In this document: positions 1-64,000 of the stretch, piece by piece
Position numbering within the stretch: position 1 is the stretch's first letter
How the letters are laid out: each line of letters opens with the position of its first letter
Assembly: GCA_032718475.1 (NCBI GenBank)
Contig: JAUCBJ010008837.1
Coordinates: 21,638 to 85,637, forward strand
Length of the DNA: 64,000 nucleotides
Source of the DNA: Nemertoderma westbladi
Lineage: Eukaryota > Animalia > Xenacoelomorpha
Reading direction: 5' to 3'
Notes under the pieces: model-generated
What the model was told of the DNA's origin: nothing
Databases searched by the model: none
Seen by the model: only the letters and a program-made list of their open reading frames with translations
Program-made: the position numbers and the translations under genes

Positions 1-2467
1 TAACTTATTTTGTGTTGGTTTTATATTGGTCGCGAGTAGGGATTGAACCCGTGATCATCTGTTTATCCTATTTCGTGTTTAGTTTAGTTACTCTATGTTA
101 AAGTGAATTTTCACATTATATTTATGTTAAATTATAAATTTATGCTACAATTATTATTTTTATTATAAAAAACAGAAATATTCGAGTTATATTGCATTAT
201 ATATTTTGCATTGAAGTGGAATACTTTAGATGTTGGGGGAATCTGGTTTGCGAGGGATATTTGAATGGTGAGTATAACTATCCTTGAGAGCTAGTGCAAC
301 GCTATCTCACTATGGATGGGCTTTACCACTGTACTCGCATCTGCTCTCTCATTGGCTGTTCGATGTCTCCGATTAAGGGTCTAAGGCCTTCAAGCTGACC
401 ATTTGCTTAGTTTTCTAATTAGAAGGTCGTGAGTTTGCACCCTAGAAGAGCATTATTCTTTTTCCTAGCTCTTGGTTAACTCTAGCATACATTCTAGCTT
501 TGACTCTCCCAGCTATAGTGAGAGTATGCAACCTTGGGAGTTAATGTGAGTAAAGGCCAAGAGATTAGACTTCTGGTTGCCTCTATTGGTTCATTCTTCT
601 TAACTTTATAAAATAACTCAACCCGTATCTAAAGTTTTAAAAATTATGACTTAGTCGACTAATTTTCCAAAGTATATTATAAAAACATATAATTTCTTGA
701 ATAAATAGACCTAATAGTAATAAATAATGTGGGGGTAAATACATTTATAATTCTAATATAATTATTAAGGATAAATAGTCCTAATACTAATATAATTATG
801 TAATAGTAAGCAAAATTTTTATGCGCAACCATCACAGATTATTTGGATATAAAAGATCACACAGCCGGAGGCTAACTTGCTGGGATCGACAAAGGCTTTG
901 TGTGCGGTGTGCCGCTATGTCTTATATCGGGTGGATGAGAGAGCCCCCCTAAGCGTAACATTGCGAACATGGGCTATATTGCTAGAGAGAGAACTACATA
1001 TAAGACCACATGGAGGTTCATGGAGTGGATGGGCTACGTGAATGGAGGAGCCTAGACCATTGAATAATTAATTTAGTGCAGGAAGATGTCACGCCATTAG
1101 TCTGACACCGAGAGGGCACAGAGAAACACCAGAAGATGCCTTAACATCACTAACTATGGGCCTACTAGACACTATTAACCGCACACTATAAAGGTAAACA
1201 AAATCCTTATCGCATTTTCAGCTATAATGAGCGACAGTTCGCGGCAAACTATAGAGAGTTTCCAGATTACTAAACGTTTCAAATTAACTGTCTCCTTGAA
1301 TGGCTTACTAGCAATCATACTACTAAAAAATTCATTAGAGAGTGGGATTGAACTCGTTGTATAGTAAAAAAGTAAAACGAGTGAAATACTATATGTATAA
1401 TTACAGGACGGCTGGGTGCAACCTTCGTTCACCTACAACCTCCCCCCAGGTGCAATCTTTGTTCGCGAAAATTTTCAGGAATTTTGAATTTTGCAGTCGC
1501 ATGGAGTGATAACCCTTAGGTGAAAGCTAAATTTGCTCTACTTTAATCAAATGGGGCATTAAAGCTACGAGTATATTTTCCTTTACATACTCCCTCGATC
1601 TTACACAAATCTGGGTAAAAGGCGGTTGAAGGGCTATCATTCGCAACATATGCGGTCCCCCCTTTAATGTTTCATTGTTCAATTCATAGTCGCCTTTAAG
1701 AATTTCTCAGGAAAATAAGGACGATCACTTTCAACCCATGCGGCCCTCCCTTTCATGATTTCATTGAACTATCCATAGTATGAACAATCAAACCAAAGCC
1801 TTTGAATATAGGACTAAATATCCTCGCGGCTTATCAGCGGCGCCATGGCTAACGGCTTAATATCAATAGTGAAGCATCTAAAAGAATAGAAGAGTAATAG
1901 AAGAATAATAGGGCAGAACAGCGTACTTACAGCTTAGAGGTGGGCGCGCTGAAAACTTTGCTCGCCATCAATACATACAAAGCATCGCTTGATGGAAAGA
2001 GTAATAGCGTGGATATTTTCATTTTGGTGAATATAATTTATAGCATTAATCACGAAAATCGCTAAATAATATATTTTAACTAAAGTCAACTCTGATAAAC
2101 AACTTGCATAACGAGTTTGTAAAGAATTCATAGGGATTGGCTGTTTATTTAGGGATTAACATTCAAAATGATTATGAACGAGCAATAGGGTCATTAGTGG
2201 TATGCTGAGACTCACTTATTTCATGGCTCGCTCTCATAGTATAGATTAACTAATAGAGAAAATGAAAAATAAGTGGTTAAACATCCTATATTTTTAAACA
2301 TTATGGGGAAACAAGAATAAATAATTTACCGACAACATCAATATTAAATAATATAACAACAACGGATAAATAATTTACCAACAACATTAATAATAAATAA
2401 TATAAGAACATCAACAATAACAAAAGATATAGTCAGAACAGTTTTTAATAAATAGAGACTGTTTATA

Positions 2468-4180
2468 TTAATAGGGTTGCTGGTCTCCGAGAATAAGGTT
2501 TGGTTTAACCCTTTTAGGGTCCGATACTATTAATGGCTGCGATAATTTTCTCTTTAATAGTTTGTTGAGATAACCTTTTCTTGGGGGGTGAAATAGATTA
2601 AGGTGTGTTTGCTGCGGGAGAAAGATGCCTTCTCTGAGAGAACGTTTTAGTAATTCGAAAAGGCGCGCGATGGTAAAGTTGTTGGATAGGGTGATAGTGT
2701 TGGTATTTTTCGTATTGGTGAATATAATTTCTGCTGGTTTGTTCTCGATATGGATGTAAGGACTGAGGTAGTAGTGAGAGTTGGGTGGGTTGGTTGTATT
2801 TATCGTGAGAAAAGCGCTGCCCCTAATATTGAGACCGTTGGTGAACTAAAAAGTGGTATTCTCTTCGTCTTTCATTAAAATGGGCCAGATACCGACATAT
2901 TTTTCGGATTTGAACTTATAGATAAAGGCTGCGATACTGCTATTTATGAGATAGCGTTGGTGATTGGGAATCGTAATCTGCTTTGGTTTGAAAGCAAATT
3001 GTATAGCCATAGCCTTGAATCTGATTAGAGCCTCGCGCGCTTGAATCGTGTTAGCTATAGTAAAGGATTCGTTAAATTTTCTCTCGGTTATCTGTAAATC
3101 AATTTCTGAATCACTGATACAACTTTGTATCGATATTCGCTCGGAAATGTTGTCTTTGTAGATGTTAAGTTCATCGTAGCAGACACATTCACTATCCTCG
3201 ATAGTTGAATCGAACCATTTCAAATCGCCTACCTCGGTTGGTGTAAGAAGAATCATGCCCCTAGAAGAAACAATAGCCTTTCCATTGTCAACCTCGTAGC
3301 CATTGGTGATCGCTAAATTGCGCTCGTTCCAAATATTTGTAACAAACCCAAAAGTGCAATAGTCAAAAGCAACCCAATTACCCGGTTTTAGGACAAGGTG
3401 AGTAGTAGGATTAATAAAAGGGCGACATATGTTTACATATTGTTGAAATAAATTGGCGCAGGCAACGGAAAATGTGATCCATGAACTGTTTACAGTGTCT
3501 TCCAGCTTTATTAACTCGAGTGGATTCACTGGGTTAATACTTCCATAGGTGCCAACTCTATAATTGAATCCAAAGTAATAGGAGACTTTATTGGCGAAAA
3601 AGCATGTGAGCTCATTCAATTTCTCGCCGAAAGCGAGAACATCCTTGTCGAAAAGTTTAAAGAAACGAGTCTCCTCTTCCTCGGTCGGAGTCGACGAGTT
3701 CCAGATGAGAAGAAGAATCGAGTTTGCGATACTATGAAAATCGAATAAGCGATCATCGGAGAAGAAGGAGGTTACGAGAGTGGTTAAACCCAGTAAACGA
3801 TTTGCCACATCTTGGTTGATGTTTTCTCGAATAAAATCGACTATACTAGTTGGAATCGTAAACGTCTCGGGCGAAGTAGTTAGATTGAACGTTATTTTGT
3901 TGGCCCTTTTTAAAAGTTTGAAACCGTGGTTGGAGGAATGAAGTTTATTATCGTCGAGGGTTTGATATTGTCCATCGTGAAGTTCGTAGCAGGCCCGGAA
4001 AATAAAGTGCGCGTAGTTTGCCGGAATCGGGATGGGTTGGTTTAAGGTTGTATTTATCGTTAACGGGAAGAGTTTGTTCGCCGAATCGAAATATAGACCA
4101 AACGAGTTGTCTTGTAGCATAAACTGATTTTCGTTGCAAACCAGATCGTTGCTTGAATAGCTGATTTCTGAATGTGCCAT
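2468..4180 (-). pseudogene. PC4-like repeat protein, copy with a premature stop
   Basis: Nearly identical to 37510-39201 but CAG>TAG at 2846-2848; the frame continues to TAA at 2468. Confidence 0.8.
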
Positions 4181-4299
4181 CGTGATTGTGTACCGGTAAC
4201 TCGTTTAGGAAATAAAAATAAATAAATACTTTTACGAAAATAATTAAAACTTTTCAGGAAAACAAAGAGACAATGATTGGGAATGTGGTGAACGGGGGC

Positions 4300-4402
4300 T
4301 ATTATAGAGGGGGCTAGAATGGGTTAGCCAATCAGGGAACAGTAGGGAGAAAAGATTGTATAATTAAACCAATCAGAGAGCAGCTTTGATGACGTCACAT
4401 CA
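4300..4402 (-). promoter_or_regulatory. Pol II-type promoter: CRE palindrome TGACGTCA, two CCAAT boxes, TATA-like TATAAT
   Basis: Motifs lie 120-220 bp upstream of the ATG at 4180 and are conserved in the sister copy. Confidence 0.55.
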
Positions 4403-5567
4403 GGCGAGATAATGATTGCCCAATGTTATTCAATGGTAGCCAGAGTGGCGCCATTGAATAACGAAGGCAAAGGGGCCGCGAGAGGAAAGATTATAAAGTT
4501 AACGATAAGGGATCTATAAACCATAGAGCTAAATATAGACATTATGTCATAATTACGTCATTGGTAATATAAAAACTAATTAATCTAAAAATAGAAATCA
4601 ATGTATAAAGTAAAAGTAATACAATTAATTAATTTAAAATAAAGTACAAATGAATAAATAATTTAGAATTAAATACGAATAAAATAAAATGCAAATAATT
4701 AATTAAAATTAAATATAAATAAATAAGCCTCAAACATCTTGCCTCATGGCTCGCCCCTTAGAACTCTTAAGCAATATAACTTCATAGTTTTGCGGATTGT
4801 AAATAACAAAGCTAGAGAAGATGATAATTTTCAAATAATACGCCCTCTAGTGGCAGACTATGGAACTGCAGACGACTGGATATAGGTAAGAGTAATTAGT
4901 AATCAGAGGTGTCACAATAGAGGGCGGGGCGCTTGGATACAACTATTATTAATTGGTTGTTGCTTGGTTAAAGCTAATTGGGGGTCAAAGGTCAACGAAA
5001 AAGCTGTCTGGAAATAGAGTAATAGAGTAATTAGTTACCAGTAAGGGAGCTGTATACCCTATGGCTAAGGATAACGAGATGAAAGTCAATGAGGTCATTT
5101 AGAAACCAATATATAAAACTAATTATTGGTAAATCTAAAATTAAGTACAAATAAATAAAGTAAAAATAAATACAATTAATTAATTTAAAATAAAGTACAA
5201 ATAAATAAGTATTAATAAATAAAAGAGCTGCGGTGTCACTTATGACACCCTCTTGATCCGGCTCTGTGACACTTGGACAACACTGATGACCCATTGTGTG
5301 TCAGGGCGCTAATCAGTCTGATTAATTAGGATAATCAATTAAACCCTAATTAGGAGTCGTAAGACACCTATTAGGGTTTAATTGTACTAATTAATTGATG
5401 ACACCTGTCAATTAGGATCTAATTAGCCTAATTGGGAGGTGTCATCCAGACAGTCTGGCGCCAATGACACCCAATGACACCCTATGGGTGATAATTGGGT
5501 GTCATATGACACCCAATGGGTGTCAGTGAGGTCCAAGTGTCACAGAGAGGACCAAGACCCTACTACT

Positions 5568-8558
5568 GTTGTGCACTCTCGTTCTTTCCTCGGGCTTTCT
5601 TCCGTGAACTCTATTAGGAGACGTAGGAGGAGTTTTTGTTACCTGTTCTCTCCTGTCATTGGTTCGAGACTTAAATTTACTTACATCTTTAGGCGCTTTG
5701 TTGACATAGTAAGATCTTTCAGTGTCTTTCCTGCTGTCCTCTTCTTGAGAAGCCTGGCTTTCGCCGTCGTCTGTATAACACACTGGTGTTACCTTTCTCC
5801 TAGAAACGGGTTTCTCACTTACCTTATTTTCCGGTGTCTTCTCTCTGGACTGCTTTAGGAGCTGTAATTTTACCTCTCCATCTAAGAATGACATGAGATC
5901 AGCCATGGTAGGGTCTCTTCGTTGTTGTTCCATCATATATAACACTTTCTTGTCCCAGCGTGTACCTACTCCACCCTTTGGTAAAGTAGATGCTACGGCT
6001 CCAATAACCAGAGAACTCTGATATTCATGAGACTTACCTAGCCAATCTAATTGTCTACAGATCTCCTGAATCTCATCGAAAAACTCTATAATCCCACTGC
6101 TAATGAACTTTCGGGGCGCTACCAATTTTGCATACAAATACCTAGCTATGTTATTCCTATTACCATACCTGATGTTTAAGGTATTCCAAACTTGGCTTAA
6201 TCCATCTGGATGTCCAATAAACTTTAACGCCATTAACTTGGGAGATCCTTCTAAGCACTCGATGAGGAATCTAAGTTTCTCTCCGTTAGATAGCGCAGAG
6301 TTCTGTATGTTATCTTTGTAATATTAATTAAAAGGTAACCATTTCATCTCATCTCCATTGAACTTGACGATCTCTCCCACCTTTACCGCTTGACAGGCTT
6401 CGGTTCTAGCCATTTGACGTGTAAAACTTTCTTGGGCCATCGTATTATTTAATATCGAGTTATCGGTATATAAATTTCTCGGATTGTTATCAAGTCTATA
6501 TGGAATATCATTATCAACAGGTTTACAATTACCCTTAATAAGGTTTACTATAGGAGTATCTATTTCACTAGCAGTATAGATGCGTGTAGGCTCCACACCT
6601 TGCGCATGAAATACTTCAGACCGAACAGGTTGACACATTGTTACAGGGGGTGGTGGTATACCTCTTTGTATATTTACCAATTTATCGTGTTCTAACGCGA
6701 TACTCTGCTGCACTTCTTGCAACTCTAACCTACCCTCTCTGACTGTGCCCTTTAACTACTGAACAGTCCCTTCCATCTCCCGGACCTGCTGAGAGGAGCA
6801 CAAACGGTGTTCCCTCAGCTGCCCGAGCAGGAGACCCATCTCCCGCCGTCCCTCATCCACCCACTCTACCGCTGAAGCGGGAGCCGCCAACATAGTAGCG
6901 GGTAGACGAGGGACAACGGGCGACAAATCGTTGATATTTCGCTCGGAGTCCAGGACAGGAACTGTCTCAGGGGCAGTTCTGCTGGGCACAGGTAGTTTAG
7001 TGCTGTGCAAAGGGAATTTAGAGGTAGGTTCTGGGAGTACAGGTGTCTCTATCACCGAAGGGGTGGCTTCGAGAACAGGCCTAATTATTTCAGGCTCATC
7101 TACTATAGTAGGGAGTCTTTCTACTCTAATAATTTGGTCTGTGGGTTCTGTACTACCTAAGTCTGTGCTAGCTAGTTGCCTTCTCACAGCTGGGGGCAAA
7201 TCAGGCAATTTCTGACGGTGAGGCATTCTTCTACGTCTGTTGGAACGAGATCTATTTCTTCCGCCTTCAGGATCGGTGGTATCGCCTTCATCCGATGATG
7301 TAAAGCCCTGTCGCTTGGGGGTGGATCGACTTATCATCTGCCACTGAGTAGCTGTTCTCTGTTTATCTATGTAGTCTTGCTTCTCTTGCAGATTTTCCAA
7401 CTCTAGTTGGGTGGTCTCTTCAGATGCTCTCCGTTCTGCTTCTGCCACTGCTATCTTTCTTTCTGCTTCTGCCGCTTTTCTTTCCGCTTCTGCCGCTGCC
7501 ACTGCCGCTTTTATTTCCACTTCTGCCGCTTTTCTTTCCGCTTCTGCCGCTGCTGCTGCCTCTGCCGCCTTTCTTTCCACTTCTGCCGCTGCCTCTGCCG
7601 CTTTTCTTTCCACTTCTGCCGCTGCCTCTGCCGCTTTTCTTTCCACTTCTGCCGCTTTTCTTTCCGCTTCTGCCGCTGCCACTGCCGCTGCTGCTGTCTT
7701 TCTGCGTTCTATACGTTTTTTCTTTACTTGTTCTTCTTGGACCCTAGCGATGCGGCTGCTTTCATCAAATTTAGCTTGGTTCGCAGCTAACATTTCCGCA
7801 TCTATTGCGTCCAGCACAAACTTGGCTCCTTCACTATTAGGGCGAAGTCCAGCCAGCCTTCTCCTCAACTCTTCGTCACCTAGAAATCGTTGATAGTCTG
7901 ACAGATAGATGTCAATAGCTTCCTTCTTCTGCGGTTTCTCTGCTGTCGATTCGCTTTCCACTTGAGAAAAGGTAGCGTCTGCTGATTCTCCATGGGTTGA
8001 GCGCTCAGCCAGCTGAAATTTCCACTGGGCCGTTCCTTGAACCTTGAGACTCACCCGCTGGAACCAAGTCTTTACGGCAACTTGCAATGACGTGTCTTGT
8101 CTTCTTTTTGAAGCTTCCTCAAAGGCCGATAGGATTAGTCTGATTCTTAGAATTCTTTCTCGAACTTGATAAAGCAGTTCTCCCTGCTCTTGAGGTCCTT
8201 GGGGTTGTTGAAACAGTTGTTCCTCTAATCGCTCCAAAGAGCTGAAGAATCCCTGTATATATCCTGCTGCCGACCTCTTCCACACAGCTGGATCACTAGT
8301 GTCTTTTGTCACTCCCATCCTGTGTATGTCTTCCCAGGCAGCTTCCGATAAGTCAAACGGGAGTCCGGGTCCGGGGAAGTTCCATTGCGACTCGACAATA
8401 GACTTCAGTTCCTCCCTTGTGTATCCCGCATAACTGTTCTTGGTCGATCGCTTACTTCTCGCCCAATCAATTTGGTGTTCCTCCACCGCAATCAATACCC
8501 TAGTGAGTACGGCTGCAGGAAGAATGAGAAGGGGATCCGAATAAACCGCATCAGCCAT
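5568..8558 (-). pseudogene. BEL/Pao LTR-retrotransposon gag (DUF1759-like), two in-frame stops, cut by the insertion ending at 5567
   Basis: ORFs 8558-6756, 6722-6324 and 6233-5568 share one frame. FNGDEMKWLPF...EKLRFLIECLEG...VWNTLNIRYG is typical of BEL/Pao gag. LTRs not located. Confidence 0.75.
7430..7700 (-). repeat. Coding tandem repeat (AE[A/V]ERKAAEAA)n, coiled coil in BEL gag
   Basis: Repeated TCTGCCGCTTTTCTTTCC units on the + strand. Confidence 0.85.
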
Positions 8559-8989
8559 TTTTGCTCCGCGCTCGGGTGTCAGCTCTACAGTATCCGAACT
8601 ACTGGAGCTGTTGGGCCGCTGAGAAATAAGTTCTCAGCTCGGGTGTTGCTGTTGTTTAACAGCTGCTTCTTGGTCACGCTTGACTTGAGCCCGAGTGCCT
8701 ATGATAGACCTACGGTGTTGGACTAGCCTAGGGTCTGATACTACTACTGGAGGGATGTTCTTTCTTACAGTAGGAGGTGAGTTGAACTTCGGTCTCAAAC
8801 GTTCAGCACTCCTATCTGGGGCACAGATGGTTGTATCTAGGAGACTGTCTACAGGTTTTGCTTGGTGTCAGACATGTTTGTTTGTACAGTTGAATGCCTA
8901 CTGCTATATTACAGTTAAAGCAAGTCAAGTAATTCAGTATCAACTGTTAGCCTAGTAATTAATTACCGATATCGTTACTCTATATAACG

Positions 8990-9270
8990 TGATATATATA
9001 CAATATATTAGAGTACCGGTATACTCTTATAGTATATATATAAGTATTATTACAGACTAGGTTTGTCACAGTATACCGGTATATTATTTCAGCTCAAGTA
9101 TATATAAATATATAATAAGTCTACTGTGAATACCGGTATACAACTTACACTTATAGTATATAAGTATAATTATAGACTAGAATTAATTACAGAATACCGG
9201 TATATAATTTCAGCTTAAATTTATAGAAATAAATATAATAAGCCTATTGTAAATACCGGTATGTCAATTA
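8990..9270. repeat. Degenerate ~60-bp AT-rich tandem repeat centred on TACCGGTAT
   Basis: TACCGGTAT recurs near 9013, 9074, 9131, 9195 and 9254 with similar flanks. Confidence 0.6.
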
Positions 9271-9910
9271 TTTTAGAATAATTGAATTTCTGAATTTTTA
9301 GGGGTTACTTGGTTACTTTACTTTACTTTATTACCGTTATTTAAGCAGTAGTCCAACTGATATTAAGACCTAATTGATGTATAACAGGCCTACTGTTTTA
9401 TAAATCGGTTTGAGTTGATTTATAATATATATATACCCGTATAAAGGGTTTTTGTCAATGTTTGAAATAAATGTTATTATTTCTGGTAAGGAGTCACTTC
9501 ACAGAAGCTAAACGCTCTCAGTGGAGTGCTACTTATTGTATTGGACACTAAAACAAATAATTCTAATTTACTAAGTTACTTATTACTACAAATTACGTAC
9601 AATTAAGGGGTGAGATTACAACCTCTAAATAAACACAAAAATTACACGTACGAATTTTTAGGGTTAATTTTACAGGGAATCTACAAACCAGCCTAACAAG
9701 GAGTTAGAATATCTGGTTATTACAAACGGACAAGATACTACGGTATTTGAAAATAATAAAGCAGTAGTAAATATATTGCGTTGTCTAGATAGGAAAATAC
9801 CACCATCTGACGACTTATAGCCGTATCGCTATAAGTACTACGTTATGTATCACGGAGTGTTCCTACCCAGAAGTTAATTACCGCAGCCTACTATAGCTAA
9901 CGTGCCTATT

Positions 9911-10425
9911 AGTAGTAGGAGAAGCATAGTTCCTCCATATCTCCTCCCTATCTTGGGCTACGGCTCGCATCTCGGAGGCAATTAAAAAATGCCAAATTCC
10001 GGTGCTAAATCGCGGTGTTTAATGACCATCTGTCACCATCAATATTGATTCGCGTCGTTGCCTTCAACCAATCGTTGCTTATCACCTACGCGTAGCCTAA
10101 CCTCGCGATGCCTACCTTACTCGACAACTGTTACCACCCGTGAGTATTGATTCGCGTCGTTGCATCAACCAACCATCGCATATTCATCTTCGCGTAACCT
10201 AACTTCTCATCGCATGGCTAGCCCCCACTACGCTATTATATCGAATCGATTGCCAACTCACCACCACCACCACCACCGTCGCTAGCCACGCACGGCTACT
10301 CTTCGACGGCTGTCGCCAAACCAATCAATCCAACCAACCAAGCGGCCTGCCTACCCCAACGCTATTATGATACGTGTTGAAATTTCGCCACGTTCTAGCT
10401 ACACGTATACGAATATTTCCATAGT
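9911..10425 (+). repeat. Left TIR of the Maverick (515 bp)
   Basis: Reverse complement of 28116-28630 with only two mismatches noticed by eye. Confidence 0.95.
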
Positions 10426-10840
10426 TATTTCCTATCCACGCAACCAACCACGGTCTACTGTATATGCTGACAACGTGGCCACCAACTACACGCATCACGC
10501 ATATATTATATTATATTGATTGCCAACTCCACGACTGCTGTCGCCAAATCAACAAACCAAGCAGTATGATACATGAGATTCCGTCACGTTCTAGCTACGC
10601 GTATACGATCATTAGTGATTATTACGCAATAATTTTTTTGTTTATACAGTAGTTACCCACCAGCTAATCAACCAATCAATAAACCGAATTTAGGCTATTT
10701 CTCAGTTTAAGACCTGTATTATTTTTGAAAATATCTTATATATATAATCTCTTGCTTTAATCGCAATTAATCATTTGTAATGGTTTTAGTTTAAAAGTTT
10801 TTACTTTGTTTGTTTGATTTACAATAAAATAAATTAAATA

Positions 10841-11287
10841 ATGTCTTCTGATTCCAATATGGTTATGCCAATGGTAAGGCATTCATTTTTTGCAGAAGAT
10901 GGTCAAGCCTATATTGTTATTGATTATACAATTTACCATCAGGGAGATGATAAATATAAAATTGAATTTTCTGAAAAAGCCAGGAAAGTTTTAAGCTCAA
11001 TTGATATTGATGCTTCTGATAATAGTATTCATCTTTTAGATTACAACCTGAAAGCTGAGCATGGGGGAGGAAAATTAAGCAACATTTTACTATTTTCCAT
11101 GATAGAGGGATTTATTGTTATTACACAATACAACGAAGCTGGTGAAAAGTTTGAAATATGGCTAAATCGGCATAGCCCCTACGAAATTATGTCTTTCTTT
11201 ATTGTAATGATTTCAAAAGAATCCTTTGTCGAACCTGAAGAATCAGCGGATAATGTTGAATATGTTGATAATATCATTGATTCTTGA
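10841..11287 (+). CDS. Hypothetical Maverick accessory protein (148 aa, acidic C-terminus)
   Basis: ATG-initiated ORF with TATATAA at about 10741; no family recognised. Confidence 0.6.
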   Translation: MSSDSNMVMPMVRHSFFAEDGQAYIVIDYTIYHQGDDKYKIEFSEKARKVLSSIDIDASDNSIHLLDYNLKAEHGGGKLSNILLFSMIEGFIVITQYNEAGEKFEIWLNRHSPYEIMSFFIVMISKESFVEPEESADNVEYVDNIIDS

Positions 11288-11449
11288 CTTTTCCCTCTAT
11301 ATTATAAATATTTTATGATTATATATAAAATTTTGTTGTTTTTAAATAATCGAAAATTGTAGTAGTATTTGTATATACAGTATAACAGTTTTGTTTGTTG
11401 TTGTTGTGTATTGTGGTAATTATTTTCAATTTACTTTAAAATTTGGAAA

Positions 11450-11935
11450 ATGGATATTTTAAATGAAAAATGTCCAGTTTGCTATTCTAAGTTATTGCAA
11501 CAACATCGAGATTATTATAAATGTGAAAATAAACATGCAACTTGCGTACAATGTATTGCACAATATTCCGAAATGAATAATTATTGATCTAAAATTTGTC
11601 CTATTTGTCGCGCACCCATATCTAAGTTTAATATAAAGTTGGCAAGATACCAACCCTATTATTGGAAAGAGCTTCGCAATATAACTTATATTTCTGCGAA
11701 AAGTAATGATCCGGGAGATTTATTTACAATATTGGAGAATATTTTTTATAGAAACGTAGTACGACGCTGTTGCTACTATATTCCTTATTTTTTTAGCAGC
11801 GAACATAAAAAAATCATTAGCGCGAAATTTTCGGGAAGTGATTTCCAATCCGCCGATGTTACCTATCATTATTTCGCGTATAAAGATGCTCACCATGCTA
11901 GAAATTACATCGGTCTATACTATAATTGGAAATAG
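11450..11935 (+). pseudogene. RING-finger (C3HC4) protein with an in-frame TGA
   Basis: MDILNEKCPVC...KCENKHATCVQC...NNY*SKICPICRAP; stop at 11585-11587; same frame as the listed ORF 11639-11935. Confidence 0.75.
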
Positions 11936-12118
11936 CACCTTTTGCTGCAGCGAGCGTCACATACTGTAGCGGCGCCGTATGTTAATTAAATATACAGTAC
12001 TCTAATATTGTAGTTGCATCAATTATTGTTATATACATAGTAATGGTGTTGGTTTATTGATATTGATATTGATATTATATTATATTGTATTGTTGATATA
12101 TCTTAATAATAATAATAA

Positions 12119-12799
12119 ATGGCTGACTTTAATTCAGGTCCATATAATTTAAATTTTCAAATGGGAACGAGTATGATAATTTCAGGGCCATCTGGCTCCG
12201 GAAAGTCTACATTTGTTGGCAATTTAATTAAACACAAGAATGGTTGTTTCAACGAAGCCCCCTTGCGAGTATTGTATTGTTACGGGAGCAATCCCCCGAC
12301 TATTCCTGGTATTACTCACCTTTACAAAGGCTTGCCTGAAAATATAGATAGTTTAGTGAATAGTCGAGATTTATTAATTATAGATGATTTGTTAACAGAA
12401 ACTGAGTCCAGTACAGCTTTAACTGTATTGTTTACTAAGGTAGCTCATCATTCCAATATATTTATTTGTTTTATAACGCAAAACATGTTTTACGGTGGGA
12501 AGCATAACCGCACAAGATCAATTAATAGCCATACTTTAGTATTAATGAAAAATCCGAGAGATAGTCTATCGGTTTTAAATTTCGCGAAGCAGATGTTACC
12601 AGGGCAGACCAAATTTTTAGTTGATTCCTATCAAGATGCGACAATTGAACCATTTTCACATTTCTTAATTGATTTACGACAGGAAACACCCGAACATTTA
12701 AGATTTAGATCTGATATATTTCGTAATCATAATTGTTACATTAAAAATTACACTGACTATAAACGTAGCGAAAATAATAATAATAATAATGATAAATAA
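12119..12799 (+). CDS. A32/FtsK-like genome-packaging ATPase
   Basis: Walker A GPSGSGKST, Walker B LLIIDD, then HH..I.I.FITQN and R.IS.NS motifs of Polinton ATPases. Confidence 0.93.
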   Translation: MADFNSGPYNLNFQMGTSMIISGPSGSGKSTFVGNLIKHKNGCFNEAPLRVLYCYGSNPPTIPGITHLYKGLPENIDSLVNSRDLLIIDDLLTETESSTALTVLFTKVAHHSNIFICFITQNMFYGGKHNRTRSINSHTLVLMKNPRDSLSVLNFAKQMLPGQTKFLVDSYQDATIEPFSHFLIDLRQETPEHLRFRSDIFRNHNCYIKNYTDYKRSENNNNNNDK

Positions 12800-12836
12800 T
12801 TAATATTTTGTAACAATTTTCAATAATGTTGCAACA

Positions 12837-13220
12837 ATGAATAGACTTGTGCAGAAATATCGTAACGAACTGGAATTTCTACGCAGCGCTACCCCTCAAC
12901 AAAGAACTTATTTTATTAACCATACCGCCAGTAACGAATTAATACGGCTCATTGTAAATACTGCATTAAATGTTCTAAAAGGTAATGTACAATTGACCCC
13001 ACATTCATTTAGAAATATTCGCCGCTATAAGAAGGTATTGAAATCACTCAACCGTAAAACAAAAAATATATCAAGTTACAGAAAAAAGTTAAGCAATCAA
13101 TCTGGAGGCATACTACCGTTTCTAATACCCTTACTCGGCATTGGTGTGAAACTTGCCGCGAGTGCTGGTGCCGCGGCCGCGGGGGCTGCTATTGCGAAAA
13201 AAATTAACCGTGGACGGTAG
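12837..13220 (+). CDS. Basic virion core / membrane-active protein with probable protease site (QSGG|ILP)
   Basis: Conserved Maverick small-ORF pattern (ALNVLKGNV.LT ... QSGG followed by a hydrophobic helix). Confidence 0.75.
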   Translation: MNRLVQKYRNELEFLRSATPQQRTYFINHTASNELIRLIVNTALNVLKGNVQLTPHSFRNIRRYKKVLKSLNRKTKNISSYRKKLSNQSGGILPFLIPLLGIGVKLAASAGAAAAGAAIAKKINRGR

Positions 13221-13226
13221 GTAATA

Positions 13227-13397
13227 ATGGTTAAAACGGGAGTAACATTTAGAAAATTATATTTAGTATCGAGTAAACCGTTAGCTGCTGATTTAAAACC
13301 ACAAGATATACCTAGAGTAAATACTACAAAAAGAAAACCCTTTAAAACATCAACTTCGAAGAAAATAATTAAAAAATTTCAGTTGTTCTTACGGTGA
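13227..13397 (+). CDS. Small Lys-rich ORF (56 aa)
   Basis: MVKTGVTFRKLYLVS...; fills the gap between core gene and integrase, with TAATAATG start context like its neighbours. Confidence 0.4.
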   Translation: MVKTGVTFRKLYLVSSKPLAADLKPQDIPRVNTTKRKPFKTSTSKKIIKKFQLFLR

Positions 13398-13448
13398 TGC
13401 CCTTTATAAGAGATTTGAATATACATATTACTTGTGGTTGTCGAAAAG

Positions 13449-14540
13449 ATGCCTCGCAAGATGAAACCGATTTTAAGCCGAAGCTTAGACAAAAAACTGT
13501 TAAGAATTTATTTAGATCCTTCATCCCCTGCGGGATTTGCAAGTGTTGCAAAATTAGCAAAAGCTGCAAACATCAAACCGGCGCAAGCCCAGCAATGGTT
13601 GAGCGGACAAAAGACATACACCCTTCACGCTCCACATAGACAACATTATCCAACATCTAAAATATTTACGGGAGGCATAAAAGATATATATATGATAGAT
13701 CTGGTGGATATGCAGCAATATAAGTCGCAAAATAATAATTATAACTATATATTAACGTGCATTGATGCCTTCAGTCGGCTTGCTTTTGGCTATGCTATGA
13801 AAACAAAAAAGGGTGTTGAAATTATTAGTATATTGCAAAAAATATTCCAGAAAGGAAAACCAAACAGAATCGCCACGGATCAAGGTTCTGAGTTTCTAAA
13901 TAAATCTGTAAGGAAATATTTAGATACGTTAGGTATACAGTATTACGTAATGTATTCTGTGAATAAGGCGGCTATTGTCGAGAGATTTAACAGAACCTTA
14001 AAAACAAAGATGTTCAAAATTTTCACGCAAAGGGGAAATAATATTTGGATAAAAATTTTACCTAAGCTTATCTCGGCTTATAATAGGTCGTATCATAGAA
14101 CAATACAAATGACACCTATTGAAGTTAATAAATTTAATGAAACTGAATTAATGAATAGATTATATGGGAAATATAGACAGATAAATCACAAGAAAATAAA
14201 ATTTAAAGTTGGAGATACAGTACGATTATCTATTGCTCGTACTGCTTTTGCTAAAGGCTATCGAGAACAATGGACACGTGAATTATTTATTATTCATCGG
14301 GTCAGGTTGGATAGAGTACCAGCGGTAATGTTCGATATTAAGGACAGCACCGGAGCTATAATAAAGGGCTCATTTTATTCTCACGAACTTCAAAAGGTCC
14401 ACCCGAATAATAATATTTATCTAGCAATTGACAAAAAAAATATTGGCAAACTTAAAGAACGTGTACGCAATGGGAAGAAAGAATATTTAGTCCGATTCAT
14501 CGGATCCAAGAAACAGTCCTGGGTACAGCATATTCAATAA
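13449..14540 (+). CDS. Retroviral-like (rve, c-integrase) DDE integrase with chromodomain-like C-terminus
   Basis: IDLVDM, IDAFSR, TDQGSEF, VERFNRTLK catalytic motifs; FKVGDTVR; KEYLVRFIG...SWV tail. First ATG at 13449. Confidence 0.95.
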   Translation: MPRKMKPILSRSLDKKLLRIYLDPSSPAGFASVAKLAKAANIKPAQAQQWLSGQKTYTLHAPHRQHYPTSKIFTGGIKDIYMIDLVDMQQYKSQNNNYNYILTCIDAFSRLAFGYAMKTKKGVEIISILQKIFQKGKPNRIATDQGSEFLNKSVRKYLDTLGIQYYVMYSVNKAAIVERFNRTLKTKMFKIFTQRGNNIWIKILPKLISAYNRSYHRTIQMTPIEVNKFNETELMNRLYGKYRQINHKKIKFKVGDTVRLSIARTAFAKGYREQWTRELFIIHRVRLDRVPAVMFDIKDSTGAIIKGSFYSHELQKVHPNNNIYLAIDKKNIGKLKERVRNGKKEYLVRFIGSKKQSWVQHIQ

Positions 14541-14792
14541 GCTTAGGTTTATACTGTATATTAATTCATTTTGGTCGCATATGACCGTAATTAATCAATA
14601 ATATTAACTCGAATGATATTACTATATCTATAGTTCATCCGCTTTAAATAAAGCCAGTAAAATATTGATCCCACGCATATACTGTAGAAGATGCTGGCAA
14701 TGAACGTGGTCACAGATGTCTATAATTTAACATTATACTGTATGTACAAAGGAGTCAAGTAGAGAGAGCGAGCTTAAATAATAATAATAATA

Positions 14793-15665
14793 ATGGCCAC
14801 AGATACATATATCACTCTACTTTCAGATAGCTCATTGAACACTTATCCCAATAATAATCCTAGTGAGTTTACTGTTGATTTAGCCGAAGAATTATATATT
14901 GGTCCAAATGCCAAAATTGGACTTGCCGAACTTCAATACCAAGCAACATACAGTAATATTACGCTGCAAACTCAAATTTCGCTGTCAATCGGGGTAGATG
15001 CAAAAGATGCCAAATTATATAGTTTATTTCCTGGTATGCATAACTCTATTCAAGTGATTATTGATGATATAAATAAACTGTTTAATTCTGAAGCGAAATA
15101 TAGAGATTTCGAATTCATTTTTAATACAAATAATTCTAGAATTAAATTTAAATTTCCTAAAAAGTTGAAAAAAATACAATTAAGTCCACGCGGCGATTTA
15201 ATACAAATTCTAGGCTTAAAACCGTTATTGGATCGGAATCATCTGGATATTCCGAATTGGGATATATACAGTACCACTACAGTAGATGAATTAAGCAATA
15301 TAGAACAGCCGATATTAATTTTAAATTATAGCGGGCCAAAAATTTCGGAAATCGGCATTTTAGATTTTCCAGCTCCCACAAATATAACACGTAATAAAGA
15401 CACTATCTTTATATACACAGATATTATTAAGAGCTCATTTGTTGGCGATGCTTTAGCTCCGCTCTTAAGAACCTGCCCTTTAACGCAATTAAATCGAAAA
15501 TATATTAATCACGAATACGAGAGCATTTGCTATTTCCCATTGTTGAATAAAAAACTAAAAACAATCTTAATTACTTTACGTGACGGCCAAGGCCAATTAA
15601 TTAACTTCAGCGGAGGTCGCACTGTTATAACACTTAAGTTAATACGGGGTGGCGGTGATGGATGA
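14793..15665 (+). CDS. Minor capsid protein (penton), copy 1
   Basis: YITL.SDSS...YP.N.PSEFTV.L...IGLAELQY start; IFIYTDII....VGD..APLLR...YFPL...I.ITLRD..GQ.INF end. Confidence 0.88.
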   Translation: MATDTYITLLSDSSLNTYPNNNPSEFTVDLAEELYIGPNAKIGLAELQYQATYSNITLQTQISLSIGVDAKDAKLYSLFPGMHNSIQVIIDDINKLFNSEAKYRDFEFIFNTNNSRIKFKFPKKLKKIQLSPRGDLIQILGLKPLLDRNHLDIPNWDIYSTTTVDELSNIEQPILILNYSGPKISEIGILDFPAPTNITRNKDTIFIYTDIIKSSFVGDALAPLLRTCPLTQLNRKYINHEYESICYFPLLNKKLKTILITLRDGQGQLINFSGGRTVITLKLIRGGGDG

Positions 15666-16515
15666 GTTCTACGTTAGACTACCAAGTAATTCCTGTCCGA
15701 TTGATTTTCCCCGCAATAGCGCTAGTAATTATCAGATAAATTTCCACGGCGCCTTACCTATAAATCCAAACGAAAACTGGGTGGTAGGTATAAAAAGTAT
15801 ATTTTACTTAGCAACGTTGCCGTCCATGTATAACAATGTAGAGAATGTTATTTTATTAAAAAAAGGGAAAAAAATTTTTGAGGATACACTTCCATCTGGT
15901 TTATTCTACAGTATCAACGACATTATAGATTATTTTAACACGGGGACATTGAAAGATAAATTACAAATAGTTGAAAATACTCAGCAAAATAGATTGCAAT
16001 TTATTTTAGGGAAAACTGTGCGAGAGTTATTTATAGGTCAACAATTAGCCTATTATTTTGGAATTACTGAAAATAATCTCGGCGCGAATTTAAATCCAAA
16101 TTTTAAAATTATTTTGAAGACGAAAAATAATATAAAGGGTTATTTAATAAAGGTTATCGGAAATGGAGAAAAAGCTTACCAGATGGTATTTTTATGCCCT
16201 CAACCGCCCAACTCTATTCCAGAACCTAAATCGAACATGTACGTGACTACTAATATAATTGAAAATCAATATATTAATGACTTTGGTTTAGCTTTACTTC
16301 GTCGTGTTGCGATACCTGATGATGTGAAATATGGTAGCGTAATAAATAAAGAATTTGTCAAGGATACAATTCATTATATCCCTGTAAAAAAATCATATAA
16401 GATAACATACATTCATATTGAAATAACAGACAAAGAAGGAAAAGATTTGAATTTTGAATACGGGACAACATCTATTACATTACACTTTAAACGAATAAAT
16501 TCAAATGGATTCTGA
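15658..16515 (+). CDS. Minor capsid protein (penton), copy 2
   Basis: FYVRLPSNS...FP.NSASNY...WVVGIKSIFY; MYVTTNIIE.QYI.D...ALLR...YIPV...IHIEITD..GK.LNFEYG; ATG overlaps the end of copy 1. Confidence 0.88.
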   Translation: MDEFYVRLPSNSCPIDFPRNSASNYQINFHGALPINPNENWVVGIKSIFYLATLPSMYNNVENVILLKKGKKIFEDTLPSGLFYSINDIIDYFNTGTLKDKLQIVENTQQNRLQFILGKTVRELFIGQQLAYYFGITENNLGANLNPNFKIILKTKNNIKGYLIKVIGNGEKAYQMVFLCPQPPNSIPEPKSNMYVTTNIIENQYINDFGLALLRRVAIPDDVKYGSVINKEFVKDTIHYIPVKKSYKITYIHIEITDKEGKDLNFEYGTTSITLHFKRINSNGF

Positions 16516-17065
16516 TTTATTTCAAAGATACAGTAAACCTCAATATGGGGGTTCAGACTCTAATCTTGCTGTTTTTAAAGGCGGAAGAAGTACCAGAGGC
16601 TCGACGCAAGTTCCTGTTTTTCGTGGTGGTTCATATATTGACCCTTACGGTCAACAAATTGGCACATTTGGTCCAAACTTAAAACAACGTCGTTTTCAGC
16701 GTTATCGTAGGGGTATGCGGGCAAATCAACACGGAGAAGGTATATTTACAGACGCTTTATCTACATTGAAAAAATTTGGTAAGCCATTAGCTAAAAAAGT
16801 TTTACAGAAAGCTTTACCATTTACCACAAAATTTATGAGACAACACGTAATACCAAAAGGTAAGCGGGTCTTACATCAGCAGGCTAATACGGTTATTAAT
16901 AAAGCATTAAATAAAATGAAACCGTCAACAAGGTCGGTTGTAGAAAAAGTTTATAGAGATTTAAAGCGACCCGCTAGACCAATGTCTATGAACATACATC
17001 ATCGACGTAGTAAAAAGAGAAATATAAAAGGCAAACTGAAACACTGCGAAAAAAGTATTTTTTAA
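16505..17065 (+). CDS. Arg/Lys-rich core protein with probable protease sites (QYGG|S, QHGE|G)
   Basis: Position before MCP, basic composition, Q.G.G followed by an amphipathic helix. Confidence 0.75.
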   Translation: MDSDLFQRYSKPQYGGSDSNLAVFKGGRSTRGSTQVPVFRGGSYIDPYGQQIGTFGPNLKQRRFQRYRRGMRANQHGEGIFTDALSTLKKFGKPLAKKVLQKALPFTTKFMRQHVIPKGKRVLHQQANTVINKALNKMKPSTRSVVEKVYRDLKRPARPMSMNIHHRRSKKRNIKGKLKHCEKSIF

Positions 17066-17067
17066 TA

Positions 17068-18327
17068 ATGTCAATTATTAAGGAATTAGATTTATTTTCT
17101 ACACAGCCAATACAGACTGAATTTAAAGCAAAACATTATGAAACAATTTACCCCGTATCTAATCTCAGAAGTGAATCTAGGGAGGTCACCTTCCTTGTAC
17201 CCAGATCCAATGAATTCTATACGAAACTGCAAGACACGTTATTAATTACAAAATGTACAGTACGTTGGGATAGACGACTTGAAAACTCCCATATTTATAT
17301 GCTGAATTACCCAGCTGAAACTATGTGGAGTGATATTAAAATAGACCTTAATGAGAAGCAGGTTGAAAATAGCAATAACCATTATTTCTACAAGTCGTAC
17401 TTATCCAATTTATTATTTACAACTTACGAGGATAAAAATTGGCTACTGGGTGCTGGTGGCTTTCATCAACCTTTATCTGAACACGGAAATGAAATTGATC
17501 CCGGCGCGCATCCTATTGCCGATGCCTTTAGTAAACAAATGCAATTTGTAAGTGGATTGACGATTGATTTTGATACTGAAACTAAAATAATACAACCTGG
17601 GTATGATTTAAGAATGCATTTTAGAAAAGTATCAAATTCGTTTATTTTTAAAATCACTCCAAACGCAAACGCCGTGACAAATCTTCGACTAGAATTAGAT
17701 GAAATAAAAATTCTAATCCCTAGAATGGAGGTTAATCCAGTAATAGAAAGCAGTCACCTAAAAGGTTTAGAGAGCTACGATATTGAATATCAATTTCAAA
17801 AAAAGGAGGTGACAACATTTACTATTCCCGCTCAAACCACAAATTACACTCAAACAAACATATTTGATGGTAAAAAACCCAAATTAGTTATTATTGGCTT
17901 CATAACAAATAACGCTTATTCGGGAGAATTAATTAGCAATCCCTTGAAATTTGAACATTTTAACCTTAGACACGCGGAACTGATTGTAGACGGTCTTCCA
18001 GTAGGGGGTGTAATATACGAACCTAATTTTACAGATGGAACATATATTTTTGAGTATACTCAATTAATGAAGAACATTAATACATATATTAACGGTTATG
18101 GGGGTAATAATATAGACCATGAAACCTACTTAGGTAATTGTCCCCTCCTATCCTGGGACCTAATCGCCGACGGCTATGTTAGAGATCCGCAACCGTCGAT
18201 ATATACTAACGGTCAATTAAAATTAAGATTTGCCAAACCATTGGTTGAAACCATAAATGTAATCGTTTTTAATATTTATGATCAATCATTAAGTTTAAAT
18301 AGCAGGAAAGAAATACATATCGATTAA
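17068..18327 (+). CDS. Major capsid protein (double jelly-roll)
   Basis: ELDLFS..PIQT start, Y.YKSYL.NLL, NIFDG..PK.VIIGF..N.AYSG....NP..FEHFNL, G.L.LRFAKPL..TINVIV; 419 aa. Confidence 0.93.
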   Translation: MSIIKELDLFSTQPIQTEFKAKHYETIYPVSNLRSESREVTFLVPRSNEFYTKLQDTLLITKCTVRWDRRLENSHIYMLNYPAETMWSDIKIDLNEKQVENSNNHYFYKSYLSNLLFTTYEDKNWLLGAGGFHQPLSEHGNEIDPGAHPIADAFSKQMQFVSGLTIDFDTETKIIQPGYDLRMHFRKVSNSFIFKITPNANAVTNLRLELDEIKILIPRMEVNPVIESSHLKGLESYDIEYQFQKKEVTTFTIPAQTTNYTQTNIFDGKKPKLVIIGFITNNAYSGELISNPLKFEHFNLRHAELIVDGLPVGGVIYEPNFTDGTYIFEYTQLMKNINTYINGYGGNNIDHETYLGNCPLLSWDLIADGYVRDPQPSIYTNGQLKLRFAKPLVETINVIVFNIYDQSLSLNSRKEIHID

Positions 18328-18329
18328 GT

Positions 18330-18782
18330 ATGTTATCTACAGAGGACCTTGATATGTTTCCAGTGGGTGGTCACTATTTGGGCGCGTTTCCAGCTAATAA
18401 ATTACCTAAATTAGATAATAATAAGCAGCAGGATTATGGCTTGATAGTAAATACCGATAAACAGCATCTGCCTGGGATTCATTGGATCGCGATATATATA
18501 CGAGATAATGAGGCCGAAGTATTTGACTCGTTTGGACCAAAATATCCAAACAGATGCATCGAAAAATGGCTTGAGAAAAATTCCGCAAGGTGGCGTACTA
18601 CACGCAAACAATTTCAAGACCCCAGGAGGACCACATGCGGTCTATACTGTCTCTATTACTTAGTAAATCGAATTGACACAAACTATCCAATGAGAGCATT
18701 TACAAATAATGTGGAAATCAATGAAATAATATTATATAAATGGCTTGTTAATTATTATAAATTAAACCAACAAACTTTGTAA
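18330..18782 (+). CDS. Adenain-like cysteine protease
   Basis: IVNTD...PGIHWIAI (His), FDSFG (Asp), Q.....TCGLYC (Gln/Cys). Confidence 0.93.
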   Translation: MLSTEDLDMFPVGGHYLGAFPANKLPKLDNNKQQDYGLIVNTDKQHLPGIHWIAIYIRDNEAEVFDSFGPKYPNRCIEKWLEKNSARWRTTRKQFQDPRRTTCGLYCLYYLVNRIDTNYPMRAFTNNVEINEIILYKWLVNYYKLNQQTL

Positions 18783-18813
18783 TTAATTATTTAACTTTTG
18801 TTTATCAGATAAA

Positions 18814-19413
18814 ATGGATAATATTATTTTTGTTGATTTTCAATACTATAAGATAGACAATAAAGAGTATCCGGTAGTATTTAAAGAATTTGCAATATAT
18901 GATTCTAATTACACCAAAACTAATGTAAAGACGTTTTTAATTAAAGGCCCGTCTAATATTAAGTTATCAGCTTTAGATGCAGCTCACGTAAACAATTTAC
19001 GTGATATGACTTCTCACTTGCCCTGGAACTACGGGGACATTTCTCAAGACAACTTTAAAAAATATATGAAGAGACATTTAAAATATAAAAAAAATATTCA
19101 TGTATTTGGGTTGATGAAGCGGGCAATATTAGTTTCCCAACTCGATGTTCTCGAGCCAAATTTGGTTGAGAAATTGGGAATATATAAGCAATATCACGAT
19201 TATTTAACCCCATGCCGGTTCCACGACCGATTTACTACAGTGGAAAGTAAACGCTCGTTTCACTTAAACATAAGGGATAACTGTCTGCGATACTGCTCAG
19301 CAAAACGTGTTGGCGGGTATGAGGCTCTACACTTTTTCATGAGAAAGCGTTTAACTGCGGCTGATGATGATGATAAACAGAAAGAAATAACTGCGGTGGA
19401 AGATGTACTGTAG
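18814..19413 (+). CDS. Putative DEDD/RNase H-fold nuclease-like accessory protein
   Basis: IIFVDFQ...VFKEFAI, HLPWNYGDI and C..H...CS pattern resembling a recurrent Maverick accessory ORF. Confidence 0.55.
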   Translation: MDNIIFVDFQYYKIDNKEYPVVFKEFAIYDSNYTKTNVKTFLIKGPSNIKLSALDAAHVNNLRDMTSHLPWNYGDISQDNFKKYMKRHLKYKKNIHVFGLMKRAILVSQLDVLEPNLVEKLGIYKQYHDYLTPCRFHDRFTTVESKRSFHLNIRDNCLRYCSAKRVGGYEALHFFMRKRLTAADDDDKQKEITAVEDVL

Positions 19414-19511
19414 GTTTACTCTAAGCATGTAATGTGATGGGATAATATAATTGTTTTAATGTCAATAAAAATAATAAAAACATTAAAATCTATTTTTTTA
19501 TATCTCAGTTT

Positions 19512-19528
19512 ACACACACACACACACA

Positions 19529-19619
<91 letters not shown>

Positions 19620-19629
19620 ACACACACAC
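19512..19629. repeat. (CA)n microsatellite inside the Maverick
   Basis: About 118 bp of nearly perfect CA repeat. Confidence 0.98.
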
Positions 19630-20502
19630 CCTGCACCTACCGGTAGCCGGCGGTTGTATCAGAGTTTAACTGTAGAACGACAGAATGGCCCCCGACAGCA
19701 ACCACAGAGCTTTAGCGTTACCGGTACCGTACTTACTAATAATAAAATTAAATTAAGTTGAGATGCGGGGTTTGTGAATACAGCATTAGAGGAGGCCTAG
19801 CTAACAATAGGGCTACTGGTACTGGCACGGTAGCACTCTTGTACCTGTATACTTGGATAGCGTAAGAGCATGCTGGTTTCTTTGATTTAAGGATTAGGCT
19901 ATTACACTTGAATGCTTCCAATTTTCTGTTTACAACTTTAATTGGTCTAATCTACATTACTGCGTGCTACTGTTGCATAGGTAAGCCTATACAGCTATAG
20001 TTAACTTTATGCGGGGCCCTTTTTCGCATGTTGACCCAATATGGTTTACGGATAGGTAAGGTACACCTTCATTCGGTTAGGTATATAGGCCTAATGACTA
20101 CTCCTCAACTGAAAGCTGACTACCTCACAGACACAATAGGTGTAGTTAGGTACCGGTAGCGCTATTGGACCTATAAAATCCCTCGCACTCTCTGTTACTA
20201 ACTTTCAACATTCACTTTATGTTGTATGCTATACCGTTAACTTTTAGTCAGGAACCCCATCATTCAACCAGTCATATAATGGCTCCACGCGGATACAATA
20301 GGTGTGGCCCGCAGTATACCTAACTAAGCCTATATAAAATCCACCCCATTCTCTGTTACTAACATTCACTCTATGTTGACGGGGGACTATATAAAACATA
20401 GTTAATTTATTTATGTTTAATAAATTTATAACAATAACTGATAGGCCTAACAATAACAATAACAACAACCCTAAATTTATTACTGTATTAGGTCTATACT
20501 TT

Positions 20503-20889
20503 TTATAGTCCTATATGTGAGTCCTCCTGTAGAGTTTCCTCCATTACCGGTCTTTGCGTTGGTATATTGAAGTGAAGTGTGTCATCTCTATCATTCTCCC
20601 AATTTTCGTTAGAAGCTGAGCTTCCCGATATTCGCGATGGTTGTATCTTTATAACTAGCGAGAAATCTTTTGAAATTTCAACTGTTGTTGGGGATAAAGG
20701 TAGACCATCTACCTGTACTTGACCAACTTCATATTCTATCGAAGTGAATCCAATCTCGAATTTTTTGTTAATATATCGTAACTCCATCTCAGCAATATTT
20801 GATGCAGTGAGATACGTTTCATCGCATGATTGTAATTCGATTTTTATACTACTTTTCAACTCACGGTTATTGAAAAAGGCGAATGTCAT
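20503..20889 (-). CDS. Hypothetical protein (128 aa)
   Basis: ATG-initiated ORF co-oriented with pPolB; no family recognised. Confidence 0.5.
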   Translation of the reverse strand: MTFAFFNNRELKSSIKIELQSCDETYLTASNIAEMELRYINKKFEIGFTSIEYEVGQVQVDGLPLSPTTVEISKDFSLVIKIQPSRISGSSASNENWENDRDDTLHFNIPTQRPVMEETLQEDSHIGL

Positions 20890-20992
20890 CTTCGAGTTGA
20901 CAGTTGAGGTAAGTTGTCGTTGTCGTCGTCGTCGTCGTAACTAGGTACCGGTACTAGAAAGAGTATCTTTAAATTGAATAGGTACCGTAAGC

Positions 20993-21256
20993 CTACTGAT
21001 ATTTTTTTTTCTTTTGTTTAACAAAATTATAGTTCACACTGTCAGAAAAATTGAGTTTATATATATTTTTGTAGAGGGTCGCAGATGTGTACATTACAAA
21101 ATTCTCATAGTTAACAAAATGCATAACATAAACCTTTCCCATGCGGATTAGCGATATATGCTCTGATCGTTGTTCTATACTGAATGTAGGGAGATGCATA
21201 GCGGATGTTTTAATGATATGTACCGGTATACAGACTAGTAACAGATAGGATGGCAT
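20993..21256 (-). CDS. Hypothetical protein (87 aa)
   Basis: ATG ORF co-oriented with neighbours; weak support. Confidence 0.3.
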   Translation of the reverse strand: MPSYLLLVCIPVHIIKTSAMHLPTFSIEQRSEHISLIRMGKVYVMHFVNYENFVMYTSATLYKNIYKLNFSDSVNYNFVKQKKKKYQ

Positions 21257-21641
21257 CGTCTTTGACTATGAATATCAGCACATACCCCTAATCTTTTCTC
21301 ACTGAGCTTAGCGTTGCCTGCTGTATACTCGCACACTCATAAGTAACAGATGCGCTATTGTGGCTCACTCGTGAGCAACAATGCCAAGTTAGCTAGCCGC
21401 GGCTGCTGAGTATACTATGCCTACTTGAGTGTTACAAGAAACAATCTCGCTACTGAAGTTAATTTCCCTCCTCAAACTAGTTGTTGATTTTAAAAAAATA
21501 TTCATAAATTTCTTCTCCCTTCAATTTAATATATATATTTTACAGTAAAAATCTCCACCACCAAACAGCAACAACAATAAATTTCATTCGTACTAATTAT
21601 ATTTTACATCAAAAACTCCCACACCAAACAATAATAAATTA

Positions 21642-22145
21642 TTAACCAGCTTGGATAATAGGATAATATATATGAAATTTAAACGGGGAACACATTAATG
21701 TACATTTACCAGTGTAGAAACAGCAAACAACAACAATATTATTTATTCTGACTTTACAGTTATTGAATATTTCAGGGTCGTATGAAATTTCTAGTTTAAC
21801 ATTATCAAATATAACATAAAACCCGATATTGTTTATAAGTAACCTATAAATTACAGTATCGATACTAAAAATATAAGTACACAAATTGATTGATTTAAAA
21901 ATCAAATTAATGTTTGTTTTTTCTAATATATGTTTTTTCACTTTATTAAAATTATATTTTCTACCGAGAATTGTTATTCATCCATTTGTAAACATTAATA
22001 TAGTTGCACCAAATACCTTATATATAAACTGATTAGGTTTGAGTACAATTTTACCATTCAATTGATTTTTTAATTCTTTCAAATTAAGTCCATAAATAAT
22101 CTGCTTACAACTTATATTTTTATTTACTATTTGATAATTCATCAT
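21642..22145 (-). pseudogene. TBP-like protein with one in-frame TGA
   Basis: Two listed ORFs share one frame: ...KPNQFIYKVFGATILMFTNG*ITILG...ISYDPEIFNNCKVRINNIVVVCCFYTGKCTLM. Stop at 21978-21980. Homologous to 44108-44614; start overlaps the pPolB end. Confidence 0.75.
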
Positions 22146-25100
22146 CAACACCATCGTCTTTTGGTTCTTCATAAATTGGTATATTTGATATTTTTATAGG
22201 TTTTTTGAGGTTTGTTTTATAGTGCCCCCAAGGAAGCGATTGATTTTTATTAAGCCAATAAAGTTTATCATCAAAGCTGCTGAGCGCAAATTTATTTTGC
22301 TTTAAGGTATAAATACGATGTAATTTAGATTGAAATCTGTGTATGTTTTTTTTTATTTCTTCATTTGAGTTATATGCTTTTAAATATTCTTCATGTGTAA
22401 TATTCGTTTCCACAACAGCTCTTGTAATACCTTTTGCTCTACGAATATTTTTATTATTCCATTCCAAAATTGAATATAATTTTGGTCTTAAAAATACTGC
22501 TTGTTTAATTTCACGTGAGGCTAGTTCGTCTTTACAGTAATAGAGCCTAGATTTATTTTTATCACTGTAGAGCGGGTGATCCTTAGGGTAATTGGATGTA
22601 TCTAAAATATTATTTTTAATTAATGCTTTAAAAAAATTATTCTGCGATGTATTATAGTAACAGCCTATCAAAGAGTCAGTGTCTGACGCAGCAATTTCAA
22701 TACGACAGTTTAATTCTTTCTCAATAGGTAGCAATTTATTGTAATACAGATCATACATATCCAATTTAGCCAAGTCCAACACAGCGCTACCAATAAATAT
22801 AGGCTTATCGAGAGTTACAGAGTCTTTCACTAATAAATGTCCCGATAGTGTATTATTGTATATTATAAATTGTTCATGATTAATACGATTTACCAATTGA
22901 TCGCATTTATCATTGCTATTTGCGATACGAAAGTTACACCGATCTCTTATTTTTTCTATTGATTTGCCAAACAGTGAATTATTGAGCAATTTCGCGACAG
23001 CTGTTTCAATGTAACTTTTTGCTAGGCGCCTTTGATTAATATTAAAATCGATGTAATTTTTAAATACAAATTCTTGTTGAAAAGAATATAATTTATGTAG
23101 TTTAGTAACAATTAATCCATGTTTTATATAAAATTTTAACAGTTTCAAATGTAAATGATAAAACTCTTTATCAAATTGTGTCAGCATGAGTTTTGGTATA
23201 GACATTCTATATTTACGGGAGGTACCTCTTTGTATTGACAAGTTATTAAATTGTTCCCGCATATAAGGCGAAAGCATTGATTCATTTATACTTAAATGCT
23301 CAGGGGCTAACAGTAATTGTAATGTTTGATCGTGAATAGCCTTGGGATAATTTAAATCACATATTAAAAAATATCCAGTAGATCCCTCAATATCTAAATC
23401 TACCAAGTACTCGATTAGTTTTTCTGGTATTGCATTCTCTAAATGTTTAATACTTACTTCTTTGAATTGTGAGGTGGGTAGTTTTTTACTTAAATTCCCA
23501 GAATATAAGGAGTTGAAATCAATATTAAAAATATGGCATTCTTCCTTAGTAGAATCATATGTACTTGTACCTGGTATATTTGATTCTATATAATGCTTTC
23601 GACAAAATGAAACACCACCCCTAATTGATTTTTCAAAATCTCTATATGTCTGATAATCCTTTATTAATTCTATTTTACATTTATTATATTTTAGCGCGCA
23701 ATCATATGTAAATGACGCGATACTACAGTAAAAAACCACTTCTAAATCGTAATTTTGTTTACAAACATTCCTAAAATTCTCAAATATATCGGCAAGCAAA
23801 CAAACATCGAGTTTTAAATAGGCTAAAAGATAATCTTTGAGATTCACGCAGTCGAATTCAACCCATGATATTCCCGCAAACCTATAATCTTCAATTGTGC
23901 ATGTTTTTTGACTTAAGTTACTAAAAAAATTATTTATAGACGGCAAACCAGTATCATTAAATTTATTAATATCTGTCAAGTACTCGTATGGAAATACTCC
24001 TTTCCGTTTAATTGTTGAGTTATTCAAGTTTGGATAAAAATATTTCATTTCTTGTAGAGTAATAGGTAAAATTGAGCTTATATCATGACTGGCTACATCC
24101 TTTGTTGAACACTCAACTAAATTACTTAAAGAAAAGCTTAAAAATTGATATGTGTCTAAGAAACGTAACTCAATTTTTTAGAAGTGTTTTTAATTGGGAT
24201 AAACGCACTCAGTGAAATATATCGTTCTGTATTTCTCGGTATAACCTTTATATCCCAATCTGTGTATTTCTTATCTCTAAATCCGCTTTGTAATATACAA
24301 TGTATATCATAGTTGTTGGAATTGTGGCCGCAAAGTACATACAGGTATCGTTTCAACGATAAACTTCGGTTACAACTATTACAGGCTGCCGCAATATATT
24401 TACCTGTAATATGTGAATGATGTCTGTTTTTCCCTACTTTATTATTTAAAGTAACATTACAATAAAAACAAAATTTTGCTTGTTCAAAATTTACAAAATC
24501 AATATTAGTAAATGACATAGTTTTATGAGTGTATATGTCTGACCAACAACATAATTCAGTTATATCAGTATATAATGAATCTAAGAAATCTTGAATACAA
24601 TTATTATTATTATTTGTCTTTACAAATGTTTTCAAATGACATTTTGGAGGGTCAATTAATTCAGTATTGGGAACAATTAAATAACTCACAGCACACGGTA
24701 TATGCTCCTGTATAATTTGATTATTAACTGACGGTTGTAAGATACATTCTATATCAAAGTAGGTGACAAACAATGGGGATAAGGTTCTATCTAAATTTGT
24801 AAAACTAATGTGTGTTCTTTTTTTAGGTAGTGTCTCCCGCTGACTTCTTCCTTGGTAGCAAGCGAGACGGTGTTGATGAAGAACTTCTGCTCGAAAAAAA
24901 TGAGCCAAACACCTTTCGCAATATTTCCTATTTTGGATATGAAGAGCTGTCGTATTCAGCAATCGATTCAAGTTAGTTATGGAAACATAATGATTCTGTT
25001 TAGGTACATTGTTATTTTTTACTACAAGTAATATATTTAATAACTGTTTATCGGGTGTAATTTTACTAAACGGAGGTTGTCTTAATATAGATACCGGGGT

Positions 25101-26177
25101 GCGTTTTTTGTCGTTATTCCAACATAATAAATTAATTATATATTTTGAATTTTGTTTTTCAAAAAGTTTAATAGCTAGCTTCCACTCTGTTGGATAATCT
25201 TTGTTCCCATTGTCAAAAATGAAATGACTCATATAATTTTTGTACGATGAAGTACGGTTTTTGTTTATCTTCACTTTGCTACTAAATTTTGCGGATATAA
25301 TTGCCCATTTAAAACAGTTATTATCAGCCGATTGTACATTTATAACACATTTTTTAACTGATAAAGCCTTAGGTAATTCCATATACCCATGCCCCTTATA
25401 TAGTAACGAGCTACACTTAGATTCAGCTAATTTAATTTCAACCCTTAATAAAGATTTAATACGCCACCCCGAACCACGTGTGTTAAAGATGGCTATTTTT
25501 TGTAATATATTTTCCCGCACATACTCAAACCATGTCTCAAAACTTTGCGGTGAATCTACAGTATTAATAGCACCACCGGAAGAATTAAAATAAAAGGTTT
25601 CCAATTGCTCACCTTGTGAAAAATGTGATCTGTACATTAATACATTTAGACCTAACCACAGTCTAAGAACATTCATTTCTTTCAATCTGTCTAATATTAA
25701 CTGAAGAATATTACCTCGAATTTGTGTTACTGCTGTTTCTACATCGGGATAATCTCTAGAAGTTGGGAGGTCGTGGACATAAATTTCAAGACGATTATCG
25801 TGAGCTTCTTGTTCCCTCGTAAAAATTGTTGCGCATGTGCCAAGAGCCACCCTTAAGTTTTTTCTGGATATTATGTTTTTATGTTGCGAAAATTTACGCT
25901 TTCTTGTGTAGTAACATTTCAAGTGACAGTCGTGTCGTAGATAATCGTCATATGTATACTCTTTATTACAGGTAGAACAAGTCAATTGATAGGTGCGGAA
26001 CTGCATTTCTTTACAACCAGTAGTCGTTTCATGTCGTTTACAAATTTCGCTGCATGAAGTCACGACATGACACTTTAAACAAGAATAACCTTCAAAATGT
26101 GACCGTAGGTGGCGTAAATAATTATGTCTAGTTACATTCATATGACAGAATGAACAACATATTGTTATTTTATCCAT
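22120..26177 (-). pseudogene. Protein-primed family B DNA polymerase (pPolB), one frameshift near 24175
   Basis: YFDIEC (ExoI), HNSNNYD (ExoII), KGVFPY, DFNSLY, KLLNNSLFGK, DTDS. Adding one A to the A6 run restores SKK-IELRFLDTYQF and about 1350 aa. Confidence 0.93.
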
Positions 26178-26361
26178 GTTGAAGTTTATTTAGATAAATA
26201 ATAATAATAATAAAATATCTCCAAAAAATTAAAATAAAATGAAATGAAATGAAATTGACTACATCTAAACATTTATATGCTAGCGAGGGAAATAATTTTA
26301 AACCAATCACCAATCGCTTATGACTATTGGAAACCGCAAAGAGTTTAACTTATGATTAGGT

Positions 26362-27429
26362 TTACATGTTAGAATAATAATCTGGTTTCCATGGAGAATT
26401 AGTAACAGGCTCTACTAGAACTGGGTTACTGACGACTTTCTGTTTCTTTGCAGGTGATGCGTTGGTAAATTTACTCGATGATCTTGGCTTCCGAGGTAAT
26501 ATTTCAGGAAAGACCTGTTGCGGTTGAGAGCAGCTCTCTTCAACATCCTGATTAGGTGATGGGATCTCTACGAAAGCTTTAGGTTTATCCAAAAGGACAA
26601 AGCCGTCAACGTGGGCTTCAGTAAGAGAAACGCCATCCAGCGATTCTTTGAGAAAACTAATATGGGCTTTATCATTCAAGTAATGCAACTCGATAGAATT
26701 TCCGCCGGCGCCTACTTCAGTAGAATTATCGGTGTTGGTGATAATAATTTTTTTATTATTGGTTTTAATCATTTTGAGACGGTCTGATAATTGAATGATA
26801 TTTTTATCAAAAAGATGCTTGTCTGTTTCAGCGACTTGGTTGTCCCACTCTCGCAACAAAACAGTTAGTTCCAGTTTTGACAAATTGAAACCCGTATAAT
26901 AGTTAAAACCAACACTATCAGTGTATCTGAGGCTGATTTTCCATAAGCCAACATAGTTGGTTCCTTTAAAAGCTGTTACAAATCCAATAAAGTCTGGATT
27001 TGATAATTCAATGTAGAATTGATCGCTAATAATCTCTAGCGGTGGAGAGAGAAATTGTAATAATTTCCCTCTGTATTGAATTAGAACTTCAGTAAAAGCT
27101 TTGTTGAGAACTTTACATTTGCCTTGTTTCTGAACATAAACATCACCCGATGTGGGGTTGATGGAAATATTCAAATTTCCCCGCGCAAAACGAGGAGTAG
27201 GATATATCCTACCTGGTATAATTGCTGGTCTGGATTGATGTTGGTTGTTGTTGTTGGTTGTTTCTAGAATGTCTAACAAATAGCGGGTATCTTGATGGGA
27301 AAAACAAATGGATTCGTTGTCCTCCTGAGATTCCACAATAAAATACTTGCTGTGAACGACGGTACAAGTATATTTATTGTAAGTAAATTTCCAGCTATTT
27401 GTTGCTCCGGTTTTTTGCGTTAAGGCCAT
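26362..27429 (-). CDS. Protein with PC4-like (ssDNA-binding / coactivator) domain
   Basis: FIGFVTAFKGTNYVGLWK...YTGFNLSKLELTVL resembles PC4 (YVSVRDFKGKVLIDIRE...KGISLNPEQW) and a segment of 37510-39201; C-terminal NLS-like PAKKQK. Confidence 0.6.
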   Translation of the reverse strand: MALTQKTGATNSWKFTYNKYTCTVVHSKYFIVESQEDNESICFSHQDTRYLLDILETTNNNNQHQSRPAIIPGRIYPTPRFARGNLNISINPTSGDVYVQKQGKCKVLNKAFTEVLIQYRGKLLQFLSPPLEIISDQFYIELSNPDFIGFVTAFKGTNYVGLWKISLRYTDSVGFNYYTGFNLSKLELTVLLREWDNQVAETDKHLFDKNIIQLSDRLKMIKTNNKKIIITNTDNSTEVGAGGNSIELHYLNDKAHISFLKESLDGVSLTEAHVDGFVLLDKPKAFVEIPSPNQDVEESCSQPQQVFPEILPRKPRSSSKFTNASPAKKQKVVSNPVLVEPVTNSPWKPDYYSNM

Positions 27430-27489
27430 AATAATAATAAATACGAAAAATATTACAAGTGATAAATTTTAAACCGTATCGCTGTAATA

Positions 27490-27780
27490 AATTGACACCA
27501 TAGTTCTCACTCTAAAATTGTGTTTGGTCGGAAAACGACGCCAGAGAAAAATGATGCTGAGTTCGACATTAGGTATCGACACAAAAACAAAGATTGGGCG
27601 AGACACGTAGCTCAGATTTTCGTTTTTGAGTCGATACCCAATGCTGGAATCAGTATCATTTTATGCGGTGTCGTTTTCCGACCAACGAATATACAACGCG
27701 TAAGATAATGTATGAATTATTAAGGAAAAAAAACACAATGTCAGAGTGAGAACAAAAAAATTAGATATGGTATCAATATA
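27490..27780. repeat. Imperfect palindrome / MITE-like foldback inside the Maverick
   Basis: TTGGTCGGAAAACGACGCC pairs with GGTGTCGTTTTCCGACCAA; inner arms pair too; outer GTTCTCACTCT pairs with AGAGTGAGAAC. Confidence 0.75.
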
Positions 27781-28115
27781 TTACCATGAAGAAGATTACA
27801 AGTGATGAATTTTATTAAAAACATTCACTTATATATATAAAAATTTGCGATGTGGCATAGTCAACGAAGAAGAGATGGTACGTGTCATAATCATCAACGA
27901 ATAAGAAAAGAGATGGGGAGCAACGTGGATGAATAGCTGGTTGGTTGATTGCGTGGATAGGAAATACGTGAAAGAATATGAATCATAGGGTTGTGTGTGT
28001 GCGTGTGTGTGTAATAATCAATAATTATTATAATAAAAAACGCACAGTATAATGTTAGTGGTGGAAGCCTTTCAATATGGCACAGATGCTGCGGGATCGG
28101 TTAGCTTGAGTAACT

Positions 28116-28630
28116 ACTATGGAAATATTCGTATACGTGTAGCTAGAACGTGGCGAAATTTCAACACGTATCATAATAGCGTTGGGGTAGGCAGGCCGCT
28201 TGGTTGGTTGGATTGATTGGTTTGGCGACAGCCGTCGAAGAGTAGCCGTGCGTGGCTAGCGACGGTGGTGGTGGTGGTGGTGAGTTGGCAATCGATTCGA
28301 TATAATAGCGTAGTGGGGGCTAGCCATGCGATGAGAAGTTAGGTTACGCGAAGATGAATATGCGATGGTTGGTTGATGCAACGACGCGAATCAATACTCA
28401 CGGGTGGTAACAGTTGTCGAGTAAGGTAGGCATCGCGAGGTTAGGCTACGCGTAGGTGATAAGCAACAATTGGTTGAAGGCAACGACGCGAATCAATATT
28501 GATGGTGACAGATGGTCATTAAACACCGCGATTTAGCACCGGAATTTGGCATTTTTTAATTGCCTCCGAGATGCGAGCCGTAGCCCAAGCTAGGGAGGAG
28601 ATATGGAGGAACTATGCTTCTCCTACTACT
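28116..28630 (-). repeat. Right TIR of the Maverick
   Basis: Reverse complement of 9911-10425, ends ACTACT followed by TSD CCTATT. Confidence 0.95.
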
Positions 28631-30774
28631 CCTATTAACCACTTTACAACACAAATACACTGCCTACACACTAATTACCTTCGGAAAGCACTGTACACTA
28701 AACCCTAAATTAGGTACAAGTACTTATACAACAAATAACCAGCAGTTAAAAATACTTGTACAGCTAAAAGAACCACGGTATCGGCCAGAGTGACCAGAGC
28801 ATAAAATCACCAGTCTTTACCTACGCCAAACAGCCATGATGTAGTACCAGGGTTAATTTAACTATAACGGTATGTATAACAAGCACAATTACTGTAGGAA
28901 TAAACTTGGGGTATGTATGTTGCGAATAATCGCATAAACTCTGAATAATAAATATTACACTACCCGTACAGACTACATAACCAAAATACAAACCAAATGC
29001 TGGCAGACTACTATCAAACCTAAATAAACTACAGTATATGCAGACTCCGAAATGGTTAGTTAGTATGCGTTCTAACCGAGTAGTACGACTTATTCTTTCG
29101 GGGGGATTCACCTTACAACACTGGATGCCCCCACGTTCCTAACTAGTACTTTATCGGACAAACACTCTACACACACTGCAATCTCTTCAGACCTGACAAC
29201 AGCCAGACAACAATCCAGCTTACAAATTATCTGTATAATCTGAGCAGGCTTACACGCCTTATGTTCAATATTAACTTACAAATAAATAAAACTGACAGAA
29301 ATAAGTAAAATCCCAATAAAAACCAGGCGTCCCCGATTAAATATTGAGACCTACCGGTATATAATTATCAAAATCGAATAATACTGCTGTACCTGTACTG
29401 CTGTAAGTACCGGTTCGGGTGGTTAGGTAGTCAGGCCTACTGGTTACCGGTCGACCGGTACTTTTACCTTTATTGCCTACATTGCAATAAAGAAAGCTAT
29501 AACTGTTATTGTTCGCGCTTTTAGACCTTTAGCAGTTTAACCTGCCAAATTTAGGTGTCTTCTAGGTTATAAATTGACTTTAGCCTATAACAAGTATTTG
29601 ATACACATAAAACTACATTAGCCGAAGCCAGCCTATGCGCGATCATTCACCCACGGTTAAGGGAGACTGGATTCGGATGCTCTGACCTTATTGCGGTGTA
29701 GGCCTACTGTATTATTCGATTGATCATTAATATATAATCTCTGACAAATATTATTCACTTTCGGGAAATATTAACAGTTCCTTTAGGACGTGGCGCTCTA
29801 AGTATGTAAACAGAGTTATGACTTACACTAAACACAACGGGATGGCTTATGATTTACGTATAAGGCGCATTCTTTAGGAAATGCTTTTTATCTATCACAC
29901 TCATGCACACTACCGCACACTGCTGCACACTGATCTGCCGACCTTCACTAATTTTGATCATATATAAGGAGAACAGCAACTGACACATGTAGGTTCTATG
30001 AAATAGCATTCAATTCACTCCAAAACCACTATAATCTAAGTCGCAATTGCTATATGTAACCGGTCTCTCTAACCTTCAGTATATCAAGAAGATTGGGGTT
30101 TTCTGATTATTTATCGATATTCTCCAAATATAACAACATTCCATTAACTGATAACAATTAATAACCGACAGTAAATAGCAGTAAAATAATGCGGTGAAAG
30201 GTATGTATAGTATGGTATGGGCTGACAATATGAGCAGTTTGATAACAGTTATACGTTTCTATGATCAAAGCCGTTCTAATGTTTGGCTAAAGTCTGAAAC
30301 ACAGAATAATTCCACAGCCGATGTTCTGGGCTCAGGAAAAAAGGTAAACAAAGACCATAATGCATTGCGCGATTTCCCGGAGGCTTCTGTGCAAATAAAA
30401 TGAAAATCGCTCTGATTGGTCGAGCCGAACAAAGAAAGCTCTGCATGGACATATCAGCTGATAGATGTCGTCATCTGAACTACACTATATCAAGAGTATT
30501 TTGGCGTATTGCGGCATAAAATCGCTAGTTATGTCCGCTAAAGTACACATACAGAAAAATGGCTTTTTATGTCCACTAAAACACCTACACAGTAAGAAAA
30601 CGGCTTTTTATGTCCGCTAAAACACCTACAGAGTACTTTGCGGGAAAAATGACTAGCTAGATCCGCAAAAGCCTTTACAACAATATAGCTTTCCTGATTG
30701 ACCTCTCAATTATCCCCATCCCAAGTAATTCAGCTTTCAATCTCGTTAAATATCAAATTGCTCTTCATTCTTTG

Positions 30775-31107
30775 TGTAATGAGGGCCTTCTCCCTCTAAC
30801 CCGGCTCTAGCACGGCTGCTATATTTGAACTGTCAACCAAACAATACAGCAATAATAAGCATGATATTTATTATCAAAGTATAATATTAATAAGCAGAGA
30901 ATAAGAATATGTGATTCACTTAACTGTATAACAACCTACCGGTCGGCGGTCAACCGCTACCGGTACAAGCAGTAACCTACTTCGTATGGTACTGCAGTAC
31001 TGCCTTCCTAGTCCAGTAGTCTGCTAGTCTACAACATAACTACATACAACATAACATAACTGTACTCTGTATTCTTGGTACCGATCATACAGTACATTTC
31101 TATTACA
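30775..31107 (-). repeat. Gypsy 3' LTR (333 bp), preceded on the minus strand by PPT AACGGGGTGGA
   Basis: Direct repeat of 51624-51943. Confidence 0.95.
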
Positions 31108-31394
31108 TCCACCCCGTTATAAAAAGATCGACCCGATCTTTACAATAATAAAATAAATGAAATACATAATTAAATTAATTCATAAGTCACCAACAACTTT
31201 ACTTTCAGTTTCGAAAATTCCAATGTTAACTATCAACACCTTAATTATTATAACCAAAGATAAAAAAAAATACACATATACCCAATTCAACAATTAATAA
31301 TTGCATCATTATTTAGTTATTATTACATATTGTTATACACCAATTAATGAATTATTCTTACAAACAACAAAAAAAAACTAAAAATATTACTAAT

Positions 31395-34300
31395 TTATTT
31401 ATTATCCCTACAATCTTCACAAAACCGTAATTCTGAATCCGGTTCACCTTCTAACCCAACACAATGAAAATGGAACCATTCTAAACAACCATCGCACCCA
31501 ACCATTGATGGTCCTTCGTCAAACCATGGAATACCGCATATGGGGCACGGTAAAACATCTGTTTCACCATCAAAAGGTGGATTTTCCGTGCTGCGTGCAG
31601 CATCTACTTCACGTCCTAATACTGCGTCAGTCGGTCGTGGAGTAATGGTTTCATTTGTGTGTAGTGATGGTAAGTAAGGACCTACTCGCAATCTGACGTC
31701 ATCTCGACTTATCGTTTTCGTTTTAGAATCTCTCATTCCACCAATTTTAACATTCTTTGAGTCCAATTCTACAACTCTAAATGGTCCAGAAAACTTTGGA
31801 GCAAGTTTCCTATCTGTCCCGGTTAAATCACTGTGATGTCTACACCACACGAGATCACCAACTTTAATTAGTTCGTCACGTACATTCTTATTATAATTTC
31901 GTTTCTGTGTCAACTGTGCTCTGCCTATGTATTCCTTCGCCAATTTCCAAATCTCCGTCATCTGTTCTCCTATTATCTGGGCTCGCTCATCAGGTTTAAT
32001 GTTATTTGATGTCCTTATAATCAAGTTATCTACGGGACGTCTAGCTTCATAACCATGTAATGTATAAAAAGGTGTTTGGTTCGTCAACGTGTGAATTGTA
32101 TTATTATATGCAAATTGCGTCATTAATAACAATTCGTCCCAATTCCTCGACTTGTGATCTGTCAATGTCCGTAAGAGTCTAATGACAGTCTGAATAGTCC
32201 GTTCAGCCAACCCATCAGCCTGTGGATGGTATGGGACTGTAAATGTCTTCAATGATCTACATCGTTTCGTAATTTCATCTATTAACGTCGACCTAAAATT
32301 CGGTCCTTGATCTGATAATAATAATTCTGGTGCACCAAATCTCAACACAATTCGATTAATAAATAACTCGTTCAAATGGGCGATCTACTTGAATAGATTC
32401 CATCTCATATTTATTTCGAATATCTCTACACGTAGCACAAATATGACAACTCTTATAAAATTTATCAACATTGCTATACATGCCTCTCCAATAATAAAAT
32501 CGAAGCATTGTATTGTACATCTTGGTGGTCGCAAAATGACCAGCTGAACAATTTTTGTGATATGCCTCTAGTAACACTGTCCGTAAACAACGTGGTACAA
32601 CTGTAAGCAAATCAACTTTAAGTTGCCCTTTTACATGTTGTTTATAATAAAGCACATCATCATGTAATTCGTAAAACTGTGCTTCAGCTGTGATACGATA
32701 ACATTCTTTCTTATTTTCAGGTAAAATACCGTCACTTAAATATATCATTAAAGGTTTGAGTTCAACATCTTGCAACTGTTTAATTCCTATATCTACCTTT
32801 AATGGCACTGTTTCTAGAACATTGATTTCTACACTATCTACACACACCTCTGAATCTACTTCTCGTTGTATGGTCTCTATGGGACACTTGCCAAATTCTT
32901 TATCTGGACAACACAATGGCGCCAATCTACTCATAGCATCAGCGTCTTTGTGTTTTGCACCTGGGCGATATCTAATTTCACAATTAAATTGTGTTAACCA
33001 CATCGCCCATCGCGCTAATCTACCTTCTAAATGTTTTGCAGTTAATAAATAAGTTAATGCACTATGATCAGTATAAACAATAAATCTGCGTCCATACAAA
33101 TAAGGACGGAAATGTTTTACAGCCCAAATAATGTTGATACAAGACAATGTTGATGCAAATGACTGATACCATAATTTACTTCGCTTCCATGCAACACTCG
33201 TGAAGCATATGCCACTGGTTGCGGTTTATTATTACTGTTCAATTGAGCTAAAATTGCTCCTAGTCCTGTATGACATGCATCTGTGTGTAAATAAAAATCA
33301 TTATCAAAATCGGGGTGAATCAAACAAGGAGTGTTCGTAAGTGCTTGTTTGATATCAATAAATGCACTCTGCTGTGCAGAACCCCACACAAAAGTAGTAC
33401 TGTTTTTCATTAATTCAGTCATCGGTCGTAATCTATGAGCACAATGTGGTATGTAAATACGGTAATATGAGGCTAAACCTGTAAAACAACGCACATCCTT
33501 TTTACACTTAGGTTCGCTCAAATCTAACAATTTTTGCACAGTTTCAATATCTGGTTGCCTTCCATTAATATCTACAGTATGACCCAAATACGTAATTCGA
33601 GACATTATAAAATAGCATTTCTTTAACTTCAACTTAATACCAATACGACCTAGGGCTTGCAATACCTCATCTAATCGATGGTTATGCTCAGAAATCGTAT
33701 AAGCCCATACTAAAATGTCATCTAAATAAACTAAACAAGTAATAAATTGTAACCCTGTTAAAGCTGTGTCCATCACACGCTGCCATGTCGGGGGCGCGTT
33801 TATTAATCCAAACGGCATACGTTTGAATTGATATGACCCTTTGTGAGTTGCAAACGCCGTCTTACATCGATCTTGAGGTGCCATCTCTACTGTCCAATAC
33901 GCCGAATATGCATCTAAAACCGTAAAATACATTCGTTTCGAATCATGCGGGGAAGAACCAATACAATCCATTAAATCGTTTATTGACGGAAGGGGATAAA
34001 CATCTTTCCGAGTTACAGCATTTAATGGTCGATAATCGATGCAAAATCTGAGATTGCCATCCTTCTTTAACGCAAATACCGTTTGAAACTGCCATGGACT
34101 CGCTGCCGGCTCGATAACATCTTGCTCGAGCATTGCGTTTATGTGTTTTTCAACCATGGGCCATTGTGACCTTGGTGTCCGAATCCCCTTTATTTGTATG
34201 GGTTTACTATTTCCAGTATCTATATGATGTTGGACTCTATGAATACGACCTAAATCAAGATCATCCTGAGCAAATATATTTGCGTTGCTATACAACAGCT

Positions 34301-36258
34301 TCTTCACATTTTCTTTCTCATCTTCAGTTGCTCCACTGTCTATCTGTAACTTTGAGTTAAATTCTTCTTCTGTCCATGGTTCTCTGTACTTATTATCTTC
34401 CTCGACTGGACATGACATTACATTATAGTCATCTTCATCTTCATCAAGTAAAACTTCATCACCAGTATTTATGTAATTTACTTCCCCCAATTTTGTATGT
34501 TTATTTATTGTCACTGGAACTGACAAAGGATTTAATAATTGAATAGGAATTCGAAAGTGTTCATCTGGAATCGATATTGATCGTGCTGCAGCTATGGAGT
34601 GTCGTTTAGTAAGTTTGTTAGCCTGTTCAAATAAAACTGCATTATAATTAATTTCAGGCATTGTGTCAAGTTGCCCTGTAACCAACATTCGACTTCGAGC
34701 AGGAATCGTAACTATTTCATTACACCAAACAGTAGCAATTTCGGACTCACCAATTGATCTAGTTATCATCTCTGCTGGTATTTGTTTACCATCTATGTAA
34801 ACAGCTATATCATCAGGATTAGTCAAATCCATCATACACCTAAATCCTGCCATTAAATCTAATCCAATCAAAATGTCATATTTACAATATGAGTCAAGTA
34901 ATAGATCAACTTCATGAGTTATATCACCTAATTTCAATGGAACTGTAACCACACCTGCAATGTCTAAAGGATGACCTGAAGCAGACTTTGGTGCAAAGGG
35001 TGGTTGCCCCATCTTAAATTTACTCTTCTTTTTCTTCTGTAACTTATAAAGTACTGATTTCTGCATTAGTGAAATTTCACTTCTACTGTCTATTAGAGCT
35101 TTGAATGTATTTCCTTGTATTTCGATAGAAACTACAGCCCGTCTGAGATATTGCCCAGCGAATCTACTTCCATTAGCTTTACTGTTATCAACCGAAATTC
35201 TGGCAGAATCTGCCTCTGTTGCTTTGATTTGTTCTTCCTTAATTTCACGGAAATCATCTTTATGTATTTTCAAATCATCCTGACCAACTTGAACTAAATT
35301 ACATTTCACATGTTTATTATCCGTACTATTAACATTACTAAATGAATTTCTATTTGTATCTCTCAGTTTAGTATCATCACTGCTACTATTTTTCCATTTT
35401 CCTTGTGTACAATCTTTAGCTTTATGGCCTGTTTTCTGGCATTTATAACATAATGTAGGTGCTCTACAATCTTTAATTTGGTGGTTAGTTCTTCCACAAT
35501 TATAGCAAGCATTATTATTTTGTGACACTGACTGCATTCTTGGGTATTGAACATCTAATTCATATGCCTGTTGTAATAAATCTTTCCAAGAAGATCCAAC
35601 ATTAATTCGTCGCCAACCTCTTAAACGCCCACTTATTTCATTTCGCACATTTCCAGCAAACAAATCTTGGAAAATTTCTTGTTCACCATCACCACTATGA
35701 TCCTCACGTCGCCGCCGAACTGCAATCATAAAACGCTCTACAAATTCTGGTATTGTTTCATTTAAACCTTGCTTACATTGTGCAATGTCTGCTACCAGAA
35801 CAACATTGGTACAACATTACGTTTATGATCTCCTAAAATTTGAATAATAGCCCTCTTCATACTTTCATAATCTATTCTATCTCTGGGTTCTAAAGTTTCA
35901 TCTAACATTGAATGTAATCTACCTATTTTAACTAGAAGTCTATTCTTTCTTTCTTCCATTGGTACTTGCGAATCTATCATTATTCGCTCATAATATTCAC
36001 TAAACCAATCCTGGATGCTCATCTTTTTAGGATCAAAAGGAGGTATTTGCTCTGTTAACTTCGTAGAACGACTTGCCAAAGAACCCGTTGGTGCCTCATC
36101 TGATCCAGGACCACCATCATCTCGACGACTTCTCGACAAGTTTAGCATCTGCTCATCTCTAGCATCAGCTCGTCTGCATCTATCCTCCTCTCATTGATGA
36201 ATTTCTGCCATCATTGTAGAGAACATTTGATTTTGTTGCGTCATCATAGAATTAAACA
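31395..36258 (-). pseudogene. Gypsy gag-pol: zinc knuckles, protease, RT, RNase H, integrase with C-terminal PHD finger; disrupted
   Basis: CYNCGRTNHQIKDC, CYKCQKTGHKAKDC, ALIDSR (DSG mutated), YLDD, TDAC, HHCC, SDQG, AERTIQT, GPFRV, PHD. Breaks near 36194, 35790, 33130 and 32360. Confidence 0.92.
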
Positions 36259-36264
36259 TTCGTA

Positions 36265-36700
36265 AGTAGTAGGGTCTTGGCCGGCTCTGCGACAGTTAGA
36301 CCTAACTGACACCCATTGGGTGTCATATGACACCCAATTATCACCCTATGGGTGTCATTGGGTGTCATTGGCGCCAGACTGTCTGGGTGACACCTCCCAA
36401 TTAGGCTAATTAGACCCTAATTGACAGGTGTCATCAATTAATTAGTACAATTAAACCCTAACAGGTGTCATATGACTCCTAATTAGGGTTTATTTGATTA
36501 TCCTAATTAATCAGACTGATTAGCGCCCTGACACACAATGGGTCATCAGTGATGTCTAACTGTCGCAGAGCCGGCTCAAGAGGGTGTCATAAGTGACACC
36601 GCAGCTCTTTTATTCATTAATACTTATTTATTTATATTTAATTTTAATTAATTGTATTCTATTTTACTTTATTTTATATTAATTATTCATTTGTACTTTA
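36265..36700 (+). repeat. Left TIR (~430 bp, imperfect) rich in TGACACC/GGTGTCA palindromes
   Basis: Reverse complement of about 50845-51279; further patchy similarity between 36990-37160 and 50730-50870. Confidence 0.88.
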
Positions 36701-37287
36701 TGGGTATACAGCTCCCTTACTGGTAACTAATTACTCTTATCTATATCCAGACAGCTTTATCGTTGACCTTTGACCTTTGACCCCCCAATTAGCTTTAACC
36801 AAGCAACAGCATATTAATGATAGTTGTATCCAAGCGCCCCTGCCCCCCCACCCCGTGACAGCTCTGATTACTAATTACTCTTACATATATCCAACCGCCT
36901 GCAGTTCCATAGTCTGCCGCTAGAGGGCGTATTATCTGAAAATTAACATCTTCTCTAACTTTGTTATTTTCAATTTAACTATTTATTTATATTTAATTTT
37001 AATTAATTAATTGTACTTTATTTTACTTTATTTATTCATTTGTAGTTTATTTTAAATTAATTAATTGTATTCTATTTTACTTTATATAATGATTTCTATT
37101 TTTAGATGAATTTGGTTTTAAATTGCCAATGAGATCACTATGACATAATGTCTATTTTTAGCTCTATGGTTTATAGATCCCTTATCGTTAACTTTATAAT
37201 CTTTCCTCTCGTGGCCCCTTTGTCTTCGTTATTCAATGGCGCCATTCTGTCTACCATTGAATAACATTGGGCAATCATTATCTCGCC

Positions 37288-37392
37288 TGATGTGACGTCA
37301 TCAAAGCTGCTCTCTGATTGGTTTAATTATACAGTCTTTTCTCCCTCCTGTTCCCTGATTGGCTAACCCATTCTAGCCCCCTCTATAATAGC
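37288..37392 (+). promoter_or_regulatory. Pol II-type promoter: CRE (TGACGTCA), two inverted CCAAT boxes (CTGATTGG), TATAAT
   Basis: Motifs upstream of the ATG at 37510. Confidence 0.55.
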
Positions 37393-37509
37393 CCCCGTTC
37401 ACCACATTCCCAATCATTGTCTCTTTGTTTTCCTGAAAAGTTTTAATTATTTTCGTAAAAGTATTTATTTATTTTTATTTCCTAAACGAGTTACCGGTAC
37501 ACAATCACG

Positions 37510-39201
37510 ATGGCACATTCAGAAATCAGCTATTCAAGCAACGATCTGGTTTGCAACGAAAATCAGTTTATGCTACAAGACAACTCGTTTGGTCTATATT
37601 TCGATTCGGCGAACAAACTCTTCCCGTTAACGATAAATACAACCTTAAACCAACCCATCCCGATTCCGGCAAACTACGCGCACTTTATTTTCCGCGCCTG
37701 CTACGAACTTCACGATGGACAATATCAAACCCTCGACGATAATAAACTTCATTCCTCCAACCACGGTTTCAAACTTTTAAAAAGGGACAACAAAATCACG
37801 TTCAATCTAACTACTTCGCCCGAGACGTTTACGATTCCAACTAGTATAGTCGATTTTATTCGAGAAAACATCAACCAAGATGTGGCAAATCGTCTACTGG
37901 GTTTAACCACCCTCGTAACCTCCTTCTTCTCCGATGATCGCTTATTTGATTTTCATAGTATCGCAAACTCGATTCTTCTTCTCATCTGGAACTCGTCGAC
38001 TCCGACCGAGGAAGAGGAGACTCGTTTCTTTAAACTTTTCGACAAGGATGTTCTCACTTTCGGCGAGAAATTGAATGAGCTCACATGCTTTTTCGCCAAT
38101 AAAGTCTCCTATTACTTTGGATTCAATTATAGAGTTGGCACCTATGGAAGTATTAACCCAGTGAATCCACTCGAGTTAATAAAGCTGGAAGACACTGTAA
38201 ACAGTTCATGGATCACATTTTCCGTCACCTGCGCCAATTTATTTCAACAATATGTAAACATCTGTCGCCCTTTTATTAATCCTACTACTCACCTTGTCCT
38301 AAAACCGGGAATTTGGGTTGCTTTTGACTATTGCACTTTTGGGTTTGTTACAAATATTCGGAACGAGCGCAATTTAGCGATCACCAATGGCTACGAGGTT
38401 GACGATGGAAAGGCTATTGTTTCTTCTAGGGGCATGATTCTTCTTACACCAACCGAGGTCGGCGAATTGAAATGGTTCGATTCAACCGTCGAGGATAGTG
38501 AATGTGTCTGCTACGATGAACTTAACGTATACAAAGACAACATTTCCGAGCGAATATCGATACAAAGTTGTATCAGCGATTCAGAAATTGATTTACAGAT
38601 AACCGAGAGAAAATTTAACGAATCCTTTACTATAGCTAACACGATTCAAGCGCGCGAGGCTCTAATCAGATTCAAGGCTATGGCTATACAATTTGCTTTC
38701 AAACCAAAGCAGATTACGATCCCCAATCACCAACGCTATCTCATAAATAGCAGTATCGCAGCCTTTATCTATAAGTTCAAATCCGAAAAATATGTTGGTA
38801 TCTGGCCCATTTTAATGAAAGACGAAGAGAATACCACTTTTCAGTTCACCAACGGTCTCAATATTAGGGGCAGCGATTTTCTCGCGATAAATATAACCAA
38901 CCCACCCAACTCTCACTACTATCTCAGTCCTTACATTCATATCGAGAACAAACCAGCAGAAATTATATTCACCAATACGAAAAATACCAACACTATCACC
39001 CTATCCAACGACTTTACCATCGCGCGCCTTTTCAAATTACTAAAACGTTCTCTCAGAGAAGGCATATTTCTCCCGCAGCAAACACACCTTAATCTATTTC
39101 ACCCCCCAAGAAAAGGTTATCTCAACAAACTATTAAAGAGAAAATTATCGCAACCATTAATAGTATCGGACCCTAAAAGGGTTAAACCAGTTATTCTCTG
39201 A
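37510..39201 (+). CDS. 563-aa protein with two or more PC4-like repeats
   Basis: FGFVTNIRNERNLAI...SRGMILLTPTEVGEL and AAFIYKFKSEKYVGIW...NGLNIRGSDFLAI; C-terminal NLS-like PKRVK. Confidence 0.65.
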   Translation: MAHSEISYSSNDLVCNENQFMLQDNSFGLYFDSANKLFPLTINTTLNQPIPIPANYAHFIFRACYELHDGQYQTLDDNKLHSSNHGFKLLKRDNKITFNLTTSPETFTIPTSIVDFIRENINQDVANRLLGLTTLVTSFFSDDRLFDFHSIANSILLLIWNSSTPTEEEETRFFKLFDKDVLTFGEKLNELTCFFANKVSYYFGFNYRVGTYGSINPVNPLELIKLEDTVNSSWITFSVTCANLFQQYVNICRPFINPTTHLVLKPGIWVAFDYCTFGFVTNIRNERNLAITNGYEVDDGKAIVSSRGMILLTPTEVGELKWFDSTVEDSECVCYDELNVYKDNISERISIQSCISDSEIDLQITERKFNESFTIANTIQAREALIRFKAMAIQFAFKPKQITIPNHQRYLINSSIAAFIYKFKSEKYVGIWPILMKDEENTTFQFTNGLNIRGSDFLAINITNPPNSHYYLSPYIHIENKPAEIIFTNTKNTNTITLSNDFTIARLFKLLKRSLREGIFLPQQTHLNLFHPPRKGYLNKLLKRKLSQPLIVSDPKRVKPVIL

Positions 39202-40359
39202 GACCAGCAACCCTATTAATATAAACAGTCTCTATTTAATAAAAACTGTTCTCACTATATCTTTTGTTATTGTCGATGTTCTTATATTATTTATTTTCAA
39301 TGTTGTTGGTAAATTATTTATCTGTTGTTATATTATTTAATATTGATGTTGTCGGTAAATTATTTATTCTTGTTTCCCCATATTGTTTAAAAAATATAAG
39401 ATGCTTAACCGGCTATTTTTCATTTTTCTCTACTAGTTAATCTATTCTATGAGAGCGAGCCATGAAGTAAGTGAGTCTCAGCATACCATTAATGACCCCT
39501 ACTGCTTCTTCGTAATCAATTTGAATGTTAACCCCTAAATAAACAGCCAATCCCTATGAATTCTTTACAAACTCGATATGCAAGTTGTTTATCAGAGCTG
39601 ATTTTAATTAAAATATATTATTTAGCGATTTTCGTGATTAATGCTATAAATTATATTCACCAAAATGAAAATATCCACCCTATTACTCTATCCATCAAGC
39701 GATGCTTTGTATGTATTGATGGCGAGCAAAGTTTTCAGGGCGACCACCTCTAGGCTGTAAGTACGCTGTTCTGTCCTATCATAGACACTCTGTCTTTTAG
39801 ATGCTTCACTGTTAATATTAAGCCGTTAGCCATGGCGCCGCTGATAAGCCGCGAGGATATTCAAAGGCTTTGGTTTGATTGTTCGTACTATGGATAGTTC
39901 AATGAAATCATGAAAGGGAGGGCCGCATGGGGTTGAAAGTGATAGCCCCTCATCCTTATTTTCCCGAGAAATTCTTAAAGGCGACTATGAATAGAACAAT
40001 GAAACATTAAAGGGAGGACCGCATATGATGGGAATGATAGCCTTTCAACTGCCTTTGCCCAGATTTGTGTAAGTTCGAGGGAGGATGTAGAGGAAAATAT
40101 ACTCGTAGCTTTAATGCCCCATTTGATTAAAGTAGAGCAAATTTAGCTTTCACCTAAGGGTTATCACTCCTTGCAACTGCAAAATTTAAAATTCTATCTA
40201 TGATGTATTCACTATATTTCGTTTGCTGACATTATTTCATCGCGAAATTAAAAGCATCTGCTATCACTATTATTATAGTATATTATCTAAACTAGTGACA
40301 CCGAGTTGGAACAGATAGGATAATTGCACTTTGTTATGTTTTAGTTTAGTAGCTTTAAT

Positions 40360-41012
40360 CATAATACTACCAGGCTATAAAATGTTGTATAAATATCGGG
40401 GGGAGGGTCATAATGACCCCGGTCGAGGTGGGGAATCGAATCTATGACAATCTGTATATCCTATTTTGTGTTTACTTTTTATATTTTCCACGAAGCGAGG
40501 GCAAAAATTTAAATTTCCTGAAAATTTCTGAGTCTCAGCACACCATTAATGATCCCTATGCCTTTTTCGTAGTCAATTTGAATGATAATCCCTAAATCCC
40601 TATATTTTTCATAAAAACCCTCAAAACTTTACAAATTTTGAAAAATCGGCTAATATAAAATGCCCCATAGTTTCAATAAAAATGGTACTCGAAATGTGAA
40701 TACAATGCTTCCACTTCATCAAGGTGAAACCTTAACGAAAACTATCCTGATCCACACTCGATTTGTAAATACATTGCATCCACTTTTACCCAGATGGAGC
40801 ATTTGTATTGTATTTAAGATTTATTTTCATGAGTCACATAATAACCCCAATACTACCGGCCTATAAAATATTGTATAAATATTGGGGGGAGGGTCATAAT
40901 GACTCTGGTCGAGATAGGGAATCAAATCTATGACAATCTGTATATCCTATTTTGTGTTTACTTTTTATTTTTTCCGTGAAGCGACCAAAATTTAAAATTC
41001 CTGAAAATTTCG
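40360..41012. repeat. Two ~165-bp direct repeats (about 40360-40530 and 40848-41012), each with a minus-strand tRNA T-arm-like unit
   Basis: Shared GGGGGAGGGTCATAATGAC...GAATC.AATCTATGACAATCTGTATATCCTATTTTGTGTTTAC. Confidence 0.75.
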
Positions 41013-41495
41013 CGGATAGAGAATATAAATATAATTGGTGAGCATAGTGCTACGCGAAGGCTCCATGGCAGATGTATTTTAGCTATGGACTCGTATATCC
41101 ATTCTACTCTACTATAGCCAGACTGTCTTCGAGGTGCCCCGTTAGCCTTGGCGCCGCTAAATCTGCATGAGGGTCGGCCGGCAAGCGAGATATCTCTATT
41201 GCTAATAAGCTTGAGGGCCCAAATAAGGCTAACATTCATATGCTATATCCCATAGTTATTACCGATATATAATTACTACTGGCTCCTAACGACTTATCAC
41301 TGGGAGCCCTTTAATTAAAGCCGCCGCTCGTTGAAACTGTTGCGTTGCTCCCTCTGCGCTGATGCTATATAAACCGAGACGGGGCCTTCATTCGTCACCA
41401 GTTTTGAGTTCGAAAAATTTTATGTGATTTATTCTACATTTTAAACTTTTGCGTTTACAATTTTAAACTTGTTAATTTACCAATTAATCAATACC

Positions 41496-41921
41496 ATGGA
41501 TTCCACCTCCAACACCCAGCTAGCTGCCCCCGTGGCATCGGTCTCCATCACCACCACAGCTACATCCATCACCACTGCTTCCAACGCTATCAACACAACC
41601 ATGACCAGAAGCGTTGGTACACAGACCATGGAGAGCAGGTCGGAAGCGGCCACTCCCTATGGCCGTTTTATGAGGGATCAGGAAGAGGAGATGGCCTGGG
41701 AGGAGGATTTGGTTAATCGAGAGCTCGAGATTCGAGCATTGGAGGAAGCGCGTGTGGAAGGGCTTCGGACCTCCTCCAACTGGTACGACCAGTATTTGTA
41801 CCAGGAATATGTTCTGAAAGAGAAAGCAGCGGCTGAGGAACAGCGTTTCCTTCACCCTTTTCCCCAGGAAAACTGGGAGGAAACAGAGGATTTTAGGGAG
41901 GAACCATGGTGTAAGTTTTAA
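41496..41921 (+). CDS. Hypothetical protein: Ser/Thr-rich N-terminus, acidic/aromatic C-terminus
   Basis: TATATAAA at about 41367, Kozak-like ACCATGG, GC-richer than its flanks. Confidence 0.6.
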   Translation: MDSTSNTQLAAPVASVSITTTATSITTASNAINTTMTRSVGTQTMESRSEAATPYGRFMRDQEEEMAWEEDLVNRELEIRALEEARVEGLRTSSNWYDQYLYQEYVLKEKAAAEEQRFLHPFPQENWEETEDFREEPWCKF

Positions 41922-42119
41922 TTAATACTAACATTCCTTTATATAATATGATATAATAAAATAGGTTAAAGCAATATGCAGTTTGAATAGAAATTAATTT
42001 GAGTAATTACAATAATTTTAACGTTATAAGAATGACCAAGATGGCTATAAAGCAATTACTTAAATAATAAATTATTATTTAATTATAAAATAAATTATTT
42101 ATTTTCTCATAGGCTAAAT

Positions 42120-42614
42120 TTGCGTGAGGACCGGCCGGCGAGCGAGATTGGGAGCGCAGTTGTCCCTTACAGTTACTCCTTACAGTATTTGCCTATGTCG
42201 AACCATCTGAAATTCCTCGGACACAAACTGGGAAATTCTAACCCCGCTAGCAACCTCCACAATGTTATCCAGACAATAGCCATGATGTCGCAAGTTTTCC
42301 ATACCAAAGGATGGACAGCAAGGTGGCTCAACCTAGAGACCATCTTTAAGATGTGGAACACACTCACCGTCCCTGTCATAATCTACAGATTAACTCTGAC
42401 TATTGGATCCCTACGCCGAAAGGATATCGACAAACTCGACGCCTACCACCGCAAGGTGCAACGTAGCCTCTTACTTCCTGGGAACTATCTGGAGAATAAT
42501 ACACTCTATCTACTCTCAGGGACCCCACCATTATCGATCATTGCCTATCGGAGTTGCTATAGAACCTTAGTTAGAACACTTGATTGCCCTAGTCTCGAGC
42601 TACAGTTACCTTAA
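42120..42614 (+). pseudogene. Divergent fragment resembling the C-terminal (thumb) region of a LINE reverse transcriptase
   Basis: LKFLG...PVIIY...KLDAYHRKVQRSLL...NNTLY...TPPLS parallels FQYLG...SVFLYG...RIDGCYTRLLR...NAELY..IPPVS in the RTE element at 54480-59310. Confidence 0.55.
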
Positions 42615-43267
42615 TTATAAATGTATTTACCCCCACATTATTTATTACTATTAGGTCTATCTATTCAAGAAATTATATGTTTTTATAATATACTTTGGAA
42701 AATTAGTCGACTAAGTCATAATTTTTAAAACTTTAAATACGGGTTGAGTTATTTTATAAAGTTAAGAAGAATGAACCAATAGAGGGAGCCTGAAGTCTAA
42801 TCTCTTGGTCTTTACTCACATTAACTCCCAAGGTTGCATACTATCACTATAGCCGGGGGAGTCAAAGCTAGAGTGTATGCTAGAGTTAACCAAGAGCTAG
42901 GAAAAAGAATAATGCTCTTCTAGGGTCCAAACTCACATCCCTCCAATTAGAGAACTAAGCAAATGATCAGCTTGAAGGTCTTAGACCCTTAATCGGAGGC
43001 ATCGAGCAGCCAATGAGAGAGCAGATGCGAGTACAGTGGTAAAGCCCATCCATAGTGAGATAGCGTTGCACTAGCTCTCAAGGATAGTTATACTCATCAT
43101 TCAAATATCCCTCGCAAACCAGATTCCCCCAACATCTAAAGTAATCCACTTCATTGTAAAATATATAATGCAATATAACTCGAATATTTCTGTTTTTATA
43201 ATATAAATAATAATTGTTACATAAATTTATAATTTAACATGTAAATATAAGGTGAAAATTCACTTTA

Positions 43268-44070
43268 ACATAGAGTAACTAAACTAAACACAAAATAGGA
43301 AAAACAGAAGGTCACGGGCTCAATCCCTACTCATATCCAGTTTTATGGAAAATAAACAGGAGGTCATAGGTTCAATCCCTACTCGCGACCATTATAAATC
43401 CAACACAAAATAAGTTAAACCAGGGTTCGAATCCTAATCATGAAAATATAAAAAGTAAACATAGAATAACTAGAGTAACTAAACTAAACATAAATTAGGA
43501 AAAACAGAAGGTCACGGGTTCAATCCCTACTCGCGACCATTATAAATCCAACACAAAATAAGTTAACCAGGGTTCGAATCCTAATCATGAAAATATAAAA
43601 AGTAAACATAGAATAACTAGAGTACCTAAACTAAACACAAAATAGGAAAAACAGAAGGTCATGGGCTCAATCCCTACTCGTATCCCGTTTTATGGAAAAT
43701 AAACAGGAGGTCATAGGTTCAATCCCTACTCGCGACCATTATAAATCCAACACAAAATAAGATAAACCAGGGTTCGAATCCTAATCATGAAAATATAAAA
43801 AGTAAACATAGAATAATTAGAGTACCTAAACTAAACACAAAATAGGAAAAATATATGCTCGCAGGTTCGATCCCTAGTCGTATCCCGTTTTATGGAAAAT
43901 AAACAGAAGGTCACGGGTTCAAGCCCTACTCGCGACCATTATAAAACCAATACAAAATAAGTTAAACCAGGGTTCGAGTCCTACTAATGCAATTATAAAA
44001 AGTAGGTAACACGGATGGTCACGGATTCAAACCCTACTCACGGAAAAATAAAAACCAACACAAAATAAAT
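43268..44070 (+). repeat. Tandem array of about 12 tRNA T-arm/B-box-like motifs
   Basis: Units such as GAAGGTCACGGGTTCAATCCCTACTCGCGACCA and CCAGGGTTCGAATCCT at roughly 50-90 bp spacing; higher-order period about 150-200 bp. Confidence 0.85.
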
Positions 44071-44107
44071 AATATAGTAAACTTTCATGTATACCATAGT
44101 AAATAAA

Positions 44108-44614
44108 CTAATTTAATAATAAAGTTTGTAAAATAGATAATGATTCGGGGAATTCACCGGCTGGACACATGGAAACGATTTTATTACTATGAAATACACT
44201 GAAATATGCACGTCCTTTATATATTCTAATCGCGCAAAATAATTCGGGGGTATAGCTAATAAATATTGCTTTATTATTAATTGTATGATGTCCACATTTT
44301 TTCATTAATAATTTAAAATTAACACTTGGAAAAATAATAGTTCGTGTTTCGGTATTAAGTTTCAAATTTTGTAATTGCATCCCGATAGTTTGTTTTAAAT
44401 AAAGCAATTCACTAGCTAAATTATTGCACAGGCCTACAATTGTTACTGCGCCGCTGGGAAATAGCATTATAGTTGAATCGTCACCTTTGTAGATAAACAT
44501 GTTTGGTTTTAAGCTACTTTGACCTGTAATTTGCTGTGAAATTTTATCTAGTTCAAATTTGGCAATGTTTTTTCCGGTAAACTGTTTATTGGTTATTTCT
44601 ATTTTGTTGTTCAA
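44108..44614 (-). CDS. TBP-like protein (uninterrupted frame, no ATG at the 5' end)
   Basis: Two-repeat layout: IEITN..FT....FEL..I...KPNMFIY...STIMLFPSGAVTIVG and LNT.T..I...VNFK.L...SYTPELFCAIRI...YFSVFHSNKIVSM, versus TBP TTALIFSSGKMVCTG and SYEPELFPGLIYR...LLIFVSGKVVLTG. Confidence 0.8.
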   Translation of the reverse strand: MNNKIEITNKQFTGKNIAKFELDKISQQITGQSSLKPNMFIYKGDDSTIMLFPSGAVTIVGLCNNLASELLYLKQTIGMQLQNLKLNTETRTIIFPSVNFKLLMKKCGHHTINNKAIFISYTPELFCAIRIYKGRAYFSVFHSNKIVSMCPAGEFPESLSILQTLLLN

Positions 44615-44637
44615 TTTCTTATTCTAGAAAAATAAAA

Positions 44638-47600
44638 TTAAATCCTAGTAGGGGGGATTACTACTCGTTTCGCCGGTCTAACAAGCTTAGTGCTATAGTG
44701 TCCGTATGGTTTGCTGCTATATTTACTACTCCAATATGATTTCGTATCCCAGAGCGTTAGTGCCTTCTTATAGACATGACCAGTAAAAATTTGATGCTTT
44801 CTAGAAGTGAAGGTAGAGTTATAGCGGAAGAGCATTGCCTCGTTTTCAAAACAGTCTGCATAATCCTCGTGTGTTAGTTGCTTAGCGACAACCGATCTAG
44901 ATACACCTTTGGCGGTTTTCTTGATTGGGGCATCGTAGGATTGAAAACTGTAGACCTTTGGTTTAAGGAAAACCCACTGTTTATACTGCAAACCGCAGCT
45001 CTCATCTTTTACGAAGCCGAGAGCCGCTTTGTGTTTAATGGTATAGAGTGGATGTGTTGTACTGTAGTTGGAAGTATCTAGGAAACCACCCTCAAACATT
45101 GCCCGTAGAAAGGTTAGCTGTGGTGTATTAGTTACGCTTAGCATTAGAGAATCCGTGTCACCGGCTAGACAGCGAATCTGGCAATCCAGTTTTTGTTCTA
45201 GAGGCTTCAGTTTGTTGTAAAATAGGTCGTACATCTGTAGCTTAGATAGATCTAGTATAGTGCAACCGATGAACACGCCCTGATTTAGGCAAACAGCCTC
45301 TTTAGTGAAAGTATGACCACTCAAGTTGGGGGTAAATACAACAAACGATTCGTGATTGGGCTTGGCTAAGAGCAAATCGCATTGTTCGTCGCTATTGCAT
45401 AACCTGAAAGAAACGCGGTCTCTAACCTTTTGGAGGCATTTCCCATACAAGGCATTGTTCATCAACTTATAAAATAGGACCTCGAATGGGTTATTTGCCG
45501 ACTGTCTTTTATTTGTATTAAAACTAATGTAGTCCTTGAAAATATATTTTTGCGAGAAAGAGTAGACCCTATGTACTTGTGTAAGTTTAAGACCGAGCTT
45601 CAAATAGAGTTGAAGTAGCTTAATATGGATACCGTATTCAACCTTATTAAACTGATGTAGTAGTAGCTTAGTACAGGTATCGTTGTATGGTCTACAGGTA
45701 GCCTTATCGGTGAGATTGTAATGCTCCCAAAGATCTTCCATGTATTCGCTAAGAAAGGATTTAGGGACTGACATCTTCTCCGCTCCTAGAGGCAGATCGG
45801 CGGTCAAATCATGAATTTCTTTCGGATAATGTAGATCAACTATGCAATAATAACCAGTATCCCCACTCGCGTCTACTGTAGCTAGGTCTATGGGGGTAGT
45901 TACGAGTTTAATATTAGCGTAGGGAAGTTTCTGGCTCAGGGCGCAGCCGTAAAGGTTATTCGCATCGATGGGAATTAGATATTTCTCGGGGAGACTGGAG
46001 TTGTAGTCGGGTTTATCGGGAATATTTGCGTCTACGGAATGCGTATTCAAGAAAACTAGACCACCCCTAATATTTGTTTCAAAGTCTGAGTAGATGGAAG
46101 CGTCTGATAGTAATTGAATTTCTGATTGCGTGAATTTCAGCGCCGCGTCGTAAGTTAATCCAGGGGCAGTGAAGTACATTACGGGCTCGAGTCCATAATT
46201 AGTAAGACAGAGGGATCGGAACTGCTCGAAAGTATCAGCCAATAGGGTAACGTCTAGAACCAAATAGCCAATCATATAGTCGAAGATTGTTGTGCAGTTT
46301 AATTCATCCCAAGTAGTAAGCGCGCGCTGATAGTTGTCTGCGCTACATTGTTCCAATTTGAGATCATTATAGAAGCTTTCTATTGGGGGGAGTGTAGTTT
46401 CGTATAGGTTTGAAATATTTTGAATGTAGGAATATGGGAATACGCCCTTGTTTTTTATTATGTTATCGCTAATGATAGGATAGAGTCGGGTCATTTGAGC
46501 TAGTGTATGGGGTATGGCTGTTGCTAGGTTACTGTTATTTTTAGTGAGATAGCTACTAAGATTATCTAGGCTGGCAGTCATAAACTGATAGGAATCTAGA
46601 AAATTAATGGAGATACTTTCTTTAGCGTTGGCTGTTGGTGTACTCGGATCGATTGGGAAGCTAACTTTAAGGTGAATATAAGTTTCGGTGTTTTTTGGTA
46701 TTACGGTCATTTTCCAGTGTGTTCTAGAACTATCGGTCATTCCTTCTTTTAGTAGTAAATGCATATCGAATTTCCTCAGGTTATGAAATATAATATAAAA
46801 ATTATTCCGTTTTAGGGAAAGTTTCCTGTTGCAGCTGACGCAAGCAGCCCCCCGATACTCCCCGCTATAATGATCGTGATCGCGGACTTTGGTGCTGAGA
46901 TTGTCATTGAGGTTTAAATTATGAGAATCGGGGGTTAAATTACAGTTGCAGACGTAGCATTGTGTAGCGTTATTAAAGTCAGTTTGTTGGCTAGTAGTGA
47001 GTTGCATGGGGGCGTGCGTGTTTGTACTAAAAATGGACCAATCGTATAACTCCCTACAATGACTTTCCATAGCGGTTAGAAAGTCGCGCATTACGTGGTT
47101 ACTGCCATCGTCGCGGAAAATTTGAACATCTGTTTTAGGAGGGTTAATTAATTTCTGATTTGCTACTGTATAAAAGGCTGCCGCGCTAGCTATATGTTTC
47201 TGTGGGAGTTTAATATTGTTTGTAGGTTCTAGAATAGTTTCAATGTCGGCGTATATACAGAAAGGCGGGGATAGAGTCTTATCATACCTATCAAATTTAA
47301 CCAAGAGATTTTCGGGCATATACTCGAGTTGGCGTTTACCCGTATAGCAACGCTCTCGATGTTCTTCCAATGATTTGTCAGTGTAAAAGCCTCTGAGACA
47401 GCGTTCGCAGTGCGTCTTCTTACCGTTAGAATCTTTTGAATTTATTAATCTATCTATGTTAGTAATAGCTACGTAGTGGGCGGGGTTTTTGCTTGTGGCT
47501 TCGATAAATAATAAGTTTAGTACAGTTTTACCGGAACAGTGCGCGCTATCTGGTTGACTTAGAATGGAGAGTTCTTCCGTATTACTCCAATAAAGAAGGT

Positions 47601-48690
47601 TTATACAGTATATAGGGTTGGCTTTCAGAAACTGGGGAATACCAGTTACTCTGTCCACCGGAAAACTTAAATTCGAAAAATCAAACATGTTTAGGAAAGG
47701 AGTAAACGTTGAAATTCTACTAATATTATTTTTTTTTCTATCAATTTTCTTATAATTTGCGGCGGCCAATACTGCGTATTTAAAGCATTCCCCCAGCGGG
47801 CAGTCTACGCTTACGGTACATTTTTTATTTAATAATAATTTAGAATTATTGAACCCTTGACCCTTTAAATAGGGGTTGCGTTGGGACCGCGCAATCTCAA
47901 TAGTTATTCGCTCGATGGCTATTATGCGCCAACCCGAGCCGAGGCAGAGAAACACGCTTAACAGTTGATCGATACGATTGACGGCGCCAGAAAACCAGTT
48001 ATTAAAGTCGCTATTATTCAGAATTTGATTATTGTTACCGCTAGATTTAAAACAGAATGATTCAATTTGAAATCCCTCGCTGGTTTCACGCTCCATTACG
48101 ATGTTGATTGTAAGCCAGACTCTTAAAAAAGTTCCCATGGCACTACGTAAATGGCTACTAACGTGTTCTTGAATGTGTGGAAAATTTTCATTTAATGTTA
48201 ATTCTGCGTCGAGTCTTGTTTCTGCGAGGTCGTTGTTATAGGTAAACAGTCGTCCGTGTGCGCTTCCGTTAGAGGGTGGTTGAAATGGATTGTTTGGGGA
48301 AATAGAATCTCGCGAAGTTGAAGGTTCATTATTGGAGCCGCCGCCGCCGACTTGTTCTGGAGTAGAGTTGATGGGGGATGAGTGGGAGGTAGTCGGAGTT
48401 TTGCGTTTCCGCGAAAAAAGTCGAGTATAGCATTCATGCTCAGTAAAGGATGACAGGGTGAGCGAATCCCCGCAGCGGCAATCGGCTGGCTCGTTTACGT
48501 AACTAAATCCTGTTCCCCCCTGAGGACACGAAACAAGATGGCCAACCAGTGTCTTCTTTTCCGAAGACCAAGTCGGGCAACAGTCGCATCGATATTGCGC
48601 GAAATGAATTTTAATGTGGCGAGATAAATGATCACTCCGTGTCTCTTTGTCGCAGATGGGACAGCTAACTTTATTGCTAGACATAGGCAT
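44638..48690 (-). CDS. Protein-primed family B DNA polymerase (intact, 1350 aa)
   Basis: N-terminal Zn fingers, YADIET, endonuclease VII-like DHDHYSG..RGAAC..CN, FHNLRKFD, KGVFPY, DANNLYG, KLMNNALYGK, GDTDS. Confidence 0.96.
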   Translation of the reverse strand: MPMSSNKVSCPICDKETRSDHLSRHIKIHFAQYRCDCCPTWSSEKKTLVGHLVSCPQGGTGFSYVNEPADCRCGDSLTLSSFTEHECYTRLFSRKRKTPTTSHSSPINSTPEQVGGGGSNNEPSTSRDSISPNNPFQPPSNGSAHGRLFTYNNDLAETRLDAELTLNENFPHIQEHVSSHLRSAMGTFLRVWLTINIVMERETSEGFQIESFCFKSSGNNNQILNNSDFNNWFSGAVNRIDQLLSVFLCLGSGWRIIAIERITIEIARSQRNPYLKGQGFNNSKLLLNKKCTVSVDCPLGECFKYAVLAAANYKKIDRKKNNISRISTFTPFLNMFDFSNLSFPVDRVTGIPQFLKANPIYCINLLYWSNTEELSILSQPDSAHCSGKTVLNLLFIEATSKNPAHYVAITNIDRLINSKDSNGKKTHCERCLRGFYTDKSLEEHRERCYTGKRQLEYMPENLLVKFDRYDKTLSPPFCIYADIETILEPTNNIKLPQKHIASAAAFYTVANQKLINPPKTDVQIFRDDGSNHVMRDFLTAMESHCRELYDWSIFSTNTHAPMQLTTSQQTDFNNATQCYVCNCNLTPDSHNLNLNDNLSTKVRDHDHYSGEYRGAACVSCNRKLSLKRNNFYIIFHNLRKFDMHLLLKEGMTDSSRTHWKMTVIPKNTETYIHLKVSFPIDPSTPTANAKESISINFLDSYQFMTASLDNLSSYLTKNNSNLATAIPHTLAQMTRLYPIISDNIIKNKGVFPYSYIQNISNLYETTLPPIESFYNDLKLEQCSADNYQRALTTWDELNCTTIFDYMIGYLVLDVTLLADTFEQFRSLCLTNYGLEPVMYFTAPGLTYDAALKFTQSEIQLLSDASIYSDFETNIRGGLVFLNTHSVDANIPDKPDYNSSLPEKYLIPIDANNLYGCALSQKLPYANIKLVTTPIDLATVDASGDTGYYCIVDLHYPKEIHDLTADLPLGAEKMSVPKSFLSEYMEDLWEHYNLTDKATCRPYNDTCTKLLLHQFNKVEYGIHIKLLQLYLKLGLKLTQVHRVYSFSQKYIFKDYISFNTNKRQSANNPFEVLFYKLMNNALYGKCLQKVRDRVSFRLCNSDEQCDLLLAKPNHESFVVFTPNLSGHTFTKEAVCLNQGVFIGCTILDLSKLQMYDLFYNKLKPLEQKLDCQIRCLAGDTDSLMLSVTNTPQLTFLRAMFEGGFLDTSNYSTTHPLYTIKHKAALGFVKDESCGLQYKQWVFLKPKVYSFQSYDAPIKKTAKGVSRSVVAKQLTHEDYADCFENEAMLFRYNSTFTSRKHQIFTGHVYKKALTLWDTKSYWSSKYSSKPYGHYSTKLVRPAKRVVIPPTRI

Positions 48691-49200
48691 CTTGAATCTA
48701 GAAAAATAAGTTGATTATTCATAAAAAAAAAAATAAAAAATACTGTATACTTGCTAAAAATAAAGTAAAACAGTAGGTATTAATCGGTTACTAGGCAACA
48801 ATACTGTGTTTGTACAGTTAGGCCTATTGCTGTATTGTAACAATCAGTCGGTGAAACATAAAGCAGGCAGTCGGCAGTATCTAGTGTGGAAGTGTTAGTG
48901 TACCAGCGGTTAGATAGTGGCGATAGCCAAGACACAATAGCGATGGCAGTTATTATTCGTGGAAAGAGGGTCTATAAACAGCAGTCAGTCAGTGCAGTAG
49001 TGCTAGTGATATAGTCTGCTATAAGTGATAAGTCAGATGTACCGATAGCGTTAACCAATACAAATCAACGATAGGCCTAGCTAATCGCTGTGTGAGAACT
49101 CAGTTAGTCAGTAGGATATATAGTGAAAACTGCAGTAATCATTGTTGTTCAGTAGGATCTAGGCTAACTCGAATGATGCGGTACCGATAGTCAGGTAGAC

Positions 49201-49997
49201 AAGCAGATAGACAGATGTAGGCCTATTGATCGAATGCTTCGATCACGGTTTAGGCTATCGGTATCACCGCAGTCTGACAGTAATTAATAATGAGCCTACT
49301 GCAATACTGTTGTACCGGTAGACATTAAAGGTAAATTGTTTGCTAGCGGCGTCGATAGTACCGTCAGATGGTGGAAGGCAGATTTTACTTACGGTGTTAG
49401 TAAATATTCACGGAAAGAGGAAGTTCGTGAAGAAGTTGGTTGACATGGCCGACGAGAGAATTTATCAACCGATGGAACGGAATGGTATCGGAAATTAGAA
49501 ATATTACGCGGCGGATACGCGGAAAGTTTGTTGTCGACGATGAGTGATAGCGCGGCGAAATGATACTAGAAAAATAAGTTGATTATTTGTAAAAAGATAA
49601 AAAATAATGTAAGCAGATAGGCGGATGTAGGCCTAATGATCGAATGCTTCGATCACGGTTTAGGCTATCGGTACCACCGCAGTCTGACAGTAATTAATAA
49701 TGAGCTTACTGCAATACTGTTGTACCGGTAGACATTAAATGTAAATTGTTTGCTAGCGGCATCGATAGTACCGTCAGATGGTGGAAGGCAGATTTTACTT
49801 ACGGTGTTAGTAAATATTCACGGAAAGAAGAAGTTTGGAAGTTCGATGGCGATGAGGAAGTTGGTTGACGTGGACGACGAGAGAATTTATCAACCGATAG
49901 AACGGAATGGTATCGGAAATTAGAAATATTGAAATATTACGCGTCGGATACGCGGAAAGTTTGTTGTCGACGATGAGCGATAACGCGGCGAAATGAC
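49201..49997. repeat. Tandem duplication of ~410 bp upstream of pPolB
   Basis: 49201-49562 is repeated at 49611-49997. Confidence 0.88.
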
Positions 49998-50844
49998 AAT
50001 AATACAACTATACAACTGGATAGTTGACTGACGATAACAAATAAATATTCTTAAATAAATAATATTAAATTCGAAAACAAAATAATGGTAAATGATGTTA
50101 ATCGTAACTTGCAATTGAAATAATGACCTAATATATTGGTGGGGACGTATTAAATAGCAATTCGGTTAGTAAGGGAGGCCCTTGTCTCTTAAATGAGCCA
50201 ATCAGAACGCAGCAGTAGAAATGAAGCCCGCTGATTGGCTGTTCGCGCAAAAGCGGTTACCAGGGCAACTTCTCGTGTTGATGTATCTATTAGAAAACTC
50301 TTGTAAGCATCTTGACTAATTATGTTGAGTTGGCTGTATAACAGAAGCAGGTCTGGTGCAAAGGAAAGGGATTAGTAGAGAGGAATGCGTGATTAGTGGC
50401 GCTTCATTGTTATGATACGGGCTGCCTGGATATAGGAAAGGACCCGAGTGATGCCGGTTATAGTGGGAACAATGGAGGGCCGCTTGAGCATTAGCCTTGG
50501 GCGATATACGGATTTGCTGTAGTCAAGGCCGCGATGGGATTATTAGTGAGTCAACGAAGGGGCTGCTAATAGACGGGACCGCTCATTTATATTTGCCTTG
50601 GGGGTATACGTGTAGATTCACGGCCTGTCGTATCTAGTTAATGAATAATGAGGACAGAGGAGGGGCCCCCCACCGATGAACGCAGTTGATAGTTGCCAGT
50701 AGGGAGCCGTATACCATAGCCATTATAAAGTTAAAAATAGACATTATGTCATAGTGATCTCGTTGGTAATATAAAAACTAATTAATCTAAAAATAGAAAT
50801 CAATGTATAAAGTAAAAGCAATATATACAATTAATTAATTTAAA

Positions 50845-51279
50845 ATAAAGTACAAATGAATAAATAAAGTAAAATAAAATAGAATACAAATAATTAATTA
50901 AAATTAAATATAAATAAATAAGTATTAATGAATAAAAGAGCTGCGGTGTCACTTATGACACCCTCTTGCTCCTCTCTGCGACAGTTAGACAACACTGATG
51001 ACCCATTGTGTGTCGGGGCGCTAATCAGTCTGATTAATTAGGATAATCAATTAAACCCTAATTAGGAGTCATATGACACCTGTTAGGGTTTAATTGTACT
51101 AATTAATTGATGACACCTGTCAATTAGGGTCTAATTAGCCTAATTGGGAGGTGTCAGCCAGACAGTCTGGCGCCAATGACACCCAATGACACCCATAGGG
51201 TGATAATTGGGTGTCATATGACACCCAATGGGTGTCAGTGGGGTCTAACTGTCGCAGAGAGGACCAAGACCCTACTACT
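50845..51279 (-). repeat. Right TIR of the capsid-less pPolB element
   Basis: Ends ACTACT followed by TSD TTCGTA. Confidence 0.88.
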
Positions 51280-51610
51280 TTCGTAACATCATGTTGGACT
51301 GCTTATCTTCACCTACTGCCATATCATCAGCTTCCCCGGACTCATATTCATCGTCGTCCTTGCCGGTTCCGCCAACTGCTCCATGCTCATTGTCCCTTCG
51401 TTTTGGCATCTTTTTATTTTTTTTAACAGATTCCTGATTTTTATTAGCTATCTCTACTTCTTTATGATAAACGTCCCTTACATGTTTAGGAGTCTGCCTA
51501 GTTATCCTACATTTCCAATCCAGATTTACATTAGTGAATTTATCTGCAGTCACTTTAGCGCTTACCTTCTTTTAACCTTCTAACTTCATACAGCAATTCG
51601 CCATACCTGT

Positions 51611-51623
51611 GGTGGGACCTCCA
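51611..51623 (-). other. Primer-binding site TGGAGGTCCCACC (tRNA-Gln)
   Basis: Immediately follows the 5' LTR; complementary to the tRNA-Gln 3' end GGUGGGACCUCCA. Confidence 0.8.
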
Positions 51624-51943
51624 TGTAATGAGGGCCTTCTCCCTCTAACCCGGCTCTAGCACGGCTGCTAAATTTGAACTGTCAACCAAACAATACAGCA
51701 ATAATAAGCATGATATTTATTATCAAAGTATAATATTAATAAGCAGAGAATAAGAATATGTGATTCACTTAACTGTATAACAACCTACCGGTACAAGCAG
51801 TAACCTACTTCGTATGGTACTGCAGTACTGCCTTCCTAGTCCAGTAGTCTGCTAGTCTACAACATAACTACATACAACATAACATAACTGTACTCCTGTA
51901 CTCTGTATTCTTGGTACCGATCATACAGTACATTTCTATTACA
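51624..51943 (-). repeat. Gypsy 5' LTR (320 bp)
   Basis: TG...CA; direct repeat of 30775-31107; followed by TSD TTTG. Confidence 0.95.
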
Positions 51944-52465
51944 TTTGCCTTTTTATATTTCTGGGTGACGCACAAGATTTTTTACCGCTCTACAACCGTC
52001 CATCTCTTTATGTCGGTTATACATCCGTTCAATTTACCGCTCCACAACTTTTGCTTTATTTCTTTCGAATCTTCTTTATTTTTCCCTATTTTTTATCGTT
52101 TCCTTGATCGATTGTACATTATTATTCTCCAATGTCCTTTTGTTTATGCGTATCATTTCGACGTTCAAAAACTATTTTCAAATAGAAACAATACTGCAGT
52201 TTACGCCAAAATAACAAATTACATTTCATTTGCAACTATTTCTTTATGTTTCACTTCAAATACATCAATAAATAACCAGATTTATAATTCCATCGTTCCT
52301 TTTTTATGAGCGTGTTAATATAATGAAAATTTAGCGTCACCTTGAGTATTAGTACACGCACAGATAGTAACTGAAAACATTACAATATCAGGCTCTGGCT
52401 CTTTGCTAACAGAGTCGGCATATTTGGGTGAATTTATGATTATGTAATTATTATTTATCGAGACA

Positions 52466-52723
52466 GGGAAAGGGGGGGGGGGGGGCTGGACGCAAAACTC
52501 GCCTTGGCGAATTAACATCCCGCCTCAATGTTAAATTCTCAATTTAGGGAAAGGAGCAGGTTACAGTGGCACGTTATTTTAATCAAAACAATAAATTAAA
52601 CATAAATGAACAGGTTACAGTTGTATTTTTGAGAGTAATCATATGTTATTTGCGTCAAATTTCCCCTGGAGAGGGATGAATTTTTATTGCGTCCAGTCCC
52701 CCCCCCCCCCCCCCCCCCCTCCC
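52466..52723. mobile_element. Possible MITE with poly-G/poly-C inverted ends
   Basis: G-run+CTGGACGCAA is inverted to TTGCGTCCAGT+C-run about 200 bp away; no TSD identified. Confidence 0.45.
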
Positions 52724-52835
52724 TAACTGTATTATGAGAGCATTTATATTATAGCGTACTAAACAGCTAATAAAAGAAAAATCTGTGTAAATCCAAACAA
52801 GAACTCCAAAAACTCCAAAAAAGTGGAGAAATAGC

Positions 52836-54717
52836 ATGATCAACTGCGAGGCATACAGCTCGTTCAACCTAATTGGTTCGGACCACAGAATTGTGACTGC
52901 AGAGATCAGACTCAGTTTGAGAGCCAGCAAACCCAGGACAAGCAAGCAAATCAACTATGACTGGGAGAAACTCAGAACTGACAATGCTGTAAAGGATGCT
53001 TATACAGTAGAAGTTCAAAACCGCTTTGAAGCACTTCAGTCAATGGATGAAGACCAATCCACCGATTCAATATACCAGAATATAATAACAGCCCACAAGG
53101 AATCAGCTAAGAGGCATATCCCCCAGAAACCTAAACGAAAACAGTATGTGCCATGGCAAAACTCTGAGGTTACTTGTAAGAGAGAAGATCTTAAGATAGC
53201 CTACAAAGTTAAAACCGAACAACCGAAAACATTAACAAGGTTGAGAAAGCTAAGGACGATCTTAAATTGGCCTACAACATCAGCCAGGAAGAGTACATAC
53301 AGGATAAAACTGAAGCAATTACAACTGCTCCCATACAGCAACAATCAAGACTTACTGTAAACTGTAAATGAGGTATCTGGTCGGAAAAGTTGTGCAAAGG
53401 GGCGCCTCAAAGCCGATAGTCCTGAAGAACGTGTTGGGAAGTGGAAAAATCACTTCAGCAACTTGCTTGGGCAGCCACCAAACATCGAGGTCAGCCCTAC
53501 AAGGAAAATATATGACAAGACACTACCTATAGAAACAGGGGACTTCACACCTGCCGAACTCCAAAGAAGCATTAAAAGCATGTCCAATAATAAAGCGAGT
53601 GGATTAGATGAAATCCCAGTGGAGGTATGGAAAACCGGAGTGCTAAATAGACCATTATTGAATGTTTGCAACCGGATGTTAAAAGGGGAAAAGCCACCAC
53701 CAATTTGGACTAAAGGTCAACTAAAGCCTCTCCCCAAGAAAGGAGACCTCGGCATACCAACTAACTATCGTGGGATCTGTCTGCTTGTGGTAGCTGCCAA
53801 AATATACAATAAAATGATTCTATATAGGATTAGGCCTCACATAGAGAAACTACTGCGTAAGAGCCAAAACGGATTTCGACCAAGTAGATCAACAATAGCT
53901 CAGATACTTGCACTACGGAGACTGATTGAAGGAATCAAGTCAAATAATCTCCCCGCAGTCATGACTTTTGTGGACTTCAAGAAGGCATTCGACTACATCC
54001 ATAGAGGTAAAATGCTTGAAATCCTAAGAGCTTATGGAATACCAGAAGTAATTGTTGCTGGCATTGGATTGCTATATTGTGACACAGAAGCGCAGGTACT
54101 CTCACCAGATGGTGAAACTGAGTTTTTCTCAATCCTGGCTGGCGTACTGCAAGGTGACACATTAGCACCATTACTATTTGTAATTGTGCTGGATTATGCA
54201 ATGAGGACGGCCACAAAGGGTGAAGATCTGGGATTCACACTTCAAGAACGCAGAAATAGTAGATATCCGGCAACTACAGTCACAGACACCGACTTTGCAG
54301 ATGACATCGCCCTGCTCTCTAATACGCTAGCAGATGCACAGCTTCTACTAAATAAAGTGGAGAGGGCTGCTAAGGAGGTTGGATTGCATATAAATGCTAC
54401 AAAGACCGAATTCATGACCTTTAATGTTGATGGAATCTTGACAACCATTGATAATAATCACCTAAGGAAGGTCGATGACTTCCAGTACCTTGGATCATGG
54501 ATAGAGAGTAGCAAAAAGGACATAGAAGTTAGGAAAGCAAATGCTTGGGTAGCTCTATCAAAAATGGATACCATCTGGAAATCAGATCTCTCCAGGCACC
54601 TGAAGACTAAGTTCTTTCGAGCCACAGTGGAAAGTGTATTTTTATATGGGGGTGAGACCTGGACACTGACTAAATCACTTGAACAACGAATTGATGGTTG
54701 CTACACAAGACTACTAA
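52836..54717 (+). pseudogene. RTE ORF (APE end + RT), frameshift near 53220 and stop at 53358
   Basis: Listed ORFs 52836-53360 and 53463-54776. Confidence 0.88.
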
Positions 54718-55074
54718 TTTATTTATTTATTTTATTTATTTACACGAGGGATCAAGTAGTTAAAAACAGAACATAACACAATACAATACACAATACACGA
54801 ATAAAACAATCGGTCAAACAAACACAACATCATAGTAGTTAAGTAACTTGTACATAAGGTAAACAGCAAAACGAATAAAAATAAAACACGGACATGTAAA
54901 AAGTAATGTACTGTAGTTGTCGGTAGCTAAAACAAGTGGTCGTGGGAGAGAACCACCCAGGCTCAGGGCACTTATGGGTGTGAATAATTGTATACATAGT
55001 GATTAATATAAAAAATGGTGATGATCGAAAATGAAATTAAAAATAAAAAAAAGTAAAGAAAAAAAAAACTGGAA

Positions 55075-57957
55075 TCAACGAGTGAATTTTGCGTGGGTAA
55101 GTAAGTCCGTTTTTAATAATTGCACGGAGAAAATATTTATACTTTTGGCATCAACAGCTTGTGCTGGTAATGAGTTCCATACGGGCACAACACGGTGAGA
55201 AAATGAATGCTTACAGATTTGAAGTCTACATTGGGGAACATACAGTTTATGATTATGACCACGTAGACCAGCTCTTGGGGCACTTGTGAACATCTTATTG
55301 AAATCTATATCTACTAAACCATGCTTTATACGATACAACATTTTGAGGTCGAAAATAATTCTACGCACCTCTAACGGTTGCACAGATAGATACTGTATGC
55401 GATTGAGGTAACTGACATACGGTAGTTTGCAGCGAGCGTACAATCGTCTGGTAAAGTACCGTTGTACTTTCTCAACAAGGTCAATACTTTTTTTTGTGAA
55501 AGGGGACCATATGGGTGTGCAATATTCCAGCAACGGTCTTACCAGAGTCTTGTATGCTGTTAGCAGGGCTTTAATATTAGCTGTCCGTACACTACGAAAT
55601 ATCCAGTTCAGTATTTTGTACGCTTTTGCAACTTGTTCCCTACAGTATTTATCAAATTTGAGGTCCGTACACACGATTAAACCTAGATCCTTACAGTATG
55701 TATCTGATTTAAGCACTGCACCATTTAAATTATAAACAAATTTATTATTATTTCCACCTACGTAAACAACCGAGCATTTGTGCGCCGCTACTGTTAGTTG
55801 CCATTTTCTAGTCCAGTCTTCCAAGTTTTGAAGGGCTGAGGCTAGAGAATCACAATCTTCCTCCGGTGCATAAAGCTTAAGGTCATCAGCAAATAGTTTA
55901 TTACATACAGGTAACAATGCATCAGGTAAATCATTAATAAATAAAAGAAACAATACTGGCCCCAAGACACTGCCTTGAATAGTTCCCGATGTAACTACAC
56001 AGTAGTCCGATGATTCGGTACCAACAAGTACATTTTGGGTTCTATTACATAGAAATGCACGTATCCATAGAAACAGATCTCCGCATACACCGTAGCTAGT
56101 GAGCTTTGATAGTAATTTAGAGTGAACTACCGAATCAAAGGCTTTTGCAAAGTCTATATATATAATGTCCAGGTTCTTTCGTTTATCAATTAAATTGAAC
56201 CAATCAGTAACACATTCTAGCATTTGAGTACAGGTGGATTTACGATGTAAAAAACCGTGTTGTGCCCTACTTATTAATTTATGAGAAAATAAATAATCTA
56301 TTAAAACCTGTTTAATGCGCATTTCCATGAGTTTACAAGCAATACAGATAAGGGATATAGGCCGATAGTTATAAGGATCTGACGGATCGCCTTTTTTGAA
56401 CGTTGGTATTATGTTGGCCGTCAGCCAGACAGATGGTAATGCGTGCGTTTCGAATGATACTCGAAAGATTGCTGATAATGGGGCTGCTATACAACACGCT
56501 AGTTTAACAAATAAAATAGCTGGCAATCCATCAGGGGTCCTACTCTTTTTAGACGCGAGCTTATTTAGCATAACTAACACATTAACTGGGCTGAAACCAA
56601 CACTAGACAGATTAACATTGTTACCAACTTTACGTGTAAATATTGGAACCGAGTTATTATCTTCAGTGAAGTTTTCGGAGAGAACTTCACTTAGAATTTT
56701 GGCTTTAATTTTATCGTCTACAATCGTGTCGCCCTTGTAATTTAACGGACCAACACCGGATTTATTTTTGCGTTTCGAGTTTAGGTACTTAAATATGTGA
56801 TTTCTGTCACCAGAATTCAATATTTTGGTTTCTTTCTCGCAGGTTGCCCGGTAGGCCGCTTTAGAGGCGGCTTGCGCCGCATTCTTATATTCTCGCATAC
56901 CAGATGCTGTGTGGCGGTGTCTCCACAGCAGCTTTTTGACACGTTGTAGACGTTTTACATAAATTGGATAACTTTTTTTACTAGTATTTTTTGGTGTTCT
57001 GAACGGTACAAACAGGTTAATCCCTTCTTTTAAAACATCACTAAAATTTAAGTAATAGTCATTAACTGTATTACAAAACTGAAACCGGTCATTCCAGTTA
57101 GTGTTCCGTACATATACATTAAACCCGTCGTAATCACCCTTATTGAAGTCGAAGTAGCCAACCGGTTTGTCATGACTCTGATTGTGGGCTGGGGCCAGAA
57201 TGTTGAACGAAACTCCAGCGTGGTCACTGATGGAAAACGGTTCGAATGTGCGCACGTTTGCGACAAATAGTTCATCGCTAGTGAAAACCAAATCTAGATT
57301 ACTCGAGCCACGGGTAGGCTCATGTTGTAACTGGGTTAAACTTGATTCTAACAGCAGCGCTGCGACGCGTTCATAAAGTTCGGTATTTGGGTAGATACTT
57401 TCCTTCCAGTTGAACAAAGGAAGATTGAAATCGCCAGTGATAACGCACGGGTAGTTAACATCCGATAGTAAAGACAGTGCATCGCATAGTAAGCTGCTGT
57501 TATCTGGAATCAGTAAACGCGATGGGGGTCGGTAGGCGCACACGAATCTGGACGGCGCTTTTCCAAGTAGATCGATGGCGACCACTTCGGCATCATTATA
57601 GGTGTTGGGTAGGTTTACCCGTACACAACGAAATTGATCGCGAACTAAAATTATGACTCCGCCACCATCCCTAGTTTTCCGGTCATTGCGAAACATATTA
57701 AAGTTTGTGCTAGATGTGATCATTGCATCGGGTATAGTCTCGTTCATCCATGTTTCTGTAATCGCGATGATGTCGTAACTAGTCTCCTTGAGAAATACTC
57801 CTAGATCTGACAGTTTATTTTTCAGCGAACGGGCGTTTAAGCAGCAGCAGTTTAGGATTGGTGTTTTTTTGCGATTCTCTCCCCCTATTGGTTTTCCGAG
57901 GGCGGTGAGGCCTCCGATGGATTGTTGGTAGGGTCCGAGACTGGTACATGGGTCCAC
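55075..57957 (-). CDS. LINE ORF2: APE endonuclease + reverse transcriptase
   Basis: NARSL.NK, ITETW, YRPP, GDFN, SDH; NYRPISL, QHGF, IDFAKAFD, QGSVLGP, FADD, KDLG; LRGH..KL and FSHRVV..WN.LP. Confidence 0.95.
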   Translation of the reverse strand: MDPCTSLGPYQQSIGGLTALGKPIGGENRKKTPILNCCCLNARSLKNKLSDLGVFLKETSYDIIAITETWMNETIPDAMITSSTNFNMFRNDRKTRDGGGVIILVRDQFRCVRVNLPNTYNDAEVVAIDLLGKAPSRFVCAYRPPSRLLIPDNSSLLCDALSLLSDVNYPCVITGDFNLPLFNWKESIYPNTELYERVAALLLESSLTQLQHEPTRGSSNLDLVFTSDELFVANVRTFEPFSISDHAGVSFNILAPAHNQSHDKPVGYFDFNKGDYDGFNVYVRNTNWNDRFQFCNTVNDYYLNFSDVLKEGINLFVPFRTPKNTSKKSYPIYVKRLQRVKKLLWRHRHTASGMREYKNAAQAASKAAYRATCEKETKILNSGDRNHIFKYLNSKRKNKSGVGPLNYKGDTIVDDKIKAKILSEVLSENFTEDNNSVPIFTRKVGNNVNLSSVGFSPVNVLVMLNKLASKKSRTPDGLPAILFVKLACCIAAPLSAIFRVSFETHALPSVWLTANIIPTFKKGDPSDPYNYRPISLICIACKLMEMRIKQVLIDYLFSHKLISRAQHGFLHRKSTCTQMLECVTDWFNLIDKRKNLDIIYIDFAKAFDSVVHSKLLSKLTSYGVCGDLFLWIRAFLCNRTQNVLVGTESSDYCVVTSGTIQGSVLGPVLFLLFINDLPDALLPVCNKLFADDLKLYAPEEDCDSLASALQNLEDWTRKWQLTVAAHKCSVVYVGGNNNKFVYNLNGAVLKSDTYCKDLGLIVCTDLKFDKYCREQVAKAYKILNWIFRSVRTANIKALLTAYKTLVRPLLEYCTPIWSPFTKKSIDLVEKVQRYFTRRLYARCKLPYVSYLNRIQYLSVQPLEVRRIIFDLKMLYRIKHGLVDIDFNKMFTSAPRAGLRGHNHKLYVPQCRLQICKHSFSHRVVPVWNSLPAQAVDAKSINIFSVQLLKTDLLTHAKFTR

Positions 57958-59063
57958 GTTTTATCGCGTTTCCATTTACCATCAGAGTGTTTAACGAATT
58001 TCCACACTGAACCGTCGGACCTTAGGCTGTAGCTTTCGGAATGATCATCTTCAGATTTTGCAGCTTTATTAAGGTCATAAACCTCTTTATTTCTATCTTT
58101 GATACGCGAGCGCTGTTCCGCTGATAGACTCGGGCGAACGCGGATCTTTTTACATAAGTCTGATGATGATACATTTGCAGTCACATTCTTATGAAAGGTG
58201 CGGGCCCCCTGTTCGCTGTTGAACGAGACTTTTACGAGACGGTCATGGTTCCCAAGACGTCCCAGTCGGGACACTTCGACCACCGAAGACTTGTCAACCC
58301 CGGCCAACTCGCAGAGCTGAAGCACCGAATCTTTAACAGACACCTCGTTATCTTCCTTCAGTCGTGAAATAATGATCTCTTTCTTTAGCTGTTCTTTTTG
58401 GAAAACATCTTTTATGGACTTATCCACAGCTCTGGAAATTGGTGTACTGGGATCGGAAGAATGCCTGGGCTTTCCTTTTCCGCGTTGCACATTCCATCGC
58501 GAGGATACGTGTACATCTTCGTCCCCATCTAGCTCAGTTCTGAGTTCCAAAATTTCCGTTGATAGAGTAGACAGCCTAAGCGTTAAACTGTCACTCAACA
58601 TTTCAATTTTGTCAGAAAGCGATGTGTCCGGGGTTCCCGGGGAATTGTAGGACTGGACTACCAATCTACCTCTTCCCTCACACTTATTGCACAGTATTTT
58701 ACAGTTTACGCATTTGGCTAAGGTGGATACCTCAGTATTCGATAGTTTCAGGCACGATCCATGGATCCAATGTCCACAGATTTCGCATCCAAGGCAGTTC
58801 TTACCTGCGACTTTCTTGTCACAGTGTGGACAAATGTCCATGGAGTTGACATTTACCGAGTCGTTGTGGCAAGATGATGAGTGGAGGTCGTAGTCGCTCT
58901 TATTCGCGAACAGAGCACTGCAGATATCGCAGTTGTGTAGTTTCGACATATCTATTTTGCCGCCGAGGCTAGGTCTTGGTGCTGAGGTGGTTGTCCCTCC
59001 AGGTACCGCCCCCGCCCCAGCCATGCTTAGTCGCGTCTGTGGTTGCTTGTTCTTTGGTGGCAT
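57885..59063 (-). CDS. LINE ORF1 with C2H2-like finger, PHD finger, coiled coil and RRM-like region
   Basis: CPHC...CEICGHWIHGSC...ILCNKC; IIISRLKE...VSRLG...RLVKVSF. Confidence 0.88.
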   Translation of the reverse strand: MPPKNKQPQTRLSMAGAGAVPGGTTTSAPRPSLGGKIDMSKLHNCDICSALFANKSDYDLHSSSCHNDSVNVNSMDICPHCDKKVAGKNCLGCEICGHWIHGSCLKLSNTEVSTLAKCVNCKILCNKCEGRGRLVVQSYNSPGTPDTSLSDKIEMLSDSLTLRLSTLSTEILELRTELDGDEDVHVSSRWNVQRGKGKPRHSSDPSTPISRAVDKSIKDVFQKEQLKKEIIISRLKEDNEVSVKDSVLQLCELAGVDKSSVVEVSRLGRLGNHDRLVKVSFNSEQGARTFHKNVTANVSSSDLCKKIRVRPSLSAEQRSRIKDRNKEVYDLNKAAKSEDDHSESYSLRSDGSVWKFVKHSDGKWKRDKTWTHVPVSDPTNNPSEASPPSENQ

Positions 59064-60316
59064 TGCAGCAGTACCGGTACGGTAGGTATTGTTGTATAAT
59101 GCAGTAATGTATAACCATCCAGTTCACAGTTGCACCGTAGGCTGTAGGCTGTAGGGCTGTAGCCTTCAAAACCAGAATACAGTTTTCAACAGTTGGACCT
59201 GTTGGACAGTCAATGATAACTTTCAGTTCTAAGGGCAGCCCTAAACATCAGCTGGAGACAACACATGATAAACGCCGAGCTTTATGGTACAATACCACCT
59301 GTATCAACCACCCTCCGTGAACGCAGATTATGATTCAGTGGGCACTGCTGGCGAAGTAAAGACGAGGTCATACCAGATCTACTTCTCTGGCAACCAACTC
59401 ATGGAAAGCGTAGTCGTGGACGACCGGCCATAACATATATAGATCAACTTGAAAGGGATACTGAACTTGAGAGAAACGAAATTGCGACAACTATGGAGAA
59501 TCGGGAAGCCTGGAAGGATCTGATTTCCACTGTCCGAGTTCGCTCGACCTAGTAGTAGTAGTAGTAGTGTAAAGTACTTTTCTCATATTTTAAAGAATTT
59601 TTAGGAATTAAATATATGAACTTGTTATTTTTATTACCAATCGAATAGAATAAAAGTAAATAATTGATTAATTATTACGCTGCAAGTGATAGCACACAGC
59701 TTATAACCTAAGTGACAGGTTAAGGTGTGTTAATTATTAGATTAGTAAAAAATATATAGAAAATAATAAGTTAGGGCAGGCGCCTCACACTGCACTCTTA
59801 CTGCATGTTTACTACACTGGAGCCTTTCTCTCTACCTGAAGGTAGAGAGAACTCTACCTCAGAACTCTATCTCAGTGCCAACATACTGGGCTTTACTTAC
59901 ACTCAGCCTCTATTCACTGGCTGTGATTGACAAGCCAACGTGTCTCAGGAGATCCTTTAATGAATACCGCAGTTTTTATTTGGCCATTTTGGTAATTTTG
60001 GCCGCCAAAATGACCGACCAAGTTAATGCTTATTGGGATTGGGACTGTAGGCAGTAGGAAGGCTATTCAGCTATTACAGTATTATTTGTACCGGTATTTT
60101 ATTTATTTGTATTCGAATTTATTTCCGTATTTTATTTACTACCGGTACGGCGGTACACTACAGTAATATAGGCCTATGATAATAGCCTAATAAATACTGA
60201 AATAACCAGATAACTGCATGCGCAAACAACAGAAAATGTATGATGACGATGAAAGAGGAATTAGCAGTTAGAAGGTAGGGCCTAGCGCATTTTCTGACCA
60301 AAAAGACGAATTTTTG

Positions 60317-61392
60317 AAACATATCCTATCTGATGCAGAATTTCATGCTGAATCCAAATATGGAAACCGTTTTCCCATATCTTGCTTATCGAGATATCTG
60401 GCTATCTGGGATAGAAGATACTGGCTCCGATATATCGCGATATCGGTAAAGGCGATGAAGTTTGGGGTTTGCATTCAATTTATTTCTGCAAATTTCTGTT
60501 ATAAGTGGTGCCAATTGGATGTCTCCACGAGAAAGAGCACAAAATTTTAATTGAGAATGTATTTTTTTATGATTATTGGACCTACTCATCAGTTTATAAG
60601 ACAATTTCAAGTCTCCGGAATGAAGACGGGACTCGAATAAGCGACTATGCGGTCTTTTCAGGATTACACGGAATAGACTTATCGGTCATTGGAGATCTTC
60701 AAAATGTATAATCTCCAGTTCTAGTGGTTGTACGAAGTTCGTTTTAGGCTCATTCGAAAGCTCTTTTCTTAGAGAACAAAGTTACCATTTGATTTAAGAC
60801 AAAATGGTTGTAAAGCAACATAGCATGAATTTGGGTAAAATATGCCTTGCAAATTTTGTTCAAGTTATGATTGCTCAGGCAGCTTTTAAGAGTTTGCCAA
60901 ACCAAATGGTAACTTTGGTCTCTGAGAAAAGAGCTTTCGATTGAGCCCAAAACGAACTCCATACGACCACTAGAAAGATCGACCATACGACCACTACGAG
61001 ATCATACATTTTGAAGATCTCCGATGACCGATAAGTCTATTCCATGTAATCCTGCAAAGACCGCAGAGTCACTTATTCGAGTCCCGTCTTCATTCCGGAG
61101 ACTTGAAGTTGTCTTATAAACTGATCAGTAGGTCCAATAATCATAAAAAAAATACCTTCTCAATTAAAATTTTGTGCTCTTTCTCGTGGAGACATCCAAT
61201 TAGCACCACTGAGCACAGAAATTTGCAGAAATTGAATGCAAACCCCAAACTTCATCTTCTTTACCGATATTGCGATATATCGGAGCCAGTATCTTCTATC
61301 CCAAGATATCTCGAAAACTAAGCAAGATATGGGAAAACGGTTTCCATATTTGGATTCAGCATGAAATTCTGCATCAGATAGTATATATGTTT
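60317..61392. repeat. ~1.07-kb foldback (long imperfect inverted repeat), probable non-autonomous DNA transposon
   Basis: 60326-60800 is the approximate reverse complement of 60890-61381, leaving a loop under 100 bp. Confidence 0.88.
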
Positions 61393-61401
61393 TATGGATA
61401 T

Positions 61402-64000
61402 GTTAAGATATTGGAAACCCTGGTAGAAAGTTAGGGAGAGATCCCTGTTTCAGTTCACTATGTAATATATTGGAAACCCTGGTAGAAAGGTAGGGAGGGA
61501 TCCCCGTGTCAGTTCACTAAGTAAGATATTGGAAACCCTGGTAGAAAGTTAGGGAGAGATCCCAGTTTCAGTTCACTATGTAAGATATTGGAAACCCTGG
61601 TAGAAAGGTAGGGAGGGATCCCGTGTCAGTTCACTGTGTAAGAAAGTTAGGGAGGAATCCCCGCGTCAGTTCACTAAGTAAGATATTTGAAACCCTGGTA
61701 GAACGTTAGGGAGAGATTCCAGTTTCAGTTCACTATGTAAGATATTGGAAACCCTGGTAGAAAGTTAGAGAGGGATCCCGTGTCAGTTCACTATGTAAGA
61801 TATTGGAAACCCTGGTAGAAAGTTAGGGAGGGATCCTGTGTCAGTTCACTAATTAAGATATTGGAAACCCTGGTAGAAAGTTAGGGAGGGATCCCGTGTC
61901 AGTTCACTATGTAAGATATTGGAAACCCTGGTAGAAAGTTTGGGAGGGATCCCGTGTCAGTTCACTATGTAAGATATTGGAAACCCTGGAAGAAAGTTAG
62001 AGAGGGATCCCGTGTCAGTTCACTATGGAAGATATTGGAAACCCTGGTAGAAAGTTAGGGAGAGATCCCGTGTCAGTTCACTATGTAAGATATTGGAAAC
62101 CCTGGTAGAAAGTTAGGGAGGGATCCCGTGTCAGTTCACTATGTAAGATATTGGAAACCCATGGTAGAAAGTTAGGGAGGGATCCCGTGTCAGTTCACTA
62201 TGTAAGATGTTGGAAACCCTGGTAGAAAGTTAGGGAGGGATCCCCTGTCAGTTCACTATGTAAGATATTGGAAACCCTGGTAGAAAGTTAGGGAGGGATC
62301 CCGTGTCAGTTCACATGTAAGATATTGGAAACCCTGAAAGAAAGTTAGGGGGGGATCCCGTGTCAGTTCACTATGTAAGATATTGGAAACCCTGGTAGAA
62401 AGTTAGGGAAGGATCCCGTGTCAGTTCACTATGTAAGATAATGGAAACCCTGGTAGAAAGTTAGGGAGGGATCCCGTGTCAGTTCACTATGTAAGATATT
62501 GGAAACCCTGGTAGAAAGTTAGGGAGGGATCCCGTGTCAGTTCACTATGTAAGATATTGGAAACCCTGGTAGAAAGTTAGGGAGGGATCCCGTGTCAGTT
62601 CACTATGTAAGATATTGGAAACCCTGGTAGAAAGTTAGGGAGGGATCCCGTGTCAGTTCACTATGTAAGATATTGGAAACCCTGGTAGAAAGTTAGGGAG
62701 GGATCCCGGGTCAGTTCACTAATTAAGATATTGGAAACCCTGGTAGAAAGTTACGGAGGGATCCCGTGTCAGTTCACTAATTAAGATATTGGAGACCCTG
62801 GTAGAAAGTTAGGGAGGGATCCCGTGTCAGTTCACTATGTAAGATATTGGAAACCCTGGTAGAAAGTTAGGGAGGGATCTCCTGTGTCAGTTCACTATGT
62901 AAGATATTGGAAACCCTGGAAGAAAGTTAGAGAGGGATCCCGTGTCAGTTCACTATGTAAGATATTGGAAACCCTGGTAGAAAGTTAGGGAGGGATCCCG
63001 TGTCAGTTCACTATGTAAGATATTGGAAACCCTGGTAGAAAGTTAGGGAGGGATCCCGTGTCAGTTCACTATGTAAGATATTGGAAACCCTGGTAGAAAG
63101 TTAGGGAGGGATCCCGTGTCAGTTCACTATGTAAGATATTGGAAGCCCTGGTAGAAAGTTAGGGAGGGATCCCGTGTCAGTTCACTATGTAAGATATTGG
63201 AAACCCTGGTAGAAAGTTAGGGAGGGATCCCGTGTCAGTTCACTATGTAAGATATTGGAAACCCTGGTAGAAAGTTAGGGAGGGATCCTGTGTCAGTTCA
63301 CTATGTAAGATATTGGAAACCCTGGTAGAAAGTAAGAGAGGGATTTCCGTGTCAGTTCACTATGTAAGATATTGGAAACCCTGGTAGAATGTAAGGGAGG
63401 GATTCCCGTGTCAGTTCACTATTTTGGACCCTGGTAGAAAGTTAGGGAGGGATCCCCGTGTCAGTTCAGTATGTAAGATATTGGAAACCCTGGTAGAAAG
63501 TAAAGGAGGGATTCCCGTGTCAGTTCACTGTGTAAGATATTGGAAACCCTGGTAGAAAGTTAGGGTGGGATCATCCTGTGTCAGTTCACTATGTAAGATA
63601 TTGTAAACCCTGGAAGAAAGTTAGGGAGGGATCCCGTGTCAGTTCACTATGTAAGATATTGGAAACCCTGGTAGAAAGTTAGGGAGAGATCCCGTGTCAG
63701 TTCACTATGTAAGATATTGGAAACCCTGGTAGAAAGTTAGGGAGGGATCCCGTGTCAGTTCACTATGTAAGATATTGGAACCCATGGTAGAAAGTTAGGG
63801 AGGGATCCCGTGTCAGTTCACTAATTAAGATATTGGAAACCCTGGTAGAAAGTTAGGGAGGGATCCCGTGTCAGTTCACTATGTAAGATATTGGAAACCC
63901 TGGTAGAAAGTTAGGGAGGGATCCCGTGTCAGTTCACATGTAAGATATTGGAAACCCTGAAAGAAAGTTAGGGGGGGGATCCCGTGTCAGTTCACTATGT
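61402..64000. repeat. 58-bp tandem satellite, about 45 copies, running off the window edge
   Basis: Unit GTAAGATATTGGAAACCCTGGTAGAAAGTTAGGGAGGGATCCCGTGTCAGTTCACTAT. Confidence 0.97.

Follow-up and report, generated by a model that had tools for sequence, protein, structure and literature searches.

The 15-kb element at positions 36265-51279 of the window (the whole 64-kb stretch of DNA analysed here) is probably a self-copying offshoot of the Mavericks, likely replicated by its own protein-primed polymerase (pPolB) and likely inserted by an integrase from another element. On the evidence of its genes it is a descendant of the host's own Maverick lineage and, judging from related copies, it is a member of a multi-copy family. 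Its features are collected in Table 1.

Table 1. Features of the element and of the surrounding window
Feature	Position	Strand	Remarks
Sister copy, left 5.6 kb only	1-5567	-	Truncated by window edge; palindromic TIR 5130-5567
Full-layout Maverick	9911-28630	.	515-bp TIRs, TSD CCTATT; candidate helper class member
Maverick ATPase	12119-12799		
Maverick integrase	13449-14540		
Maverick MCP	17068-18327		
Maverick protease	18330-18782		
Gypsy-like LTR retrotransposon split by the element	30775-51944	-	LTRs 30775-31108 and 51624-51944; gag-pol-like ORFs
Left TSD, TTCGTA	36259-36264	.	Same letters as 51280-51285; empty-site contigs in runs X1, X2, X3
Left TIR	36265-36701	+	Unpaired 10-nt tail 36265-36274, branched palindrome of 307 nt (36275-36581), AT-rich inner portion
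Diverged sub-terminal inverted extension	36964-37235	+	Pairs with 50642-50937, 77% over 297 columns
CCAAT-box-like motif pair	37314-37362	+	Upstream of 563-aa gene; putative promoter
563-aa orphan gene (ORF563)	37510-39201	+	Related to the 355-aa gene of the Maverick; product may bind DNA
Variable middle	40195-42612	.	Local duplications, then filler (~41023-42612)
Filler ORF, 141 aa	41496-41921		Belongs to no known family
Filler ORF, 139 aa	42195-42614		Belongs to no known family
Non-coding block common to sister	42613-43270	.	95% to sister 34-752
147/200-bp tandem repeats	43271-44080	+	tRNA T-arm/B-box-like motif; TRF
130-aa TBP-like gene	44108-44500	-	Immediately downstream of pPolB, same arrangement in Maverick
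1350-aa pPolB	44638-48690	-	PF03175 E 3.8e-18, PF02945 E 4.6e-4; motifs; tree
Direct duplication, ~390 bp	49201-49996	.	Upstream of pPolB; 90% identity
Right TIR	50845-51279	-	Same palindrome at 50964-51269, plus 10-nt tail
Right TSD, TTCGTA	51280-51285	.	Exact match of left TSD

Termini and insertion site

The limits of the element, its terminal inverted repeats (TIRs) and its exact 6-bp target site duplication (TSD) had been proposed in an earlier note, and all of them stand. The two TIRs align with 95% identity over 437 columns, and contigs of runs X1, X2 and X3 carry the empty site, with 36258 joined directly to 51280 and a single copy of the target. Other flanks surround the element family in contigs of run X4. 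The (AGT)2-ended TIRs and the 6-bp TSD that characterize Polintons/Mavericks are both present, and from them we infer integration of the Maverick type. The LTRs of the interrupted Gypsy-like retrotransposon (312 matches, 1 mismatch, 29 gap columns) are only one substitution apart, which makes the insertion a young one.

Behind their 10-nt tails, the TIRs are predicted to fold extensively. The left TIR reaches -111.6 kcal/mol (z -17.6), with 246 of 307 nt paired, and the right one -112.6 kcal/mol (z -23.9; 20 shuffles). TIRs of the element type score z values of -17 to -24, whereas those of the neighbouring Maverick, at -0.2 and -1.4, are unfolded. The palindromic nature of the TIR had gone without mention in the earlier, sequence-only note. 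The two TIRs differ at 19 sites with the energy unaltered, an outcome matched by none of 200 random trials; the fold appears to be maintained through compensatory changes. The count of compensated pairs, 3 of 22 (27 of 500 shuffles), is weak, as it comes from three sequences only, and template switching in host replication can likewise yield compensated changes within a near-perfect palindrome. Further inward, the match of the inverted extension is partly compositional because the region is AT-rich. An origin of the whole element by fold-back was considered and rejected: beyond the TIRs its arms match only as AT-rich stretches of 47-55 bp, the arm score is 56 against a shuffle maximum of 58, and gene remnants are absent. 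A 16-nt terminal pattern matched eight viral stretches, but agreement ended by 18 nt and was judged to be chance.

The first 9 nt of the TIR equal those of the neighbouring Maverick and the remainder is unalike (best local score 18, shuffle mean 19), just as had been claimed. What cannot be upheld is the use of this match to single out the neighbour as helper. The shared bases are mostly the family-wide AGTAGT end, (AGT)2 being given as the commonest Maverick end motif in PMC8097293, and proximity counts for little in a window so full of nested retrotransposons. The neighbour is thus not established as the helper. The broader proposal, of a self-replicating lineage that borrows its integrase from Mavericks, fares better: the combination of Maverick-type ends, a 6-bp TSD and a missing integrase gene suggests insertion in trans.

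Genes retained and genes missing

The pPolB reading frame is intact, as had been noted, and holds the full set of exonuclease and polymerase motifs. Its weak PF03175 score agrees, by description alone, with what PMC8502044 says of the Beta-class/group 1 polinton polymerase. A first viral scan with the single pPolB as query gave no relative. The protein is 43% identical to the pPolB of the neighbouring Maverick, and similarity at the DNA level is nil, so that the element is not a deletion product of that copy. This part of the earlier argument holds, but the two are related. In a tree of 65 pPolB sequences, a check that the same note had suggested, the element and the neighbouring Maverick are sisters (FastTree support 1.0; SH-aLRT 99.8 in a subset of 15 of the 65), both on long branches. 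Ancestry is shared for three genes: pPolB, the TBP-like gene and ORF563. Since integrase is present in 16 of 18 related loci of at least 10 kb, and the element's pPolB is nested among integrase-bearing relatives, the lack of integrase in the element represents a loss.

The order of pPolB followed by the TBP-like gene is common to the element and the neighbouring Maverick. The TBP label comes from a weak Pfam match (PF00352, E 0.0015, below cut-off) and is supported by homology to Maverick frame 21645-21977 (29%, E 7e-7), which has a Pfam TBP match of its own (E 0.013). ORF563 is related to the Maverick's 355-aa gene (27% over 104 aa, E 5e-9). The description of ORF563 as PC4-like, which goes back to a motif resemblance, was confirmed by no tool: Pfam, PHROG, PDB and Atlas gave no match, and structure models reach a pLDDT of only 31-32. 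Outside homologues of ORF563 numbered zero among 1.84 billion representatives, with no usable Atlas match, and the 355-aa protein likewise has none. Comparison of the element with its sister shows, from 17 synonymous and 14 non-synonymous differences over 559 codons (pN/pS 0.22, p 4.5e-5), that ORF563 evolves under purifying selection. Third positions account for only two of the seven listed ORF563 differences, and for seven of the ten listed in pPolB (p 0.02). The selection signal in ORF563 could derive by inheritance from full-length masters. The window has eight occurrences of the motif CTGATTGG (1.9 expected), of which six form pairs upstream of the inward genes in the element and its sister.

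By the usual inventory of an autonomous Polinton/Maverick, the element has the protein-primed family B polymerase and lacks the rve integrase, MCP, penton, packaging ATPase and protease. This absence, remnants included, had been asserted from inspection and survives dedicated searches. With the neighbouring Maverick's proteins as tblastn queries, E values below 0.08 were obtained on the element only for pPolB and ORF563. Seven profiles built from metagenome loci gave 48-371 bits on the neighbouring Maverick; on the element and the sister they never exceeded 0.4 bits, and 20 reversed or shuffled sequences scored as high as 2.9 bits, so that nothing in either copy rises above the shuffled controls. 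That Maverick has two penton-like genes, and its pPolB is broken into two ORFs.

Between the retained genes lies a middle in which the sister holds 727 other bases. Pfam and PHROG families are absent from the two filler ORFs; the 139-aa ORF had looked by eye like the tail of a LINE reverse transcriptase, but its comparison with the window's two LINE ORFs was not significant. Eight of the window's 15 matches to the T-arm/B-box-like motif fall within the tandem repeats, where tRNA and Rfam scans found no family.

The family and the competing explanations

The sister, described earlier as near-identical, is indeed present and about 95% identical to the element outside its ORF; it is, however, cut by the window edge, its 563-aa homologue has an internal stop, and its middle differs. 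Together with the empty site and the other flanks in X4, it supports the earlier view of a family that moved repeatedly. Neither of the two copies, some 5% apart, has the integrase/capsid module, and the middle has the same two borders in each. Contigs of X1-X3 cover the entire length of the element piecewise, with no spanning contig, which leaves the gene content of most copies outside view. Depth ratios were taken from these runs, X4, with uneven element coverage, being left out; summed contig depth is not equal to copy number. ORF563 stands at 1.11 of pPolB depth in X1 and 1.00 in X3, and at merely 0.46 in X2. Positions 39589-40115 stand at 0.31-0.49 and the filler at 0.10-0.13, while block 42613-43270 reaches 2.3-6.5 times pPolB depth, above the element's genes.

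For the preferred reading, one might picture the following cycle. A linear copy would depart from the chromosome, and the N-terminal terminal-protein part of pPolB would prime on the 10-nt AGT tail, displacing one strand. The ends of that strand would fold into branched hairpins with the tail still exposed to a second round of priming, and copying from arm to arm within the hairpins might be the source of the compensated changes and of an inverted loop. The duplex would then be inserted by an rve integrase provided in trans. That enzyme would come either from ordinary Mavericks, which are far more abundant, or from a hidden element that has identical hairpin ends and carries integrase and capsid genes. 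Maverick structural genes are ~19 times (18.6-19.1) deeper than the element's pPolB in X1-X3 (two samples); integrase genes are therefore plentiful. A search for integrases returned no relative above 51% identity, and thus no second integrase family of the host was seen. Maverick capsids might also package the element.

The hidden supplier leads to a further version, tentative and on balance unlikely, in which the element is the replication segment of a split Maverick and a commoner partner with the same hairpin ends, itself without a polymerase, encodes integrase and capsid. Much as in a bipartite virus, each would supply what the other lacks, and parvovirus-like folded ends would be combined with terminal-protein priming. 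The element TIR is deeper than pPolB by about 5-20 times (bin: 4.7-18 times; at one site, with two TIRs per copy, 16-43 times), and such a partner may therefore exist. The Maverick TIR bin has only 0.2-0.4 of its expected depth, and none of the 15 joints listed out of 163 links the element TIR with structural genes.

Unlikely to a similar degree is the proposal that both copies are internal deletions of an unseen, current full-length Maverick subfamily that shares their TIR and pPolB and encodes integrase and capsid in its variable middle, and that they move as ordinary non-autonomous dependants of their own master. Relatives of this kind are what the earlier note had named as grounds against its view. 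The middle is unstable and unlike between the two copies; although both visible middles (2 of 2) lack integrase, about half of the copies, from contig depth, have a middle resembling neither. Deleted family forms do occur (a joint of 44630 to 47857 in X1 and X4), the read comparison would have missed a second integrase family of 40% protein identity, and PMC11414722 describes ten C. elegans loci with pPolB and TIR but no integrase in the presence of full Polintons. Against this, structural-gene remnants are found in neither middle, the same non-coding blocks flank the slot in both copies, and filler contigs occur at depths of 364-1698 compared with 9-50 for the lowest-depth pieces of the same runs, which suggests amplification of the integrase-less layout itself.

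It is very improbable that integrase and capsid genes were lost after insertion, copy by copy, from a family whose integrase-less form was never mobile. Degradation affects 96% of vertebrate Maverick copies according to PMC8097293, and the sister's ORF has its stop; but two independent clean deletions of one module, leaving no remnants, would be required, in a young insertion with an uninterrupted pPolB. About as improbable, finally, is that the element lives mainly as a linear plasmid in the nucleus and reaches chromosomes through repair or a non-Maverick integrase: the layout of TIRs, pPolB and a possible DNA-binding protein would suit such a plasmid, and fungi have capsid-less, TIR-bounded pPolB elements (PMC13215967), but the exact ends, exact 6-bp TSD and AGT terminus agree with Maverick integration, and the steady depth ratio to Mavericks across two samples gives no sign of free amplification.

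Relation to known elements

The element resembles Polintons/Mavericks (polintoviruses, "adintoviruses"), as described in PMC11161782, PMC8097293 and PMC8502044, in the length of its TIRs (a few hundred bp), its (AGT)2 terminus and its 6-bp TSD; it departs from them in its missing genes and in a 307-nt palindromic TIR unlike its neighbour's. Module loss is a trait it shares with capsid-less Polintons, which lack MCP, protease and ATPase and for which the accessible text of PMC4028283 reports no integrase loss, and with insect polintons that lack polB and, according to 10.1101/2025.02.07.637071, remain mobile; the latter provide a precedent for complementation among polintons. Unlike both, the element has dropped integrase and the whole morphogenesis module and retained pPolB. 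The C. elegans loci also place pPolB beside a Polinton TIR without integrase, but they are called remnants, and paired TIRs with a TSD, selection or family mobility are not reported in the available portion of PMC11414722.

TIR palindromes beside a TSD, with a proposed replication role, are described for endogenous virophages/PLVs of Halocafeteria (10.64898/2026.07.28.741278). Those palindromes are ~52 nt long, lie at the extreme end and belong to capsid- and integrase-encoding protist elements with mostly non-pPolB replication genes, whereas the palindrome here is 307 nt, branched, set behind a 10-nt tail and accompanied by pPolB. Bidnaviruses and the Drosophila Vesanto virus have several segments with common terminal repeats, one of which carries a pPolB of Polinton origin, and they provide a model for the split-genome reading (PMC4061559, PMC8363768); unlike the element, they are ssDNA viruses with parvovirus-like capsids and no integrase, and bidnaviruses lack terminal hairpins, as far as these sources describe them. 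Yeast linear killer, cryptic and helper plasmids, as presented in PMC13348850, are capsid-less linear pPolB replicons that need a helper, much as the element may; they are, however, cytosolic, do not insert with a TSD, and receive help in transcription and maintenance rather than in integration.

In the literature searched, a polymerase-only Maverick lifestyle that depends on a borrowed integrase was not found described; Repbase entries or paper supplements may contain examples. New here are the 307-nt branched palindromic TIRs of the element, the fold of which appears to be kept by compensatory changes. Polintons are thought to be ancestral, by module loss, to capsid-less linear plasmids and segmented bidnaviruses. 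An animal genome with a living intermediate of module loss would offer evidence of a rare kind, and a family that retains a selected polymerase and moves without an integrase of its own would amount to complementation between Mavericks. Surveys that demand integrase or capsid genes beside pPolB, such as those of PMC10748475 and PMC11131425, would overlook such elements. A family of this kind would also allow two points to be tested: the number of terminal bases needed by a Maverick integrase, and the existence of a replication stage in which the DNA is single-stranded and folded, a stage of which the compensatory changes in the hairpins seem to be a record.

Borders and genes of the element

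The element lies between TIRs that are 95% identical across 437 columns, both of which start with AGTAGTAGGG, and is flanked on either side by the TSD TTCGTA. Contigs from three public runs of this organism (one sample gave both X1 and X3, another study X2) join position 36258 to 51280 and so display the empty site. These data confirm what the earlier note had observed, namely TIRs, an exact TSD and an uninterrupted 1350-aa pPolB. The insertion splits a Gypsy-like retrotransposon whose LTRs are one substitution and 29 gap columns apart.

Features of the window
Feature	Positions	Remarks
Sister copy	1-5567	reversed; cut by window edge
gag-like ORFs	5568-9910	presumed BEL/Pao retrotransposon
Full-layout Maverick	9911-28630
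Maverick TBP-like frame	21645-21977
Maverick pPolB	22120-26177
Maverick palindrome	27524-27685	164 bp, imperfect (76%)
Element	36265-51279	two TIRs, TSD
ORF563	37510-39201 (+)	563 aa
ORF, 93 aa
ORFs, 141 and 139 aa	41496-42614
ORF, 130 aa
Tandem repeats	43271-44080
Element pPolB	44638-48690 (-)	1350 aa
LINE-like elements (presumed)	52836-54776, 55075-59063	two elements
Inverted repeat	60407-61303
58-bp satellite	to 64000, within 52836-64000

The table includes all element ORFs of at least 90 aa. Between the 141-aa and 139-aa ORFs, splice-donor-like and acceptor-like sites can be seen by eye, the stronger donor giving no in-frame join. The stop ending ORF563 (39199-39201) is absent from contigs of four runs (X1-X4), and the family's gene therefore probably ends a few codons beyond it. 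The tandem repeats carry a B-box-like motif that we take to resemble a tRNA's T-arm and 3' end; 8 of its 15 window matches fall within them, with 3.4 expected in the whole window, and ARAGORN and Rfam scans of the repeats found nothing. Within the window, contig depth is highest over the gag-like stretch, which borders on both the sister and the Maverick.

Kinship with the Maverick and the missing module

The element polymerase has all catalytic motifs, a PF03175 match, a C2H2 match and a weak EndoVII match. Among 373 database relatives identity reaches at most 39%. A tree built on the C-terminal half, with 65 sequences and 602 columns, makes this pPolB and that of the neighbouring Maverick sisters with support 1.0, separated by 1.43 substitutions per site on long branches. 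In a 15-sequence subset the pair has an SH-aLRT of 99.8, and the neighbour's pPolB shows the highest identity (43.1%, versus 41.1%). A homologue of the TBP-like gene that the earlier note had named occupies the corresponding place in the Maverick. ORF563 matches a 355-aa gene of the Maverick, and neither has relatives outside (for ORF563, 0 among 1.84 billion representatives). The PC4-like label given to ORF563, which goes back to a motif resemblance, was borne out by none of the tools applied.

Integrase, MCP, penton, ATPase and protease had been reported missing, and this holds. In tblastn with 14 neighbour-Maverick proteins, the element was matched only by both halves of the polymerase (42%, 32%) and by the 355-aa gene (27%), everything else having E of at least 0.08. 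Seven profiles (ATPase, integrase, MCP, protease, two for penton, one for an accessory gene), each built from 4-26 metagenome-locus ORFs with the window excluded, scored 48-371 bits on the neighbouring Maverick. On the element and the sister, translated in six frames, they scored no more than 0.4 bits, below the 2.9 bits reached by 20 reversed or shuffled controls. Very old remnants could escape both searches. An integrase is present in 16/18 related loci of at least 10 kb (27/87 overall by tblastn). Taken together with the tree and the shared genes, this makes the element an old lineage, sister to the host's Maverick and without one module.

Hairpin ends

An addition to the earlier finding is that the TIRs are predicted to fold: positions 11-317 form a long stem that bears three daughter hairpins, with 240-248 of the 307 bases in pairs, and the 10 terminal bases stay unpaired. 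The element TIR folds at -111.6 kcal/mol (z -17.6, 100 shuffles); with 20 shuffles each, z is -17 to -24 for three TIRs, whereas the Maverick's give -0.2 and -1.4. Sister and right TIR show 19 differences at unchanged energy (-113.3 vs -112.5), whereas 200 random placements average -79.5 and none reaches the observed value. Of the 22 pairs counted in the outer stem, 3 are altered on both sides and none is broken (27/500 shuffles reach that); the count omits the pairs next to an alignment gap, at which the left and the right TIR covary as well. In the sister, one loop of 3 nt is inverted. These changes would fit arm-to-arm copying in a single-stranded intermediate that has folded; quasi-palindrome template switching during host replication could yield the same compensated pattern. 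The Maverick contains a palindrome of its own, with the 355-aa gene on one side and the right TIR on the other.

Copies, rival readings and a likely cycle

Element and sister share 36265-40194 and 42613-43565, with a differing stretch between, and their non-coding parts are 94-96% identical. Over 559 codons ORF563 shows 17 synonymous and 14 non-synonymous changes (pN/pS 0.22, p 4.5e-5; one two-hit codon omitted). Among the 40 listed of 599 contig differences, third positions account for 7/10 in pPolB and only 2/7 in ORF563. Summed contig depth over pPolB was 4653 (X1), 3300 (X2) and 20997 (X3), a hint rather than a copy number, as short overlapping contigs inflate polymorphic regions and make ratios loose. 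Relative to pPolB, in the same order, depth was 1.11, 0.46 and 1.00 for ORF563, 0.49, 0.38 and 0.31 for 39589-40115, and 18.6, 19.1 and 18.8 for the Maverick's ATPase-to-protease region; across X1-X3 it was 0.10-0.13 for the element's differing middle portion and 2.0-5.5 for the sister's. The ratios show a multi-copy family. Element TIRs, two per copy, reach 4.7-18x pPolB in one bin and 16-43x at one site; TIR-bearing DNA thus exceeds what pPolB explains, through short derivatives, a partner, or both. A non-coding 1.4-kb stretch of the sister (34-1478; compare 42613-43270) runs at 2-6x the depth of the element's genes and is therefore also part of some repeat or derivative of greater abundance. 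In one X4 contig about 43 bases match the element TIR before unrelated sequence takes over.

Deleted derivatives of the family exist, X1 and X4 contigs jumping over most of pPolB (44630-47857). That element and sister themselves derive by deletion from a hidden full-length master is unlikely, though worth keeping in mind. Loss of integrase and capsid genes after insertion is very improbable, and so is plasmid-like entry into the chromosome.

We lean towards a self-copying Maverick offshoot inserted in trans, a reading that includes a split-genome form, doubtful taken singly, in which the polymerase element has a same-ended partner with integrase and capsid. Comparable systems are capsid-less Polintons (PMC4028283), polB-less polintons that are still mobile (10.1101/2025.02.07.637071), C. 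elegans pPolB and TIR loci lacking integrase (PMC11414722), protist virophages and PLVs with terminal palindromes of 52 nt (10.64898/2026.07.28.741278), segmented pPolB viruses (PMC4061559, PMC8363768) and capsid-less pPolB elements and plasmids (PMC13215967, PMC13348850); the portions available of PMC6431247, PMC10748475, PMC11131425, PMC8502044 and PMC11296320 held nothing closer. Full-text searches, covering the main texts of mostly non-subscription papers, brought up no Maverick family that is bounded by TIR and TSD, keeps only the polymerase and is under selection.

The earlier note's interpretation, that integrase is borrowed from Mavericks, is partly supported. The (AGT)2 end motif and 6-bp TSDs occur in Mavericks generally (PMC8097293) and therefore identify a helper class but not the neighbour, which has a TIR unrelated in all other respects. 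The neighbouring copy is probably itself non-autonomous, because two ORFs in separate frames make up its pPolB and the TBP-like frame lacks an ATG; its integrase, MCP, ATPase and protease ORFs are open. Contig depth falls at its TIR (10092-10758; the TIR bin has 0.2-0.4 of the depth predicted from the body) and just past the structural genes (19430-20086); many Maverick bodies may therefore differ from this copy in their ends or in the right half. In Polinton pPolBs a terminal-protein domain at the N-terminus precedes a vOTU protease (PMC11161782); the element's pPolB would likewise have both, since its N-half is 32% identical to the Maverick's and it contains a Cys/His motif pair. In the most likely cycle, the element would replicate itself by protein-primed strand displacement starting at its AGT tails, and an rve integrase made elsewhere would insert the copy.

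Follow-up and report, generated by a model that had tools for sequence, protein, structure and literature searches.

A tandem B-box array in a Polinton-like element of Nemertoderma westbladi as a candidate landing site for host TFIIIC

A tandem array of 12 B-box monomers of ~53 bp lies on the plus strand at positions 43268-44070 of the stretch of Nemertoderma westbladi DNA analysed here (64,000 nucleotides, hereafter the window). The array sits inside a mobile element that resembles Polintons, at the point where the two sets of genes of this element converge. Judging from its sequence, we propose that the array may be a landing site for host TFIIIC and may form a barrier of the extra-TFIIIC type between converging transcription units, a reading to which we give somewhat less than an even chance. 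An earlier note on this DNA had taken the motifs for a TFIIIC landing array or a source of small Pol III RNAs, possibly working with the adjacent TBP-like protein. This interpretation holds in part, and the Polinton-like carrier had gone unrecognised there.

The array and its carrier

Twelve B-box motifs were found between 43317 and 44034, all on the plus strand, of which nine match GGTTCRANNCC exactly and three carry a single mismatch; the earlier note had counted about 12. They start at 43317, 43369, 43424, 43517, 43571, 43664, 43716, 43771, 43864, 43916, 43971 and 44024. A motif scan returned a single further exact match in the 64 kb, which belongs to a sister copy of the element (position 49, minus strand), and a 30-mer quoted in that note occurs exactly once, at 43510-43539. 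In 1000 dinucleotide shuffles of 43268-44070, exact B boxes appeared 0.005 times on average and once at most; however, the 12 motifs are tandem copies of one ~53-bp monomer and thus dependent, so that this comparison overstates the surprise. The spacings between successive monomers are 52, 55, 93, 54, 93, 52, 55, 93, 52, 55 and 53 bp, and the array shows tandem periods of 147 and 200 bp as higher-order repeats. A monomer profile run across the window recognised 15 units, namely the 12 of the array, one of the sister copy and two inverted ones, and all of these lie inside the element or its sister copy. The inverted copies, both of them weaker, are located on the minus strand at 40420-40469, with G53 changed, and at 40904-40956, with changes at G53 and at the invariant C56.

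The carrier spans 15,015 bp (36265-51279) with the ends AGTAGTAG..CTACTACT and is flanked by a 6-bp target-site duplication (36259-36264 and 51280-51285). Its left terminal inverted repeat (TIR; 36265-36701, plus strand) is ~435 bp long and 95% identical to the right one (50845-51279, minus strand). AG..CT ends and target duplications of 6 bp are characteristic of Polintons. Public contigs of the runs X1 and X2 contain the empty site, with a joint that skips 15,021 bases. The start of what looks like a Gypsy-like retrotransposon, labelled by eye from its open reading frames (ORFs), is interrupted by the element and occupies 31395-36258 and 51280 onward. On the minus strand, an open frame at 44638-48690 encodes a protein-primed family B DNA polymerase (PolB) of 1350 aa with exonuclease and polymerase motifs, which matches Pfam DNA_pol_B_2 with E=3.8e-18 and has 487 homologues at E<=1e-50. 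Relatives of this PolB, together with the retroelements of the window, point to an animal host. The element thus combines the protein-primed PolB, TIRs and 6-bp target duplication of a Polinton/Maverick. However, the own retroviral-type integrase and the virion genes of an autonomous Polinton were not found: no integrase was found in the ORF list or by Pfam, and the integrase of a neighbouring Polinton matches nothing inside the element; likewise, no protease or ATPase was detected, and the capsid-like ORF of the neighbour has no homologue inside. As judged from this gene content, the element is Polinton-like and probably non-autonomous, and has presumably been moved in trans.

An orphan ORF of 563 aa (37510-39201, plus strand) converges on the array and has no relatives in the databases searched. 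The neighbouring Polinton encodes a distant homologue of it (27168-26881 within an ORF at 26362-27429; 27% identity over 104 aa). Between its two copies in the window, 444 codons differ by 13 synonymous and 9 non-synonymous changes. A further plus-strand ORF of 150 aa (41469-41921) belongs to no family and lies in a segment missing from the sister copy. The 164-aa ORF at 42120-42614, taken by eye for a LINE fragment, matches neither Pfam nor the LINEs of the window, and this label was dropped.

The plus-strand ORFs and a minus-strand unit of PolB and a TBP-like gene converge on the array, which begins ~40 bp past the stop codon of the minus-strand unit. The final TBP-like codons overlap with an ATTAAA, behind which lies a GT-rich stretch, and the PolB/TBP mRNA is predicted from this to end just ahead of the array, near 44085; an AATAAA follows both plus-strand ORFs. 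An acceptor-like stretch precedes the PolB ATG (48690-48720) and is repeated upstream (49561-49607), and a pyrimidine tract ending in CTAG lies directly ahead of the TBP-like ORF (44614-44640). Transcripts of PolB and of the TBP-like gene may thus have a spliced leader in common. In contigs of the runs X2 and X4, joints across 44630-47857 mark deletion derivatives, which lack most of PolB and keep the TBP-like ORF beside the PolB start.

Two further elements of the window allow comparison. One is a sister copy on the minus strand, of which the window contains only the left part (1-5567); it is 92-98% identical to the main element over the three parts compared. The first array unit of this copy lies at 26-76, and the sister unit that the earlier note had placed at 1-70 was recovered with 92% identity over 66 nt; because the window begins at the sister array, this single unit is all that is visible of it. 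The cargo region differs between the copies (40195-42612 vs 752-1479), and the main copy carries there the 150-aa ORF, a 143-bp duplication that includes both inverted monomers and, next to these monomers, a palindrome. As a control, we used a neighbouring integrase-bearing Polinton (9911-28630) with 515-bp TIRs and a 6-bp target duplication. It encodes an integrase, an adenain-type protease and a weak match to an A32-type ATPase, its ORF at 17068-18327 is called capsid-like from size and position only, and its PolB coding sequence is divided between two reading frames. Its terminal octamer is common to both elements, and integrase could come in trans from this Polinton or from intact relatives of it. 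Within its 18,720 bp no B box (<=1 mismatch) was found; the lineage can therefore do without the array. A 58-bp satellite at 61399-64000, with ~41 copies up to the window end, is also free of B boxes.

Substitution pattern at the B-box positions

We aligned the 15 monomers, which were picked by motif from one genome window and owe their relatedness to recent duplication and probably also to gene conversion, built a tree from their flanks alone and counted the changes per column. Five changes fell into the eight fixed B-box columns, eight into the three degenerate ones (R57, N59, N60) and 82 into the 42 flank columns, yielding binomial P values of 0.01 for core versus degenerate and 0.003 for core versus flank positions. 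An ungapped count gave four changes in the 8 core, eight in the 3 degenerate and 45 in 21 flank columns. In a neutral simulation on the flank tree, which ignores motif selection and gene conversion, 15.8 core changes were expected instead of the five observed (P=0.0003 for 15 units). The P value remained at 0.0003 without the two inverted units (13 units) and was 0.015 when the type-c units were also dropped (9 units). The excess of conservation at B-box over linker positions that the earlier note had suggested looking for is thus present among the copies in the window. Five positions (G52, T55, A58, C61 and C62) never changed, and C56 is intact in all 12 array units. PMC4228148 gives the B-box consensus as GWTCRANNC, with an invariant C that governs TFIIIC affinity; 9 of the 12 units match this consensus and three miss it, and the tolerated changes follow it. 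As at an ETC site, the consensus with its invariant C stands where no tRNA or other known Pol III gene is found. This substitution pattern fits selection for TFIIIC binding.

In the reading we propose, the ~53-bp B-box monomer, amplified in tandem inside the integrase-less Polinton-like element, would let host TFIIIC land on the array DNA with no tRNA-like RNA being made. The bound TFIIIC would then act as a chromatin barrier or as a block to Pol II read-through at the junction of the two arms of the element, keeping the two transcription arms apart or shielding both from silencing. A precedent is given by the IR-L and IR-R elements of S. pombe, each of which has five B boxes that bind TFIIIC without Pol III (PMC7474672). 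The read-through block is the weaker step, because the yeast cases in PMC4228148 are whole tDNAs (7/7 read-through cases and 5/6 3' extensions). The landing array of the earlier note is favoured by changes that avoid the fixed B-box positions and fall on the degenerate ones, and by contigs that seldom continue from the region into foreign flanks. An insulator role, like our TFIIIC-barrier reading, is a proposal from the sequence of one lineage, and no second species with such an array was found. What we observe are the motifs, their tandem arrangement, the element, the pattern of changes and the TBP control, and what we infer from these data are the tRNA origin of the monomer, its binding of TFIIIC and the role of the array as a barrier.

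Alternatively, the array could be a neutral minisatellite, i.e., a captured tRNA or SINE-head fragment amplified by slippage and unequal exchange, whose B box seems conserved through homogenisation of a GC-rich core and the motif-based picking of units. The tandem structure, the variable unit order and the deletion joints are all in line with this, as are the match of the monomer profile to real tRNA T arms (E=1.4e-4), the wide occurrence of T-arm/B-box tandem repeats elsewhere and the neighbouring Polinton that has none. We nevertheless consider a neutral origin of the pattern somewhat unlikely. Within the 11-mer, the changes concentrate on the degenerate positions (eight in three columns vs five in eight, P=0.01), and the ungapped count still gives P=0.02 when R57 is left out. 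The CpG o/e is 0.92 in the window, so that CpG, not being depleted, does not explain R57 by its decay, and GC-majority flank columns change like other columns (2.06 per column). Moreover, no monomer has lost its box. The three 93-bp intervals contain no B-box match under 4 mismatches, and the one interval aligned carries a 29-bp insertion; this lack of decayed boxes in the long spacers makes it less of a concern that the count was confined to well-preserved units. Among the variant places of the array in public contigs, the 16 listed all lie outside the B boxes, which falls short of significance (P=0.057). In some copies, contig joints delete a type-c box or the greater part of the array, and the number of B boxes is therefore not fixed.

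The earlier note had named a tRNA-derived SINE head, amplified neutrally and genome-wide, as the case that would speak against its reading. An excess of B-box conservation is seen instead, and the share of contigs that run from the region into unlike sequence is low (0.02, 0.01, 0 and 0.05 in the four runs compared, which belong to three studies, although contigs break at repeats), which looks unlike a dispersed SINE. Tandem B-box repeats as such are not rare elsewhere, and B-box amplification needs no special function. A scan for spaced B boxes returned 12 stretches in viral contigs, 11 of which adjoin called tRNA genes, and 23 loci in metagenomes, mostly satellites or duplicated tRNA ends. 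Neither the DNA of the element nor 10 window proteins matched any of these 35 loci, and no PolB loci were found in the viral contigs. One case is a ~45-bp satellite in WLWD01 and WLWI01 contigs (loci L026, L033, L014, L020 and L025) in which nearly every unit has an exact B box, with 117 exact matches over 12 kb of L026. In phage tRNA clusters (L003, L004, L005, L007, L008, L010 and L012), a tRNA gene is followed directly by a second T-arm/acceptor fragment without a 5' half.

Likeness to tRNA and the TBP-like gene

The earlier note had described several units as tRNA 3' halves ending in ACCA, with no clear 5' halves or A boxes. The latter point was borne out, as no A box (<=1 mismatch) was found on either strand of the array, a box that a tRNA-derived SINE head would carry. 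Of the former, a resemblance remains: the five-pair T stem is complete in none of the 12 units (three to four of five pairs in 11 units and two in the last), and ACCA is out of register, beginning at tRNA position 71 (not 73) in four of them and at 82 in a fifth. Eukaryotic nuclear tRNA genes do not encode CCA. Lacking both the five-pair T stem and an acceptor end in register, by which a tRNA gene or half is recognised, the array is no set of tRNA halves. The tRNA search that the note had called for likewise came back empty, with no tRNA gene in the array by ARAGORN and no Rfam family at the gathering score (best E=9.6 in one search). Two A-box candidates were rejected: the one at 43029 does not stand out from the background, as the plus strand of the element has 29 such one-mismatch matches in all, and a TAG..AR at -46 from the type-a boxes lies in a local 29-bp insertion missing in the inverted unit. 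The monomer profile matches the T-arm regions of tRNAs in phage contigs with a best E=1.4e-4, and it is fair to infer from this match that the monomer derives from a tRNA or SINE head, comprising variable loop and T arm.

A further alternative is a cluster of Pol III genes run by host factors, in which TATA boxes would replace the A box, as in yeast U6, and drive short A-rich RNAs that terminate at the T4 runs or, as a variant, a longer transcript that covers the end of the TBP-like gene in antisense. Eight TATA-like boxes are located 23-24 bp past B-box starts on the same strand and alternate with the B boxes; TATAWAW on this strand occurs eight times in the whole array compared to a shuffle mean of 2.0 (P=0.0005), but its count per 200-bp unit (2 vs a mean of 0.53, P=0.11) is not significant. 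T4 runs are found on the plus strand at 43341, 43688 and 43888, each 24 nt past one of the three type-a B boxes and thus in the place of a tRNA terminator, and number three on this strand vs 25 on the minus strand. On the other hand, an A box is missing, two of the three type-a units have a degenerate box, and the type-a units fold no better than their shuffles (z of 0.9, 1.2 and 0.06). No 120-nt window over 42601-44160 had a folding z below -2.6; a short hairpin in a single hybrid unit reached z -3.0. We therefore regard such a Pol III cluster as unlikely. For the small Pol III RNAs of the earlier note, the TATA-like boxes and T4 runs exist, and the A box and the fold do not.

The TBP-like ORF next to the array (44108-44614, minus strand) encodes 168 aa counted from a TTG, with its first ATG at codon 39. 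It scores 23.9 bits against the Pfam TBP family (cut-off 22.9), and the Atlas search returned TBP in 30 of 30 matches with a top score of 0.95 at a low recognition value. Asn9, Phe40, Phe52, Phe126 and Phe141 sit in columns invariant among 30 archaeal TBPs and are presumably the DNA-contact positions. An alignment-guided model (pLDDT 76.8) matched solved TBPs in Foldseek, partly in a circular manner because TBPs made up the guiding alignment; a single-sequence model (pLDDT 38.6) was uninformative. Relatives were found neither by a word-indexed search nor among PDB sequences, plasmids or viral contigs, nor at E<=0.001 among 1.84 billion representatives. Judged by the two-repeat fold of TBP (PF00352) and the conserved Asn and Phe residues, the ORF is a real and very divergent TBP homologue.

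The neighbouring Polinton has a homologue of this gene directly after its PolB (~22133-21648, with one in-frame stop), and the two proteins share 30% identity over 163 residues (E=1.7e-14). As there are no B boxes in this Polinton, the pairing of PolB and TBP exists without the array. The TBP-like gene is thus probably an older module of this Polinton lineage, as far as the two sequences tell, and a neighbour of the array rather than its partner. This bears on the idea that the TBP of the element might occupy the TATA boxes and host TFIIIC the B boxes, forming a private TFIIIB-like complex, or that the array might serve as a decoy for host factors. The retained TBP fold and invariant residues and the alternation of B and TATA-like boxes beside the gene would suit such a partnership. 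However, the homologous gene of the neighbour follows its PolB with 0 B boxes in 18,720 bp, TBP genes are already listed among MELD virus genes in the Fig. 5 legend of PMC8502044, and the first ATG of the ORF comes only at codon 39. In addition, adjacency of gene and array is weak evidence because the protein acts in trans. The cooperation with the TBP-like protein that the earlier note had raised is weakened by these findings, and we consider the partnership decidedly improbable. The same slim chance is given to a private Pol III-type switch of host TFIIIC and element TBP where the two arms of the capsid-less Polinton meet.

That the core is the site of another protein, from the host or encoded by the element (e.g. 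the 563-aa orphan), and resembles a B box by chance is very improbable: constraint does extend beyond the box (C at position 48 is unchanged and several 3' columns change once), the type-c boxes are near-palindromic and match the B box on both strands, and the 7 bases past some boxes equal the element terminus, but the tolerated changes match the published B-box consensus position by position and the terminus match is frequent in ordinary tRNA T arms. A link of this 7-base match to replication was dropped, as identical letters follow ordinary T loops.

Relation to known systems

The array resembles the IR-L and IR-R elements of S. pombe and ETC sites in its clustered B boxes without a tRNA gene, and most yeast and human ETC sites have the B box alone (PMC7474672, PMC6950938 and PMC4228148). 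Like ETC sites, it borders Pol II genes or a domain edge. Unlike them, it is a 12-unit tandem minisatellite in a mobile element with interleaved TATA-like boxes, and its TFIIIC binding and boundary activity are putative. The carrier shares the protein-primed PolB and long TIRs with Polintons/Mavericks (adintoviruses) and MELD viruses (PMC8502044); in contrast to these, it has no integrase, protease, ATPase or homologue of the capsid-like ORF of the neighbour. MELD viruses carry tRNA genes (PMC8502044, Fig. 6 legend), and the passages of this article consulted mention no B-box array in Polintons or MELD viruses.

With tRNA-derived SINE heads and tRNA-fragment repeats, the array has in common the variable-loop-like AGGTC followed by T-arm/B-box sequence, and with the latter also the T-arm profile match and the similar tandem repeats in public contigs. 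Unlike SINE heads, it lacks an A box, a 5' half, a tail and per-unit target duplications, and it shows little sign of dispersal into foreign flanks. As in viral Pol III RNA genes such as that of adenovirus VA RNA, its B boxes belong to a protein-primed DNA virus-like genome; yet B box and T4 are the only features present of a VA-type Pol III RNA, and the A box, a stable long fold and an Rfam match are missing. In the portion of the literature covered, no such array linked Polintons with B boxes, TFIIIC or polymerase III. Each ingredient is known, and a B-box array within a Polinton-like element appears unreported in those sources.

B-box clusters serve as boundaries in fission yeast, and SINEs serve as TFIIIC sites in mammals. 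If TFIIIC does not bind, the array would be an ordinary tRNA-derived minisatellite. Its 12 natural variants form a small ready-made series for testing the importance of single B-box positions to the host. If TFIIIC binds, the array would represent a mobile, self-carried chromatin boundary, an insulator brought to each insertion site, and the Polinton-like element would spread TFIIIC clusters through the genome of its host.

What the first reader, a model, noticed from the sequence alone, without database searches (positions are those of the whole stretch)
44108..44614. TBP-like gene directly downstream of pPolB, syntenic in two divergent Polinton-type elements
Seen: a 168-aa ORF with the two-repeat TBP layout (STIMLFPSGAVTIVG; SYTPELFCAI...SVFHSNKIV) and a homologue in the same position in the full Maverick (21642-22145: ATILMFTNG, SYDPEIF, FYTGKC). 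Established: TBP homologues occur in large nucleocytoviruses but are not part of the canonical Maverick gene set. Inference: these elements encode their own basal transcription factor or a TBP mimic, kept even in the element that lost all structural genes.
Basis: partly seen in the sequence, partly recalled or inferred. Interest (0 to 1): 0.9.

Follow-up and report, generated by a model that had tools for sequence, protein, structure and literature searches.

The report
Maverick mini-TBP kept in capsid-less element
A virus-like jumping gene (Maverick) with no detectable capsid or integrase genes still carries a trimmed, altered version of the cell's TATA-binding protein, a gene found in many other Mavericks, where it likely switches on the capsid genes through a promoter signal of their own.

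Summary
The gene is real and TBP-fold, on the minus strand: Pfam TBP above cut-off; model pLDDT 95 matching TBP at Z 15, rmsd 2.4 Å. Element B (36265-51279, inverted repeats, 6-bp target duplication) keeps an intact polymerase, this gene and a homologue of one Maverick gene, but no detectable ATPase, integrase, capsid or protease. Corrections: B's frame has no 5' ATG and sits behind a splice-acceptor-like site; the homologue in full Maverick A is broken by a stop; adjacency to pPolB is local (0 of 8 relatives). The family is widespread in Mavericks (43 of 70 loci carry hallmark genes), under purifying selection (median dN/dS 0.22), keeps three of four intercalating Phe, and in relatives a YATAAAC box precedes virion/packaging genes but 0 of 51 TBP-like genes. 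That box is not enriched in A or B. Best reading: a viral promoter factor using host TFIIB/Pol II (inferred); why B keeps it is open. A 'TBP' label in MELD viruses is in print (PMC8502044), and this scan reported Maverick TBPs before in other genomes.

The parts
44108..44623 (-). TBP-like gene of element B (171 aa stop to stop; TTG at 44614; first ATG at 44500)
44624..44635 (-). Splice-acceptor-like 12-mer directly ahead of the TBP-like frame (its AG is part of the upstream stop; frame open from the next base); same 12-mer at 48698-48709 and 49566-49577
   Evidence: 3 matches, 0.05 expected. Use as a splice site is inferred
44638..48690 (-). Intact protein-primed PolB of element B, 1350 aa, Exo I-III and Pol A-C motifs present
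36265..51279 (.). Element B: 15-kb Maverick-type element, AGTAGTAG ends, inverted repeats 95% alike over 441 nt, 6-bp target duplication; no ATPase, integrase, capsid or protease detected
37510..39201 (+). 563-aa ORF of element B, homologous to the 355-aa ORF of element A; function not identified
   Evidence: E 5e-9; no usable hit
41496..41921 (+). 141-aa ORF of element B behind a TATA-like site at 41364; unidentified
49201..49996 (-). Duplicated non-coding segment with donor-like GTAAGT sites (49802, 49392) and an acceptor-like site (49566): candidate spliced leader for pPolB and the TBP-like gene
   Evidence: inferred
9911..28630 (.). Element A: complete-layout Maverick, 515-nt inverted repeats 99.6% alike, 6-bp target duplication; ATPase, integrase, protease, putative capsid genes on +, replication arm on -
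   Evidence: capsid labels inferred from size, position and similarity to relatives
21642..22145 (-). TBP-like gene of element A, broken by an in-frame stop at codon 56
22120..26177 (-). pPolB of element A, split into two frames near 24170
26362..27429 (-). 355-aa ORF of element A, homologue of B's 563-aa ORF
1..5567 (-). Second copy of the B family (about 91% alike), running off the window edge before its TBP-like gene would begin

Best explanation
The gene encodes a compact TBP-fold protein of a Maverick-specific family that likely acts as the element's own promoter-recognition factor: likely made early from the polymerase arm, it would bind a TATA-variant box in the minor groove and hand over to the host's TFIIB and RNA polymerase II, switching on virion and packaging genes in complete Mavericks. 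Shown: fold, family membership, residue pattern, selection in relatives, and a box in front of virion genes but not in front of the TBP-like or polymerase genes in relatives. Inferred: DNA binding, the box as its target, TFIIB recruitment, early/late timing. Elements A and B inherited a pPolB-TBP block from a common ancestor; B is a separate, long-diverged, helper-dependent replicon that kept the early arm and would use the factor on its own promoters or on a helper's.
For: Fold: Pfam above cut-off; 19 of 19 profile hits are TBP family; model pLDDT 95, Foldseek E 1.8e-8, Z 15.1, rmsd 2.4 over 159 residues, next unrelated fold Z 9.0. Residues (yeast numbers and roles recalled, mapped through): F116, F190, F207, N69, basic 98 and 105/107, G119, G125, E188 kept in A and B; F99 is Pro in A, B and 36 of 36 subfamily members; hydrophobic saddle positions turn polar (V71, V122, V161, L205), as described for KSHV ORF24 (PMC12529657, passages). 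Context: 43 of 70 loci (16 of 23 over 3 kb) carry Maverick hallmark genes; 4 of 15 Mavericks fetched by ATPase alone carry a TBP-like gene. Selection: median dN/dS 0.22, maximum 0.55, 65 non-independent pairs of 57 genes; A versus B identity by codon position 0.46/0.60/0.43. Box: YATAAAC 25-110 nt before starts in 54 of 125 sites, 6.5 expected, in 29 held-out loci; before ATPase 20/31, small core gene 24/24, integrase 11/12, MCP 3/4, minor capsid 3/4, protease 2/2, but TBP-like 0/51, pPolB 0/3, KilA-N 0/4; 0 of 42 genes in 11 ATPase loci with no TBP-like gene in view. No TFIIB family hit among 134 ORFs scanned, whereas both stirrup glutamates are kept in 34 and 36 of 36 subfamily members.
Against: The box is not enriched in this window's elements: 1 of 9 sites in A and 0 of 8 in B lie before a gene, and no other 6- or 7-mer passes correction in A; A's arms begin at ordinary TATATATAA sites. 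B has no virion genes to switch on. In A and B the first stirrup glutamate is Asp and Thr, and B alone has Asn at a nearly invariant Gly (G210). B's frame has no 5' ATG. Two other TBP-bearing Mavericks (L077, L080, F99-keeping type) lack the box (0/4, 0/12 genes). The box also resembles a forkhead site (recalled) and often overlaps the upstream stop codon, and the loci that carry it are kin, so box and gene may be co-inherited. Some classes mix (ZnF 3/16, second minor-capsid-like gene 1/4).
Confidence: 0.55

Rival explanations
1. In element B the gene is a passenger or decaying relic: the family works as a late-promoter factor in complete Mavericks, but B lost its targets and keeps the gene only because it is next to the polymerase.
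For: No 5' ATG in B; B-specific change at G210 and loss of the first stirrup glutamate; no box-bearing target in B; long end branch; the B-family 563-aa ORF is already broken in the second copy.
Against: B's frame has no internal stop over 171 codons although B and A are deeply diverged (pPolB 32-42% identical); it has its own copy of the acceptor-like 12-mer used ahead of pPolB; several odd residues are shared with A, so they predate the loss of the virion arm.
Confidence: 0.2
2. The protein is a TBP decoy that binds host TFIIB or occupies host promoters to dampen host transcription or silencing, useful to any replicating element with or without a capsid.
For: Kept in a capsid-less element; E188 and the YxPExF loop are the most conserved part of the family; the basic helix-2 positions that host regulators use are not kept (PMC7221094 passages describe the same loss in viral TBPs).
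Against: DNA-contact residues are conserved as strongly as the stirrup, and a box tracks virion genes in relatives; a pure decoy predicts neither.
Confidence: 0.13
3. The protein is a DNA-bending replication factor for the protein-primed origin in the inverted repeats, playing the part host NFI/Oct-1 play for adenovirus (recalled).
For: B keeps exactly the replication arm: pPolB, the 563-aa ORF and this gene; in A and B it shares the pPolB transcription unit; a rolling-circle initiator is the next fold match (Z 9.0).
Against: In most relatives the gene lies beside the ATPase or protease, not pPolB; the TFIIB-type stirrup would be dispensable; DNA contigs show a derivative that keeps the gene and loses most of pPolB.
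Confidence: 0.12

Closest known systems
Cellular TBP family (Pfam PF00352; yeast 7z0o_H/7o4i_O, human 5fur_A, archaeal 1mp9_B)
   Same: Two-lobed saddle over the whole length (Z 14-15); three of four intercalating Phe, N69, YxPExF loop.
   Different: 16-20% identity; core only, about 12 residues shorter; F99 replaced by Pro; polar saddle; N159 lost; helix-2 basic patch absent; mobile-element gene.
[quoted passage not shown] 2021, PMC8502044 Fig. 5 legend; section 3.4 read whole, figure not visible)
   Same: A TBP-like gene in a Polinton-type element.
   Different: Only a legend label: no family, residue, promoter or selection analysis in the text read; I could not see which genome bears it or whether it is this family.
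Beta/gamma-herpesvirus vTBP (KSHV ORF24; PMC12529657, passages)
   Same: Viral TBP mimic with a polar saddle, tied to a non-canonical late box (TATTWAA there).
   Different: ORF24 is a large multidomain protein, keeps four Phe, lacks the TFIIB glutamates and works in a six-protein viral complex; the Maverick protein is a bare core that keeps the stirrup and has no detected viral partner.
Nucleocytovirus TBPs (BFVD matches; PMC7221094, passages and section 7)
   Same: Virus-encoded two-lobed TBP; fold matches down to E 1e-8.
   Different: 10-17% identity; these usually pair with a viral TFIIB and viral polymerase, while no TFIIB-family gene was found in the Mavericks scanned.
Mavericks/Polintons (eight core genes in PMC8097293, passages)
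   Same: AG-repeat ends, inverted repeats, 6-bp duplication, pPolB; A has integrase, ATPase, protease and putative capsids.
   Different: TBP-like gene is not among the core genes; B lacks integrase and the whole morphogenesis module yet has an intact pPolB and signs of splicing.

Membership tests
TBP superfamily | Profile match to PF00352 above the curated cut-off | tested here: met
   23.8 vs 22.9 bits for B; A's 3' part 15.7 bits, below cut-off, 5' part none
TBP superfamily | Two-lobed saddle fold | tested here: met
   single-sequence model was poor (pLDDT 38), so the model rests on the 72-row alignment
Canonical TBP | Four intercalating phenylalanines | tested here: not met
   three kept, F99 position is Pro (numbering recalled)
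Canonical TBP | Paired Asn (N69, N159) and hydrophobic saddle | tested here: not met
   N69 kept; N159 is Thr; V71, V122, V161, L205 polar in B
Canonical TBP | Two stirrup glutamates for TFIIB/Brf1 | tested here: inconclusive
   second kept in A, B and 36/36; first is Thr in B, Asp in A, Glu in 34/36 subfamily members
Canonical TBP | Binds TATA DNA and nucleates a pre-initiation complex | not testable with these tools
   needs biochemistry
Host TBP paralogues (TRF2/TBPL1, TRF3) | Phylogenetic placement within the animal paralogue clades | not tested
   no eukaryotic TBP or TRF2 sequence was in the trees
Nucleocytovirus TBP-TFIIB systems | Co-encoded viral TFIIB | tested here: inconclusive
   no TFIIB Pfam hit in 29 window and 105 locus ORFs; many ORFs unannotated and loci incomplete
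Derived (F99-to-Pro) Maverick TBP-like family | Pro at F99 and placement outside the F99-keeping group | tested here: met
   split supported 98/93 and 95 or 97 with A or B left out; exact sister unresolved
Derived (F99-to-Pro) Maverick TBP-like family | YATAAAC box before virion genes | tested here: not met
   not enriched in A or B, though strong in relatives
Maverick/Polinton (element A) | TIRs, 6-bp TSD, pPolB, integrase, ATPase, protease, capsids | tested here: met
   pPolB split in this copy; capsid labels inferred
Maverick/Polinton (element B) | TIRs, 6-bp TSD, pPolB | tested here: met
Maverick/Polinton (element B) | Integrase and morphogenesis genes (autonomy) | tested here: not met
   no tblastn hit at E 0.01 with A's or five relatives' proteins; a very divergent gene in the unidentified ORFs is not excluded

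The most novel reading that the evidence does not exclude
Mavericks run a one-protein late switch, a reprogrammed mini-TBP working with host TFIIB and Pol II, and B-type elements are satellites that carry the polymerase and the switch but none of the switched genes: they control the virion programme of complete Mavericks in trans, in exchange for integrase and capsids, making a two-component Maverick system in an animal genome.
Probability: 0.12. Interest if true: 0.85.

Novelty: new variant of a known kind. Interest (0 to 1): 0.58.

Why it matters
How Mavericks, which encode no RNA polymerase, time their capsid genes is unknown, and their particles have been hard to observe. A mini-TBP with a matching box gives a direct, testable switch, and would be the smallest viral late-transcription system next to the multi-protein herpesvirus and nucleocytovirus ones. 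The family is also a natural series of TBPs with altered DNA-reading surfaces. This window adds a lineage without the box and a capsid-less replicon that still carries the gene, which is the natural test of whether the protein does more than activate late genes.

Tried and rejected
Single-sequence homologue search: 38 candidates, none at E 0.01; phmmer against PDB sequences: none; single-sequence model unusable. Viral-contig scans with the window pair, two TBP-like subfamilies and two ATPase queries confirmed nothing. No whole genome is held, so copy number, an autonomous partner for B and intact copies of A could not be examined. No RNA holder listed; the one guessed RNA run gave only scattered low-depth contigs, so splicing and expression are untested. 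Variation among B-family copies of the gene was not obtained; of the 40 differences shown (313 more not shown) one lies in the frame. Contig depth there is no copy number. A PC4-like single-strand-binding role for the 563/355-aa ORFs, guessed by eye, got no support. A per-gene promoter motif in A: none after correction. Independent origin of the pPolB-TBP order in A and B rejected: their pPolBs are closer to each other than to the loci in the C-terminal part (42% vs 35-37%) and the proteins pair in the tree (94/84, long-branch warning). A-B complementation from the pattern of broken genes (three breaks in A outside the virion arm, none in it) is too few events to weigh. No complex prediction was sent: only an archaeal TFB stand-in was available. 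Literature: searches found no study of a Maverick TBP; term look-ups found no TBP/TATA mention in PMC11161782, PMC11131425, PMC8097293, 10.1101/2023.08.22.554363 or 10.64898/2026.10.13.758929 (main texts only; their supplements and all figures unseen; subscription papers and Repbase not covered).

Full report
Observation. The frame lies on the minus strand, open from 44623 to the stop at 44108 (171 aa). It matches Pfam TBP at 23.8 bits against a cut-off of 22.9. The homologue at 22145-21642 is 31% identical (parts E 2e-9 and 4e-7) but carries an in-frame stop at codon 56.

Anatomy. Element A (9911-28630) has 515-nt inverted repeats 99.6% alike and a 6-bp duplication, with ATPase, integrase, protease and putative capsid genes on one arm and a 355-aa ORF, a split pPolB and the broken TBP-like gene on the other. 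Element B (36265-51279) is also complete at both ends, with a 6-bp duplication. It holds a 563-aa ORF homologous to A's 355-aa ORF (E 5e-9), a 141-aa ORF, an intact 1350-aa pPolB with all six catalytic motifs and the TBP-like gene. tblastn with the proteins of A and of five related loci finds no ATPase, integrase, capsid or protease in B at E 0.01. B is not a deletion of A: their pPolBs are 32-42% identical. A second B-family copy runs off the left edge of the window. The 12-mer TTATTTTTCTAG occurs three times in 64 kb (0.05 expected), each time in B: before the TBP-like frame, before pPolB and before a duplicated leader segment with GTAAGT sites. I infer that the gene is expressed by alternative splicing from the pPolB unit; the start codon could come from a donor-like site seven codons into pPolB (48669), from another exon, or from the TTG. 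None of this could be checked with RNA. DNA contigs of three runs from three studies cover the gene, and two show a derivative joint that drops most of pPolB and keeps it.

Fold. A profile of the two window proteins found 19 proteins at E 0.001 among 1.84 billion, all above the Pfam TBP cut-off. With a 72-row alignment AlphaFold2 gave pLDDT 95.2, pTM 0.84 (38.1 without alignment). Foldseek ranks cellular TBPs first (E 1.8e-8, TM 0.76-0.78); VIA-align gives Z 15.1, rmsd 2.4 over 159 residues, against 9.0 for the best non-TBP. Viral TBPs of large DNA viruses match at 10-17% identity.

Residues. Mapped on yeast numbering (recalled; register), A and B keep F116, F190, F207, N69, the basic residues at 98 and 105/107, and E188; F99 is Pro in A, B and 36 of 36 members of the largest subfamily; V71, V122, N159, V161 and L205 are polar or changed. 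The first stirrup glutamate is Thr in B and Asp in A but Glu in 34 of 36 subfamily members; B alone has Asn at G210. PMC12529657 (passages) gives the two yeast glutamates as E184 and E188, which differs from my recalled E186; PMC7221094 (passages, section 7) names two conserved glutamates in the C-lobe loop. The lobe that has changed most is the one that reads the 3' half of the TATA box (recalled).

Family and context. A subfamily alignment retrieved 70 metagenome loci; 43 carry Maverick hallmark genes, 16 of 23 among those over 3 kb, and three of the other seven carry the PLA2-like gene seen beside the TBP-like gene in confirmed Mavericks. L001, L015 and L034 are near-complete Mavericks with the gene just upstream of the ATPase. 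In 8 loci with both genes it is never directly behind pPolB. Sampling by ATPase alone, 4 of 15 loci have a TBP-like gene, 2 of the 4 over 10 kb; two of the four are a less derived type that keeps F99. Trees separate F99-keeping from derived proteins (98/93; 95 and 97 with A or B left out) and put A and B on the derived side on long branches; no host TBP or TRF2 was included, so the donor is not determined. dN/dS among relatives has median 0.22 and maximum 0.55 over 65 non-independent pairs.

Promoter box. Earlier notes of this scan suggested a shared TATA-like motif. I picked YATAAAC by eye from three loci and tested it on 29 others: 54 of 125 sites lie 25-110 nt before a start, 6.5 expected. 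By gene class it precedes ATPase 20/31, a small core gene 24/24, integrase 11/12, MCP 3/4, minor capsid 3/4, protease 2/2, PLA2 13/15 and an exonuclease-like gene 15/18, but TBP-like 0/51, pPolB 0/3 and KilA-N 0/4. It is present in L072 (6/11 genes) and L076 (2/5), absent from the two F99-keeping elements (0/4, 0/12) and from 42 genes of 11 mostly short loci with no TBP-like gene in view. These loci are kin and may be those that earlier agents used, so this is a repeat rather than independent support. Against my reading, the box is not enriched in A (1 of 9 sites) or B (0 of 8), and no other word passes correction in A. A and B also differ from the box-bearing subfamily at V122 (Thr, not Arg) and L205 (Ser/Cys, not Asn), which fits a different target but is one lineage only.

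Mechanism. Most likely (0.55) an early-made promoter factor that reads a TATA variant and recruits host TFIIB and Pol II; no TFIIB-family gene was found in 134 ORFs, unlike most nucleocytoviruses with TBP (PMC7221094, passages). For B the rivals are a passenger (0.2), a decoy of host transcription (0.13) and an origin-bending replication factor (0.12).

Prior art and novelty. Starrett et al. label a 'TBP' gene in MELD viruses with adintovirus-like PolB (PMC8502044: passages, section 3.4 whole, one supplement searched with no hit; preprint 10.1101/697771: passages); the figure was not visible. TATA-binding proteins are also mentioned in Cymbomonas elements without pPolB or jelly-roll capsids (PMC10675990, passage). 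PMC12220804 and PMC13037468 gave only reference-list hits; PMC11131425 mentions VLTF3, not TBP. My searches found no study of the family, its residues or the box. This scan holds 30 earlier findings with these words in at least 4 genomes; look-ups by place, by this sequence and for a capsid-less carrier returned none. Verdict: real, a new variant of viral TBP-like factors, with the capsid-less carrier and the box-less lineage as this window's own contribution; interest 0.58.

Noticed in passing
L077:2446-2997 (-) and L080:10649-11200 (-): Mavericks with a second, less derived TBP-like type that keeps the F99 phenylalanine and lacks the YATAAAC box; suggests graded divergence or more than one capture.
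   Followed up: partly
window 37510-39201 (+) and 26362-27429 (-): Homologous unidentified ORFs at the start of the replication module of both elements; no database relatives found.
   Followed up: partly
window 43238-44068: Tandem repeats of about 200 nt directly downstream of the TBP-like gene in B, also present in the second B copy.
   Followed up: no
window 44630-47857: DNA contigs of two runs show a joint that removes most of pPolB but keeps the TBP-like gene and its acceptor-like site.
   Followed up: partly
window 18814-19413 (+); L015:6594-7058; L034:2078-3037: Small exonuclease-like ORFs (label from motif by eye, no Pfam hit) recur in these Mavericks, often behind the box.
   Followed up: no
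L071-L085: Maverick-like contigs lie in prokaryotic genome bins, probably mis-binned eukaryotic DNA; a trap for claims of bacterial TBP-like genes.
   Followed up: no
window 42051-42614 (+): Fragment resembling the C-terminal end of a LINE reverse transcriptase (by eye) inside element B.
   Followed up: no
window 5523-8633, 31395-36190, 52791-59123, 60321-64000: BEL/Pao-type gag fragment, a Gypsy element, two LINEs, a 1-kb palindromic element and a 58-nt satellite surround the Mavericks: a transposon-dense animal region.
   Followed up: no
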